A stretch of 63,979 nt of DNA, the filler included, from Catajapyx aquilonaris (lineage: Eukaryota): the NCBI GenBank assembly GCA_000934665.2. It is 3 parts of 3 records of this genome, joined end to end, with 100 filler letters (N's around TTAATTAATTAA, not from the genome) between each part and the next. Parts side by side here need not be neighbours in the genome. Positions count along the whole stretch, not along the records: positions 43,418 to 63,979 come from JYFJ02006234.1; 2 more parts are not named here. One strand, given 5' to 3'. Each line of letters begins with the position of its first letter. Position 1 is the first letter of the stretch. The position numbers and the translations under genes are program-made. This document shows, in pieces, positions 1 to 63,979 of this stretch. The notes beneath the pieces are model-generated. The model made no database searches and was not told the origin of the DNA. It saw nothing but the letters and a program-made list of their open reading frames with translations.

Positions 1-145
1 GCTTGTTTACATGGGTCATGATTGGTCCGCGGCGTCAACGCAACCAAAAACCAAAACCGTCGACGGCCTGTGTGTATGGGCCTTTATACCTATACATTTG
101 CACCAAATATGTCCTCGATGTCAGTATTTTTGTTCTTTTTTTTTC

Positions 146-444
146 CTGTACCCCATTATCGGACCTTGGGCCCTTATTAGGGGAGTGGGATACCACTATT
201 TTTGGGAACCATATAATATATATATGTTAATTGTTCCAAGGGTAAGTATAGGAGGGGATGTGCAAAGTGCAAGTGCGCTGTCGTTAATTGGTCATTTTGT
301 GAACTCCCCCGGGTGGCTTAGTCTATCGGAAATTGCCACCCGAAACGAAGCCAGAGATGGCCCAACTCTGCACGAAAGAAGGTGGGAACCCGGGACCTTA
401 ACTTCCGTGGGCGCGCGCGTTACCGCGGCGCCACTCCGTCTCCC
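146..444 (-). mobile_element. tRNA-derived SINE, family A (copy with B-box deletion)
   Basis: Aligns along its length with 35396-35710 (CTGTACCCCATTATCGG...GGGAGTGGGATACCAC...CCACTCCG). T-rich tail at 126-145. The B-box segment present in the other copy is missing here. Confidence 0.8.
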
Positions 445-528
445 TCGATGTCAGAATTAATTAATCAGTATTAATCACAGTATAAATCAGTTCTCGGCAG
501 TGACAAAATTCTCCCTTTAGAACGCATG

Positions 529-682
529 TAATCTGTCGCAATAAGTTTTGGTCACTTTATCATGGTCTTGAAGCAACCCTTCGCACAGGCCCCACGGTGA
601 GCAGGTGTGTGTGTGCGCGTGCGTGTGAATGATTGCTTCAAGACCAGGATAAAATGGCCAAAACTTATTGAGACAGATTGTA
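529..682. mobile_element. palindromic MITE with (TG)n centre, family B copy 1
   Basis: Long inverted arms (CACTTTATCATGGTCTTGAAGCAA / TTGCTTCAAGACCAGGATAAAATG) around CACAGGCCCCACGGTGAG and a TG-rich centre. The same core recurs at 4605, 7353 and 63511. Confidence 0.85.
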
Positions 683-1496
683 CGCATCATTTGTATTTTT
701 TGGACCAAACATTTTACAGCAAGTCCTCGACTTATGCAGATCTGGATTATGCAAGAGTTCCAGATTTTTTTAAAAAATGTGGTATCCACCCCCCCCCCCC
801 CAAAAGGGNGCCCATGGCTCTAGCACGGGGTACAAATTATTATTATTATTATTATTATTATGTAGATCTGGATTTGTTGAGGCTAAGTAATTCAAACATT
901 TGACAACAACTATAACATTTTCATTATGGTTAATGACGCAAGTGCCATTACTGTCATCTATTGGCAGGAATAAAGCTGCACATGAATAGTAATCCACGTT
1001 GCGTAAGATTAACTGCTCACCATTGTGAATACAAATAATAGGTTGGAACAGTTTAATCGCAGTTTCAAGGCTCAGAGTGAAGTAATGATTTATACATTAA
1101 GTGGTTACTGTAGCGAAGGGATGCGGATTAATCTACTGACATGGACAATAATAATTTCCGTTTCGAATTGACACATGTTGACTCCTATAGTGTGTTGATA
1201 CGGCTCTGTGAATATTAGCTCTTAATTGGATTTATACATGAGGCGTTAATGAGTTTCTGATCCCTTAGATAAAGCGACATCACTCTGAGCACAGCTGCAT
1301 CCATAGCTATACAGTGTAAAGAAGAGCGCAATTCATTGATGCAGTTTAGCAGCAGAGAAAATCATTCATGCATTCAGCATAAGATTTCTAAATCTGTGGC
1401 AACACCGCATTGATCCAAATTAAAGGATGTCATACCACAGTGATGCCAGAACCATTTTGGCTAAAATTTTATCGGATTTCTCATTTAATCGGCATG

Positions 1497-1526
1497 CTAA
1501 CGGCACTTTAGGGTTGCAGGTCGACT
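1497..1526 (-). CDS. sNPF: candidate short terminal coding exon of the sNPF precursor (SRPATLKCR-stop)
   Basis: TTCCAG acceptor on the minus strand. Read in phase 0, as the donor at 1999 requires, it gives 9 codons then TAG. No homology support, and other acceptors are possible. Confidence 0.3.
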   Translation of the reverse strand, partial: SRPATLKCR

Positions 1527-1998
1527 CTGGAAGCTCAACGAGCCATCAAAACAGCATATCGATGACTACATAATATTAAACTTCCAATTTCACACCATAT
1601 TCTGAAAATGGGTAGGGTGAATGATAGAACTTTTCTATGTAGGCTCTATAATTTTGTTTTTATGGTACTCGTCATATTACTTTGTAGTAGCTTACGTGGT
1701 GTATCATATTAAAACGATTTAAAAAATGTTAGACGTTTGGAATTCTCTTTGAAAAGGACACCTGCATATTTGTATGACATGTTTTGAAATTATTAATCAA
1801 TTTCATTGAATCCACCCCTCATGCTACAACGAGCATAAAGATATGGACTTCTGGTGGTGGCAATATTTCCATGGTGAGACCGATTTTATTTTTATTGAGG
1901 TCTCCAACTCTTGAATGCCTCCAACAGGTTTGATCATTACAGAGCTGTATCAAATTGGGACCGGGGGGGGGGGGGTGGGAGAAGCTAATATCACTTAC

Positions 1999-2141
1999 CT
2001 GCATCTGTTGCCACAAAGGATCAGCACGACGACCGAAACGGAGTCGGAGAGAAGGAGATCGGTTGGACTTGCGCACTACTTCATGTCCCATTCGAGATGC
2101 CAAAGCCTCCCGCTGTAGCATTTCATACAAGTCGCGCAGAC
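1999..2141 (-). CDS. sNPF: short neuropeptide F precursor, peptide-encoding exon
   Basis: Encodes (S)LRDLYEMLQREALASRMGHEVVRK-SNRSPSLRLRF-GRR-ADPLWQQMQ: the xPxLRLRFamide motif with RK and GRR processing sites. TTTCAG acceptor and CAG/GTAAG donor. Phase 1 joins correctly to the exon ending at 9546. Confidence 0.96.
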
Positions 2142-2601
2142 CTGAAACAAACAGCAGCTCATGTTGTACAAGCCTCTATGCATGAGTTTGGCCATCCAAG
2201 CGATCAATGGACAATGCATGATGACGACTCAATTTTGTTCGAAGAAAGCCTGAAATCTGTAGTCTATAGGTCGGTGTGGATCTGTAAGATTCGCCATTCA
2301 AATGGTCTCAGCGTCAGGGATTGGACAAGTTGAATGCTACTCGGACTACCTTGGTCTGAGCGATTTTGTTCCTCATCGCTGATATGCGAACCAACCTTAA
2401 GGAGAGGTACGGTAATGGAAGGACGGTAATGGAAGTACTGGTAGGCGTACAACTTGAAATAGTTATCACTGAATATATTCGCCTGAAACTTGAATGAAAA
2501 GGAAAGGACACCTTTTGTTAGGATATTCATCGAGGATCGAACCTCCAGACCCTAATCTACTCTGCTATAAGCTCTCTCATGGATTTGAATAATATTACCG
2601 G

Positions 2602-2602
<1 letters not shown>

Positions 2603-2649
<47 letters not shown>

Positions 2650-2912
2650 GAAGCAGTGGTGGCGGAGGGGATATGGTATCCGACTGCTAATCGGGAGGTC
2701 CTGGGTTCGAATCCCGGTGCCGGCAACTCTAACCGTGGTTTTCTGTGGTTTCCCACGGTTCCTCCAGGAGAATTCCGGAGTTGTTTCCTAAACTAATAGG
2801 CCACAGCCGCCTCCTTCCTTTCCTATCCTATCCCAAAAAGCGCAGTAAAAACGAAACGAAGAGTTCCAGTCCAAAAAAATAAATCCCTCCCTAAAGAGCC
2901 GCTTATTATCGC

Positions 2913-2977
<65 letters not shown>
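2603..2977. repeat. (TAT)n microsatellite split by a SINE
   Basis: TAT arrays at about 2603-2647 and 2913-2977 flank the SINE. Confidence 0.9.
2648..2912 (+). mobile_element. tRNA-derived SINE, family C
   Basis: A-box-like TGGCGGAGGGG and B box GGTTCGAATCC (2704-2714), followed by a body GGTTTTCTGTGGTTTCCC...TAGGCCACAGCCGCCTCCTTCC that resembles common insect SINEs. Confidence 0.85.
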
Positions 2978-2980
<3 letters not shown>

Positions 2981-3732
2981 GACTTGTTTGTCTAGGAGCT
3001 TTCTGTATAAGGTGACCTGCCAATTTTGCCTTCTGTCGCAGAGTAGGAATAAAATTATTCATTATACAGGTAGACAATGAGCGCCGACAAAAGAGACAGA
3101 AGAATGCCTTTGGGCTTTGAAATGAGGACTCTTGTTAGGAGCGAGAAATTAGTGGAATATTTGCAACTCGGCTTGAAACGAAGTTCAGTTTGTCTGCGAC
3201 GTGTTTGTCATTTGGCATTCAAACGGACTTGCCTTTTTCACAAGCTTGTCAGAGCGATTATAGTGGATGATTATAATTTTGACTTTCACTAGGTCCTTTT
3301 TTTTGACAACTCTTTTCTTTCACCTGGATTGAAAACGCAAGTGTAACATCACATTCACAGTCATTTTAGTTCATTATTATTTAGTGCATATATGTCACTT
3401 GGTGACCATGCTTTACATCCTGAATGGATTATACTCTGCCATTTTTTTGTGTTTTCTTTTTGAAGTCCCATTTATTATTATTAAAGATATTGCAGCAATC
3501 TTTCTGGGAAAGGTCTGAAATTTAATACAACTTGAGTACTATGGAAACTTGAGAGTCATGAGAAGTCTGATAAAGCGGACCAATGAATAACAAAACCACT
3601 CGTATTTGGTAGAGATCCACCATCCATATGGTGAGGCTGCAGAAATGTTTTCGACTTGAAAGCAGAAATCTGCTGGTTTACTGCACCATTTCCTGTAGGC
3701 ATAAATCAATAAGTTTTGATGTTGTAAATGCA

Positions 3733-3740
3733 AATTTATT

Positions 3741-3775
<35 letters not shown>

Positions 3776-3778
3776 TTT
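3733..3778. repeat. (TTTA)n microsatellite
   Basis: Read directly from the sequence. Confidence 0.9.
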
Positions 3779-4604
3779 GCTGGTTTGTTACCTATACACG
3801 CAGTGGCTTGCTTGCTCCAAATATCATTAAAACTGGCATAATACCAAGTATGGCTTCCACCAAGAATGTATGGCTTCATTTTGCCTTAATGTTAAATGAC
3901 AATGAGCACGGCAAGCACCATACTTTAAAACAGAACTTAAACATGTACTGCCAATGAGCGTGCTGTTGGATTATCTTTTCACACGTATAGTACACAAACA
4001 CATCTAGCAATATCATAATTACGTATGTACGATATTATCGATAACTCAAATGTAAAAACGACCCTGATAATGTACTTGGAACATTATGTCTAATAGGTGC
4101 ATATTGCACCGAACTACACTGTACATTCCCTGAAGATGGCGATATGCCATTGTGAATTAAGTAGCCTGCAAAATTTTTAAAGAGTAATGCAATTTTCAAT
4201 TTTGGTTTACTTTGATATAGTCTAGTTACATGTCCTAGTGGACCAAAGTAGCATAAACAATAATCCGTGTACTTGGTTTGCCCAGGTATGACGCCATCGA
4301 TCGACATTATCATTATGGGCTATTTTCCTTGCCGCCATTAAGTCAGCAATATAATGATACAGACGTGCTAAATGTCAATGCGAGATGTCAATGGCGATGC
4401 ATCAGAGGCACGTCGCCCCAGGTCTTTCTGACTTATTGGCAAGGACGGAATAGTTAGGTAGTACAAAAACCAAATAGCACCAAGCAGAAGACCCTCCATA
4501 TACGTATATGCAACACCTTTTGACGATTTTGTGACCCCCTCTTCACCCTGAATGTAAAGGAACGTTATGCTCATTTGACCTCAGTCAGTCCCCCTTCCGG
4601 CAAG

Positions 4605-4682
4605 TACTATGGGGCTCAAATTGTTTTGGCCACTTGATCCTGGTCTTGAAGCAACCCTTCGCACAGGCCCCACGGTGAGGAG

Positions 4683-4715
<33 letters not shown>

Positions 4716-4770
4716 AAGGGTTGCTTCAAGACCAGGATAAAGTGGCCAAAACAATTTGAGCCCCATAGTA
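4605..4770. mobile_element. palindromic MITE family B copy 2
   Basis: TACTATGGGGCTCAAATTGTTTTGGCCAC...GTGGCCAAAACAATTTGAGCCCCATAGTA. Near-perfect arms of about 58 bp, TA at both ends, (TG)n centre. Confidence 0.9.
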
Positions 4771-7352
4771 GCCTACCTACTGCACGCGGATAATATTATT
4801 TGATTCCCTGTTACTAGGCTATATGGTACATTTTCATAGTTATGTAAAAAAAAAAAGAACACCGGCGTATACTGTATAGCAGGTTGGGATTTCAGACACT
4901 GATAAAATACTCTCTTCTCTTCCTTTGAAATCTCTACCTGTGATATCCTATAGGCCTACTTGAAACCTGAAAGAACGCTCTGTGTCCAAGTAAACCATGC
5001 TGTTCTATAGTGCTATCCTACACCAACAGGTGGTGGAAGGCCTCTCATTATCGGATTCCATATATTCTCTTTTAATGCACATCACTTGGTATCGAACAAC
5101 GCCGACAATACCGCATTAACTGCTATAGTGTTTCTGTCTGTACAGACAATGTCAAGCGACCAACTCTGACAACCCATGATAAAATGAGGTCGACTAGACA
5201 TATATGATATATACCGTATTTTTCAAACACGTCCATTAATGAATGTACAGTGACAGTAAATTAACACGGGACTAGTCATTGGGAGAAACTTTGCACTTGT
5301 TTTATTTGGTGGAACTCGATACCTTTAGATAGACCTACTCTACGATAGAAGCAACAGTATATTACGGTTTGTAATTACACGACGTGGCCATTATTAAGTG
5401 GCTTGGCTCATCTAATCTGGTACCCTTCGTGACATATCTGGTGGATTTAATTGAAGAGATTTCGACCTATAATCTGACACTGATTAGATTTCTAACTATA
5501 GCAAATACGTTTAGCGAGCTTTTTGTTGTGACGCACAGCTCCACCTCTCACTAAGGACCCATGCATACTATGTACAGTACAGTATCTGTTAATACTACTT
5601 TTTTGACTTATGCTAAGCTTAGCAACATGATATCATTCCCTGTGATAAAATTTGGGCAGAAGGAGCAATAGTGTGGAAAGAAAGCAACGCAGTACAAAGA
5701 AAGTCTTAAGATGGTATGTCCTAAATTTCCTAGAAGTGAATTAAATCGATTCAAATTGAAGTGATTAATTGGCCATATTGGAATATTCAACCCACGGCCA
5801 GAATGTCTCGGACTAAGTGACAGTTGCATGAATACAAATGAAGAGAAAATTTGTGATTTTTGTGGTGCGATATTAATGTCCCCAATTTTCCTCTATTTTG
5901 TGTTGACAAAACTCCATATATGCCATTTGAGCTTGTGTCTTCAACTTTAAAATCTGCTCCGCCGCAGTGTAACCAGTGGAGCTTTTTGCGCCGTCAAAAG
6001 CTAATCAGTCAATCAGCCAGCCAACCAAATGTGGCGAACAATTTTTAATGCAAGCTAATGCCGCTAGAAAGTCGCCAAAAATATTCATTTTATTAACTAG
6101 TATCCTAATTTTGCAATCAGTGGAGACTTTGAACTTACACCCTTCTGCACTTTTCAAATGTCACGATAATATTGCTTTCACGCGACCAGCAATATTCTTG
6201 ACACAGCATGCAAAATGATATGCGCAAATTGGACTTATGGCACCTATTAGTGTGGTCCACCTAATTTTTTGATGCTTTTAGATGGCAGCAGGAATATTCA
6301 TTTTCAAGCGACGCCAATACATGTCCAAACATGTCTAAACATTATAGCACTTCTCGACGGAAATCGATGTGGAACATGGTGTCATTCTTCAATTAATTTG
6401 GAATTGAAACTTCATAATGAGTTTCTCTATTAACTGATTTCCATTGTTACAACAACGTCGGGTTGCCGGTCTGAATGGCTTTATTGGCTGTAATAATTAG
6501 CGTGCATGTATCCACCCTATGCGCTTACAGAATAGAACCACTCGCGATATTTAAACTAGATTAAAACATCGCGTTGTTATAGGCAATAGCAGGCAACTTT
6601 TGGCGTAGAATAACATGCAAAACTGTTCAATCTGGGCCTTCTCATATGCAAGCTGACGAGCACAAAAAAGTAGCAGAGATAGCGTTTTGCATTTTTATGC
6701 ATCAGGGAATGTTTAAAAGTGGCATGTTGACTGAGCGGAAATCCGTGTAGGTAGTTAAATAGCTCTTCGGCTTTAGTTCCGTAATATCCCCCGCGGTCTT
6801 AATCCACTTTTCATGGAAACCAGTATAATGGCACTTTTTTGATGTTGTTGGGAGGTTCTTTCCTGCCTCAGCCTAATTCTGCTTACTTGGGTGGAAAAGA
6901 TATAGTAACAATGTAACCATGCAATTGTTAAATTTTATCTAAGCCTCAAACAAACAATGAACCTTATTTGGCTTTAACCTTCTTTCAAACAATTTCCCCA
7001 CTCTTGTCTTAACCTAAATGTACTGAATCTTTAATAAAAAGTATTAATAGACACGACATCGACACTCTTTATTGACCAGAAAAATAAAACTCTGAACAGT
7101 TTGGTCACATATCTGTAATGAGTGTCCCTAAAAGCCATCAGGACACCTCTTCAAAGCCTTTTGCCTATCTGTTTACTCAATGTCCATAAATATGATTGAC
7201 TATATCGTAAAACACTGTAGCACCACATCTATATTACTGGTGAGATTAATATTGTCCATATTTCAGTGTCTAGATAAAATTAACGCGATTAATTTGCAGA
7301 CATGTCCGTTAGTTAAACGTCCTTGCCAATATGCTTCATATTTCACCATATG

Positions 7353-7497
7353 TATATCGGGTTCAATTAGTTCCGGCCACTTTATCCTGGTCTTGAAGCA
7401 ACCCTTCGCACAGGCCCCACGGTGAGGAGGTGTGTTTGTGTGAAGGGTTGCTTCAAGACCAGAATAAAGTGGCCGGAACTAATTGAACCCGATAGTA
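7353..7497. mobile_element. palindromic MITE family B copy 3
   Basis: TATCGGGTTCAATTAGTTCCGGCCACTTTAT...ATAAAGTGGCCGGAACTAATTGAACCCGATA, with the same core as copies 1 and 2. Confidence 0.9.
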
Positions 7498-8553
7498 CTA
7501 TATGTAGAGTATATAATAATCTGTACTTAACACATCCGACAGTAATGAGTTACTTATTATTGAAATTGATGGAAATCCTAATTTACAGGCCAATTACTTT
7601 GTTACTTCAGGAATGCCGCTACAAAATTCGTCTTATTCCCAAGTGTACACCTTCTGTGAAAGCGTGTAATGTAAGTAACTAATTGCAGTTGAATATTCAC
7701 TTGCTGGAAGTAAGTTACTTGCAGAAAGTAGCAATCAAATCAATTAACAGCAGCCTCTTATTCTTTTGCAAACGGTTGCCTCACACGTCTGCCTGCACCC
7801 TCACATAGGATAATTATGTTGCACTATCCCTGCAGTGGAAGGGTTTTCTGCATCATTAGAACCAGTTAGAAGAGTCCTTCCTCTTGTCTATCGCCCACAT
7901 CATTGTTCCTTTGGTCAGTTTTCACTTAAATGAGTACAGTAACCTATACCACAAATTTAAAAGAGCCTTAGTTATGCTGGATTGATTTCCCCTTTTTATA
8001 AGCATGGTCCTTTTCTCATATTAAAAAATAAGCCCATCTCAAGATTTCGCAAGATTAGTCATATTGGTGCACCGTAATAGGCTTATGGCCTCTCGGGGTT
8101 CCTCGTTTTAATTCCCGTCTTTATTTAATTTCTGCGCTGCAGCTGATGGATTTTACTGTGGTAGGAATGTGATGTAATGTAAAGTGGGGATGACACCGTG
8201 CGCATTGTATGCTCTATGATTTGTACAACCTGGATAATGGTCGAAAAGTATTTCACAAAATAGTACACTATTTGCTCATCAGTCATCACCTATGGTTATT
8301 ACTCCTCTGATAAGGAATAATTAAATGACAAGACTTTCCACATTTTGGCCCACATAATGAAAATAATAATTGTACAACATTGAAAGCAGTAAATTGTTGC
8401 TCCCATTTTACTATTTCAGATCCTGTTAGCTCCGTGATACCGGTACATACAGTATATGAGTTTTTATTGAAATATACTGCATGACGTTGAAAAGGCAGAG
8501 CTTTACATAGTATTTAACAATCAATATAACTGCTGTGCAGAACAATACGAAAT

Positions 8554-8613
8554 ATTCCTCTGTCAAGTTTTCTTCTTTATTTCGAAACAAAGAAGAAAGC
8601 TTGACAGAGGAAT
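8554..8613. repeat. 60-bp near-perfect palindrome in the sNPF intron
   Basis: ATTCCTCTGTCAAGTTTTCTTCTTTATTT-CG-AAACAAAGAAGAAAGCTTGACAGAGGAAT, with two non-complementary positions. Confidence 0.9.
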
Positions 8614-9545
8614 TTTTTAAAAGCTTTAGAGAGATCTTTCTAATGCTTTTAAAAAAAAATGTAAGGTTGGCTTGGAGCAGCCACCGCTAGACCTACCATG
8701 TTATAACTCAATTCCAAACATTACAATCTATAAACAAAAAAAACAGCTCACGATATAAGTTATTCACAATCACACCTTACTGACTTAATTACATCAGTGG
8801 TTGCAAAAATAAGTCAGTTACACAAGCCGTGAAGCAAATTCGGTTTGTTTTCCTGCTTTACTTCATCGCAATATTAGCACTAGTCAAGTTTATGCATAGA
8901 CATTATAATAAGAACGTGACAAATCATCGGAATATATTTCCGTTGACCATTTATACATTTTGCCTTCCCCGCACTTTCACCTCATGTGTCCCCATCTCAC
9001 CTTCTGCCCTTTCTCTCTGCCTCCCTGACTTTCCGCCATTTCCCATTTGTCTTAGAAGAGATGGGTCTGTTTTATAAAGGCGGGAACCAGTGAGGTCGAC
9101 AACAAATATTCCATAGCTTAGATTTCTTATAGGCTACCTTTTTCTGAGCTGGTGCTGCACATAAAGCCATTCACACAAAACAAGGAGTCATTCAAATGAT
9201 GCCACAGTTAGTCATCAATCTCCATCGATATGATATTACTGAGCCAAACTGGTCGTATGCATGTTAAAACATCATCAATACACGAGTTCCTGATCCCGTT
9301 TCCCACATATTCAAATCTATTGTACGCCCTCAGACTACTCTTCCAAAATAGATAAGAATGGCTTCACAAACTTTTAGATTTCATCTACCAAGCTTGTTGT
9401 TCAAGCGTTATGCTCCAAGCGGAATGGTGTTGTGATTCACCCTGACATACTGATGGGAAAGCCAGACAATGTGAGGTTTTTTCCTCCTCTTTGTATAAGT
9501 GTAACAGCGAACAATTGCAGTAAAAGAAATGGCCAAGTAACTTAC

Positions 9546-9648
9546 TGTCATAGTCGGAGTATGGCGGCGCTGCTGCTATCAGGTCAGCCACAATCACCAA
9601 GAGGCAGAGGGCGAGGGTGCAATATCCGGCTGCAGAAGTGGCTCGCAT
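9546..9648 (-). CDS. sNPF: short neuropeptide F precursor, signal-peptide exon
   Basis: ATG at 9648, encoding MRATSAAGYCTLALCLLVIVADLIAAAPPYSDYD (hydrophobic signal peptide). A/GTAAGT donor at 9546; A+GT forms a Ser codon with the next exon. A polypyrimidine tract and AG acceptor lie 7 nt upstream of the ATG (exon begins 9655). Confidence 0.9.
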
Positions 9649-12600
9649 CGTCAATCTAGGTGAGATGGAGGGACAGGACAGGAGGTGCACCAGGAAGAGA
9701 AAAAGAAAAAGAAAAGCGGCGGAATACGACAACATATACCACTCTCTCATATTAAAAATACTTATGAAACTACTCTACTATAGCAATTTTAAAAGGCAGT
9801 TTATGTGTACATAGTAATGTACAGACCTTAATATCTACCGGATTATTGTTGACAAAATTACGCATACTTTTAAGTTCCTAATTTCAACATGGGCCAGGGT
9901 TTAGTACATGTAGTGTATTAATAGTGGATAATTAAGGAAGCCTGGCTGGAAGCGTTGATAGGGGCTCATCTTCCCCCACGGCTAAATCGACTTGTCACCC
10001 GGCTCTACATTTGACGGACCGGGCTTCGACAGACGCCGAAGTACGGGCAAATTGTTAACATAAAATTGTATAATAAAAATGCCGAATAGATTTTTGGTGT
10101 ATTGCGGCAATTTTTAATGTTTTATTTATGAGCATGGAAAGTTTGCGCCGTATTTACCTAGGTTTTTAAGATTCCATTTTCTGGTTATTTGCTGGAGGCT
10201 AACATCTTATATGAAATGTAGCATGCAGGAATACCGAAATCATGCTAATGCATCTGCGTAGCATAATGTATTTACATATATATGCTGTGCATGCGGTGAA
10301 CGATATGAGCGTCATCAAAAACGCAAGCGACAGAAATCAATATGGGATCGATCATTTTCACACATTATATTCCTCGAGGTCCGTGCCTGTGCGTGCATAC
10401 CGGGTGAGGCAGGATTGAAATTGAAAACTCAATATCACACCTCTGATCTTTATACTCACGTGGCAGCAAAATAAAGTTTTGTCAGTCATAGAATATTCCA
10501 GTTGACCTGTTTTCTCAATATTAAATTCAGAGATACGAACGACAGCCGTTTCCTTGGCTCCATACAAGTTACAAATGTAAAGGCGCGAAATGGCAACTCA
10601 GGTTTATGTCAATAAATTCACATAAATAAGTCGGCACTGGTATTACAACACATATATTAGACATTTAGCTATAACAAAATAATTGGTCAGTCATGCTGAT
10701 TATAGCGCACCCACATGGACGTCATCACTTGGCTGGAATTAATTAGAAGACAATGACCTATTGTTTGTCATTTGTTCCCAATAGAGCAGGCAATGTTGTT
10801 AACAGTGGATGCTTCTCCGATTTGTACCTCTATTGTGAACTCTTTTTTTTTTGCCGAAGAATTGCCTTTTGTCAGGATGACCAATGATTCCCAATGCGCG
10901 CATGCCCGGTCACAACAGACGAAGAAGCTGTTGTTATGATGACGATAATTTTGATCCTAACGATGATGACTATAACCTTTCAGAAGATGGAATGACGCGT
11001 TGCAGCCCGGAGTCAAGTGGAAATAACAGAGGTCGTAGTGAAGGATACATTCCCTTAAGCTAATGGGTGTCCAGCACTGACACGCAGCCATGTGCAACCA
11101 TATGACGTTCTAGTCGCACATATGATGCAAGCTGCGTGTCAGGAGGGTACGGGTGTCCTCTCCAGGAAATTAACACTTCGGCTAGAACACTCACTGCAAG
11201 TAGTGGCAAGAAGGAGGCTTAGATACACAGTAATATTGGACAGAAGTCATTCAAATCACCCATTTCTCTTTCCACCGTCTAATGACATTAATGTAATGTC
11301 CCTTTTCTAATTCCAGTTTTTCCATGAAAGTTGACATTGGCCACATCCGCAAGCCATACGCGCAAAATGTAACATTTGCATTTTACCTAATCCTACATAC
11401 AGCGTAGGTCGGACAGCAATAAAAATTCCCACGCAGACACTCTCATGTACGCAGCCATGCACGTAAACCAGGGATTAAATATGAATGATGACTCCCAGGT
11501 AACGCTGTGTCCATTCTTTCCTACGCCTTTCATCAATCTGCCTCAGGAAGGATTAAACCAAGAGCCAAATCCCTCCAGGACAATTTGACAGCACCCACTA
11601 GGAACAGTAATCTGGTATTCATGGGAAATCTAATATAAGCCTACAAGCGTTATTATTAGTCGTTGTCTAGCTAGGCAAGATCAGTTGATGATGTCGTCAC
11701 ATATGATTTTAAAAAGAAAGTGTGAAAAATTGCTTTGCGACCTTTTCAATTGAGGTAGTTGCAAATATAAGCATATCTGCTTCAGAATTTACCACGTTTT
11801 TGCCAAAATCCAGATTTTGCAATTTTCCAGATTGATATTGACACAAACCACTCCAAAGCGGCTGTTTTGCCAGAAACAGCTTCAGTAACAGTTGGCATCA
11901 TTTGAATTCATTTAAAATTTTAGCAAAATAAAGTTGGCCGCTTGCGTTAAGCAACGTGTACTTTAAAAATTACAAAATCACGCAATTATTAATGGATGGC
12001 ATTCTGGCAATTAATGAAATATAAATGTTTTTTGCGCAATTCCAGCATGTTTTGGCGAAATCAACTTCCAACATCGCAACTTCCAAACCCGGCATTTTGC
12101 AATCATTACATCCATAGACAAAACTGATCACGAGGTTCACTTGCGCAACAGGTATGTTATTATTAGCAACAACCTCCACCAGAAATGCCGACAACCGGCT
12201 ATGGCGAAATCACGCTTTGAGGCCCCCTTTTCACAATATTATGTTTGGTACAGTTTGGTCCAAATTTAAAATAACAGCAGTAGATCCAGTACTTATCGGA
12301 TATGGGCTACTACATAATCGGGATATGCTAAAAATCCTCAAAATCCGTATGGATACTTATGAGGCACCTTGTATAGCAAATGGCGAGCGAGCAAGCGCTA
12401 GGGTTACACCTGCTGGCGACGGTAGTATGGCACTAACGATTTTTGCTTCCAGCTGCTGATAATAATTATCATGCTCCAAGAATGGGTTTCAGGAAACATG
12501 AAGAAAACACTTCAATTCAAAGGCCGTCCAGCTCCTAAAAGCGGAAGAGGGAGAGAAAGTGGAAGAAAATAACCTCTTCTAATCCCGCCATCTATCTTTC

Positions 12601-13379
12601 TCTATATCTCCCTCCTAACAATATTATCTAGCAATTTGTCACAAGATGCAACTATATGGACATCTGGGACCAAGACAGTGATCCCGCCCAGCAGAGGGGC
12701 GAAAATAAGGAAAGGTCGTCAACTTCGTAAAACATGGCTTCCGGGTTATTCACGTTGATATTGTGATGATTGTTGAGTGCCTTATGGACACAATGTTACA
12801 GTTTACTGATAGGGGAAAAAATGTGATGGATTGCAAATAGAAGTTTCTGCAATTTCCCGCGAGGGATATACGGCTATAGGATACATTCCATAATGAAATC
12901 AAAATATTTACCGTAGTTGACGGGCATATTGTAATGCTGGGTTAAAGCATTGTCATACATGGTTATGGAATAATAATTGAAAATACAGTATGCCAAGTAA
13001 ACTACTAGCGGCGGCAGGGCTGTTCATATTAAACCCATGTGTAAATTGGCCAAGTGAATAATTACCACTTGTTGTCGTGAGTCTAACTTTTACAGAGGAA
13101 ATTCATAGACGGACCCGATTGTACGTAATAACCAAATTACAAAAAAAATACTGAGTGTGTCAATGCCAAACTATAGCTAATAGGGTAGTCGTGTAGATGT
13201 CATCATCACGAGTTTTCATTAGAAATGTAATGTTGTCCGATATGGCATCTAACACTTACAGCATGCCATTCTCCACTTGCTCAAGTAATTAGAGGATGAG
13301 TATATAGGGTCACAGCATGTAATAACCAAGTAATATCACTCTGAGAAAGCCTGGTTCATATCCCGGAGCGGTCAATCGG

Positions 13380-13603
13380 GAAGAGTTTTTCAGTTGATGT
13401 CGTATTGACGGTTTACAGGCTGTGTAAGGGCCGCAGTTAATCTCAGAGCCGACCATTCCTTCTATATCCTAAGTGCAACATAAGTTGCCATCGTCTAATT
13501 AATTACCTCCTTTATGTTATCGGGATAATAAACACCCGCCGGGAATCGAACCCGGGACCTCGTCCTATGGAAGGCACGCGCTCTGCCACTGAGCTACGGG
13601 TAT
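13380..13603 (-). mobile_element. tRNA-headed SINE or tRNA-Gly(TCC)-like pseudogene (head 13532-13603)
   Basis: Minus strand ATACCCG-TA-GCTCAGTGGCAGAGC-G-CGTGCCTTCCATAGGACG-AGGTC-CCGGGTTCGATTCCCGG-CGGGTGT. Acceptor, D and T arms pair, but the anticodon arm has a G-G mismatch and an 8-nt loop. The 3' boundary is approximate. Confidence 0.65.
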
Positions 13604-13721
13604 CTGGAATATCCCTTTTCTTACACATACGAATATTGCATAACTTTACTTACACTCTGGCTTTATACCATCCCTTATACCTATACTGATGGGTTTGGAC
13701 TCACTTGGCCAATGGACACCA

Positions 13722-13722
<1 letters not shown>

Positions 13723-13795
<73 letters not shown>
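13723..13795. repeat. (TAA)n microsatellite
   Basis: Read directly from the sequence. Confidence 0.95.
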
Positions 13796-16449
13796 CGCCG
13801 TAGTATAAGGTTTCATATGGGTGACTACAAAAGTTGATTCAATAGAAGGGCACGGGGAGGGCAGAATAATATTATATTCGGGACATTTGTAAATGCGAGC
13901 TGTTATTGATATCTAGTCAAGGGGTGACGGTTACTGGGTTGTCAAGTTTTTGGTATATATTGCTTTTCCACCCATCTGCTCCCCGGTCAGACCTTACGGA
14001 GCGCCGACTATACACTGTAATAGGCTTCTGGGTTCAGGGGATTTTTCCCGACTTTATTATAAGCACCTCATATGTGTTGGTGGATTTAGGTAGAGGAAGG
14101 AAACGGGAGAAGGCAAGGGAGAAGGATGAGGAAAACTCCGAGAAAACACGGGCAAGCACAGAGAGAACCAATCGTAAACAAGTAAACTCGGGTAAAACCG
14201 TAAAGTAAAATTTAAAAATTACTTAAATGAAATGTGTGAGTCTTATCGTACACCCTCAGAATGCACATGCACCTGAAAGGTTGTGAACAAATAATTAAAT
14301 ACTGACTTAATGAACTTGGGTCATTCCTAAAATGTTCCCCTAGCTTTATAATTGATTTCAAGTGCGTCTAGATCGCCGGTGTATGATGCAAAATCACAAA
14401 TGGCAACAATACAAAGCATTCTGTGTGTCAGGTTTCAATTAAAATTTTATATAATAAAAATTCCGTACTAAGAACTTTTAAAATATCAACCAAGTTTGTA
14501 AATCCGTTTCATATTGACTAATCTTTATATGATGCAGTAAAAACCTTTTTTAAATCTAAAATTATGATGAAGTAATTGACAATTTGAGCATTATACACGG
14601 GCTGTTTTAATATAATTAATCGATTTTCCTATTACCGTCTTATATGTAGTATACTACTAGTGATACAACCTTTGCCACTCATCAGAATCATGGCGTCAGG
14701 AGAAAAATGCAAAGTGTTATAGAGGCATGTCCAAGACTTGCGCCTAATTTCACTATTGTGCGTATTTCCTACATGCTCAGAGCACGCCCAAAACACATTC
14801 GTAAAGACTATTACATACTGTATGAAAATTTAATGTGAACGTCATATATTACAACCAATCAGTTGCCAAACCCTTGACTCGAAGTACAAAAAATTTACCA
14901 TATGGAACAAGAAGAATTTTAATTTTCAGTGTACTTCAGTGGCAGTCCCAGATGGCTGAGTGTTGACGTCATTTGAAGATGATATTTAACACTATGGTTG
15001 CCATGGCATTAGCAGGCACAATTACATTAATGTTAAGAACCAATGTGCCTCCCAAAGCGTGACGTCATCTGTCACAGCATTCAAATTCCTACCAGCCACT
15101 GCATGTCTGCCACTCCTACTGTCAACATATTTGATTTAACTATTATTTTCCTGCACTTTTTTTTCCTGAATGTGATAACAAAATGCTAACAGCAGCCCCC
15201 GGTAGTCATCAGTGCTCTGAAAGGTGGAAATAGCGGATGAAAAATAATGAGGGCTTGTGACATGCCCCGGAAATCTACCCACATCGCTGCGCCCCCATGT
15301 CAGGTGCAGAAGACCTCGAAAATAATATGATTTATAACTATAGTTGAGACCTACTCCGATGTGTGTGTTGACGCCCCCTTTTCTCTCATCCCCGATGCGG
15401 GTGGACTGTCGTTCCCATATGGGTCGGGTACTGTAACTGTCCCCGGCGCACCAATGGGGCCCGCATTCGAGTCCGGTTTCAAACTCAACAAGAGGACCCC
15501 ATCCCTCTCATATACCGGCAGCTTCATCAGTAGGGTACAGCTGACATAGGATACGATTGCTGAAATGAGTTTTGCCCGAACTCATTTTGCTACGATATTT
15601 ACGTAACACTTCCCCGTGCCGCGTCATTTAAGCCGTCAAATTCAGACAGGTTCGCTGATGTGGCCATATAGGCCAGAAGGAATACGGGACCTGTTGCACA
15701 CATGTAGCTGTATGGGTTTGAGCAGGGTTATGATACTAATTTTTCATATCATATCAGTTTCATATGACGTTAGCTAATATTATAACTGACTTTCAGTGTG
15801 CCTATGGTGTTTAATATTTCTGTTCCTATTAGATAATTAACAGTTCAAAAATGCAATATGTCACGATTGTGTTTGAAAAAACTGACAGGGAATAGGCACT
15901 TTTTACATATTTTTTAATGCAGGTATCCAGCAACTGTAGCCCCTGATTTGGCAATTGCAGCGGGCCATCGTGAATGTGTTGCGTAATATGTCATCTTTTG
16001 TCCATTGTACTGTACACATACGGCTCAGAACGTGCACGTCAAATCATGTTGCATTTGAACACCGTGCTTTTGGCATGATATTGTAAGCTTCACAAAGACA
16101 CCCCGAATTGAATATTGTCATTGCAACTAACATGATTATTTTACATTGTAATAATAACAGACAGCATCCTTGAAGATTAGGGCATGCATTTTTTTTTTGA
16201 AAAACAACCCTCGCTATTACTAATGCCGGTATAATATTAGTACCGTACTTCAAAATATTGATTGATACAATAATTAGACAAAACTAGTGTTGCGAGTAAA
16301 AATCATTTCAACTGCCATAAGGCGAAACACATTTATATATAGGCCTACTTACAGTGTTTTGTAATAACATTTTCAGAAATAAAACGTACCGGCAATTACC
16401 GGCATTGCTTTCTCTTAACTACATCCCAAGAGAGATCAGTCTTACGCAC

Positions 16450-16610
16450 CTGGTACAGTACCTCTTCGATGGAGTGGAAGGAAGGAAAGCCCGGTTGCCG
16501 GCTGTGGAATCTGCTGGTTGCTGCCTGTCTGATTAGGATGGCTTGTCTGCTTCAGTCGGTGCTGTAGCCTACGTCTGATGGTCTTCTGCACCACCAACGC
16601 TGCTTTTATG
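16450..16610 (-). promoter_or_regulatory. candidate core promoter and non-coding first exon of sNPF
   Basis: On the minus strand: CATAAAA (16610-16604), an Inr-like ATCAGAC about 30 nt downstream (start near 16576), then a CAG/GTGCGT donor at 16450. The ATG exon has an acceptor, so an upstream exon is required. Confidence 0.45.
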
Positions 16611-18447
16611 CCTCCAAAACAAGCGCCCGCCCGCCAGTCTTCTGCAACAAGCGCACGCATCTCACTCCTCCCACTTGCCCCGTATCCCCTAAACAACCTT
16701 TAATGCTCCTTCCAATAACAATAATACCATAATACACAATACACATATTCCCTAAGTGTTCTCAGACGTATGTACCACACAGCCTATAAGTAGCTTAAAT
16801 AGATTTTCCAGTGATAGAATATTATACAAAAAAATGGGCTGGATGTAAATATTTCACTATATGTGTGTCTGAATGTTGGATTTGGCACACTGAGATGTGA
16901 ATAAGGCCGTCATGTTGGCAGAAGAGGCAAATGTTGGAGTAAAAAAAAACTGCCATATGATGAAATAAGGAAATCTAGGTTATTCTCTGACGTCGGGTGG
17001 AAAAATCAGCTTTTGAAGACCTAACAATCTGCATCATTTGGGTGACACATTTAAAAATACATTCGAAAGGTGATCTCACCTGACCTATTATAACATTCAA
17101 CCTACATTGTGAGGATCTTTTCACTTGAGATCTAGTTCAAGGTAATATCGAGTCAAATTGTGTAGCAAGAAAAAAAAAAGTTCAAATGGATACTGCTCTT
17201 GCACAGTATTATCAGTAGAATTCTTGGAATTCTGTGATAAAATGGAAAACATCCAACACCTGGTTGCTATATACTCAATACCTTTCTTCAATATTAATAT
17301 AGCTGATACTCCTTTACGGACACATAAAAACTTATTTAGATCCCTAGAAAAAACCAACATAAGAATTATCTTTAGACACTTATCCCACTGATTCATGGAA
17401 CATTGTACCATTCATTTTTTTTGGTAGACATACTGTACTCGTATACAGTACCAGTTCCTACTGCGATTCCGCAACTTATTATTATTACTGAATATTCTCC
17501 GAGAGGTGTCGAGGTCTACTATACATGGCACAATGCCTAACCCAATTTCGACAATAATGTGACTCTGAGAGTTATGTATACAGTACAGTGAGGACTTCAA
17601 TTGGATGCATTGTTGCGCTTCCCTGGGCCACAGCGATGGTTATGTGGAAATCTGACGACCCAATAACTGGAAGTTGTCACGATTAATTACTGCAATGTAG
17701 CGCAAATGCTGATTAATTTATAATCATGGTAGGCCCACAAACCAAAGTCACGCCTAAACAAGTTATGTCTAAAATGATACATGTCACTAGAATTTGTTGC
17801 GCTTTGATTGAAAATAAGTGCGACGCCATAATGTGTAACAAGGTGTCGAGTGTTCCCCGGTGCGTTGACATCGGACCATTTTAAATGCCACAATTGCGTT
17901 TCTTCCTTATTTTTCCAGGTTTTCTCAATCATGTAAACTATGAAACCACTTATAAACTAACATGACTTTTAGTTATAAACAATCACATGATAAAGCGAAT
18001 ATTATTTTACGTACTCTCCATAAGTAATGAACTGTTTCGTTTCCGCAATTTTTGGTTGCCGGGTGACCTTTAGGGAGTAGAGAGCAACAATACAAACCTT
18101 CGTGAATATGTTTCGCTGTATAACATAAATAATGTGTAGACAATATGCCTGCAGAGAGGGCTTTAAAAACAATTCTCCGGGAAGCAGCACAGCCCTGTAG
18201 TCTTTACTAGCGTAAGTGTCGGAGGCCTGAATCCTATCTAGCGGTCCTGTAGGCCTATATTGTAAGGTCAAATCCAAGAACTATGTTCCCTCCCACCACA
18301 CCAATCAATCAACCTTTACGTTGTCAATATTCAAGTGAATTTAACTTCAAAATGAACGAAAGCCTATACCTGGGACCGGCAACCTTGACTGCGTGCATAT
18401 TGGACTAGAATTGTCCGCTTTCACTCTGAGGGCCGTAGGAAGGTAAC

Positions 18448-18595
18448 CAAGGGGTTAACCACTCGACTGTAAAGTGGACACTGGAGTACCAAAATTCAAG
18501 GCGTACCAAGGAGTACCAAAGAGTAAAGTACCTAAGGAGTACCTAGGAGTACCACTGCAGGTGTACACCGGAGTACCGAAGTGGTTAACCCCTTG
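18448..18595. mobile_element. 148-bp MITE with 8-bp target-site duplication (P- or hAT-type)
   Basis: Perfect 16-bp TIR CAAGGGGTTAACCACT / AGTGGTTAACCCCTTG. TSD AAGGTAAC at 18440-18447 and 18596-18603. Internal GGAGTACC repeats. Confidence 0.9.
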
Positions 18596-18970
18596 AAGGT
18601 AACGTCTTGGTTAACGTCTACCAATCGGCAGAGGCTCACCACCACGCAAGGTGTACTCAGGTTATGAAAGTCACAGACTATGGTCCTTTGCAATACTTCA
18701 TCTCCGCATTCAATCCGGCTGACGATTACGGAATAATGTGCGGCAATAATACGCAAGGTCACTGCGCTAGATTTACAGACACTGTTCGGCTTCCGATGAT
18801 CAAAGACTGCCATCCCTTTGTTCTATTCCCAGATCGCAAACTCACATGATCAATCCCATGAGAATTTACAAGGCATCAACTTCGTGTAGCCCTAACCAGT
18901 TTCCATTATTATAGGTACCGGTAACCTTTTATCAGAATATGTTACCTCTTTTAGTGTTGTTACCACTACG

Positions 18971-19064
18971 CAGTGTGTTCAAAGTGTTTGGGTACTTTTA
19001 CTTATTGTAAGTTTTTCCCGAAGTTTGGGATAACTAAAAGGACCCGAACACTTGAAACACCCTG
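18971..19064. mobile_element. short Tc1/mariner-type MITE
   Basis: Imperfect inverted ends of about 30 bp: CAGTGTGTTCAAAGTGTTTGGGTACTTTTA / TAAAAGGACCCGAACACTTGAAACACCCTG, followed by TA. Confidence 0.7.
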
Positions 19065-21009
19065 TAATTAGCGTTGTTGCAATTAAATCATAGTACTGAA
19101 GAACAGGAGCTAATTGAGGGCCTGTTCCCTATAAAATAGTTTCAACAACACCAGTTACTTCTTATATATTACCTTTATTTTCAACAGAGAGATAACCATA
19201 AGTGAGTGTATGGAGAACTTGATAGCTCATGACATCTTTGAAGGTTTAGTATGCAACAATATCATTATTGCTTATTTTTCCCGCAAACTCAAAAAGTCAA
19301 AACCTTCGATTTCCAAGTACGGTACCCTCTTTTGCTAAAGCATCCTGATTTATTATTGAAAACTCGCAAAGGGCAATATATTTCGGAAGTCCTCTCGTCA
19401 AGCCATTTTCCGACGGATGGGAAGGTTTCCGACATTCAGGAACAACTTAACCGAAATTCATAGTTATGTGGAACCAAATTTCCAAGTAATCTCAAAATGA
19501 ACCGTTCGATAATTTGGCGGAAACTTTTCCCTTTTCTACAGTATGTGCGATGGATGATAACGCAAAAATAAGAAGAGAAAAAATGAGTGTCGGGAATAAT
19601 CGCTATTCTTCTTGAATATAATAGATTTGTAGCATATAGCCCTCAAAAGTCTTTATCTGCGGAGGTATCTCAGATTCTCACATCTCAGATCAACACAACA
19701 TTTTTCTGACTTACTGTATACTGCAGAATGAATAATTAATGGTTCAGTGCGCATGGACCAAAATGAAAACTGCAGACTTCCGCAGTTAAATTAATTTTGA
19801 TTTAGTAAACATTTTCCTTGTGTCAGACGTTTCCGCTGAACACTGTTACACTGAACATTATGCGTTAGTTCGGCCCTTGAATCGTTATTCCACCTGCTAA
19901 GAAGTCCTACAAATACACAAAGTCTGACCGATTTAATTTAATTTTCATATACTTACTTGTGTATATTTGGAGTACGAATGATGGGCACTTCACATGCAAA
20001 TCAAGTCTATGTGTCCTAACTCGAATGTTAGATCATTTAATACAAAAGGCACGATTTGGGCAGGCAAGCAAATTACAAGTGCACGAAACATATCTCGGGT
20101 CAAAATAATAAAAATGTTGGAACATATTATCAGGCTCCCTCTACTTTTATGAGCAATGTCTCAAGCTCCAAAAAAAACCATAATTCAAAGCATGTTAGTG
20201 GACACGAGGTAAATATGTTGTTGCAGAATTTCACGTGAAGAGTGTGATCAAAATAATAGGAATTCGCGTTATTTCCCTTCCGGAACATTTTGTAGGCACT
20301 GCAAGGAAACTTGTTGGAAAACTTCTTCAGAAAGGCTTACGTAAATTGGATTTGTCGTTGGAAGATAAAGCAATGACGGGAACGGGGCCAGCAATAAACT
20401 TTAGACGCCAGGCAGTCATTCCATGTATCTGAGAAGAGGAAGGGTCATATTATTCGTTATTGAAGACACGGATGGAAGGAATTATGAAGTCAAATGCGAG
20501 TAGTTCAAAAGTATCAATTATGACATTTTGCAGGCGCCTACTGCTCTGGGCAAGTTTTCTTTGAGTATGTGAAGCTGCTTTATTAGTAAAAAAGCAAGCA
20601 ATTTCGGAGTGTCTAAATTCCACCATTGCATACAAACTACACAGTGCAATCATGCCTTATTTTCAAAGTAACGCAAATGTCACTCTACAAATTGTGTGTA
20701 ATGAGCTGGTCCCTTTTTTTGAAACCTATGTCTTTAAATAAGTCATTTCTAATCCAATCATTCCGCTGAGGAGGCCATCCGTGATGCCAATCATCAAAAT
20801 ACGAAGTAATCCAAGCAACCCCTGACATAACAAGTGGACCATTATCAGAATTTCAGTTATAATAAATATCAATCTTGAAGATAGCGGAATACATTGGTCG
20901 TGCATGACAGAAATGGTGATGCAATAATATATCGCATTGTTTGGAGCGCTAGATCATGTTTGAATTGAAGCAATCAACATTCTACGTTCTGAATAATGGG
21001 AGCAAAAAG

Positions 21010-21546
21010 GGTGACATGCCATAGTGAGGCAAGTGCCCAAAAACGAAATACAGGGTTTTTTTTGCCTACTGACATTATTATCATGCGTACAAGAATAAGA
21101 TTTTTCTACAGGTAGTGTCATATAGTCCGCATCCAGTAATCCTGTTAAGACACTACTAGACAAAGTATACAAATATATTTAAAAATTCAAAATATTGAAT
21201 TAACGATGCAAGTGCCTCATCCTTTGCAAGTAAAAACGACATGTAACATGAATGCCTATTGTAACAAACCAATAATGTATTGTCGTGAATAGTATCCTAT
21301 ATCTCAGTGTGAGGCAGTTGTGGCACACACTGACCTGTTGTACAGTAGGTCAGTTTGTGCAAATGGCACTTGCCTCTTTTGACATGCACATGGAAATTTC
21401 AGGCATGTCAATATTACCGCCAGGGTGACTCATTGATGTGTAGGATTTGTAGTGCAAGTGTATAGAATGGCACTTGCTGCCATATTCCGCAAGCAGTAAA
21501 CCACTTTTGACGGAAATGGCACTTGCCTCACTATGGCATGTCAACC
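21010..21546. mobile_element. MITE with 26-bp perfect inverted repeats
   Basis: TGACATGCCATAGTGAGGCAAGTGCC (21012-21037) is inverted at 21518-21543. Internal copies of AATGGCACTTGC. No TSD identified. Confidence 0.8.
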
Positions 21547-21667
21547 TTCAGAATAGCTTTTCTACTGCTATACTGATAAAATGACCGAATTTGCATGCGG
21601 GTTTTATTCCATGTGTACTGTACATCGACAATGTCAAGAGAGTAACACAATGAAATAATAATGTCAC

Positions 21668-21767
21668 NNNNNNNNNNNNNNNNNNNNNNNNNNNNNNNNN
21701 NNNNNNNNNNNTTAATTAATTAANNNNNNNNNNNNNNNNNNNNNNNNNNNNNNNNNNNNNNNNNNNN
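21668..21767. other. assembly spacer (Ns with TTAATTAATTAA)
   Basis: Exactly 100 nt, with a central 12-mer that gives stops in all six frames. Identical to 43318-43417. Confidence 0.97.
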
Positions 21768-22435
21768 ACAATTTCACACATGAAACATGTATTACATCAT
21801 GCATTTACGTTGTCATGTAAATGTAATAGGGGGGCGCCTCTAACTGTGATCCAAGTGCAATTAGCACCTGTAGATAGGCAACCACGCATCGGCGGACCAA
21901 ATCCTTATGGGAAAGGTCATAACTTGACATGGACTCAAACATATCTCACACTCATCCACGGGCAAATTTATTCGTGCAAAAGGTGGTCACGTTCACGTGG
22001 AATTGCCCATATGTCATGTGACATTTATTGTCTTGTGGTGGCGGTGTATGGTCCGGAGATGTCATGTGTGAGCAAATGGTGCTGTAATGGTGCCAGCAAT
22101 TCCATGATGGGCATGTGAGCATGAAGGACAACCAGAGACCAGGGCCACAACTAGGGGCGAGCGGGGCGCGTGCCCCGGACAGCGTGGGTCAGGGCCTCGC
22201 TGCCGAGAAATTATAATTTTTCACTTAACGAGAAGACTGAAAGACACGTGTTTTTTTTCTTAAAACAGGTTAAATCACTTAACGCACGTCCCAAATAGTA
22301 TCATTTGTCACCTTTGGTAATTGATTCCAGCAACACAGAGGCATAAAGTCCCACAGACATTAATAATATCTACACAATATTCCCTGTCACAATTCATCAC
22401 TAAAATATTACAAAAGAAGAGTGTAGTGTGTTTGG

Positions 22436-23055
22436 ACTCACAACCAAAGTAACTCTTTTTACCCTCCTCAATTTTGACAATTTTTGTATTTTCTAATTCT
22501 GCATGGCCTGTAGTAATGAGAAAACATCACCTCTGCTGCTAATTTCCACGTTAGCAGGGTGAAAATACAGACAAAATGCGATGTTCCGAAGCCACAACAC
22601 CTGCATCTGGTCACGAGTCGCCGGTCCCGGCTGCCCGGTTGCAGTCGCCTTTCACCGCATCTGTAGCGCTCTCCAGTGCCTCGAAGGAGAAGGGTCATCT
22701 AGCATGCTTTGAAGTCGAAGGCAATTATAATAATGGAGAGCCAGGACAAGGCTTTCCATTATTATAATCGCCTTCGACTTCCGAGCGTGCGAGATGACCC
22801 TTCTCCTTCGCAACACCGGAGAGAGCTACAGACGTGGTGAAAGGCGACCGCAACTGGGTAGCTGGGACCGGCGACTCGTGACCGGATGCAGTTGTTGTGG
22901 CTTCGGAACATCGCATTTTGTCTGTATTTTCACGCTGCTAACGGGGAAATTAGCAGCAGAGGTGATGTTTTCTCAACACTATAGGCCAAGCAGAATTAGA
23001 AAATGCAAAAATTGTCAAAATTCAGGGGGTAAGAAGAGTTATTTTGGTTGTCAGT
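22436..23055. mobile_element. 620-bp foldback element (arms of about 306 bp, 7-nt loop at 22743-22749)
   Basis: The arms are reverse complements over their whole length; the ORF track shows mirrored peptides at 22576+/22725- and 22468-/22794+. Confidence 0.92.
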
Positions 23056-23273
23056 GTGTTGCAATGATGTGTTTATGTTTAGATTGCTTTGTTATTTTCA
23101 ATTTCTTGCTCGCTCTCCTGGTTATGACAGTTTGTAAGAATACGCTTGAAGTCCCTTCAAAATTATTATAAGCTCAGGTAGCAAAATCTAGGAAAGAAAC
23201 CTTGCCAAATTCTCGAGATTTTTTTTTTCTTCAAACAAGTGCCTCGTTGGATACCTAGTTTTCAATGGATGTA

Positions 23274-23913
23274 CAGTAAAACGCCTCTAAGTTGGACACT
23301 CACGGTTCCACAAAAAATGACCGATATAGAGGGGTGTCCAACTTAGAGAGATAGGTATTACAGTATACAGTACTGTGCAGGGTATACGGTCATGCATGCC
23401 TAAACATGAAGAAAACACCTTCATAAAAACTTTTACAGTACGTAGTGTACAGTATAATTATGTATTATCTGTAGAGAACAGATAGACTAAAGTACAGTAC
23501 AATACAACATTACATGATTTTGCGACTGATATGGACTCTCACTTTTTACAAAATAAATGTCACCCTGGACTGTTTCAGTTTGGCCTGCGTATATAGACAC
23601 CATGATTTCAGTTTCGATGAGTTTTCGGGCTGCATAAATGGTGTCAATCACTTTTGGTTGGGAGGCCAAGGCATACCGCTCCAATCGCTTAATGCACAGT
23701 AACAACCTGAAAAATCAGCAGGCTGGACGGAGATTCTTGATCCCATTCACTGTGTACCTGTCCAACTTAGGTGACAAAAAGCGTCCAACTTCCAGGATAG
23801 AGGGGTGTCCAACTTATGAGCTAATGTGCCCATACAAAATAATAGATAGCCTTTTCCACGGTTCCTGAAAAAATGTCCAACATAGAGGGGTGTCCAACAA
23901 CAGGGGTTTACTG
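23274..23913. mobile_element. pogo/Tigger-like MITE
   Basis: TA-CAGTAAAAC ... GTTTACTG-TA ends, with subterminal ATAGAGGGGTGTCCAAC repeated three times. Confidence 0.85.
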
Positions 23914-24257
23914 TATTTAGTCAGACTGAATCTCTTCAGAAAATATCATTAAGTGAATGATTTCTTGTCTATTGTGTGAAAATAGTCTAGTTTGTTAGCA
24001 ACTTACCTTGCAAATATTTCATATTTTTCCACTCGTAAACGAAAAGCTACAAAATATGAACCTTTTAATTCATATTACGGTGTTGAGACTGCTGGTTCTC
24101 TTTTGTATTTCTTTGATCAGGATTAAAATAGTATGGTGTGTAAATTAATTAGATGTTATAAAGAACCAAAATCAAAACAATTAAAAGGATGATTAATAGT
24201 TTGAACTCCAATTAAAACAAATATTGCATTGAAAGAAATATGCCCTTAAAAAAAATA

Positions 24258-24339
24258 AAGTTCCCTCAAAAATGCGCCTACCGTATTTTTAATACTGCGG
24301 CATATTAAAAATACGGTAGGCGCATTTTTGAGGGAACTT
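24258..24339. repeat. perfect 37-bp inverted repeat with 8-nt loop
   Basis: AAGTTCCCTCAAAAATGCGCCTACCGTATTTTTAATA-CTGCGGCA-TATTAAAAATACGGTAGGCGCATTTTTGAGGGAACTT. Confidence 0.95.
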
Positions 24340-25599
24340 AATTTTTTTTGTGGCGAAACGCAGCGTTAATCTGGAAAAAACATGAACTAGGGCACCTGCA
24401 CAAAGGTTAGGCCTTTACAATGATACCATACTCGACATGATTGCATTAAAATTGTGGACACACGGCCACAGAAATGTAGACATGTCGAATCTCCATAATT
24501 ATGCTGGCCATGCATGAGCGAGTTTGTTTAGGACTTTAGGTCATCACCGAGGGCTTCATTGTTACTGTATGTTTTTGCTACTGCTCCACCCAAACATAAT
24601 CTTTTGGACTTCAATGTTAAAAATGAAGTATGGAATTATACATTAAAAACTTCAAACTTGGAGGGGGGGGGGGGGCAGAATGTTAGTTTGCCCCGGGTGA
24701 CAAAGAACCTAGTTACGCCCCTGCAGAGACCCACACAACCAGCCATGGCCACGACAAGAACTTCGCACAAGTCAATGAAATTATCCACTGTTGGTAGTGG
24801 CCATGGCTGGTTGTGTGGTCTGTGGTTGTTCTTCATGCTCACACGCCTATTACGTAATTTCTGGCACCACCACCACACCATTTGCTCAGACCATACAGAT
24901 GTCTGGACCATACACCTCCACCAGCTGGCAATGACTGTTGGTGCCGCATGGGCCACATGCCCACTTGGAGTGAACAACTGCCCTCACTTCTGCTTTAGTC
25001 CATGTGACCAACACACGCCTGTTTGCCATGACTTCTCCTGGCGCCATATGGCCGAGCATGCTCTGCTCAACACTTGGTCTCTTCCGATGGCTGTGAATAA
25101 GCTGCAAGATTGAGCCTACCCATCCTATAATAGCAGAAGGATCGATGTCCCTGCTCATGCTCATCTTCACCCTGTCCTTCGAAACTGTAGCATCGCGAAA
25201 CTTATTTTCCAACTGATCCTCATAACATTAGATGAAAAAGTGAAACTCACTTTATGCCTTACTAGTGCCTTACTAGAAAATAGCATATCATAAAATGTAA
25301 ACAATGGCTTTGGCGTTACCTGGCAACCGGCGTGTTCGTACATCGGCATATGGAGAGTGCTTAGCGTTCTTTCTATTGTTACCACTGTTTACAGGTAGCG
25401 ATTGATGCTGGGTGACCTAGCGACAGGTGTGCATGCTTACCAATGCGTGGCATCGGAATAAGCGGGCTGAGGGGATTTTATTTTGATAAGGCGCTTTGTT
25501 ATTATCACACTATTGTCACTTTCCAGCATGAGTCAGGATGCATGGAGTTACTGAATGATCGGGAAGGAGTCCGGTATGCTCTTGTCTGCCAATTTAATA

Positions 25600-25990
25600 C
25601 AGGGTGTAACTGAACTCAGTGCACAGATGTATATGACTGCCTTCCTAGGCACCAGAGGATCGATTTAGGTAGAGGAGCATTATGTCTGGGCCGCCGCATT
25701 ACCGAGATAATTGCCCCCAAACATGTAGTACAAAATATCCTGTCGGTTAGGCCACCCATCGAACCCTCCCCCAGTCAGAAGGAGCGATAAGGCAAAAACG
25801 TTGTGTTGTGGTTTGTAATTTCAATTTGTTCTGAATGTCGCTGCTAATTTTGAAGAGCACTGGCACTTTCACTGCTATTTACAAATCACTCTTTCGCCAA
25901 ATCGCTAACTATCAGGTGGGTCGATTATCTTGGTAATGCGGTGGCCCAGACATAATGACTACTCTACCTAAATAGATCCTCTGGTGCCTA
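25600..25990. mobile_element. Tc1/mariner-type MITE family D (right end truncated)
   Basis: TA-CAGGGTGTA start. Inverted arms CTAGGCACCAGAGGATC / GATCCTCTGGTGCCTAG. The internal block ACAAAATATCCTGTCGGTTAGGCCACCCATCGAACCCTCCCC is shared with 43418-43712. Confidence 0.8.
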
Positions 25991-26339
25991 GCCAAATTGC
26001 TGCTTTTTCAACAAATATGCAACATTTTCTGCTTTACATATGCTTACAATGCATGCTACTGCATACTGATTACTGAAACTATCGACAACAATGGAAAATT
26101 AGCTCACCCATAACTTAAGCAGTACCAAAAAAATCCATCGTTTTCTTCTCCTGTCATGTTCTTGCCAAATATACTAGAAAAGTATGATTTTGACCTTCTC
26201 TGCATGCGTTAGATCAGTGACTGGTGGGAAAATAACCCCCACTCCAGTATGCAGTGCCTTCCTCGCATGGGAAAGGAAACTGAGTAATGCAAAACAGCAC
26301 ATTTGCCACCGAGGAACCAAAAAATGTTTGTTATAGCCA

Positions 26340-26472
26340 ATGTGAAAATGAGTCTGTTATATCAGGAGTAAAAATACACAGGGCCTTATGGAAGTATGGA
26401 GGGACTGGCCTTTCGAGTCTGTTTTAACCAAAAGTCTGTTATAGCCCAGGCTGTTATATCTGGATTCAACTG
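26340..26472. mobile_element. decayed right end of a pogo-like MITE
   Basis: Repeated CTGTTATA units ending in TCTGGATTCAACTG-TA. Confidence 0.55.
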
Positions 26473-26520
26473 TAAATATTTTGTTTGGGGAGAACTAAGC
26501 ATAATTTATTTCTGTTTCAG

Positions 26521-29500
26521 ATATGATGAGGCATACCCTGGGAGATATGGAATGCATGATGCGAGGTATGATGCCAACCGAGTTCCTATGAGATATGATG
26601 CTGTGTACAAGGGATACGAGTCCTACGACTCGAGACCTCCAAGCTTGCGAGAATACCAAACAGACCAAGATCGACGCTATACCAGGCCTTACGAGAAGAG
26701 GGAGTTTGGTGATTATCAACATCCAGAATCATTTCAAAAGGATTACTTGCAAAACAAAGAGCAAAAAGAGTATGATCGATCAAAGGAGTTTTACGATTAT
26801 GAGTATGACCGTTATGACAGGCATGCTTCGCATGGAGCATATGGATCCCCTTCCAAGCACATCTCACCACTGTCACCTCAAGCTAAGGATACCAAGGAAA
26901 TCCAAGGCAAGTCATCAAGTCCAGATCGGCGAAAGATTACTGACAAGGAAGAGAAGCGCAAGAAGAAGAAGAGAGGACTTGATGGTTCTGTGAGTTCCCA
27001 GGAGAGAGACCTGTCTGCTGGTGATCTCAGTGACAAATCAAGGGAATCCAGTCCAGAAAAGATTGTGTCTCTTGAAGAAGAGAAAGTAAAAGACAAGGCA
27101 AAGGAAAGGGATGATGAAGGTAGAGAAGATAAAGAGGAAAAAGGAAAAGATAAGGAAAAACCAAAGGAAAAATCCAAAGATAAAGAGAAGAAGCTCAAGA
27201 AGAAGCATAAGCGGTACAAGAAGAGGCTGTCTGAGGATGCAGAAAAGTCAGAAGTTGGGGAGTCAGAGTGTGAAAAAACAAAGCGCAAGAAGAAGAAGGA
27301 GAAGCGAGGTGAGAAGAAAGGAGCCTTGGCAAAACAAAAAACAGAAAAGAAGAGTGGATTGGAACCAGTGAAAACAGAGAAACCAGTTAGAGAAGAAGCT
27401 CAGCAAGGCACTCCTGATCAAGACATGCAGCCTTCAAGTTCAGGGATACCTGTTTCAGGAGACAAGGTTGTGATTCCTATTGATCAGCTAGAACAAGAAT
27501 TTTTGCAACAAGTGGTGGAAAAACCCAAGCCTATTGACATGCTCTATGATGACATTGAAGGCACCCAAATTGACAGCAATTTGTTGCAGACTTACAGCCA
27601 GATACCTGCAGTAAGCACCACCTGTTCTTTGGAGGTCGGAAATGTGGAAACAGCTGAGACAGTAGATGAAGAGGGAACTGAAAGCATTCATTCTGCTGAA
27701 GAACATGACCAGAGCCAGGATACTTGTGCACCTAAATCTGTCAGTTCCGTCAGTGACACTATTAGAGAAACCGGAATAATTGTTGCTGAAGTTAGTAATG
27801 ACAAGCCTGCTCTTCGTAAGGATGATTCCCATTCTATGGTTGTGGTTCCAGTTCCTGAACTTTCCAAGTGGGAGAGGGATGAAGAGGAAACTTTGTCATC
27901 TGGTCCAGCTCAGGAGCCATCAAAAGAGGAGCTGGAAGGTTCAGGGCGCGTCATCACTTCCGAGGTTTTAAAGCGAGCTGAAAATGCCATCTTTCAGAAA
28001 GCTATTAGTGCTATCCGACCCCTGGAAGTAAAGAAGCAAGAACGACGGGCAGTGGTAGTGAGTGATTCAAAAGAGGAGACTCGAACGCCGCAAGACAAGA
28101 AGCGAGAACAGTTGCCTCCAGTCACTGACAAGAAGGCTGAGAAAGAAGGAGCTAGACCTAGTTCTAGTAGCAGTTCCAAAACGGATCGTGACTCACGAAG
28201 GACTACGCCAACCACTATACAAATAACTGTACCATCAGACAGGGATGAAAGATCAGTGGAGATATCAGATGAACCAAAGGGAAGGCTAAAGTTGGATAGG
28301 TCAAAATTTTCAGCAGTTGGTGGTCATGAAGTGTCCCCAACCTTGACCCGAAGGCCGGTGAAGGAAAGGCTTGGAAGTATAGTTACTGAATCTGAGGGAA
28401 CCTCTGCTGATGAGCGAGGTGTTAAGAGTAGTGGCACAGATAAGAACCCATCACAGAGCCCTAGTCGAGGAGAAAGCCCTCGAGGAAAGGAGCATTCAGA
28501 ACGAGACTGGAAAGGTGTTCGAAGCACTTTAGAGAAGTCTGCCTCAAGGTCTCGCTCAAGATCCAAATCTGGTTCAAGAACTTTGCAATTTTCCAGTGCC
28601 AAGCATCATGAGAGAGAGAAGAGTAAGGATCCGAAGGACAAGCCTAAGATGACGGAACATCAAAAAGGAGTGGCCACTCAGTGGGAAAAAGATAAGGAGA
28701 GGGAGAAGAAGGAGAAAACTCACAAATATAAGGAGAGCTTGTCCAGAAAGGAGCAACCTCGTAGCAAGGACAGACATCATGGCAGAAGCAAGCATAAGAT
28801 GCGGGACTCAAGGAGCAGGAGTAAGAGCAGAGACCGGGAGTCAAAAAAGAGGCTGACCAAGGAAAAGGACGGTCGGCGTGAGAAGAAAAAGGACAAAAAG
28901 CACAGGAGGGATCGAGACCGGGAACGAGATAGGAAGAAGGATGATAGGCATGAGCTTGAGAAATTTGTCGAAAAATCTAAGGATCCTAAGGAACACCAGA
29001 CACATGCAATACAAAGTCAGGAGGAAAAGATAGAATCCAGGCGAGATGTGCAGCCTGGATCGAACCCTGAAAAATTGGATAACGAATCAGTTCCCAAAAC
29101 AACTGGCCCTGATTCTGGACAAACTAATATGGTGTGTGAACTCTTGAAAGATGTTTCAGAGAAGCAAATGTCTGACAAAGTGCCAGATCAGTGCCCAGGA
29201 AAGGTCAAGAAGCAGAGACGAAATCCACGCCTGACTGGGGATCGGCGCAAGTCAACTCTAGATGAGTGTAATTTTGAACCAGACTATGATGCTTCATCGT
29301 CCGATGATTCAGAGGAAAGTGCAGAAACTGGATCAACTAAGACAAAGGATACTGATAAAGAAGATCAACCAATAAGGACAGCTAATGAAGTTGTGAAAGA
29401 GAAGAAAGAAGTTGCTAAAAAGTCTGATAAATTAGAAGCTGACTGCCACGAGTCTAGGAAGAGGGCTAGAGCAATGCCTGTTGTTGAAAAAAGTCGCAAG

Positions 29501-29782
29501 AAAGATGTAGCCAAGCGAAGGAAGAGGGAATCCTCTAGCTCCTCCAGTAGCAGTAGTAGCAGTTCAGAAAGCTCCAGTAGCAGTTCCTCTAGCGAGTCCA
29601 GCAGAGGAAAGCGCAGGAAGGGAAAGCGCAAGAGAGTGTCATCATCTTCCAGTTCTGACAGTTCTGATAGTGAATCAACAGATTCTGAACGTGAGAAACG
29701 TCGAAGACGCAAGAAGAGGGAAGCCCGCAGAAAGGCTGCTAGTAATAAAAAAAAATCAAAGAAACGCTCCAAGCGTAGGTGA
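26521..29782 (+). CDS. RBBP6: large terminal coding exon of a probable E3 ubiquitin ligase RBBP6/SNAMA-like protein
   Basis: About 1086 open codons after a TTTCTGTTTCAG acceptor (26520). K/E/R/S-rich, with RS dipeptides and a poly-Ser tail. The islands PELSKWERDE, ITSEVLKRAENAIFQKAISAIRP and LDECNFEPDY match my recollection of insect RBBP6 C-termini. No DWNN, Zn-knuckle or RING exons are visible in the window. Confidence 0.7.
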
Positions 29783-30399
29783 CTTGCTCAAGGCCTGTCT
29801 TCAATACTACACAATGTAATGTTTCTATCTTTTTTTGAAGCAAATAGAAAATGTTCTTTCCAGACATGAATATAGATTATATTAATTTGGTATTTCTTGT
29901 TTTTATGATTTAGAGTGTTTTTTTTCCTCTAGTTTGTCAACTCCAAGGAAAAGTTATTGTGACACCTTGGCTTAGCCTAATTTGTGTTTCCCCCCTCAGT
30001 AACTGTATGTTTTTTTGTTTGTTTTTTTCAATTTCATTTGAAACAAATGTTTTGTAAAGAAAGTTAACATCATTATGTATGCACATGGAAATATTTGTCA
30101 TTTTCATGTCCAATGAGCAATTTCGCCTGACACTAACAAACAAATCGAAGATATGAATGAAGCAGATCAATGTGTGAAATATGACCTCAGTAGTTTTTTA
30201 AAACTATTTCCCTACCTATAGTTTTCCAAAACTTATCCACTTCTTTTCACATGGACAGCTGTGGTTTCAACTTGGATAAATTCACCTTTATGATGCATTT
30301 GTATATGGCAGTGGGGTGACTGGTTTATTCCATGTCCAGTGGCCCAACTTGTTCTGTCACGAGAACCAATTTTGCCTAGATTTGGTATGCTTTGCAGTA

Positions 30400-30559
30400 C
30401 AGTGTTGCACATTAATCGTGTCGTACTGCTAGCGACATTTTTCGAAGCGGCGGAAGAACAAATCGAATCAATGGAGTGAAAAACATGCGAGCAAGATTCG
30501 TTCTTCTGCCGCTTTGGAAAATTTCGCTAGCAGTATGACGCAATTAATATCCAACACTA
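30400..30559. mobile_element. small hairpin MITE downstream of the RBBP6-like stop codon
   Basis: Imperfect arms of about 60 bp: AGTGTTG...TACTGCTAGCGA...AAGCGGCGGAAGAAC / GTTCTTCTGCCGCTT...TCGCTAGCAGTA...CAACACT. Confidence 0.8.
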
Positions 30560-32148
30560 CCTACAACTACTAATGGATACATGTGCACACACAATTTTGT
30601 TAGGCTAGTTAATGCATTATTGCCTACTTACAGGGTCAAGTAATATTGCTGCTTTTAAGTGCAGGTCCTATTTTGGAGCTACTTGTATATAGATAACCTG
30701 TAACTTGTAACCAACAGATAGTGTGATGCATGGTTTTCCAAAGTTATTTTAATGCTCTTTGTTCTGGACAGTATGTTTTTCTCTCTTGTACGTATAAGGC
30801 TCAAATAACTTACATAATGAATTTTGAATAAGGAATCAAAGTTAACACCAAGTTGAGAGAGGGTTAACTCCCTGTTCATATGTGCAACTGTGATTCAACA
30901 CCGTAACATGGGACCAAGTTGGACCTGGAGTTAACCCTGGTCTGGGGGCAGAGAGTACTCCACCAGCTGGGGGTTATCAGCATTCGAAGACGGCCGGTAG
31001 AGTCAAGTTGGAAAAAGTGTTTTGTAGCTTCCAGAGGAGGTTGAGGCTGGGTGACCAGGTATGGTGTGACCTTGTAGGAATGGGTCTGCTGGGATGAAGG
31101 TGTGCGATGCTCTTCCGGGAAAAGCAAGATACTGCTCCTGGGTCGGAGTTGAGTAATCCGGCACTTGTTTTATCATTATGTATGCTGTACCCTGGAATCA
31201 ACCCACACTTGCTCTCAACCTTGCGAATTGAGTAGTCATTATGATTGTATACCAGCCTAAGAGCTCAAAATATATTTCAAAACTAAAAATTCATATTTTT
31301 ATTTACAAAATTTGACCCTACTTGAGTTCTAGTGTACCTTTGAATAGACCTTACAACCAACCATAAAATATTTACTGTATACCCACAAATCATCAAAGGG
31401 GGCTAGCATATACGTAATTATTTTATTTTAGCACCATTTCCTTTTAGCGGGATGATGAATGACTGGAGATGTCATGGTGCAGAAAATGCCAATGGAGGTG
31501 AGGATGGTGGGGATAGGCAATAACCTCTGTAAGGACACTTGGTACTTAGCGCTCTGATTTCCAGCAAAAATACGTAGCCATCAAGAACTCTAGTCATAAG
31601 TTTTTTTTAAAAAAAAAATTAAAATTAGCACAGCACTATAGTCAGAAAGAAAAAAATAACTGAAGAACACAAATCCAAGTAAAATAATAAGTAAGTTATC
31701 CTATATTGTAAGTGCAGTGAATAAAACATAAGCTGTAAAATTGAAACTGAAATAACAGTTCCTATACAGCTGCAAGCGGAACCCAATAAGTGGCAGAGAG
31801 CAATTATAGCAATATCAGTTATGACTTGCGCGGGATTTTTGGTTGATGGCCACATTATTTAGGCCTTCTCTAGGTCATTGCGGTGGTGCAAAGTGTCTTG
31901 ATCACTGGTTATCAGGGTGGTTGGATTGTGTCAACCATACACCCCCCCCCCCCTCTCTCTCTCTCTCTATCTATCTATCCCCCCCTCCCCCCCAATTGTG
32001 CTACACTTTGACACCTTGGTGGTCCAATCTCCATGCTGCAGATGCCAAATAACATACACTATGCAGGCCCACTTTTCCAATGGGATGTGTAGTTGACTTT
32101 CTATCTTTGGATTTAAGGCATATTCAAAAAATACTAAGAGGGTCGAAG

Positions 32149-32461
32149 CAGCGCCGGATTTACACCCCCCCCCTCCCCGCCGCCCTTAGGCCCCCCGCAT
32201 GACGTTTAAAAATTAAACCGGTGTTCTCTCCTTCACTTAGTTATTTTATTTTAAAAATATTATATTGTAATTTATGGCCGCCCTTCGGTAATTACCTTTT
32301 CTGCCTGTATTGGTAAATCATTCAAGCTCTCAAAAATGGGGGTTTCTTTGTGATCTCGCTTTCATATCCTCTTATTGTATTTGAGAAATAATATTATTTA
32401 TTGCAACTGGCGGCCGCCCCTAGGCCAGTGCCTACTGTGCCTAATGGGAAATCCAGCGTTG
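32149..32461. mobile_element. hAT-like MITE with 8-bp TSD
   Basis: TIR CAGCGCCGGATTT / AAATCCAGCGTTG. TSD GGTCGAAG at 32141-32148 and 32462-32469. GCCGCCC subterminal motifs. Confidence 0.9.
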
Positions 32462-35395
32462 GGTCGAAGTTTAAATTTTGGATTAAATTTTGCACTCTTA
32501 TTCGTTGACAGGGGAGCAAAATTCTACATTCAGAACAAAGAGCATTAAAATACCGTCGGAAACCATGCACAACACTCTTCTTGGTTACTACAGTAGTTAC
32601 AGGTGTTTTCTGACTCCAAATTAGGACATGCACTAAAAAGAAGTAATATGCCAAAGGTTTTAATAATCAGGATTTAATAATTGCTAAGAACGTAGCTTTG
32701 TGGAGAATAACAGCAAAATAAACGCATACATCGGTACTGGCCTTTTCTGTTGACTTGGGCAGATTATCGAGTGCAATATAATATTATTATATCCAAACAC
32801 CAATAACAAAATAAGAATTATTGAAAAGTGAACGCACCTAATTCTAGAATCAAACCAGCCACTTTACACCAGGAGAATATAGCTTTTCCTTTAACCTACT
32901 CTTTCTTATTTCTGGTACAACCTGTCATGAAGTCATATATTATAAGAGAGCAAAGAACGCTCCTTCTTGCTTTAAAAAGCCTACCTAATGTAGTACTCTG
33001 GGTCACGAGGCCCGCCTTCTGCCAACACCCCCCTTCTACCCCTCCTCTTCCCATCCTTTCACAATGCAGATATGATGGGGCTCAAAACTTCACGGGCCTG
33101 CAATTTTCTCTACAAGATGAGCTCCGATCCTTCCAACCCCTAGTCACCCACATTTTCTTGATTCGCGGGCGTAAAATTTCCAAAAAACCACATGCTACAG
33201 CGGGAAGGGTTATAACTACGCAATTTGTTAGATGCGCTGTATTTAATCCCCATTCCGCTCGCTTCGTTACAGGAAGCGATATTACTCCGCAAAGGATCTC
33301 GTTTCTCCATTTGAACACCTTTTCCCGGAGAAATCCCAGTCACCGAAATTGCCTTCATTATAAGGGGGGAGAGGTGGCGGAAGGAAGGCGGAGGGAGTGG
33401 GAAGGGAGGAATGATAATAGCGCTTCCTAGAAATACACAGTTCCGGAGGAGATACGGGGCAGCAGCAGATGGCGAGAGGCAAAGCTAGGATAAAGAATGG
33501 CCCCGCTTCTACTGCTTAGTGTAATGTACTGTAGTATCATCTTTCTGCAGCTGGAGTCAGAAACGGGTCAAGTCTCCTCAGTCAACTTTGAGAGGTGTTC
33601 CACTTTTAAAATAAGGCCACGGTGATGAAAAATATGTCGATATTGTGTATGTAACATAGTACCTAATTCCAGAACCTAATCAGTGCTATTACACCAGTAA
33701 AGGGGCTTCTCCTTTAAGCATTTAGGTAATATAGTACACTGAGAAACCCACATGCAGTAATTTAAACATCAGTCAATTGTAGTTGAATTGTCACTTGAGC
33801 TAATTTGCTAGGTTTGTACAAAAATTATATAACTGAAGGGTTATTTAATAATCTGATTATTCTTGTCAATCTTTGCACAGTTACATTATTACAGAATACT
33901 TGATAATATTATTGCAAAGAAAAAAACTGCAAGTTCAACGAGGCATACTTATTTTCTAATAGAAGAGCTGAAACGATCCGAGTCCCATTTCGTTAGAAAT
34001 TACGTGTGTAATATGATCATTAACCTGCACATCCCTATGGTCCGCCAGTTATTTTCCGATAGAGCAATTGCAGTCCCCTAGAGAACTGTTTGATAAAAGG
34101 ATAGATAATGCGTAGGCCTACTTCAACATCCAAGCTTCATATCCTAAAATCGTTACAGTGTGACGCTGGTCATTATGCATTTCAAGTATTTGATTGCTTT
34201 GGGGATTAGGTTCCACACAGGAATTCCCCCCTTTGAGACGGTTAATACACACATCCCACGACTTGTACTTCTTCTGAGGTCCCGATGAATTTGTCATGCG
34301 GAAGGTGTTTCGATGGGTTGTCTCCAGCATGTTGTGTCCATGATCATGTGACATAGGAGTTCTCCCGTTTCCTTGGACCCCATTCAAAACACCTCAGCAG
34401 CGCAGTAATTAATAAAATGGGGGATTTAAATAGGATCTTCTAAAAGACCACATGCTTATCATTTGTTCATAGATGCACTGTGTTTAACCCCCATTCTGCT
34501 CTTGTTTATTGTTTCTTATTAATCGTATATTTTTACCGTATCAGCTAAAATATCGTCTTGATGGTATGTAAGATATTGTTTCGTCGAAGGAGGTGCAGGT
34601 GGCATAATAAGCGTGATTCGACAATGGTGGCGGTTCCATATATCGTCAAACTGGGTGACTTTGTGCAATGTGGGGAGAGATTGTGCCAGCGCGTTTTTTG
34701 GGACAACAACGCACCCTACTGGCAGCAGGCGTAAACTAGCGAAATTAGGCATATTTCATGACATTGATAAATGTTCAAGGTTGACAATCACGAAGAAAAT
34801 TCGCGATTTGTTGCTATAATGCCCGTAAAATAAATTATTGTTGAAATGTTGATTTTCTTCAAGTTTTGCACTTGATGGTATATAGTGTTGGTTGCCGTGA
34901 GTGGCCGGTTGCTTCTCGTTACCAGGTAAGGTAATATTTCGATAACCACATTAATGAAGGTAGGAAAAATACGAGTTGACGTTTTTTAAACCTGCATTTG
35001 TTCTTGAGCTATGACCCAATGAATGAAAAAGGGGGACTTGACGGGGAGAAATTGAGTGGCTGAGAAGCAAAGTGGTTCATGTCGAAATTCGGTCATTTTG
35101 AGTTGTCGCTTGCATGGCATTCCCCATGCCCAACTCTGTTTTGTAACTTGGCCTGAAGACACTTGCAATATTTGCTGATCAAATTATTAAGTTATTCCCT
35201 TCCTTGCATCCCACATGTTAGCATATTTCTACCAATAATTATTATATCTGCCAATGTATTGGAGCGTCCTTGATATATATTTGCAACAATGTACGAGTAC
35301 TATAATATGAACAGGGTGCTTTCCCCTGTATATGGGATTTTCCCAAGCAGAATAAAATACTTACTTACTTACTTACTTTATTTTATTTTATTTTA

Positions 35396-35710
35396 CTGTA
35401 CCCCATTATCGGGCCCTGGGCCCTTGTTATGGGAGTGGGATACCACCATTATTTTGTTGGAACCATATACTGTCTAGTTGTTCCAAGGGTAAGTAGGAGG
35501 GGATATGCAAAGTGCAAGTGCAATGTCGCATATTGGTCATTTTGTGAACTCCCCCGGGTGGATTAGTCTAGCGGAAATTTCCACCCGAGACGAAGCCAGA
35601 GATGGCCCAACTCTGCACGAGATGAAGGGGGGAACCCCGGGCAGGGATCGAACCCGGGACCTTAACATCCGTGGGCTCGTGCGTTACCGCAGCACCACTC
35701 CGCCTCACCC
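35396..35710 (-). mobile_element. tRNA-derived SINE, family A (fuller copy)
   Basis: Minus-strand head with A box TGGTGCTGCGG and B box GGTTCGATCCC. Body homologous to 146-444. Simple-repeat tail at 35360-35395. Confidence 0.85.
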
Positions 35711-37742
35711 TTACTAACTAACTAACTAACTAACTAACTATACAGTATGTTACAAGTAATTCGCGGGTAATCTGAAAAGGAGTGCAAGAGCCTGAGAATA
35801 TGAGTTAGGCCTAACTGGACTTTCGTTCAAATTGGCAATATCTCCAGAAAGCTTTTTTTCAGCTTATTTCCATTGATAGTTACCTTTTTATAATTTATTC
35901 GGCTTTTTTTTCTAATTGGTGGGCCACTTTTGGCACGACCAATTAAAAGAACATAGAGGAACAAAATAATAAGGCCATAGCGTAAAGAAGAAACATTAGT
36001 TTTGATATGTATACTTATTACTCATATATTTACTGGATTACTTTACGGTTTGAAAGTTGAAGCCTTCCTTTTCAACGAGGAAAGGAATCATTTTAATATT
36101 TACGGGACAAATATTTTTTCATCTATTTTCCCAGCCGTCTGCAATTGGCCAAAATAAGGACCAGGGAACTCTAATAAGGCCATTACATTTGGGGGTCTCC
36201 TAAATTATACTTGCGTGCTCTGATAGCTGTCAGATTATGTCATTATCACCTTCAAACACGTGTGGACTAATAGACCCGAAACTCTTGTGCAGTCATAATT
36301 TACCACAGTAAATTAGCATAATTTACAGTTTATTCTGCATTCAGGTGCTAGTGTGCTACAATCTTTCACATCAATGAATGATGAATTATCTGAGACCCAG
36401 TTGCAGCACTGAGGGTAAACCATGGGTGGATGATCTATCTCCTTGCTACTGTTATGATTGTTGTTGACAACCGTAACAATAACAAAAATCTTCGGTCAAC
36501 AGTCGATCTTCAACAATGACGTCAAACTGAAAATAATTATGCCAAAATATTGGATTCATATTCAAAAGACATATTAAGGTTTCATGTAACCTGGTCATTT
36601 CGGTACTTCCTTGAATTTGGGACTACACGGCTGTGTATTACCATCTGTATACATTTCCAGTGGAACAATTAATAAATTACGGTGTGTATTAACTTAGTAT
36701 ACGTAAGACGGTAACCTAATTTACTTTTTCCTGCCTACGCATAATTATAGGAGCATTTTGAATTGTCTTCCTATCCAATGCAGTTGGCATAGGGAGCATC
36801 ACCCTCCTTCCTCTCACATAACACTCAATACCTCTGCAAAATTACTTTTAATTCGGATCATTTTGCATTTCAGGTCTTTAGGGACATGGCCTCTACCCAG
36901 TTGTTTTTGCTCTAAATTCAGAAAGTTGGAGAGGGAGTAATTGGGGATAAATTAGGCAGAACGCTCCAGAAACCCTCTTCAAGAAGCTGAGATGGTACGT
37001 ATAGCTTTTGGAGAGAGATGGGGATGGACAACAGGGTATAGTTGGTAGATGGAAGGAAATAGGGAGACACCACAGGTGAGCCAGAGACCCCGGAGTGCAG
37101 CAGATGGGGTGAGGAAAGGGGAAAGAGCTTGCAAAGGTAAAAGACAGTGATCTTCAACTGTTATCTCCTCTCTCTATTCTCCAGCCTGTTTTCGATGGTC
37201 GCAACCACGGCGTCGCAACGTTGGTGTCTCATCAAACATTAATTTAGAGGGGTGTTCAGATTTTTGAATGACAGCACCAAGGAAGGTGAGGTCACCATAT
37301 CTGCCTTGTGATAGGAAGGCAATACCAGAGTAGCACTGAAAAAGTGAAAGCACCCAATATATTATATTATACTATAATAATCTTTATGATATATATTCCT
37401 GTTCTAGTTGGTGTTTTTTGTATATGCAGCAATATTACATATATCATAGGTAGCCCTCCGATGATCACTTGATCCAGATTAGGCATTCTTAAGACCATAC
37501 AACCTAGAGAAGAAAAAACACTTATGCAATGCAAGACAGTTTCCACCAGATAACTAAGTAGCAAGGGATAATGTTCAAGCTGTTTGCATTGCATATCAGC
37601 TAAAGGATTTTTTTCTTTAGTAATAAAAGGCAACTTAATAAATGGATTGTGATATTGCAATATGGCTGAAAGAGGACAATGTCTCTGACTCCATCCTGCC
37701 ATATGGATTGTATACGTATATTCACTTGAGGTGAATTGCTGC

Positions 37743-37858
<116 letters not shown>

Positions 37859-39954
37859 ACTTCAGGCAGACACCAATCTATGCAAGGGGAAGTATAATAT
37901 GCATGAAATAGGAAGCGGACACAGTGAGAATGAGAGCCAGGAGTGAAACATTACTGTGTCACGTTTTCAGCATTTCATTGATACCTACCTATATAAATTA
38001 CAGCCAATTAGTATTGGGTTATCCTACCGGAATAATATTGTAATTCTTGATCCAAAACAAGTCAAAAATGTAGGGGGAGAATTGTCGGATACCCAACCGT
38101 CAACGACGCGATGTTGACGACGATTACTGAAATGCCTGGCGCGAGATAGGCTGCACGGAGCTTATTCGCACATATGTTCCAGAATAAGGGGCAAGGTGGG
38201 TGGCGGACATTTCGCCCTAACACAATTCCAGTTAATTAATAAGTAGCCGGGGTATGTATGGCCCTGGGAGGAAATAACATAGTCTATGTGCATATCAAGT
38301 TTAGCCTTGCTTGTTTGTTGTGTTCAGAAAAGGGACATATTTTCTCGTTTTTTCTTAAAACCGCCCTCATGCCACATAGCAGGTTTTAGCTCTCTATACT
38401 CCTCAAATAACCTGGCAGGTATGCGTTTCTCCGTTCAACTTGGCCTTAAAAAAAGCGTTACCATGTAACTACGTAGGCTATGAGAGATCATTAGGTGTAT
38501 CTGGCAGTCGCTCGGACAATGGAAGCGTATATGTGGTGGGCTGGCTCTGCACAAATAACTAAACTTTGTACTTATCGATAATTATCTCATTAATTGAGCT
38601 GCAGCGACCAAAAATGAAACCTCTATAGTATAGCTACAGTATAAAATGATCCTCTGTGGCCCAGGAATGTAACTCTATAGCACTATAGGTTTGAAAGTAT
38701 CATTACAAATTGCCATGGTTATTCCAGTATATCCGGTAGCTACCATCCTTGTCCAGACAGCTTTGTAGAACCATGACAAAACTCTCGAGAAGATTGAAGG
38801 AGTATTTTCGTATTCTAATAACCTTGCACCTTGTTATTTTTATTTAGTCTCCCTATTTTTTGTTGCGGTGCATTGTGCAACTCAGCGTCCCGGATAATGA
38901 CTTCCCTACTCCGATGACGTTTAGATCAGGGGACTTTGCCATAGCATATCCTACCACACTATCCCAACAGTGCTCCCTTGGTTGTTAATGCTACTTTTTC
39001 TATTAATGACTATTAACTTACATATAAACATACCGTAAATGGGGGTGACTGTGACATGCGGGGTGACTTTGTAACAAATCAGTTTTTCGAATCTCGCGCC
39101 ACTATTATTTGACCTTTTTGACTGCAACCAGCCGGCCCCAGAGATGGCTACGTATGTTGTGCTACCTATAATAGCCAACTTGGAAAGCTCCTACACCTCG
39201 AGCATTATTGGCACTCACATTCCAAGTTTACAAACTGCGAGTATTGTTCCGACTACTTTCCATATACCGGCATAGTTGCGAAGAGAGTAAAACATGTCGT
39301 ACATACATAACGTTCGCATTCAGATGAAAACGATCCACGGTCATACAGCAAAACGAAGGCCATACCGATGTACTGTAGTATTATGACACACACTGAGAGT
39401 TGGCCATCCGATCACTCGACACAGTCGCAGTGTGCTGTTGTTCAGGACACACCCCCCCNNNNNNNCCCCCCAAGCAAGCCGCTTACTCCAGGCACGTGAT
39501 GAAGATAATTATAATGTACGCTCTACAGTTTTCGTACATGGTATAGCCTACTCATATGGAGATGGATTTCTGTACTCCCGACACTTACCGCTGTTCAAAA
39601 ACGGTTTACGGTCCACATTACCACCACTTCCCCTACTCATCACGTGGCACTTCACATTGATTAGATAGAGAAGACACGACAAAGAGCAAAAAAAAACAAC
39701 ATTATCAATAATTTTAGAAACATGGTTGAAAAGTTTCTCATCCGGCTGCGGAACTTTTGGCACTGCCAAAATATTTAAGGGAGTTGAAATTGAATGACAT
39801 ACCGTATTTAAAGTATACAAACTTGGATTATGGTATACAAACAAAATAATGCAAAATATTCAAATATGCAAATTCTGGCAAAAAGGTTAAAAGAAGGGGG
39901 GGGGGGGGAGATGAAACTTTCGGACACCCAGGAAAAGTAGTAATACTGTAGTAA

Positions 39955-41886
39955 CTAAGACTGTCTCCACAAATAGATATACCAGTAGGCAAGTGAGAAT
40001 ATCAAAAACGAAAATGGGAACAAAAATAATGACATCTTATCGAGAGACATTCTAGTACAGCTACTCTGCGATGGCAGTTTAATTTTGGGTGCTTGTCCTG
40101 GTGGAGCCACCGTCACTCTTGTAGCAACTTTTTTCACATTTCCATGAGGGCACACACGACTCAGGATCAGAGCGTACTCGGTCAGGGCAGCAAACACCAA
40201 CAGTATGCACGCTATTATCCACACCTCGATGCATTTCAAGCTCGTCGTTTTTGGCGACTGCTCTCTGCAAAGAAAGTAAAGGATGCTTGAGTCATGTGCG
40301 TGATCTTTTACAACTATATACAAGGTGCAATAAATGTATGGACGTCACACTTTATCTTATACGCGGTCAATGCATTAATTTTTCAAATAATTATTCTTCT
40401 GACCTATAAACTAAAGTTCTGAAGTGCAAGAGGATCAGGGTAAGTGTTTTAAAATTCGGAACTTCATAAATGGCAAAGTCGAGAGGAGACAAACACTTTC
40501 TTTGATCCCCTGTAAAGAGCAAGAAGAAATCCTCTGTCTCAGTGTCCAAACTGATGCATTACATGAGGCTCTCAAAGCATCATTATGTATACTCTGCGTC
40601 ACAATCTGGTGACGAGATTCTGGCTGAGTTTTTTCTTGTGAGTTGACACACATACATGCAGAACAATATTTTGATTACACACTGTTTTAATGCTCACCTG
40701 ACACTGATATACATGGAAATGAGTGCAAGCATGGTAGTGATTAGGAGAATCATTCTTCCCGGTACTATGTCGGGCTTCACCACGAAGCTTATCCATGACA
40801 CAATGACGAACATGGTGCTTGGAAGATATGTCTGAAGAATATATGGCGCCAGATTTCTTGTCATGTTGATTTCGAGAGTTAGTGACGACCATCTAGCTAT
40901 GATTGTAGAAAAATTATAGGTTAAGTTATATTTCATATTATTAGCTATTTCCCGTGACTGGACAGGCCCCTGAACAAAGTTGATTATGTATCTGCTGGGT
41001 GAAAGTGTGACCCTCATTTTCTCTGTATAAATTGGTTGGTTCAACAAGTGAAACATCATATTATAAATATAGAATTTTACGGTTATAGTCTGACATAACT
41101 GCCTGCCTCAGCGACATACAACTTATAATAACTGTCCTTGTATCAGAACTCTTCGCGCTAAACAATTAATGAATTAACTGTCCGATTACTCCGATACTAC
41201 TGTAAGGAAAATGCACCTAATTAGCTTAAAGTTTACAATTGCTTTGAATCGTTGAAAGTGCTACAGCGATTATTTACCTCCAACAAATTCTTTACTTAGC
41301 ACTGTTGTATGCGAAAATGTCATATCGAATTGTGGCACGTGATTCCAGTTGTCAGCAAATTCAAGGGGAAGGTATGAGTCCTTGTACCAGTCAAGGGTAA
41401 CCATTTTGCTGTCATAAGCATCTGAAAGGGATTGCCGATGCATTAATGGAAATATTATGCAATATTATTATAAGAAAACTTACAACTCATGAGAGTGATT
41501 TTACAGCTCTGTTTGTCTAACGGATACAGACGGAAATCCATCCGGCAGACCACGTCAATTTCACATCTTTAAAAATGAAAAATAATGACTAGTTAATATC
41601 TTGTAGGCTTTTAAAATGTTATTTTAAAAATAAAGTGATAAAATACTTACGGTGTAGAACGTTCTAATTGATTATTGACAAAAATACGCATAGATTCGAG
41701 AGGAGTCCGGAAATTTTGCTGCTTAAATGTGCGGGCCTCTTCTACATAAGTGTCTGGTGTCCAAAATAAGGAAATCATATTACTGTCCATTGAAACGTAA
41801 TTATTGGTTCCACCAAACACATCCGGAGAAATGTTAAGCCTCGGCTCGTTCCAGGTTTCTCGCAAGTACCATGACATGGTAATTTC
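39955..41886 (-). CDS. divergent Cys-loop ligand-gated ion channel subunit, glycine/GABA-receptor-like anion type (5' exons not found)
   Basis: Phase-consistent exons 41886-41651, 41566-41484, 41421-41278, 40896-40698, 40264-39955. Motifs WNEPRL and FWTPDTY; Cys loop CRMDFRLYPLDKQSC; M1 YILQTYLPSTMFVIVSWISF; M2 PGRMILLITTMLALISM; M3 IEVWIIACILLVFAALTEYA; M4 LDKMSLFLFPFSFLIFSLAYW. Confidence 0.92.
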
Positions 41887-42704
41887 CTGTACCAAATGAT
41901 GAAAATGATGTATTCACCTTATACGAACTCACAGTCACACTAGTCAGTCACAAATACACATGTTGTTACACTGCCCAAGTTGACAATCCAGACAAGAGGG
42001 AGTAGTCCACCTCCAATGTGCATGTGTCGCGAATGAGAAAAAAAATATGGAACCCTAAAAGAAGCTCCAAACCTTGTTCATAGCCTTGGAGTTCTCATCA
42101 TGCTGCCCAGGAGTGGCTAATCAATTTACTCTCCCACGTACTCCGTCTTCGGTCCGTCAATTTGGGCAGAGTACAGTACCACCCTGTATAATAATTATAA
42201 TGCATTCAGACTTATTATAGTACTGGCGATGGCGTCATATGGGGCCACAATGCCTGTCAACAATATCACTTAAAAAGGAATGACATCTAATGTGACAACT
42301 AATGCTGAATACATCGTAGCACGTAACCATTAGCTGAAGGTCGTTAACAGCAGTGACGAATCTCCCAAATTCTTTCCTCCAGTTTACGCATTTTTGTCAT
42401 TCAAATAAAACTGATTTTCCAGTGTGATTTGTGTGTGTATTCTCTTGGAGAAGTCAAATTAGCTAAGTTCACTAGACATGGTGGTGGGTCAGATAAGTTT
42501 ATGACAGAGAGGAAACGGATGATTCCCGAGAAAACCCGCGTGAACTCCTGGGAACCAGAGGGTCACTCTCTTTTTGTAGATGTGTAATTTAGTCCCCACA
42601 GCCTTCTTACCGAGATAATGAGTATAAACACTACGTATAAAATACACTGGCAGATATGCAGCACACCGCACCACATTGTCTTATTTTAAATTTCGGTATT
42701 GTCA

Positions 42705-42821
42705 TATAGTAAAACTTCTATAAGTCGAACTTCCCTAAGTCGTAGTTCTCTCTAAGTCGAAGAAAATTATGAGCTTGGTTGGTCACTATGTAAAATAATA
42801 GGAAATAAACTTCCCTAACTC
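42705..42821. mobile_element. left end of a pogo-like MITE, interrupted by a SINE
   Basis: TAGTAAAACTTCTATAAGTCG start with repeated TAAGTCG units. Confidence 0.55.
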
Positions 42822-43090
42822 AGGGGCGGCATGGTGGTCTAGCGGTTGCCGCTGGCCAGCCAAGCGGGAGGCCGGGGTTTAAATCCCGTCCCCGTCACTT
42901 CTGCTTGGCCGGGTCTTTTTCCGCTTTTCACCCGACATGCCGGAGCAGAATTGCACTCCCTTCTCTGCTCGGGGCCAGGAGAAAAGCCCTGGTGTTAAAG
43001 AATGTCAGACATGGCTATCGCACGGCGCCCTCCCTTGGGAACTTCCCCTTCCCCCCTAAGAGGGCCACGAGATCCACGGAGGCTTGAGTC
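42822..43090 (+). mobile_element. tRNA-derived SINE-like element, family E
   Basis: GC-rich head with A box TGGTCTAGCGG and degenerate B box GGTTTAAATCC. The 3' boundary is approximate. Confidence 0.6.
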
Positions 43091-43317
43091 ATCCAAGCAC
43101 AGTATATGGAGGGTCCACGAGACCTGTTTTCAACCCGCCCAAAAGTGCTAAGTTCTGAGCCCACCCCTTCCAAGAAAGCCACGGGGGGGAGTGACGTAGA
43201 CAGTCGGCTCCACCGACCCTGGACATAGGCAAATGCATGTTATTTGGGTGCATCAGCCCACATTCGATTTTTTATCTGGCGAACAGTGCATCCGACGTTC
43301 ACAGGTCCCACTACGGA

Positions 43318-43417
43318 NNNNNNNNNNNNNNNNNNNNNNNNNNNNNNNNNNNNNNNNNNNNTTAATTAATTAANNNNNNNNNNNNNNNNNNNNNNNNNNN
43401 NNNNNNNNNNNNNNNNN
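43318..43417. other. assembly spacer (Ns with TTAATTAATTAA)
   Basis: 100 nt, identical to the first spacer. Confidence 0.97.
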
Positions 43418-43712
43418 TACAAAATATCCTGTCGGTTAGGCCACCCATCGAACCCTCCCCCAGTCAGAAGGCTCTGGAAGGTCTGGGGGCGGGACTTTGT
43501 TGGTTTGTTGCCCACAGGTGGTAAGGCCTCTTTGGCTAGTTACACCAGAAAATTCTATTTAAAAGTCAGAATGAGCGATTAGGCAAAAATCGCTAAAGAG
43601 CGTATCTCAGTAATGAGGCTGCCCAGACATATGACTCCTATACTTAAATCGATCCTCTGGTGGCTAGGAAGGCAGTCATATACGTCGGGGCACTGAGTTC
43701 AGATACACCCTG
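43418..43712. mobile_element. MITE family D, right half
   Basis: Ends in CACTGAGTTCAGATACACCCTG-TA, the near reverse complement of the left end at 25600. Confidence 0.8.
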
Positions 43713-43847
43713 TATAATAATCGCTCATGAATTTCCAGAGTAACAACAGGGCCGTTCCCTTTTTACGACGAATTTTGTTTCCCTCATTTGCTGGTGGTTG
43801 TTAACAGAAAATCCCGCTGAATCGTATTTCAATTCATCTTATTCCAG

Positions 43848-46800
43848 TCGACAGTCCCGTTCCAAATCCAGAGTGTGATATGCAACGAACGCAGAAAGTT
43901 TTGTCGACGTGGTATCCACGAGAAAAACTGCTTAGACATGCTGTGGGCATCGGCAGCGGGGGATGTATGCAGAGTTAAGGAGCTCTTAAACACCGACGTT
44001 GATCCTGATGTTACTGATGGCGACGGAAACACGGCTCTTATACTAGCCAGTGTTAGTATCAATATGATATTATGTGAAATCATGAGAAAGTAAGTACCAT
44101 AATGAGAGTAATCATTGTCACGCAGGCGGTTTGGGAACCCCAAGTTGTGACACTGCTTCTGGACTGGGCTGCCGATGTAAACGTCACGAATGATGAAGGG
44201 TTCAGTCCTCTTTTAATAGCTCTGTACAGATACTTTCACTTGTACAAGAAGGTGGAAAAATTACAGGGATTGTACACAATAACAAAGAAAGCCTCATCGG
44301 TCTCAGAACATAATAAGCAGCAGACCATTTGGACAGGGGAACCTGAGCTCACTGCAGTAAAAAGTAGTACGAGAATAAGCGCCCCACGAGGAAGTATCAA
44401 GCCAACATCTGATCAAAGTCGTCACAGAAGTTCTCTTCTTACTGCTTCAAAATCTGAAGCAAAAATCAAAGTCGTTACTGAACCTGTGCGAAATACTACC
44501 ACATCAACAAAGGTCGTGGACGCTCGTTTACTGAAGCTGTACTTCTACACGCCCTACGGTTTGATTCGCGGGAAGAACTTGGAGTTCTCTCCCAAAGCGT
44601 TCGTTCCCATCCCGACTTATTCTGCACCACAAATAACAACATGTCAATCAAAAGACAGCAGCAGTGGACCTCAGTCCTCGTCGACCTTCAGATTTCGTAG
44701 TCCATCAACAAGCACTGACCGTCCTTCTCGGCGGCTGCCTGAAATAGAAGGCCCGTCACATGCGATGCCCACAAAATCCAAGTATGCATATGTCTTTGTC
44801 AATAATAATATTATTAGTTGACCCTGTACACTAGCTATTTTGTATGCCTGTGTAGGTCCTTGTCCATTCACGACGCCACACAGAAAATGATCACTACTGT
44901 GGAGGTCCTCCTGAAACGAGGTGCAAACCCCAACCTGCTATCAGGGGATGTGACCCCGCTGACACTGGCAATAAGGGCTGGTGACACGACCATCGTCGAC
45001 CTGCTGCTAAAATACGGGGCCAGCCCAGAACAAACTCTTTCTGAAGAAGAAGGTAGCGTCGCACCCATCCATCTGGCAGCAAGTTTGTCCACCACGCCTC
45101 AAGGACCAGCAATAATCATGTCACTGGTAATGTCACAAGAATTTTGATTAGGCTATAATATTTTCAGCGTATAATTGCGTGGTTTCATCCAACAGATCCA
45201 ATCAGGGGCAAATCTCTCTCGACGCATGAAACCGGATTCTTCATACATTTCCACCTTGCCTGAGCGCAAATTAGAGGTGATGGAATGGACAAAGCACAAG
45301 AACTTTCAGTTACAAGGAAAGCAGGCTCTCCACATTGTATGCGCGAAGGATACACAACCAGGGACACACATTGAACCAGAGGTGAAAAGTGGTGGAAAAC
45401 CCGAAATCACTCCAATTAAAAGCGCAATAATATTATTGAAAAAGAAAGCCCACGATGATAACCCGACAGTCAAATTCGGACTGCATTCAGTATCAAGAAG
45501 TGACAGTAACGCAAGAATAGTAGCACACATCGGTGAACAAGCAAGGAGCAAGTCGAAAACATTGAGACATAAATCAATAGATTCTGGAATGAATAAAGGC
45601 CTCGACAGTGACGGTGCTGGTAAGACCAGAAAGAGCAGAGATGTCTCTTTAGGGAGGGGTGAAAAGAAAACTGTGATCTCCGATAAAAAAACGCAAGTGG
45701 CCATTGAGCACACTCCAGGTAAGGACTTTATAAGGAAGGACTTTCGTAATCAGAGATTATTGAGTTATGATCGATATTTTCAGTCCAAGGCAGAGTGAAG
45801 AAAGAGGAAGAGAAAAGAATGGTACAGTACAGACTCATGGCGGTCGTTAAGAGTCTGGTAAAGGCCGGAGCAAATGTCAACGATGAGGTCAACGGTCAGA
45901 ATCCTCTGTCGTTGGCCATTCTCCATGGAAATGACGCTCTGCTCCCAGTGCTTTTAGAAGCGGGTGCTGATCCCAATAAGAAACTCACCATGGGCACTGG
46001 ATCCGCCATGGGTGCTGCCCTCAGCACAGAAGGCGAACGTGACCGCAAGTTTCTGGACAGGAAGAAAGTCGTAGACGTACTGATGGGTATGGGTAAAGCA
46101 GACCTGTCACAAGAGTGTCGTTTCACCCCACATGAAGGTGACATAGGAACTGCGATTGATTTATTCCACAGGAGAATTCAACAGGAGAAGTACGATATTG
46201 TTACAAAAATAATGTTGCTCGCATGATCCTGATTTGTTGTTATTCCAGAATGGATGGAATTTCTAAGGATTACTTAAAGAAGGATAGGAAGAAGTTGGCG
46301 GTATATTTGGGAAGTCTTTCGCGCAACAAGTTCTTGGGAAAAATTACTCCACTCTTAAAGGTCTTGAAAGATCCAAACCTCACTAAGAATGAAAGAGAAG
46401 AACTCGTAAAGGAATTGAAAGAATCGTTATTTGAGAAGCTCGGCAAGTCACCAAACGTAACCGAAAACTACTAGATTTTCCTTGTGATCTTTATTACTTG
46501 TAGTATTATTGGAAACCCTCATAAGTCAGGTGCAATATATGATTATTTCTTCCCAATAGCAAGCCAAAGATGCGATAGCTTCCATGAAGTTCTGTTTTAA
46601 CTGCGGTCAAGTACTACGCGGCAAGATAACAGCTGAGTGCGAAATCTGTACGATGCCATTCTGTTCTCAGGATTGCAAATTAGCAGCCATGAATCGCGGG
46701 CACCGAGAAAAGGAATGTCCCAGGATAGTAGGTAAGTACACTTTCCTTTTACTTCATTGAGACACAAGATTGTTGCTTAAACTTGACGGAGACTTATGCA

Positions 46801-47147
46801 ACTTACACTTCTTTCTGAAGTTAATGCCATAGCTAAACATACTGTAAATGTCGTTATGTTTCAGATTGCCAAACAATAATCAATCCAGTAGCAGCGAGAC
46901 GTGTACGAGCCAAAAAAGACAACAGAATGTGTAAGAATATCACGATTGCGTTATTCTGCCGATGGCCACTCTAAAACAGATTATATGATAATTTACTGAT
47001 TAAATTTCAGATAACCCGCCTAAACCCATTCTGCGTCGGTCTGTTGGATACATACTCACTGAATGCAGGGACATGAAAGTTATCATTACGCCATCAGAGG
47101 GCACCCTCCACGCTGTTCCTAAGAAGGAAAATTACAGCATAAATTAA
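43848..47147 (+). CDS. ANKMY1: ANKMY1-like copy A (exons 4-12; MORN exons not seen before the spacer)
   Basis: Exons 43848-44051, 44126-44781, 44856-45126, 45196-45718, 45784-46189, 46249-46456, 46560-46731, 46865-46930, 47011-47147; all GT-AG and phase-consistent. Ankyrin repeats, MYND finger CFNC...CEIC...FCSQDC...H...C, ending ENYSIN-stop. AATAAA at 47182. Confidence 0.88.
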
Positions 47148-47329
47148 TCTGTTGATGCTTACATTATTTTACAATGTTTACAATAAAGTCGTTTACATTC
47201 CAAATTAGGGATCCATAATTTCTCTTTCAGCCCCTTCTTTCCTATTATGCCATGTACAGTAATAGTTTACATTGAAAGTTGCTAGACAGTATCAGCTTGA
47301 ATATTATTTACGATCCTCATCCACTCTGA

Positions 47330-47362
47330 TTGTCGCCTTTGTTTACCGTTTCCAAGGTTGTC
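47330..47362 (+). promoter_or_regulatory. conserved upstream motif of copy B (forkhead-like TGTTTAC plus X-box-like GTTTCCAAGG)
   Basis: TTGTCGCCTTTGTTTACCGTTTCCAAGG; the same motif recurs upstream of copies C and D. Confidence 0.55.
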
Positions 47363-47572
47363 ATTCGAATCCAATTCAAACTAACGAGATTTTACTTCGC
47401 GATAGGTTGACAGGGAGAGAGTACGTGTCTTTCGCGTTAGGTTTGCAAAAGCAATTATACATTTTACTTCGTGTCAGTTTTAATGCTATAGGGAAGTTTA
47501 CGTTTATTTCGTATCAGTTTTACAAAGCAGGCGAGAGTTTATTTACCGCTAGTTTTAGGAGCGTTTGCTGGT

Positions 47573-50500
47573 ATGAGTACTTTAGATTATTTAGGTCAGT
47601 TCGATTCCGATGAATTGCGCTCCGGGGAAGGTACTCAGAAATATTCGAAGGATGAGGTAACTACGTCATTTTGTCATTCATATGACTACATTATATGAGA
47701 AACTAACATTATGCATGCTTCTGTTACCTGCAGATATGCCGAGGGAATTTTGTCCACGATTGCCCGCATGGATATGCTGAATACACATGGGAGGGAAACG
47801 TCACATACAAAGGGTATTTCTACATGGGACAGAAAGAAGGATACGGATGCCAAACCTATCCAGATGGACGGGTTTTTCACGTAAGTTACATTACCTTATT
47901 CAGTTACCGCCTCTGCAATTATATTGGCCTAAATTGTGGCCTGCCATTTTTTTTAAAAAAATCACACAGCTTTTTATACCATGACTCTGTAGTGTGTATA
48001 CATACATTCACAGGGACTATACAAGAGCAACAAACGCCACGGACCAGGAGTCCAGACGTATCCTACAGGCCACCAAGACGTTGGAATTTGGGAAGATGAT
48101 AATCTCATCCGGCTCTGCACCAGGAGGTCTCTTCTAACAACTACACTGCCTCCTCTTGGACAAATGAAGGGCAGGATGAGAATCTTAGAGTCTAAACCGC
48201 CACGCAACCGTCCTATGGAGATACTCCTGGATGCAGGGGGTCAAGGTCTCGAGGAATATGTCGGATATCTGTGCAACCCTTACGTGCGGCAACCAAAAAG
48301 TCTGAGCATGAACCACGCCTTTCTCCAAGCAATGCACAGAAAGGGAAAACCCTGGGGACCAGACTACAGGATTGTAGCCTGGAATAATACCGACCACATG
48401 TGTGACATGCAGTTGTACATTTTCAACAATCGACATGCTCAGGTTTGGACAATAACACTTTTGTTGACGGGCATGGTCTTTCGTGGCAGTTTATTATGCA
48501 ATAGCAATCTGTTACGCTTCAGTGTTTTCGTGTTTATCTATATTCAACATATCGCTTAAACCAGTTTTTCCACATAACTGAATATATTTCTTCCAGGATG
48601 AAACCCCGATCAACATTAAAAACATCATATTAAACGATCGCACCAGTTTTTGCCTTCGTGGAAAGGATGAACAAGACTGCCTCAACTTCATGTTGGCTTC
48701 GAAAGAGGGAGATTCAGAGACAGTAAAAAAGCACTTGTCGAAGGATATCTATCCTGATGTTTCCGACGGCGAAGGGAACACTGCTCTTATCCTAGCCAGT
48801 GTTAGTACTAATTAGCAATAATTGTACTGTGTAATATGTTCGTGGTAACAGGTAATAATAACAACTTTCATGCAGGCCTACTGGGAACCCGAGGTTGTGG
48901 CACTGCTTCTAGATAGTGGTGCCGATATCAACGCAATAAATGATGAAGGGTTTAACCCACTCCTAATAGCTTTGTACAGATACTTTTTCGAGTACAAGAA
49001 GGTGGATAGGTTAAGAGGAGTATTCGCGGGCTTAGTAAAAAACCAACAGATCACAGCTTCACAAGAAGCAGAGCCTATCATATGGACAGGGGAACCTACA
49101 GTTATTCAGAAAGAAACCAGGAGGCCTAGCTTATCAAGAATATCAAGGCTTACCGCGAGTCGCTCTAAGATGAGCCGCTTGGACATGAATAAATCTGAAA
49201 AGAGAGAGGTGCCAAGTCCTAAATCGAAGACGAATGTTGCCAAGAAAGTTACCACAGTAAGAGATGAAATGAGATCTCGACTGCTGACACTGTGTTCCTA
49301 CTCACCATATGGCTGGGCCCGTGCAACTCGGCTATACCAGCCCAAGAAGTATCCAATTCCTGAGCCATTCCCTCAATGTGAAATAATTAAAGACGATTCA
49401 CAGGAAGGTCATCTTCCAGGACTGAGTTCGGCCTTCCGCCTCGGAAGTCTTCCACAATGGTCTTCTATGAGAATTGGCCTTCCTTCTTGGTGGGTGTCTG
49501 AGACAGACAACCAAAGTTCATGGAGGATCAAGAAAGTCAGGTGTCGTATTGTTTTTGTCGCGTTATTAATCTTAACAATTGTTGGACAGCTATTGTAATA
49601 TGTTTCCTCTATCCAGCCCGACCCTTGACGAAGCAACATCCAGAGTGCTCAAGACAGTGGAGCTTCTTCTGCAGAGAGGTGCAAACCCTAATTTTCTCTC
49701 AGGGGATGTGACCCCGCTGACACTGGCAGTAAGGGCTGGTGACCTGGCCATTGTAAACCTACTTCTTAAACACGGGGCCAATCCGGAGCAAACTCTTCCC
49801 GAAGAACACGGCAGCATCGCACCCATTCATTTGGCAGCAAACACAGCCTTCTCTCCTGACGCTCCGGAAATCATCACATCACTGGTCAGTGCAAACAAAA
49901 GACTGACAGAATCATACCTTAGTCGTCTGACTCTACTTGTACACAATAGTTTTTACAGTAGCTGTTGGGTGATTTGTGTGTAAATAATATTGGTCGATTG
50001 TAATTCGCCTGTGCTAATATTGTAGAGTGATGTGACTTATGCTTTCCATCAAACAGGTGAAGGCTGGCAGTACTGTTTCCCGACGAGTGGATCCTGATGC
50101 CGCATATATTAGTATCTTACCTGAACGCAGATATGAGTTAGCTGAGTGGGTGAAAAAAGATAATTTTCAACTGCAAGGAAAGCAGGCTTTACACATTGCA
50201 TGCGCTAAAGAAGTACTCACTTGTAAGGAATCCATCATAAGAGTAGACAAATCAAAGGCAGAGCTAGCTCCAATTCAAAGTACTATGATGGCAGAGCAAG
50301 AAAAAAAGTATTTAGCCCAGGATGATTATTACTCAACGGAAAGATCCACCACTCGCCTAGCTGGTGTACTGTCAACAACCTCAGTTACTCTCAAAAGATC
50401 ATCGGGTACATTAGACCGTCAATGGTCAACAGGTACTGTCGCAAGAAATGAGACCAGCAGGCAGTTTATGGCAGGAAAGGACCAGAAATCGAAAACGAAC

Positions 50501-52110
50501 ATCAGAATCGATGGATCTATAGGCAATGGCAGAAGAGACATTCGTGGAAGCCATGACAAAAACAGGAGGTTCAGCCTGAAGAGTCTTGACAGAAATAAGT
50601 CATTCACTAACCGTAGGAAGAGCGCTGGAAATGGTCGCGGAGAAGCACAGGAAGAGGCTAAGAAATCTGTAACATTTGCGGCCGATAAAGGTAATGCAGC
50701 ACATTGATCACGTCCGTTCTATTTGGACATGCTTGTGTTATTATTATTTTTTAAATCTTTCTTAGCAGAGACTTGTGTACCAAGAAAGGGGACCAAGAAT
50801 GCAGAAGAAAAGCGCGCACTCCTGAAGACTGTAAAGAGTCTGATACAGGCCGGAGCGGACGTGAACGAAGAGGTCAATGGTCAGAATCCTCTGTCACTGG
50901 CCATTATACACGGAAACGAGAATCTTCTTCCGGTTCTGTTGGGAGCCGGAGCCAATCCCGATAAGCCGCTGACTATGGGTACCGGTAGCGCCTTGGGTGC
51001 TGCGGTCAGCACTGATTCCGAACGTTTCCGCACGTTTCAGCAGAGAAAACAAATCGTGGAGACGTTGCTAACCAAAGGCAACGCTGACCTCAGTCGTCCC
51101 TTTCAAATTACTGTGGCTGAGACTGGGAATGCTGTCGATTTATGTAACAAGAGGATTGCACAGAATAGGTACGTTGTTGTGTAAAATTCATGGGCATGAT
51201 ACTAATTAACAAATATTACAGGGGTTTTAGAACACCTAAAGGCGATAAATTGCCAATTAATCCTGAATTGAGGCACAATCGGCAGAAAATGCAGGATTAT
51301 ATATCAAAAAAAGCCCGCGATCAATTCCTGCAAAAGATAAAAGATATTAAAGCAGCTTTGATGGATCCCAAGCTTGATGACGCAAAGAGGAAACAATTCG
51401 TAATGGAACTTCGAGATCTCTTATTTAAATCTGGCACTGGCAGCTCGACAAATGTAAGCGATAACCTAAACAGTATTTCGAATATATTCGTGCGTCGTCT
51501 TATGTAATGTATACTACAGCCCAACATTATGATTTGTTTCCCTAATCAGAAAGCCAGTTCACTAGATGGAATCAACTTCTGCTTCCAATGTGGTCGCTTA
51601 TTACATAATAAGTTTGCTGCATTCATGTGTCCAATATGTTGGATGCCATTTTGTACCGCAAGATGCAAAAGGGAAGCCATGGCGCAAAAACACCAGAAGA
51701 AGGAATGTCTCTTGATAATCGGTGAGTGCCGTTTCATTTTACTTCAATATTGGGCGCAGCATAGATTGTCCATCAAACTTGTAACCAAAATGTAAGAAAT
51801 AACAAGTAATTTCCATCAACAAAATGCACAAGTGTATCGAAGTGATTTATTTTCAGAATGCCGAAATATGGCCGATCCAGAAGCAGGGCTGATTAAAGAT
51901 GAAAAACGTCTATGTAAGAATTTGCAGTTATTTATACGTAGAAAATATACTGAATCTATTTGCTTAATTTCAGGCAAGAATCCCAAGCCCATCCTGCGCA
52001 GGGCTGTAGGATATATACTAACTGAATGCAGAAACAGGAATGTTGTACTGACCCCAACTGATGTCGCCTTCTATACCGATACTGGAAGGGAAAATTATAG
52101 CGCGAATTAA
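47573..52110 (+). CDS. ANKMY1: ANKMY1-like copy B, complete 12-exon model (about 1143 aa)
   Basis: Exons 47573-47656, 47734-47880, 48014-48442, 48597-48800, 48876-49540, 49617-49884, 50057-50690, 50766-51168, 51222-51453, 51550-51721, 51857-51913, 51974-52110 (3432 nt, in frame). MORN repeats (GLYKSNKRHGPGVQTYPTGHQDVGIW), ankyrins, MYND CFQC...CPIC...FCTARC...H...C. Confidence 0.92.
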
Positions 52111-52266
52111 ACATTTTATAGGCCTGTCTAAATGTGCAAAATAAAGTCCGGGTCATAAATATGTCATCTGCTTGGGGAAATGAAGGGAGTGAATCTATGG
52201 GAAAACTGAAATCCATATTCTTCAATTTACTGTACTATAATGTACAGACCTATTAGCAACCATAAG

Positions 52267-52299
52267 TTGTTGCCTTTGTTTGCTGTTGCTATATGAATC
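52267..52299 (+). promoter_or_regulatory. conserved upstream motif of copy C
   Basis: TTGTTGCCTTTGTTTGCTGTTGCTATATG, about 170 nt before the ATG. Confidence 0.5.
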
Positions 52300-52436
52300 A
52301 CCTTCGGGCCGTTTCGAACAGGGGGGAAAGACGTTTTTTTTCACTCTTGGCGACCTTTTTCTTTTTTCTTTTTTCTTTACAATCCCAGGGAAGGGTTTTT
52401 TTTAACCGTCAGATTTACAAAGGAACTATTGCAAGA

Positions 52437-55400
52437 ATGGGTTTTTCCGAACATCAGAATCCGTTCGACTGCCATGGAACTGGGGAGGGTACTAAGAAAC
52501 TTTCTAAAGACGAGGTAACGTATCTGGTTTCGCAATTCGACAAACTTTGAACCTGCTTCAGCAAATATTCATAACTATCATCTTCACTTCTTCCACCCGC
52601 AGGAATGTCGAGGTAGTTTCGTCAACAATGTCCCGCATGGATATGCTGAATACAAATGGGAAGGAAACTTATCATACAAAGGGAATTTCTACATGGGCAA
52701 GAAGGAAGGATATGGCTGCCAAGCCTACCCAGATGGACGAATTTTTTACGTACTGTATCTTGCCTATGTGAAATATTATAAATGCTACATGATTCATTGG
52801 ATTCGATATTGCCTATTTTCACAGGGGCTCTTCAAAGACGACAAACGCTACGGACCAGGCGTAGAGACATATCCTACAGGTCACCAAGATGTTGGATTTT
52901 GGGAAAATAACAGACTCGTTCGACTCTGTACTAAACAGACTCTTATACCAGCACCACTGCCTTCTCTTGGACAAGTGAAGAACAGGAGGAGAATACTGGA
53001 GTCCAAACAGCCACGCAACCGTCCTCTGGAGATACTGCTGGAGGCAGGGGGTCAAGGTCTCGAGGAATACGTCGGGTACCTCTGCAACCCACATGTGCGA
53101 CAACCAAAAAGCCTCAGCGTGGACCACGTGTATCTCAGAGCAATTCATAGAAAGGGTAAACCCTGGGGACCAGACTGCAAGATGGTGGCCTGGAATAATG
53201 CAGATCACTTGTGCGATATGCAGGTGTACACATTCAACAATCGACATGCTCAGGTTTGGATAAATCACTTATTTTCCCAGGATGTACAGTACTTCAAGTT
53301 GATGTTTATCTTTGCAAAAAAAACATTTATTAGTGGCAAAATACATAGAGAACTGTGTGTGCCACATTTAAATGCTGTAGGCGCTCTGCACCCCAGGTTC
53401 GTAAAGTACACTATGATGCGTCAGCGGATTGTGTACAGTATAGGGCAGATCGATGAATTACAAGGCCTTCCTCTAACCAATTTTTAAAAACTAAGATGTG
53501 CTAACTTTAAATTATTACTGTGTCTGTTTAATGTCGCTGAACACATGCTTCGTCTGATCTTCTCTAATCCATGCATAATAGTGACTTGAATTAACTTGAT
53601 TACACTGGGGAACAAATTTTTGGTTGAATTGACACCAGCACTTGTTCTTATCTCATTTGAGTGTGCTGAATTCAAATCTGATTTTAGTTTTTCTCTGTAA
53701 GCTCCAGATTTTCTACAATTCAATTTTTTCAGTTATTGCGACATTTTGACGCCTGTCGCATGATGACATGATCTCTATGAGGAATACATATTATAGCCAT
53801 ACAGTCTTGAAATTAGGCTTACACAACCGTCTTGGTAAAGATAATATTACTCGTATTTTTTATTCACGAAAAAGTCGTAGATGCATCACAACATGCACTG
53901 ATTAAACTTTGAAAAAAGTCACAAAATATCGAAAAAGAATGTGCCAAGTTTTAAATCCTATAACTCGAAAACTTGTAGGAATTAATGGTTTAAGTTTTGA
54001 AATGCTAAGAAATGTCTAAGGTTTAGGGCTCACCGTAGTTTGTTTCGATATGAACTTCATTTTTCGCTCGGCAAAATAATATAAATATGGTAATCGGTGT
54101 CGTGCCTAACGAGCTCAGATATATCATGTCTGGGGTTACCGTTGCAATGCTTTTTTTTCCGTACGTGCTGATGATGCTAGATCTTTTCACCATACATGCA
54201 GCATACATGTATCTCCATACAAAAGTCAATCGGGGTAAGATCTGGGATTCTGGTGGGATAGGCATTAGGAAACTTCTCATTCAAGACTTCGCACACTGAA
54301 AGGATGAACAAGTGAAACTTTCCTAAGGCAGGTTTGTTTGGATGAGGATACTTTTCATGTGCATCATCAAGAACAATGTGTGTGGTGTAAAGACCAGTCA
54401 TCTTTCACCACCTATACTGGTTAATATCGCAACGGTAACTCCAGATACGCGTACTATTGAGCGGGTTGGGCTCAAGACCGAATACAGTATTTTTCTATTT
54501 CTCGAGCAACAAATGAAGCTCATATCGAAACAAACTAAGGTGAGACCAAAACTTAAAACATTTAGATATGTCTGCAAGTTTTCTACTTATAGGGTTTTAA
54601 AATTGGAACATTCTTTTTCGATTTTTTTAAAACTTTTTTCTAACTGTAATACATAATTATTGAGATGCTTGAAAACATTCACGAACTGTTTCATCAAGCT
54701 GAGCTCATATGGTTCATGCAAGTTATTCCACCTCTATATCTGTAATGTCACATTTAAAATGTTACAGGATGACACGCCGTTCAGTGTTGAAACTGTGATA
54801 TGCAACGAGCGCACAAAGTTTTGCCGCCGTGGTAAGCACGAAGAAGACTGCTTGGGCCTCCTGTGGTCTTCGAGAGAGGGCGATATAGACACTGCTAGAA
54901 AGCACCTGATGAACCAAATCGATCCTGATGTGACGGATGGCGAAGGGAACACCCCTCTCATCTTAGCCAGTGTTCGTGTTGGTTGAGTTACATCGTTACA
55001 TAAAATCCATGGTAATATTAATGACTACTATACTTTCATGCAGGCCTTCTGGGAACCCGAGGTTGTGACACTGCTTCTGGACTGGTCTGCCAACACCAAC
55101 GTCACGAATGATGAAGGGTTCAGCCCACTTTTAATGGCGTTGTACAGATACTTTTACTTACACAAGAAGCTTGATAAGTTAACGGGATTGTTCTCCTCAA
55201 ACATCTCCCAGAGAGGCCCATCCTCACCTTATATAGAAGATGAGCCTATCATATGGGGAGGAGAACCTAAAATTTCACATGGAGGAGGCAAGAGCACCTC
55301 TAGATCTGTCGCGAGTCATCTTAAAATGGGCCGCCTTGCCAAATCGACATCAGAAAAGATAGTTGCAGATCCGGCGACAAATTCACCCCCGGAAAGAGAT

Positions 55401-58400
55401 GAAGCTAGAGAGAGACTACTAACTCTCCTTTCCTATTCTCCCTACGGCTGGGCTAGGATGAATCGTGGGACATACCTACCCCAAAAGTTCAGAAATCCTA
55501 TTCGTCAAGGTCAACCATCCCCTCCACCACAGGCTAAAGAAGCACATGATGAACAAGAAGGTCACCTTCCAGGATTAAGTTCGGCCTTCAGCATTGCTCT
55601 GAACTATGAGCCGTTTGACTCAACACATGACCTTCCTTCTTGGTGGGTGTTTGAAACAGATGACCCATTAGAGATGCCCATAAAATCAAGGTTCGTAATG
55701 GTTACGTCACGGTGTCCTAACAGCTGCGGTTGCAAATGTTTCATACTGCGGTCTCAACAGACCGGATCTTGACGATGCAACATCCAGAGCGCTCAAGACT
55801 GTGGAGATTCTTCTGCAGAGAGGTGCAAACCCCAATTTTCTCTCCGGGAATGTGACCCCGCTGACACTGGCAGTAAGGGCTGGTGACCTGGCCATGGTCG
55901 ACCTACTTCTGAAATACGGGGCCAGGCCAGAGCAAACTCTTCCTGAAGAAGTAGGCAGCATCGCACCCATTCACCTGGCAGCAAACGCAGCCTACTCTCC
56001 TGACGCTCCCAAAATCATCACATCACTGGTATTAGTAGGCTAGTGTTTTAATATGACACATGGACAGATGTAATATTAATATTCTTGTCACCTGACAGAT
56101 GAAAGCTGGGGGCAGTGTTGCCCAACGCGTGACACCGGATGATTCATACCTTTCAACTTTGCCCGAGCGCAAAGCTGAGATAGCTCAGTGGATGAGGGAA
56201 GAGAATTTTCAGCTGCAAGGGAAGCAGGCGTTGCACATTGCATGCTCCAAGGAAATACTCCCTTATGAAGAAACAATCGCAAGAATGCGAAAGGAGACAA
56301 CTAATGCGGATCTAACCCCTATTAAAAGTGCTATTAAGACAAAGGAAGAAAAGTATCGTCCCCAAGATAGTTACTCAAGTCTGAAATTAAACACCGATAG
56401 GAGAGGCACAGTGTCATCTATGAGAAGATCTATCGCAAGCACCACAAAGATTGGAATAGACGAACGGAGGGTAGCACGCAGTGACGATAGAAGAAGATCC
56501 ACGGCGAGAAATCAGCCGAGTGAAGGCAAGGAAAAGAAGGTGAGATTTGGCGACACGAATGACACGTCTGAAAGCCCTGGTATATCGTGTAACAACAACA
56601 ACAAAAGCAGAGAAATTATTCAGTATGATGCTACATCCTCCCATGAACAAAGGATGCATGAAATGAGGTTGCATATGCGGAAGCGTAAAGGTAAGGCTTC
56701 ATTTGACTGCACGTGGTTACTCTCACATTCGAGACTTGCCATTCAAATAATCTCACATGACAATGACATTATTATTAAGACTGTCTCACATTGCAGCCGA
56801 AATTTCAAGGGAAAAGGCCACACTCCTGAAGACTGTAAAGAGTCTGATAAAGGCCGGTGCGAACGTGAACGACGAGGTCAACGGTCAGAATCCTCTGTCC
56901 CTGGCCATTATCCACGGAAACGAGAATCTTCTTCCGGTTCTGTTGGGAGCCGGAGCCGATCCCAACAAAGAACTGTCTATGGGTACCGGTAGCGCCTTGG
57001 GTGTTGCGGTCAGCACTGATTCCGAACGTTCCCGAACCTTTGAACAGAGGAAAGATATTGTGGAGATGCTGGTAGGAAATGACAAAGGTGATGTCACCAA
57101 GGCGTTGCGAGTCACCCCTAAAGATAGAATCAACCCTATCGATATATACTACAAGAGGATTGATGAGCACTCGTGAGTTTTGAGACCCCTTCAGCCATGC
57201 AGACAGGGATGCAGAGGTTAAGATCGTGTAATGACATGTTGACTCTTCCAGAAAAGCTAATCCCATGCTCCAAAAGGAACAGAAGGTCTTCCTAGTCAAA
57301 CAGAGGGGGATGATGTCGCATTATTTGGGAGAAAAATTTCACTCCACACTCATAAGTAAACTAACTTCCATTAAGAAGGCTCTGCTGGGTCGTCTAGATT
57401 ATGAAGAGAGACAGAGATTAACAGCTGAATTTAAGCGTTTGCTGACTTCTTCTGTCGACTTGCCAACAACAGTATGTGATGATCAAAGTATCTCAATTCC
57501 GGATTTCTTTGCAGCATTAAAGGCACCTTTTTAACTGTCAACAAGAAGAGGGAATGCTCTCCTTTCTGACCTCTTTTAAAGAATATTGCAGTTCGTTGGC
57601 TTGCTAAGAATACAGTATTATAATTCGTAACGAATTTTATTATGCCGTTTTTGGCAATATGATTGATGCAGTGGTCAAGTATAATATTAATTTCCAAGTG
57701 AGGCAGTAAATTTTTTACAGTGTTCTAAACCCATCTATTCCGTACCTTAACTACAGTACTACTGTATAGTGTCTTTATGTCGTAAAATTAATCTGGACGT
57801 TCTTAAAAATAATTTAATTCACTTTAATATTCCGACTGTCTCTCAAAAATAGGTATTGAAGGAACTGAAAGCCATCATATTCTGCCTTCAATGTGGTCGA
57901 AAAGTTACGGAGAAGATACCAAAAAACACATGCCAAGTCTGTAAAATGATGTTCTGCTCTCATGCTTGCTTCGTCCGTGCAATGAAGAGAGGGCACAAGG
58001 AACTTGAATGCGTTATGCTAGAGGGTAAAGAAGCATAATTTCACTTTATATCTATACAGTAGAGGGTTGTAATATCTCGTCCAGTTTTATAATCAACTAC
58101 CGGTACGCTAATGAGGGCTTAATTTTTCAATAGCCTGCTTTTCTATGTGTAACTAATGAATCTCATGGTTATGTTTCAGAGTGCAGAGAAATAGTCAAAT
58201 CACTCTTTCATGATGAGACTTCTCCTCCAACTCCTCCACCTCCTCCACGTAAGACAATTTTGTTTTACACATACACCATGTGTTAAATCGTGAATAATTA
58301 ATAAACAAAATATTTGCAGGTAAAATAAAGGAGCACAAACCCCCGCCCAAGCCTGTCCTACGCCGAGCCGTAGGATACATACTAACCGAATGCAGAGACA

Positions 58401-58474
58401 TGAAGGTTATGCTTACACCAAGCGAAGCTACTCTCCACGCAGTTCCTAGGAAAGAAAATTACAGTATAAATTAA
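52437..58474 (+). CDS. ANKMY1: ANKMY1-like copy C, complete 12-exon model (about 1118 aa)
   Basis: Exons 52437-52514, 52603-52749, 52825-53253, 54768-54971, 55044-55690, 55761-56028, 56099-56690, 56797-57172, 57252-57471, 57853-58024, 58180-58248, 58320-58474 (3357 nt, in frame). GLFKDDKRYGPGVETYPTGHQDVGFW...VRLC matches the ANKMY1 MORN signature. MYND CLQC...CQVC...FCSHAC...H...C. Confidence 0.92.
53911..54640 (-). mobile_element. Tc1/mariner-derived element with long inverted arms in intron 3 of copy C
   Basis: Arms at about 53911-54085 and 54480-54640 (TAGTTTGTTTCGATATGA / TCATATCGAAACAAACTA). The internal minus-strand remnant VCEVLNEKFPN...PDLTPIDF...IATVTPDM resembles the WPPRSPDLTPLDF catalytic region. 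Confidence 0.75.
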
Positions 58475-58690
58475 ACAGTTGATTGAGAAATATGTATAAT
58501 AAATGAAGTGGTCGCAGCAATGTCACAGGGCGCAGCAGAGTTTTCTGCGAAACATGTGACTAATGAAAGAAAAATGGATTTGTGGTTTTCCTTCTTCCCC
58601 CCCCCCCCTCTCCCCCCGACAAAATANCCCTCTCCCCCCGACAAAATATTGCGTCTGACATTTTTGCCACTCATGCTCATTACGTTATGA

Positions 58691-58725
58691 TTGTTGCCTT
58701 TGTTTAGTACCGTTTCTATGGATCG
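58691..58725 (+). promoter_or_regulatory. conserved upstream motif of copy D
   Basis: TTGTTGCCTTTGTTTAGTACCGTTTCTATGG, about 175 nt before the ATG. Confidence 0.55.
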
Positions 58726-58865
58726 CCGTTCTGGCCGTTTCGATCGAGGGGAAAGGCGCTTCTTTTTTTTTACTCAGCGCATTTTTTTTTTTACCTGCAC
58801 ATTTTTTTTTTCGAAAACCAGAAGAGGTTCATTACCATTAGATTTTAAAAGGTCCAACTGTAGGA

Positions 58866-61800
58866 ATGGGTTTTCCTGATCATCAGAGTCCGTTCGACTG
58901 CCATGGAACGGGGGAGGGTACTAAGAAACTTTCTAAAGATGAGGTAACGTATCTGGTTTAGTACCGTAATTAGTCTGACTTCAACCTACTACAGTAAATA
59001 TAAGATCTTTCACCTTCACTTCTTCCACCCGCAGGAATGCCGAGGTAGTTTCGTCAACAATGTCCCGCATGGATATGCTGAATACACGTGGGAAGGAAAC
59101 TTATCATACAAAGGGAATTTCTATATGGGCAAGAAGGAAGGATATGGCTGCCAAGCCTACCCGGATGGACGAATTTTTTACGTAATGTGTCTTTTCTGTG
59201 TGGAATATTATAAATGCTACATGTTTCATTGGATTCGATAATACCTATTTTCACAGGGTCTCTTCAAAGACGACAAACGCTACGGACCAGGCGTAGAGAC
59301 ATATCCGACAGGTCACCAAGACGTTGGATTTTGGGAAAATGACAGACTCGTTCGACTCTGTACTAAACAGACTCTTATACCACCACTGCCTTCTCTTGGA
59401 CAAGTGAAGAACAGGAGGAGAATACTGGAGTCCAAACAGCCACGCAACCGTCCTCTGGAGATAATGCTGGAGGCAGGGGGTCAAGGTCTCGAGGAATACG
59501 TTGGGTACCTCTGCAACCCTCAGGTGCGACAACCAAAAAGCCTCAGCGTGGACCAAGCGTATCTCAGAGCAATTCATAGAAAGGGAAAACCCTGGGGACC
59601 AGACTACAAGATGGTGGCATGGAATAATGAGGACCACTTGTGCGATCTGCAGGTGTACACATTCAACAATCGACATGCTCAGGTTTGGATAAAACACTTC
59701 TGTTCCTTGGATGTAACATTTTAAGGTTTATAAGCTGATGCTTATCTTTGTAAAAAAATCCATTTATCGCCGGTAACGTACATAAAGAGGTGTTTGTGTC
59801 ACATTAAAATGCCGTGGGCGCTCAGACAGGACATGGTGTATAAAATATAGAAGGTAGGACTATAGTGCCTGCCGATTCTGTAGGGGAGATCGATGGAAAT
59901 TATTGCACGGCTTGTAACCAGTCAATATTATGATAATGAGATATGTTTACTTTACATAACGGGTCTTTCAATATTGCTGAACACATGCTTCTTCTCTAAT
60001 CCACAAATTATCATGCCTTGAAATCATATAACTTATTTATTGAATAAAACACTGACTTCTGTTTACAATGGTAATCTACTTCTATTGGAAAATTAAAAGG
60101 ATCCTTGATTAAAAGAATGCTTGTGCTATTGTGTACTAACAATAAGTACGCAAACATGTAGCTCATGAGGAGGGGTATATGGTTCATGAAAGTTATTCCA
60201 CCCCTATATCCGTAATTTCAAATACGTAATGTTCCAGGATGACACACCGTTCAGTGTTGAAACCGTGATATGCAACGAGCGCACAATGTTTTGCCGCCGT
60301 GGTAAGCACGAAGAAGACTGCCTGGGCCTACTGTGGTCTTCGAGAGAGGGTGATTTAGACACTGCTAGAAAGCACCTGTTGAACAGAGTGAACGCGGATG
60401 TGACCGATGGCGAGGGGAACACGCCTCTCATCTTAGCCAGTGTCCGTGTTGGTTCAGTTACATCGTTGCATAAAATTCTTGGTAATAATACGAATGACTA
60501 CTTTCATGCAGGCCTTTTGGGAACCCGAGGTTGTGTCACTACTTCTGGACTGGTCTGCCAACATCAACGTCACGAATGATGGAGGGTTAAGCCCACTTTT
60601 AATGGCGCTATACAGATACTTTCACTTACACAAGAAGCTTGATAAGTTAAAGGGATTGTTCTCCTCAAACATCTCTCAGAGAGGCCCACCCTCAGCTTCG
60701 ATAGAATGCCCAGTAGAAGACGAGCCTCTCATATGGGCAGGAGAACCTAAAATTTCACGCAAGAGCAACCTATCAGTACCGTCTGGAACTGTCCAGAGTC
60801 ATCTTAAAATAGGCAGTCTTGGAAAACCGACATCAGAAAAGATGTCTGTTGATGAGCCGGTGACAAATTCACCCCCGGAGAGAGATGAAGCCAGAGTGAG
60901 ACTACTAACTCTCCTTTCCTATTCTCCCTACGGCTGGGCTAGAATGATGAATCGTAGGATATACCTACCCCAAACGTGCAGCAATCCTATTCGTCCACCA
61001 TCCCCTCCACCACAGGCTAAAGAAGCACATGATGCACAAGAAGGTCACCTTCCGGGATTGAGTTCGGCCTTCAGAATTGCTCAGCACTCTGAGCCGTATG
61101 ACTCAAGACATGACCTTCCTTCTTGGTGGGTGTTTGAAACAGATGACCCATTAGAGATGCCCATAAAATCAAGGTTCGTTATGGTTGTGTCACGGTGTTA
61201 TTCCTGACAGTTGCTGTTGTCGATGTTTCATACTACTCTCTCAACAGACTGGACCTTGACAATACAACATACCGAACGTTCCAAACAGTGGAGATTCTCT
61301 TGCAGAGAGGTGCAAACCCCAATTTTCTCTCAGGGGATGTGACCCCGCTGACACTGGCAGTAAGGGCTGGTGACCTGGCCATGGTCGACCTACTTTTGAA
61401 ATACGGGGCCAGGCCAGAGCAAACTCTTCCTGAAGAAGTAGGCAGCATCGCACCCATTCACCTGGCAGCAAACGCAGCCTACTCTCCTGACGCTCCCAAA
61501 ATCATCACATCACTGGTATTAGTAGGCTAGTGTTTTAATATGACACATGGACAGGTGTAATATTAATATTCTCACCACCTGACAGATGAAAGCAGGAGGC
61601 AGTGTTACCCAACGTGTGATGCCGGATGGTTCATACATTTCAACTTTGCCAGAGCGCAAAGCTGAGATAGCTCAGTGGATGAGGGAAGAGAATTTTCAGC
61701 TGCAAGGGAAGCAGGCGTTGCACATTGCATGCTCCAAGGAAATACTCCCTTATGAAAAAACAATGTCAAGAATGAGAAAGGAGAGAGCTAATGCGGATCT

Positions 61801-63140
61801 AACCCCTATTAAAAGTGCTATTAAGACAAGGGAAGAAAAGTATCGCCCCCAAGATAGTGATTCATATCAGAAATTAAAACCCGATAGGAGAGGCACAGTG
61901 TCATCTATGAGAAGAACTATCGCAAGCACCACAAAGATTGGAATAGACGAACGGAGGGTAGCACGCAGTGACGATAGAAGAAAATCCACGGCGAGAAATC
62001 AGCCGAGTGAAGGCAAGGAAAAGAGCGTGAGATTTGGCGACACGAATGACACGTCTAGAAGCCCTGGCGAATTGTCTAACAACAACAAAAGCAGAGGAAT
62101 TCTAAAACAGCCTACATCAGCCCAAGAACAAAGGGGAAGAGAAAAGGGGGCTGAAAAGATCGTGAGATTTGGCAACAAGAAAGACACGTCTCAAAGCCCT
62201 GGTGAATTGTCTAACAACAGCAACAAGAGCAAAGGAATTAAAAATGATGCTGTACCAGCCCAAGAACAAAGGAAACATGAAAAGAAACCAACCACGAAAC
62301 GTATGAAGAAGCAACAAGGTAGGAATTCTTTTGACTCCACGTTATGCTTCTCACATTCTCAAACTGTCATTCAAATAAAATCGCATGATAAACACATATG
62401 TATTAAGCCTGTCATGTTGGAGTCACATTTAATTTACTGACTCAACCAATCATTTTAGAGCTGAATAAGATGACCCAAATTTCAAGGGAAAAAGCCACAC
62501 TCCTGATGACTGTGAAGAGTCTGATAGATGCCGGTGCGAACGTGAACGAAGAGGTCAACGGTCAGAATCCTCTGTCACTGGCCATTATACACGGAAACGA
62601 GAATCTTCTTCCGGTTCTGTTGGGATCCGGAGCCGATCCCAACAAAGAACTGTCTATGGGTACCGGTAGCGCCTTGGGTGTTGCGGTCAGCACTGATTCT
62701 GAACGTCACCGAACCTTTGAACAGAGGAAACGCATTGTGGAGACACTGGTAGGAAATGAAGGTGATCTCACCAAGACGATTCAAGTCACCCCTAAAGATA
62801 GAATCACCCCTATCGATATATTCCACAAGAGGATTGCTCAGGACGAGTGAGTTTTGTCATCCCTTCTGTCATGTAGAGGTGAAGAATCGTGTAATGACAT
62901 TTTTTCGCTTCCAGAAACGCTAAACGCAAGCGCATGGTCCCAGATGAACAAATGGTTACCGTACGTAAACAAAGGGGGATGATGAACAATTATTTGGCTG
63001 AAAACTTTCGCTCTACACTCATTAGTAAACTAACTGACATTAAAACTGCTCTGATGGGTCGTCTGGACGATGAAGAGAGACGGAGGTTAATGACTGAATT
63101 TAAGCGTTTGCTGGTTTCTGGTGTCAAGTTCTCAACATCG
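58866..63140 (+). CDS. ANKMY1: ANKMY1-like copy D (exons 1-9; MYND exons expected beyond the window)
   Basis: Exons 58866-58943, 59035-59181, 59257-59682, 60238-60441, 60512-61173, 61248-61515, 61586-62318, 62459-62846, 62915-63140. Phases match copy C, and several introns align with copy C. Confidence 0.9.
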
Positions 63141-63510
63141 GTATGTGATGATCAAGATATCTCAATTCCGGATTTCTTTGCGGCTTAAAACGAGCATTTG
63201 CAAATAACACTAAGAATGCTCCCCTTTCTGACCTTTCCTGCTTATCAAAAATATACTCCATAACTAATTTAACTGATGTTTTATAGGAGATAGAAATGGT
63301 ACAGCAGTCAAGTAAAGTTCATTTCCAAATGAGGAAGAAAATTTTAACAGCATTTTAAACCCGTACGGAACTACAATAGATGAAATTTTAACGAGCGCAA
63401 CAGAATTCACACCAACACCTGCCCAAGCTCATTGTTCTGACAACAACTTTGCCATAATTACCCCTCACAAATTCACATCGGTAGCCTTCTAGAGTCTAGA
63501 AGGTATTCAA

Positions 63511-63979
63511 TACTATGGGGCACAAATTATTTTAGCCACTTTATCCTGGTCTTGAAGCAACCATTCGCACAGGCCCCGTGGTGAGGAGGTGTGATCAGGT
63601 CTTGACTAAGGTCTGGGGACGGAAGTCTGTGGTTTTACTGTAGCTGTGGGGACCAGTTCCAATTGTGGGGACATTTGTCGGTCCCCACAGTCTCACACAC
63701 GCGAAGTGTACCATTACAGTGGGGACATGTGTAAATTAGTTGGGACATGTCCCCACTATTTTCATTTGTAGGGTTTCACAAAAGTCCATTTTTCTCAGCC
63801 TAGGTTACTTAGGGTAGGGTAGGTTAGGTAGGATAGGGTAGGTTAGGTAGGGTAGGGTAGGTTAGGTTAGGTTAGGTTAGGTTAGGTTAGGTTAGATCAG
63901 TTTACACTCGCAGTGAAAAGTGATCAATGTCCGTCCCCACGCCTTAGTCAAGACAAGAGTTGTGTGTGTGTGTGTGTGT
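63511..63979. mobile_element. MITE family B copy 4 (left arm and centre; runs off the window)
   Basis: TACTATGGGGCACAAATT...GGTCTTGAAGCAACC...GGTGAGGAGGTGTG, then an insert, then (TG)n resumes at 63961. Confidence 0.85.
63594..63960. mobile_element. nested element with subterminal inverted repeats and a (TTAGG/GTAGG)n array
   Basis: GTCTTGACTAAGGTCTGGGGACGG (from 63599) pairs with CCGTCCCCACGCCTTAGTCAAGAC (to 63954). Internal TGGGGAC repeats. TTAGG-like array at about 63800-63895. Confidence 0.8.

What the first reader, a model, noticed from the sequence alone, without database searches (positions are those of the whole stretch)
43848..63140. Tandem array of at least four intact, diverged ANKMY1-like genes
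Seen: four head-to-tail copies with identical intron positions and phases and no stops or frameshifts in the spliced models; only about 330-430 nt separate a stop codon from the next ATG. C and D are recent sisters (their introns align), while A and B are much more diverged. Known: ANKMY1 (MORN-ankyrin-MYND) is linked to motile cilia and sperm and, as far as I know, is normally single-copy. Inference: a lineage-specific expansion, possibly for sperm flagella or chordotonal cilia, with conserved folds and fast-evolving inserts in exons 5, 7, 9 and 11.
Basis: partly seen in the sequence, partly recalled or inferred. Interest (0 to 1): 0.8.

Follow-up and report, generated by a model that had tools for sequence, protein, structure and literature searches.

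The report
Tandem array of four ANKMY1-like genes
Four neighbouring copies of a sperm-tail scaffold gene (ANKMY1) lie head to tail in this arthropod-type genome and selection has kept them readable, which is an ordinary lineage-specific gene expansion whose use is untested because no RNA data were found.

Summary
The + strand carries four head-to-tail MORN-ankyrin-MYND genes. All splice sites are GT-AG, all intron phases match, and no exon has a stop or frameshift.

- **Completeness:** only B (47573-52110) and C (52437-58474) are complete. A starts at exon 4 because its contig begins at 43418, just after a scaffolding linker. D ends at exon 9, where a very high-copy repeat starts and the window ends.
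- **Family:** every named relative is ANKMY1. The match to oyster and frog ANKMY1 is collinear from end to end. The top solved-structure hit is the ANKMY1 chain of PDB 9ijj.
- **History:** the four copies form one clade, with C and D as sisters (support 100). Synonymous divergence is graded: C-D 0.17, B-C 0.81, A-others 1.1-1.5. dN/dS is 0.35-0.53.
- **Not haplotypes:** C and D differ by 6-18% in six of their eight shared introns, against about 2% for an alternative contig.
- **Limits:** function in the sperm central apparatus is inferred from mouse cryo-ET only. No RNA run was listed. A firefly also has two adjacent copies, and earlier unchecked notes of this scan describe many tandem arrays in this genome.

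Verdict: a new member of a known kind, of modest interest.

The parts
43848..47147 (+). Copy A, exons 4-11 (43848-44051, 44126-44781, 44856-45126, 45196-45718, 45784-46189, 46249-46456, 46560-46731, 47011-47147). 858 codons, TAA stop. Exons 1-3 are not assembled.
   Evidence: GT-AG, phases, no stops. (no E1-E3 anywhere in the window). (the contig begins at 43418 after a linker).
47573..52110 (+). Copy B, complete, 11 exons (47573-47656, 47734-47880, 48014-48442, 48597-48800, 48876-49540, 49617-49884, 50057-50690, 50766-51168, 51222-51453, 51550-51721, 51974-52110). 1124 aa.
   Evidence: Pfam finds MORN and Ank. Family-specific MYND HMM scores 23.6 bits.
52437..58474 (+). Copy C, complete, 11 exons (52437-52514, 52603-52749, 52825-53253, 54768-54971, 55044-55690, 55761-56028, 56099-56690, 56797-57172, 57252-57471, 57853-58024, 58320-58474). 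1095 aa from the ATG homologous to those of B and D.
   Evidence: The start codon is aligned with B and D.
58866..63140 (+). Copy D, exons 1-9 (58866-58943, 59035-59181, 59257-59682, 60238-60441, 60512-61173, 61248-61515, 61586-62318, 62459-62846, 62915-63140). 1044 codons, open, ending at a GT donor. Exons 10-11 are not in the window.
   Evidence: Similarity to C stops at about 63234.
47148..47572 (+). A-B spacer of 425 nt, with AATAAA/ATTAAA 35 nt after the A stop.
   Evidence: Contigs of 3 runs bridge 47041-48367.
52111..52436 (+). B-C spacer of 326 nt, with a poly(A) signal 30 nt after the B stop.
   Evidence: Contigs of 3 runs bridge 50924-52638.
58475..58865 (+). C-D spacer of 391 nt, with a poly(A) signal 24 nt after the C stop. 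It holds a C/T-rich low-complexity run and one N at 58627.
   Evidence: No listed contig piece bridges it.
53254..54767 (+). Intron 3 of C, 1514 nt against 555 nt in D and 154 nt in B. It is enlarged by a repeated element with inverted arms at 53901-54148 and 54426-54650.
   Evidence: inverted match, 70.9%. (word depth 1400-2300 against 17-65 elsewhere).
63235..63979 (.). High-copy repeat in the position of D's intron 9. Homology to C is lost here.
   Evidence: (word depth about 13,800-26,900 in bin 63143-63799).
43318..43417 (.). Scaffolding linker: 44 N, a 12-base spacer with stops in all six frames, then 44 N. The array contig starts at 43418.
   Evidence: An identical linker lies at 21668-21767.

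Best explanation
This is a real tandem array of at least four paralogous ANKMY1-family genes (MORN repeats, ankyrin repeats, a C-terminal MYND zinc finger). It was built by successive local duplications: A split first or nearly so, then B, then the C/D pair.

Each unit has its own ATG exon, stop codon and poly(A) signal, so the units most likely act as separate genes. Selection has kept the folded parts (MORN, ankyrin cores, MYND, C-terminal tail). The lysine/arginine/serine-rich linkers in exons 5, 7 and 9 drift and change length.

By inference from mouse, the proteins are scaffold subunits on the C1 microtubule projections of the central apparatus of the sperm flagellum, docked on CCDC180 near the radial-spoke interface. 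The paralogues would supply variant versions of that subunit.

Shown: structure, family, monophyly, purifying selection. Inferred: separate transcription, tissue, localisation.
For: - **Structure:** four copies with shared GT-AG introns, identical phases and no stops.
- **Domains:** Pfam finds MORN in exons 2-3 and Ank in exons 4-6 and 8. All eight MYND ligands are present in A, B and C. They score 23.6-28.8 bits against an HMM built from 22 homologues' MYND regions, and 0 of 3000 shuffles score above 8.8 bits.
- **Family:** all 4 hits are named ANKMY1. The clusters that carry names (4 of 10; 10 of 10) are ANKMY1, ANKMY1-like, 'MYND-type domain-containing' or hypothetical proteins with a UniRef ANKMY1 name. 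B aligns to oyster ANKMY1-like over 6-651 and 831-1086, and to Xenopus ANKMY1 in three collinear blocks. PDB 9ijj chain 5B (ANKMY1) is the top hit of the exon-3 profile, E 1.8e-10.
- **History:** the four copies form one clade and C+D are sisters, both with support 100, in FastTree (52 rows) and IQ-TREE quick (22 rows).
- **Selection:** dN/dS is 0.35-0.53 overall and 0.06-0.24 in exons 2-3 for C-D.
- **Gene ends:** poly(A) signals lie 24-35 nt after the three stops.
- **Adjacency:** per-run DNA contigs bridge A to B and B to C.
- **Function by analogy:** ANKMY1 is a newly identified C1 central-apparatus component in mouse sperm and contacts the CCDC180 N-terminal domain (passages read in PMC12297659, and bioRxiv 10.1101/2024.08.06.606614).
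Against: - A and D are incomplete in the window, so their intactness is extrapolated from 858 and 1044 open codons.
- Pfam zf-MYND is below its cut-off in A (19.4 against 22.7 bits) and is not reported for B or C.
- The clade sits on a long branch (about 1.0), and identity to any outside ANKMY1 is only 25-31% over long alignments.
- Neither tree contains other MORN or ankyrin families, so the trees cannot by themselves prove orthology.
- The C-to-D junction is not bridged by any listed contig piece.
- No RFX X-box lies in the three spacers (0 of 4 window-wide exact matches and 0 of 28 one-mismatch matches), so there is no promoter-level hint of a cilia programme.
- dN/dS of 0.6-0.76 in C-D exons 5, 7, 8 and 9 shows relaxed constraint on much of the youngest pair.
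Confidence: 0.8

Rival explanations
1. C and D are two haplotypes of one gene that the assembler placed in tandem, so the true copy number is three.
For: No listed contig piece bridges the C-D spacer. That spacer holds a low-complexity run and an N at 58627. C and D are the most similar pair.
Against: - C and D differ by 6-18% in six short introns. Synonymous divergence is 0.17 and exon 9 is only 61% identical in protein.
- They also differ by a roughly 1 kb repeat insertion in C's intron 3 and a roughly 141 nt internal duplication in D's exon 7.
- The one clear alternative contig seen, in copy A, differs by 13 substitutions and a 5 nt gap in 581 nt, about 2%.
- What lies upstream of D is C's own last exon, not a copy of B's.
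- Contig word depth over C and D is not half that over B. The tool warns that this depth is not a copy number, so this point is weak.
Confidence: 0.04
2. Only one or two copies are working genes. The others, for example 5'-less A or 3'-less D, are silent or decaying duplicates.
For: A has no start exon in the window and D has no MYND exon. dN/dS is raised (0.6-0.76) in several C-D exons. No transcript evidence could be obtained for any copy.
Against: - A keeps 858 codons open despite synonymous divergence above 1 from every other copy, with dN/dS 0.35-0.42.
- A keeps the exon-4 acceptor, and its missing part coincides with a contig boundary.
- D keeps 1044 open codons, and its break coincides with a repeat and the window end.
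Confidence: 0.1
3. The genes belong to a separate arthropod MORN-ankyrin-MYND family that only resembles ANKMY1, so the mouse central-apparatus role does not transfer.
For: - The clade sits on a long stem branch and has low identity to all outside sequences.
- Only 4 of 146 profile hits reach E 1e-10.
- The clade joins neither the beetle clade nor the deuterostome-mollusc-coral clade.
Against: - The domain order matches, and the alignment is collinear along the whole length, including the non-repeat region after the MORN repeats and the MYND finger.
- Beetle proteins that UniRef names ANKMY1 are about as distant from vertebrate ANKMY1 as the window clade is.
- No other named family appears among the hits that cover all three zones of the protein.
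Confidence: 0.06

Closest known systems
[quoted passage not shown]
   Same: Same order of N-terminal MORN repeats, ankyrin blocks and C-terminal MYND finger. Collinear alignment to Xenopus ANKMY1 (B 12-321, 523-584 and 836-1081 against 98-421, 504-565 and 662-902). Top PDB hit for the exon-3 profile.
   Different: Identity is 29-45% in the aligned blocks. There are long basic, low-complexity inserts in exons 5 and 7. There are four tandem copies instead of the one gene studied in mouse. The MYND finger falls below the Pfam cut-off. Localisation is not tested here.
Mollusc, hemichordate and echinoderm ANKMY1-like proteins (Saccostrea P0271, Saccoglossus P0262, Holothuria P0063)
   Same: These are the nearest outside rows by tree path. 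The alignment is nearly end to end (B 6-651 and 831-1086 against P0271 79-716 and 724-1014). Lengths are similar, at 1016-1129 aa.
   Different: About 25% identity. They carry roughly 75 more N-terminal residues.
Beetle ANKMY1 (Ignelater P0208, Henosepilachna P0158, Rhynchophorus P0147, Aquatica leii P0126)
   Same: An arthropod branch of the family, sharing the non-repeat motif after the MORN repeats. Aquatica's 2512-aa model is two adjacent copies that are 92.8% identical over 1176 aa, so it too is a tandem duplication.
   Different: Beetle proteins are longer (1136-1872 aa) and form their own clade. Two young copies there compare with four copies of graded age here.
Tandem MORN5 duplicates in the same genome
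   Same: Another cilia or sperm-tail gene in tandem copies, with a mosaic pattern of divergence attributed to gene conversion. Here B-C synonymous divergence drops to 0.18 in exon 6 and 0.43 in exon 8, against 0.81 overall.
   Different: A different gene family. I did not examine that locus.

Membership tests
ANKMY1 | N-terminal MORN repeats | tested here: met
   Pfam MORN is above its cut-off in exon 2 of B (28.5 bits) and C (35.1 bits) and in the C frame that reads exons 2-3 through intron 2 (37.2 bits). Exon 3 of B scores 21.6, just under the 22.5 cut-off. D's exons 2-3 are 94-98% identical to C's in protein. A cannot be judged because its 5' exons are not assembled.
ANKMY1 | Ankyrin repeat blocks in the middle and C-terminal half | tested here: met
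   Ank/Ank_2/Ank_4 are above cut-off in frames covering exons 5, 6 and 8 of B and exon 4 of A. Exon 8 aligns to ANKMY1 chain 9ijj_5B over 13-117 against 636-739.
ANKMY1 | C-terminal MYND zinc finger with eight Cys/His ligands | tested here: met
   The ligand pattern is found once each in A, B and C. They score 23.6-28.8 bits against an HMM of 22 homologues' MYND regions (22 of 48 homologues matched the pattern), with the best of 3000 shuffles at 8.8. Against this: the generic Pfam zf-MYND scores 19.4 bits in A (cut-off 22.7) and is not reported for B or C. D's exon 10 is not in the window.
ANKMY1 | Best and collinear similarity to proteins named ANKMY1 | tested here: met
   (4 of 4 hits), and names. 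In one search (exon 8 alone), generic ankyrin proteins outrank ANKMY1, as expected for a repeat.
ANKMY1 | Placement inside the ANKMY1 clade rather than another MORN or ankyrin family | tested here: inconclusive
   The trees contain only ANKMY1-like rows. The window clade is a third long branch beside the beetle clade and the deuterostome-mollusc-coral clade.
ANKMY1 | Component of the C1 projection of the axonemal central apparatus, bound to CCDC180 | not testable with these tools
   Known for mouse sperm only (passages read). No genome, RNA or protein data for this organism were reachable.
Tandem gene duplicates (unequal crossing-over) | Same strand, head to tail, shared exon-intron structure, divergence graded with age | tested here: met

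The most novel reading that the evidence does not exclude
The array encodes interchangeable variants of one central-apparatus projection subunit. Different paralogues, with different basic linkers, would be built into the C1 projection facing the radial spokes, tuning flagellar beat between sperm classes or under sperm competition. This would be part of a wider tandem expansion of sperm-tail genes in this genome; MORN5 is noted elsewhere as an unchecked lead.
Probability: 0.12. Interest if true: 0.6.

Novelty: new member of a known kind. Interest (0 to 1): 0.3.

Why it matters
ANKMY1 was placed in the sperm central apparatus only recently, and only in mouse. Its role there is unknown. A species with four diverged, selectively maintained copies offers natural variants. 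The conserved MORN, ankyrin, MYND and C-terminal blocks mark what the axoneme needs, and the variable linkers mark what is free to change.

Beyond that, this is a routine lineage-specific tandem expansion in a genome that earlier unchecked notes of this scan describe as rich in tandem arrays. It does not open a new question on its own.

Tried and rejected
- **RNA evidence:** no RNA holder was listed for 47500-57400. Run X5 (kind unknown) touched only the two repeats.
- **Whole genome:** none is held, so genome-wide copy number and a search for a further ANKMY1 gene were impossible.
- **Exon 8 as a query:** it returned mostly generic ankyrin proteins. Only 2 of the 120 listed rows are named ANKMY1.
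- **Profile search with exon 3:** 146 hits at E 0.001 or better, but none at 1e-30 or better. The nearest relative is a 108-aa unnamed fragment, so copy number in close relatives cannot be assessed.
- **Earlier findings:** searches by sequence and by place near the window found nothing.
- **RFX X-box scan of the three spacers:** no match. The consensus I used was recalled, not taken from a tool.
- **First tree run:** 52 rows with the mixture model did not finish. I replaced it with FastTree and a 22-row IQ-TREE run.
- **Splice-site scoring alone:** it did not pick the homologous junctions in several cases. I fixed the junctions from cross-copy alignments instead.
- **Literature:** one full-text search for ANKMY1 (72 papers, 25 listed) and one for the protein name with 'tandem' or 'arthropod' (15 of 9,204 listed). 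Neither listing showed a report of an ANKMY1 array, but I did not read the unlisted papers.
- **Supplements:** I did not open the supplements of the two cryo-ET papers. They may hold more detail on ANKMY1 contacts.
Full report
**What is there**

The window is eukaryotic DNA of about 40% G+C. A blastn self-comparison shows four similar units on the + strand between about 43.8 and 63.2 kb. Stop-to-stop frames in them carry MORN, ankyrin and MYND-like motifs.

I aligned the copies around each frame change and fixed the exon borders by coordinates. Every one of the 35 introns is GT-AG. The phases are 0,0,0,0,2,0,1,2,0,1 in each copy that has the junction, and no model contains a stop or needs a frameshift.

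- B (47573-52110, 1124 aa) and C (52437-58474, 1095 aa from the ATG homologous to those of B and D) are complete 11-exon genes.
- A is present from the exon-4 acceptor at 43848 to its stop at 47147 (858 codons).
- D is present from its ATG at 58866 to the exon-9 donor at 63140 (1044 codons).

The stop-to-ATG distances are 425, 326 and 391 nt. An AATAAA or ATTAAA lies 24-35 nt after each of the three stops.

**Why A and D are incomplete**

tblastn with the exon peptides finds no exons 1-3 upstream of A and no exons 10-11 after D.

Just upstream of A, at 43318-43417, lies a 100-base block: 44 N, a 12-base spacer that gives stops in all six frames, then 44 N. An identical block lies at 21668-21767 with unrelated flanks. 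This is a scaffolding linker, so the array contig starts at 43418, inside A's intron 3. What lies to the left is a Cys-loop receptor gene on the minus strand, and it need not be the true neighbour.

After D's exon 9, similarity to C ends at about 63234. The DNA contigs then show a word depth of about 13,800-26,900, against 16-81 over the genes. This is a high-copy repeat, and the window ends inside or just after it. Neither truncation is a mutation in a coding exon.

**Family**

- An exon-3 query returned four proteins, all named ANKMY1 (three frogs and an octocoral). Their tblastn matches on the window are collinear in all four copies.
- A profile of exon 3 from B, C and D, run against 1.84 billion representatives, gave 146 hits at E 0.001 or better, 4 at 1e-10 or better and none at 1e-30 or better. 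The window's own proteins and any close relative are therefore absent from that library. The best hit is an unnamed 108-aa fragment.
- Of 20 hits looked up, the named ones are ANKMY1 or ANKMY1-like from beetles, bivalves, a hemichordate and vertebrates. A few are 'MYND-type domain-containing' or hypothetical proteins with a UniRef ANKMY1 name. Six are unnamed.
- Spliced B aligns to oyster ANKMY1-like over residues 6-651 and 831-1086, and to Xenopus ANKMY1 in three collinear blocks.
- The top solved-structure hit of the exon-3 profile is chain 5B of PDB 9ijj, ANKMY1 (E 1.8e-10). Exon 8 matches the same chain over its longest stretch, although designed ankyrins score higher.

The MYND finger is the weak point. 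Pfam zf-MYND reaches 19.4 bits in A (cut-off 22.7) and nothing in B or C. All eight ligands are present, however. An HMM built only from the MYND regions of 22 homologues scores A, B and C at 23.6-28.8 bits, while 3000 shuffles reach at most 8.8.

**History of the copies**

In a 52-row FastTree and a 22-row IQ-TREE run, the four copies form one clade and C+D are sisters, each with support 100. The order of A and B is unresolved. The clade sits on a long branch beside a beetle clade and a deuterostome-mollusc-coral clade. The trees hold only ANKMY1-like rows, so they show monophyly of the copies, not orthology.

| Pair | Synonymous divergence (dS) | dN/dS |
|---|---|---|
| C-D | 0.17 | 0.53 |
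| B-C | 0.81 | 0.43 |
| B-D | 0.83 | 0.42 |
| A-others | 1.1-1.5 | 0.35-0.42 |

Constraint is strong in exons 2-4 and 11. It is relaxed in exons 5, 7, 8 and 9 of the young pair (0.6-0.76). Exon lengths vary in E5 (647-665 nt), E7 (523-733), E8 (376-406) and E9 (208-232), and in E11 only through a 6-residue insert in C.

Six of the eight C-D introns are 82-94% identical, whereas B-C introns do not align. B-C synonymous divergence falls to 0.18 in exon 6 and 0.43 in exon 8. A 264 nt core of exon 8 is 88% identical. This suggests patches of gene conversion. D's exon 7 carries an internal tandem duplication of about 141 nt.

**Are C and D haplotypes?**

This is unlikely. They differ far more than the one clear alternative contig seen: 13 substitutions and a 5 nt gap in 581 nt of copy A, about 2%. 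They also differ by a roughly 1 kb repeat insertion and by the exon-7 duplication. D is preceded by C's own last exon.

Per-run contigs (three runs, one sample, probably the assembly's source) bridge A to B (47041-48367) and B to C (50924-52638). No listed piece bridges C to D. That adjacency therefore rests on the assembly.

**Function**

Nothing from this organism bears on function. In mouse sperm, cryo-ET with model fitting identified ANKMY1 as a new component of the C1 projections of the central apparatus. It contacts the N-terminal domain of CCDC180, near the interface with radial spoke 8 (passages read in PMC12297659, and bioRxiv 10.1101/2024.08.06.606614).

I therefore read the four genes as paralogous scaffold subunits of the sperm central apparatus, with conserved docking folds and free linkers. 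This is inference. Earlier unchecked notes of this scan report CatSper2, TTLL6 and SPAG6 genes in the same genome, which fits flagellate sperm. They also report many other tandem arrays, which makes this array less special. No X-box was found in the spacers.

**Novelty**

The firefly Aquatica leii has a 2512-aa model made of two copies that are 92.8% identical over 1176 residues. I found no report of an ANKMY1 array in the listings of two full-text searches.

Verdict: a real, well-preserved tandem expansion of a known family, so a new member of a known kind, of modest interest.

Noticed in passing
window 26372-29779 (+): An uninterrupted 1136-codon open frame in a region of strong purine skew (AT skew 0.21-0.28, GC skew 0.14-0.18). 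Its only Pfam match is a weak sub-threshold SR-25 hit (20.1 bits, cut-off 40). It may be a large low-complexity single-exon gene.
   Followed up: no
window 39958-41913 (-): Exons of a Cys-loop ligand-gated ion channel: Neur_chan_memb at 39958-41107 and Neur_chan_LBD at 41455-41913. It lies on the contig to the left of the linker.
   Followed up: partly
window 13532-13834 (+): A weak, sub-threshold match to Pro-corazonin (20.4 bits, cut-off 25, E 7.4e-4).
   Followed up: no
window 21668-21767 and 43318-43417: Two identical 100-base linkers (44 N, a 12-base six-frame-stop spacer, 44 N) with unrelated flanks. The window is a scaffold of at least three contigs, so gene order across the linkers is not certain.
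   Followed up: yes
window 53805-55138 (intron 3 of copy C): A repeated element with inverted arms at 53901-54148 and 54426-54650 (70.9% identical). Contig word depth is 900-2300. It looks like a MITE-like or other transposon insertion that is absent from D and B.
   Followed up: partly
window 63235-63979: A very high-copy repeat (word depth about 13,800-26,900) begins where D's intron 9 stops matching C's.
   Followed up: partly
window 62012-62275 (exon 7 of copy D): An internal tandem duplication of about 141 nt adds a second copy of a basic, serine-rich segment. One stretch of C matches two adjacent stretches of D.
   Followed up: partly
window 57252-57471 vs 62915-63140 (exon 9 of C and D): Exon 9 is only 76.7% identical in DNA and 61% in protein between C and D. 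That is less than the flanking introns (82-84%) and the other exons (90-97%). It may reflect fast evolution or a mosaic origin.
   Followed up: partly
window 49617-49884 / 55761-56028 and 50807-51070 / 56811-57074: B-C synonymous divergence drops to 0.18 in exon 6. The exon-8 core is 88% identical, against about 70% elsewhere. This suggests interlocus gene conversion between B and the C/D lineage.
   Followed up: partly
protein P0126 (Aquatica leii, NCBI record named): A 2512-aa gene model that fuses two adjacent ANKMY1 copies, 92.8% identical over 1176 residues. It is a probable tandem duplication, or a gene-model fusion, in a firefly.
   Followed up: partly
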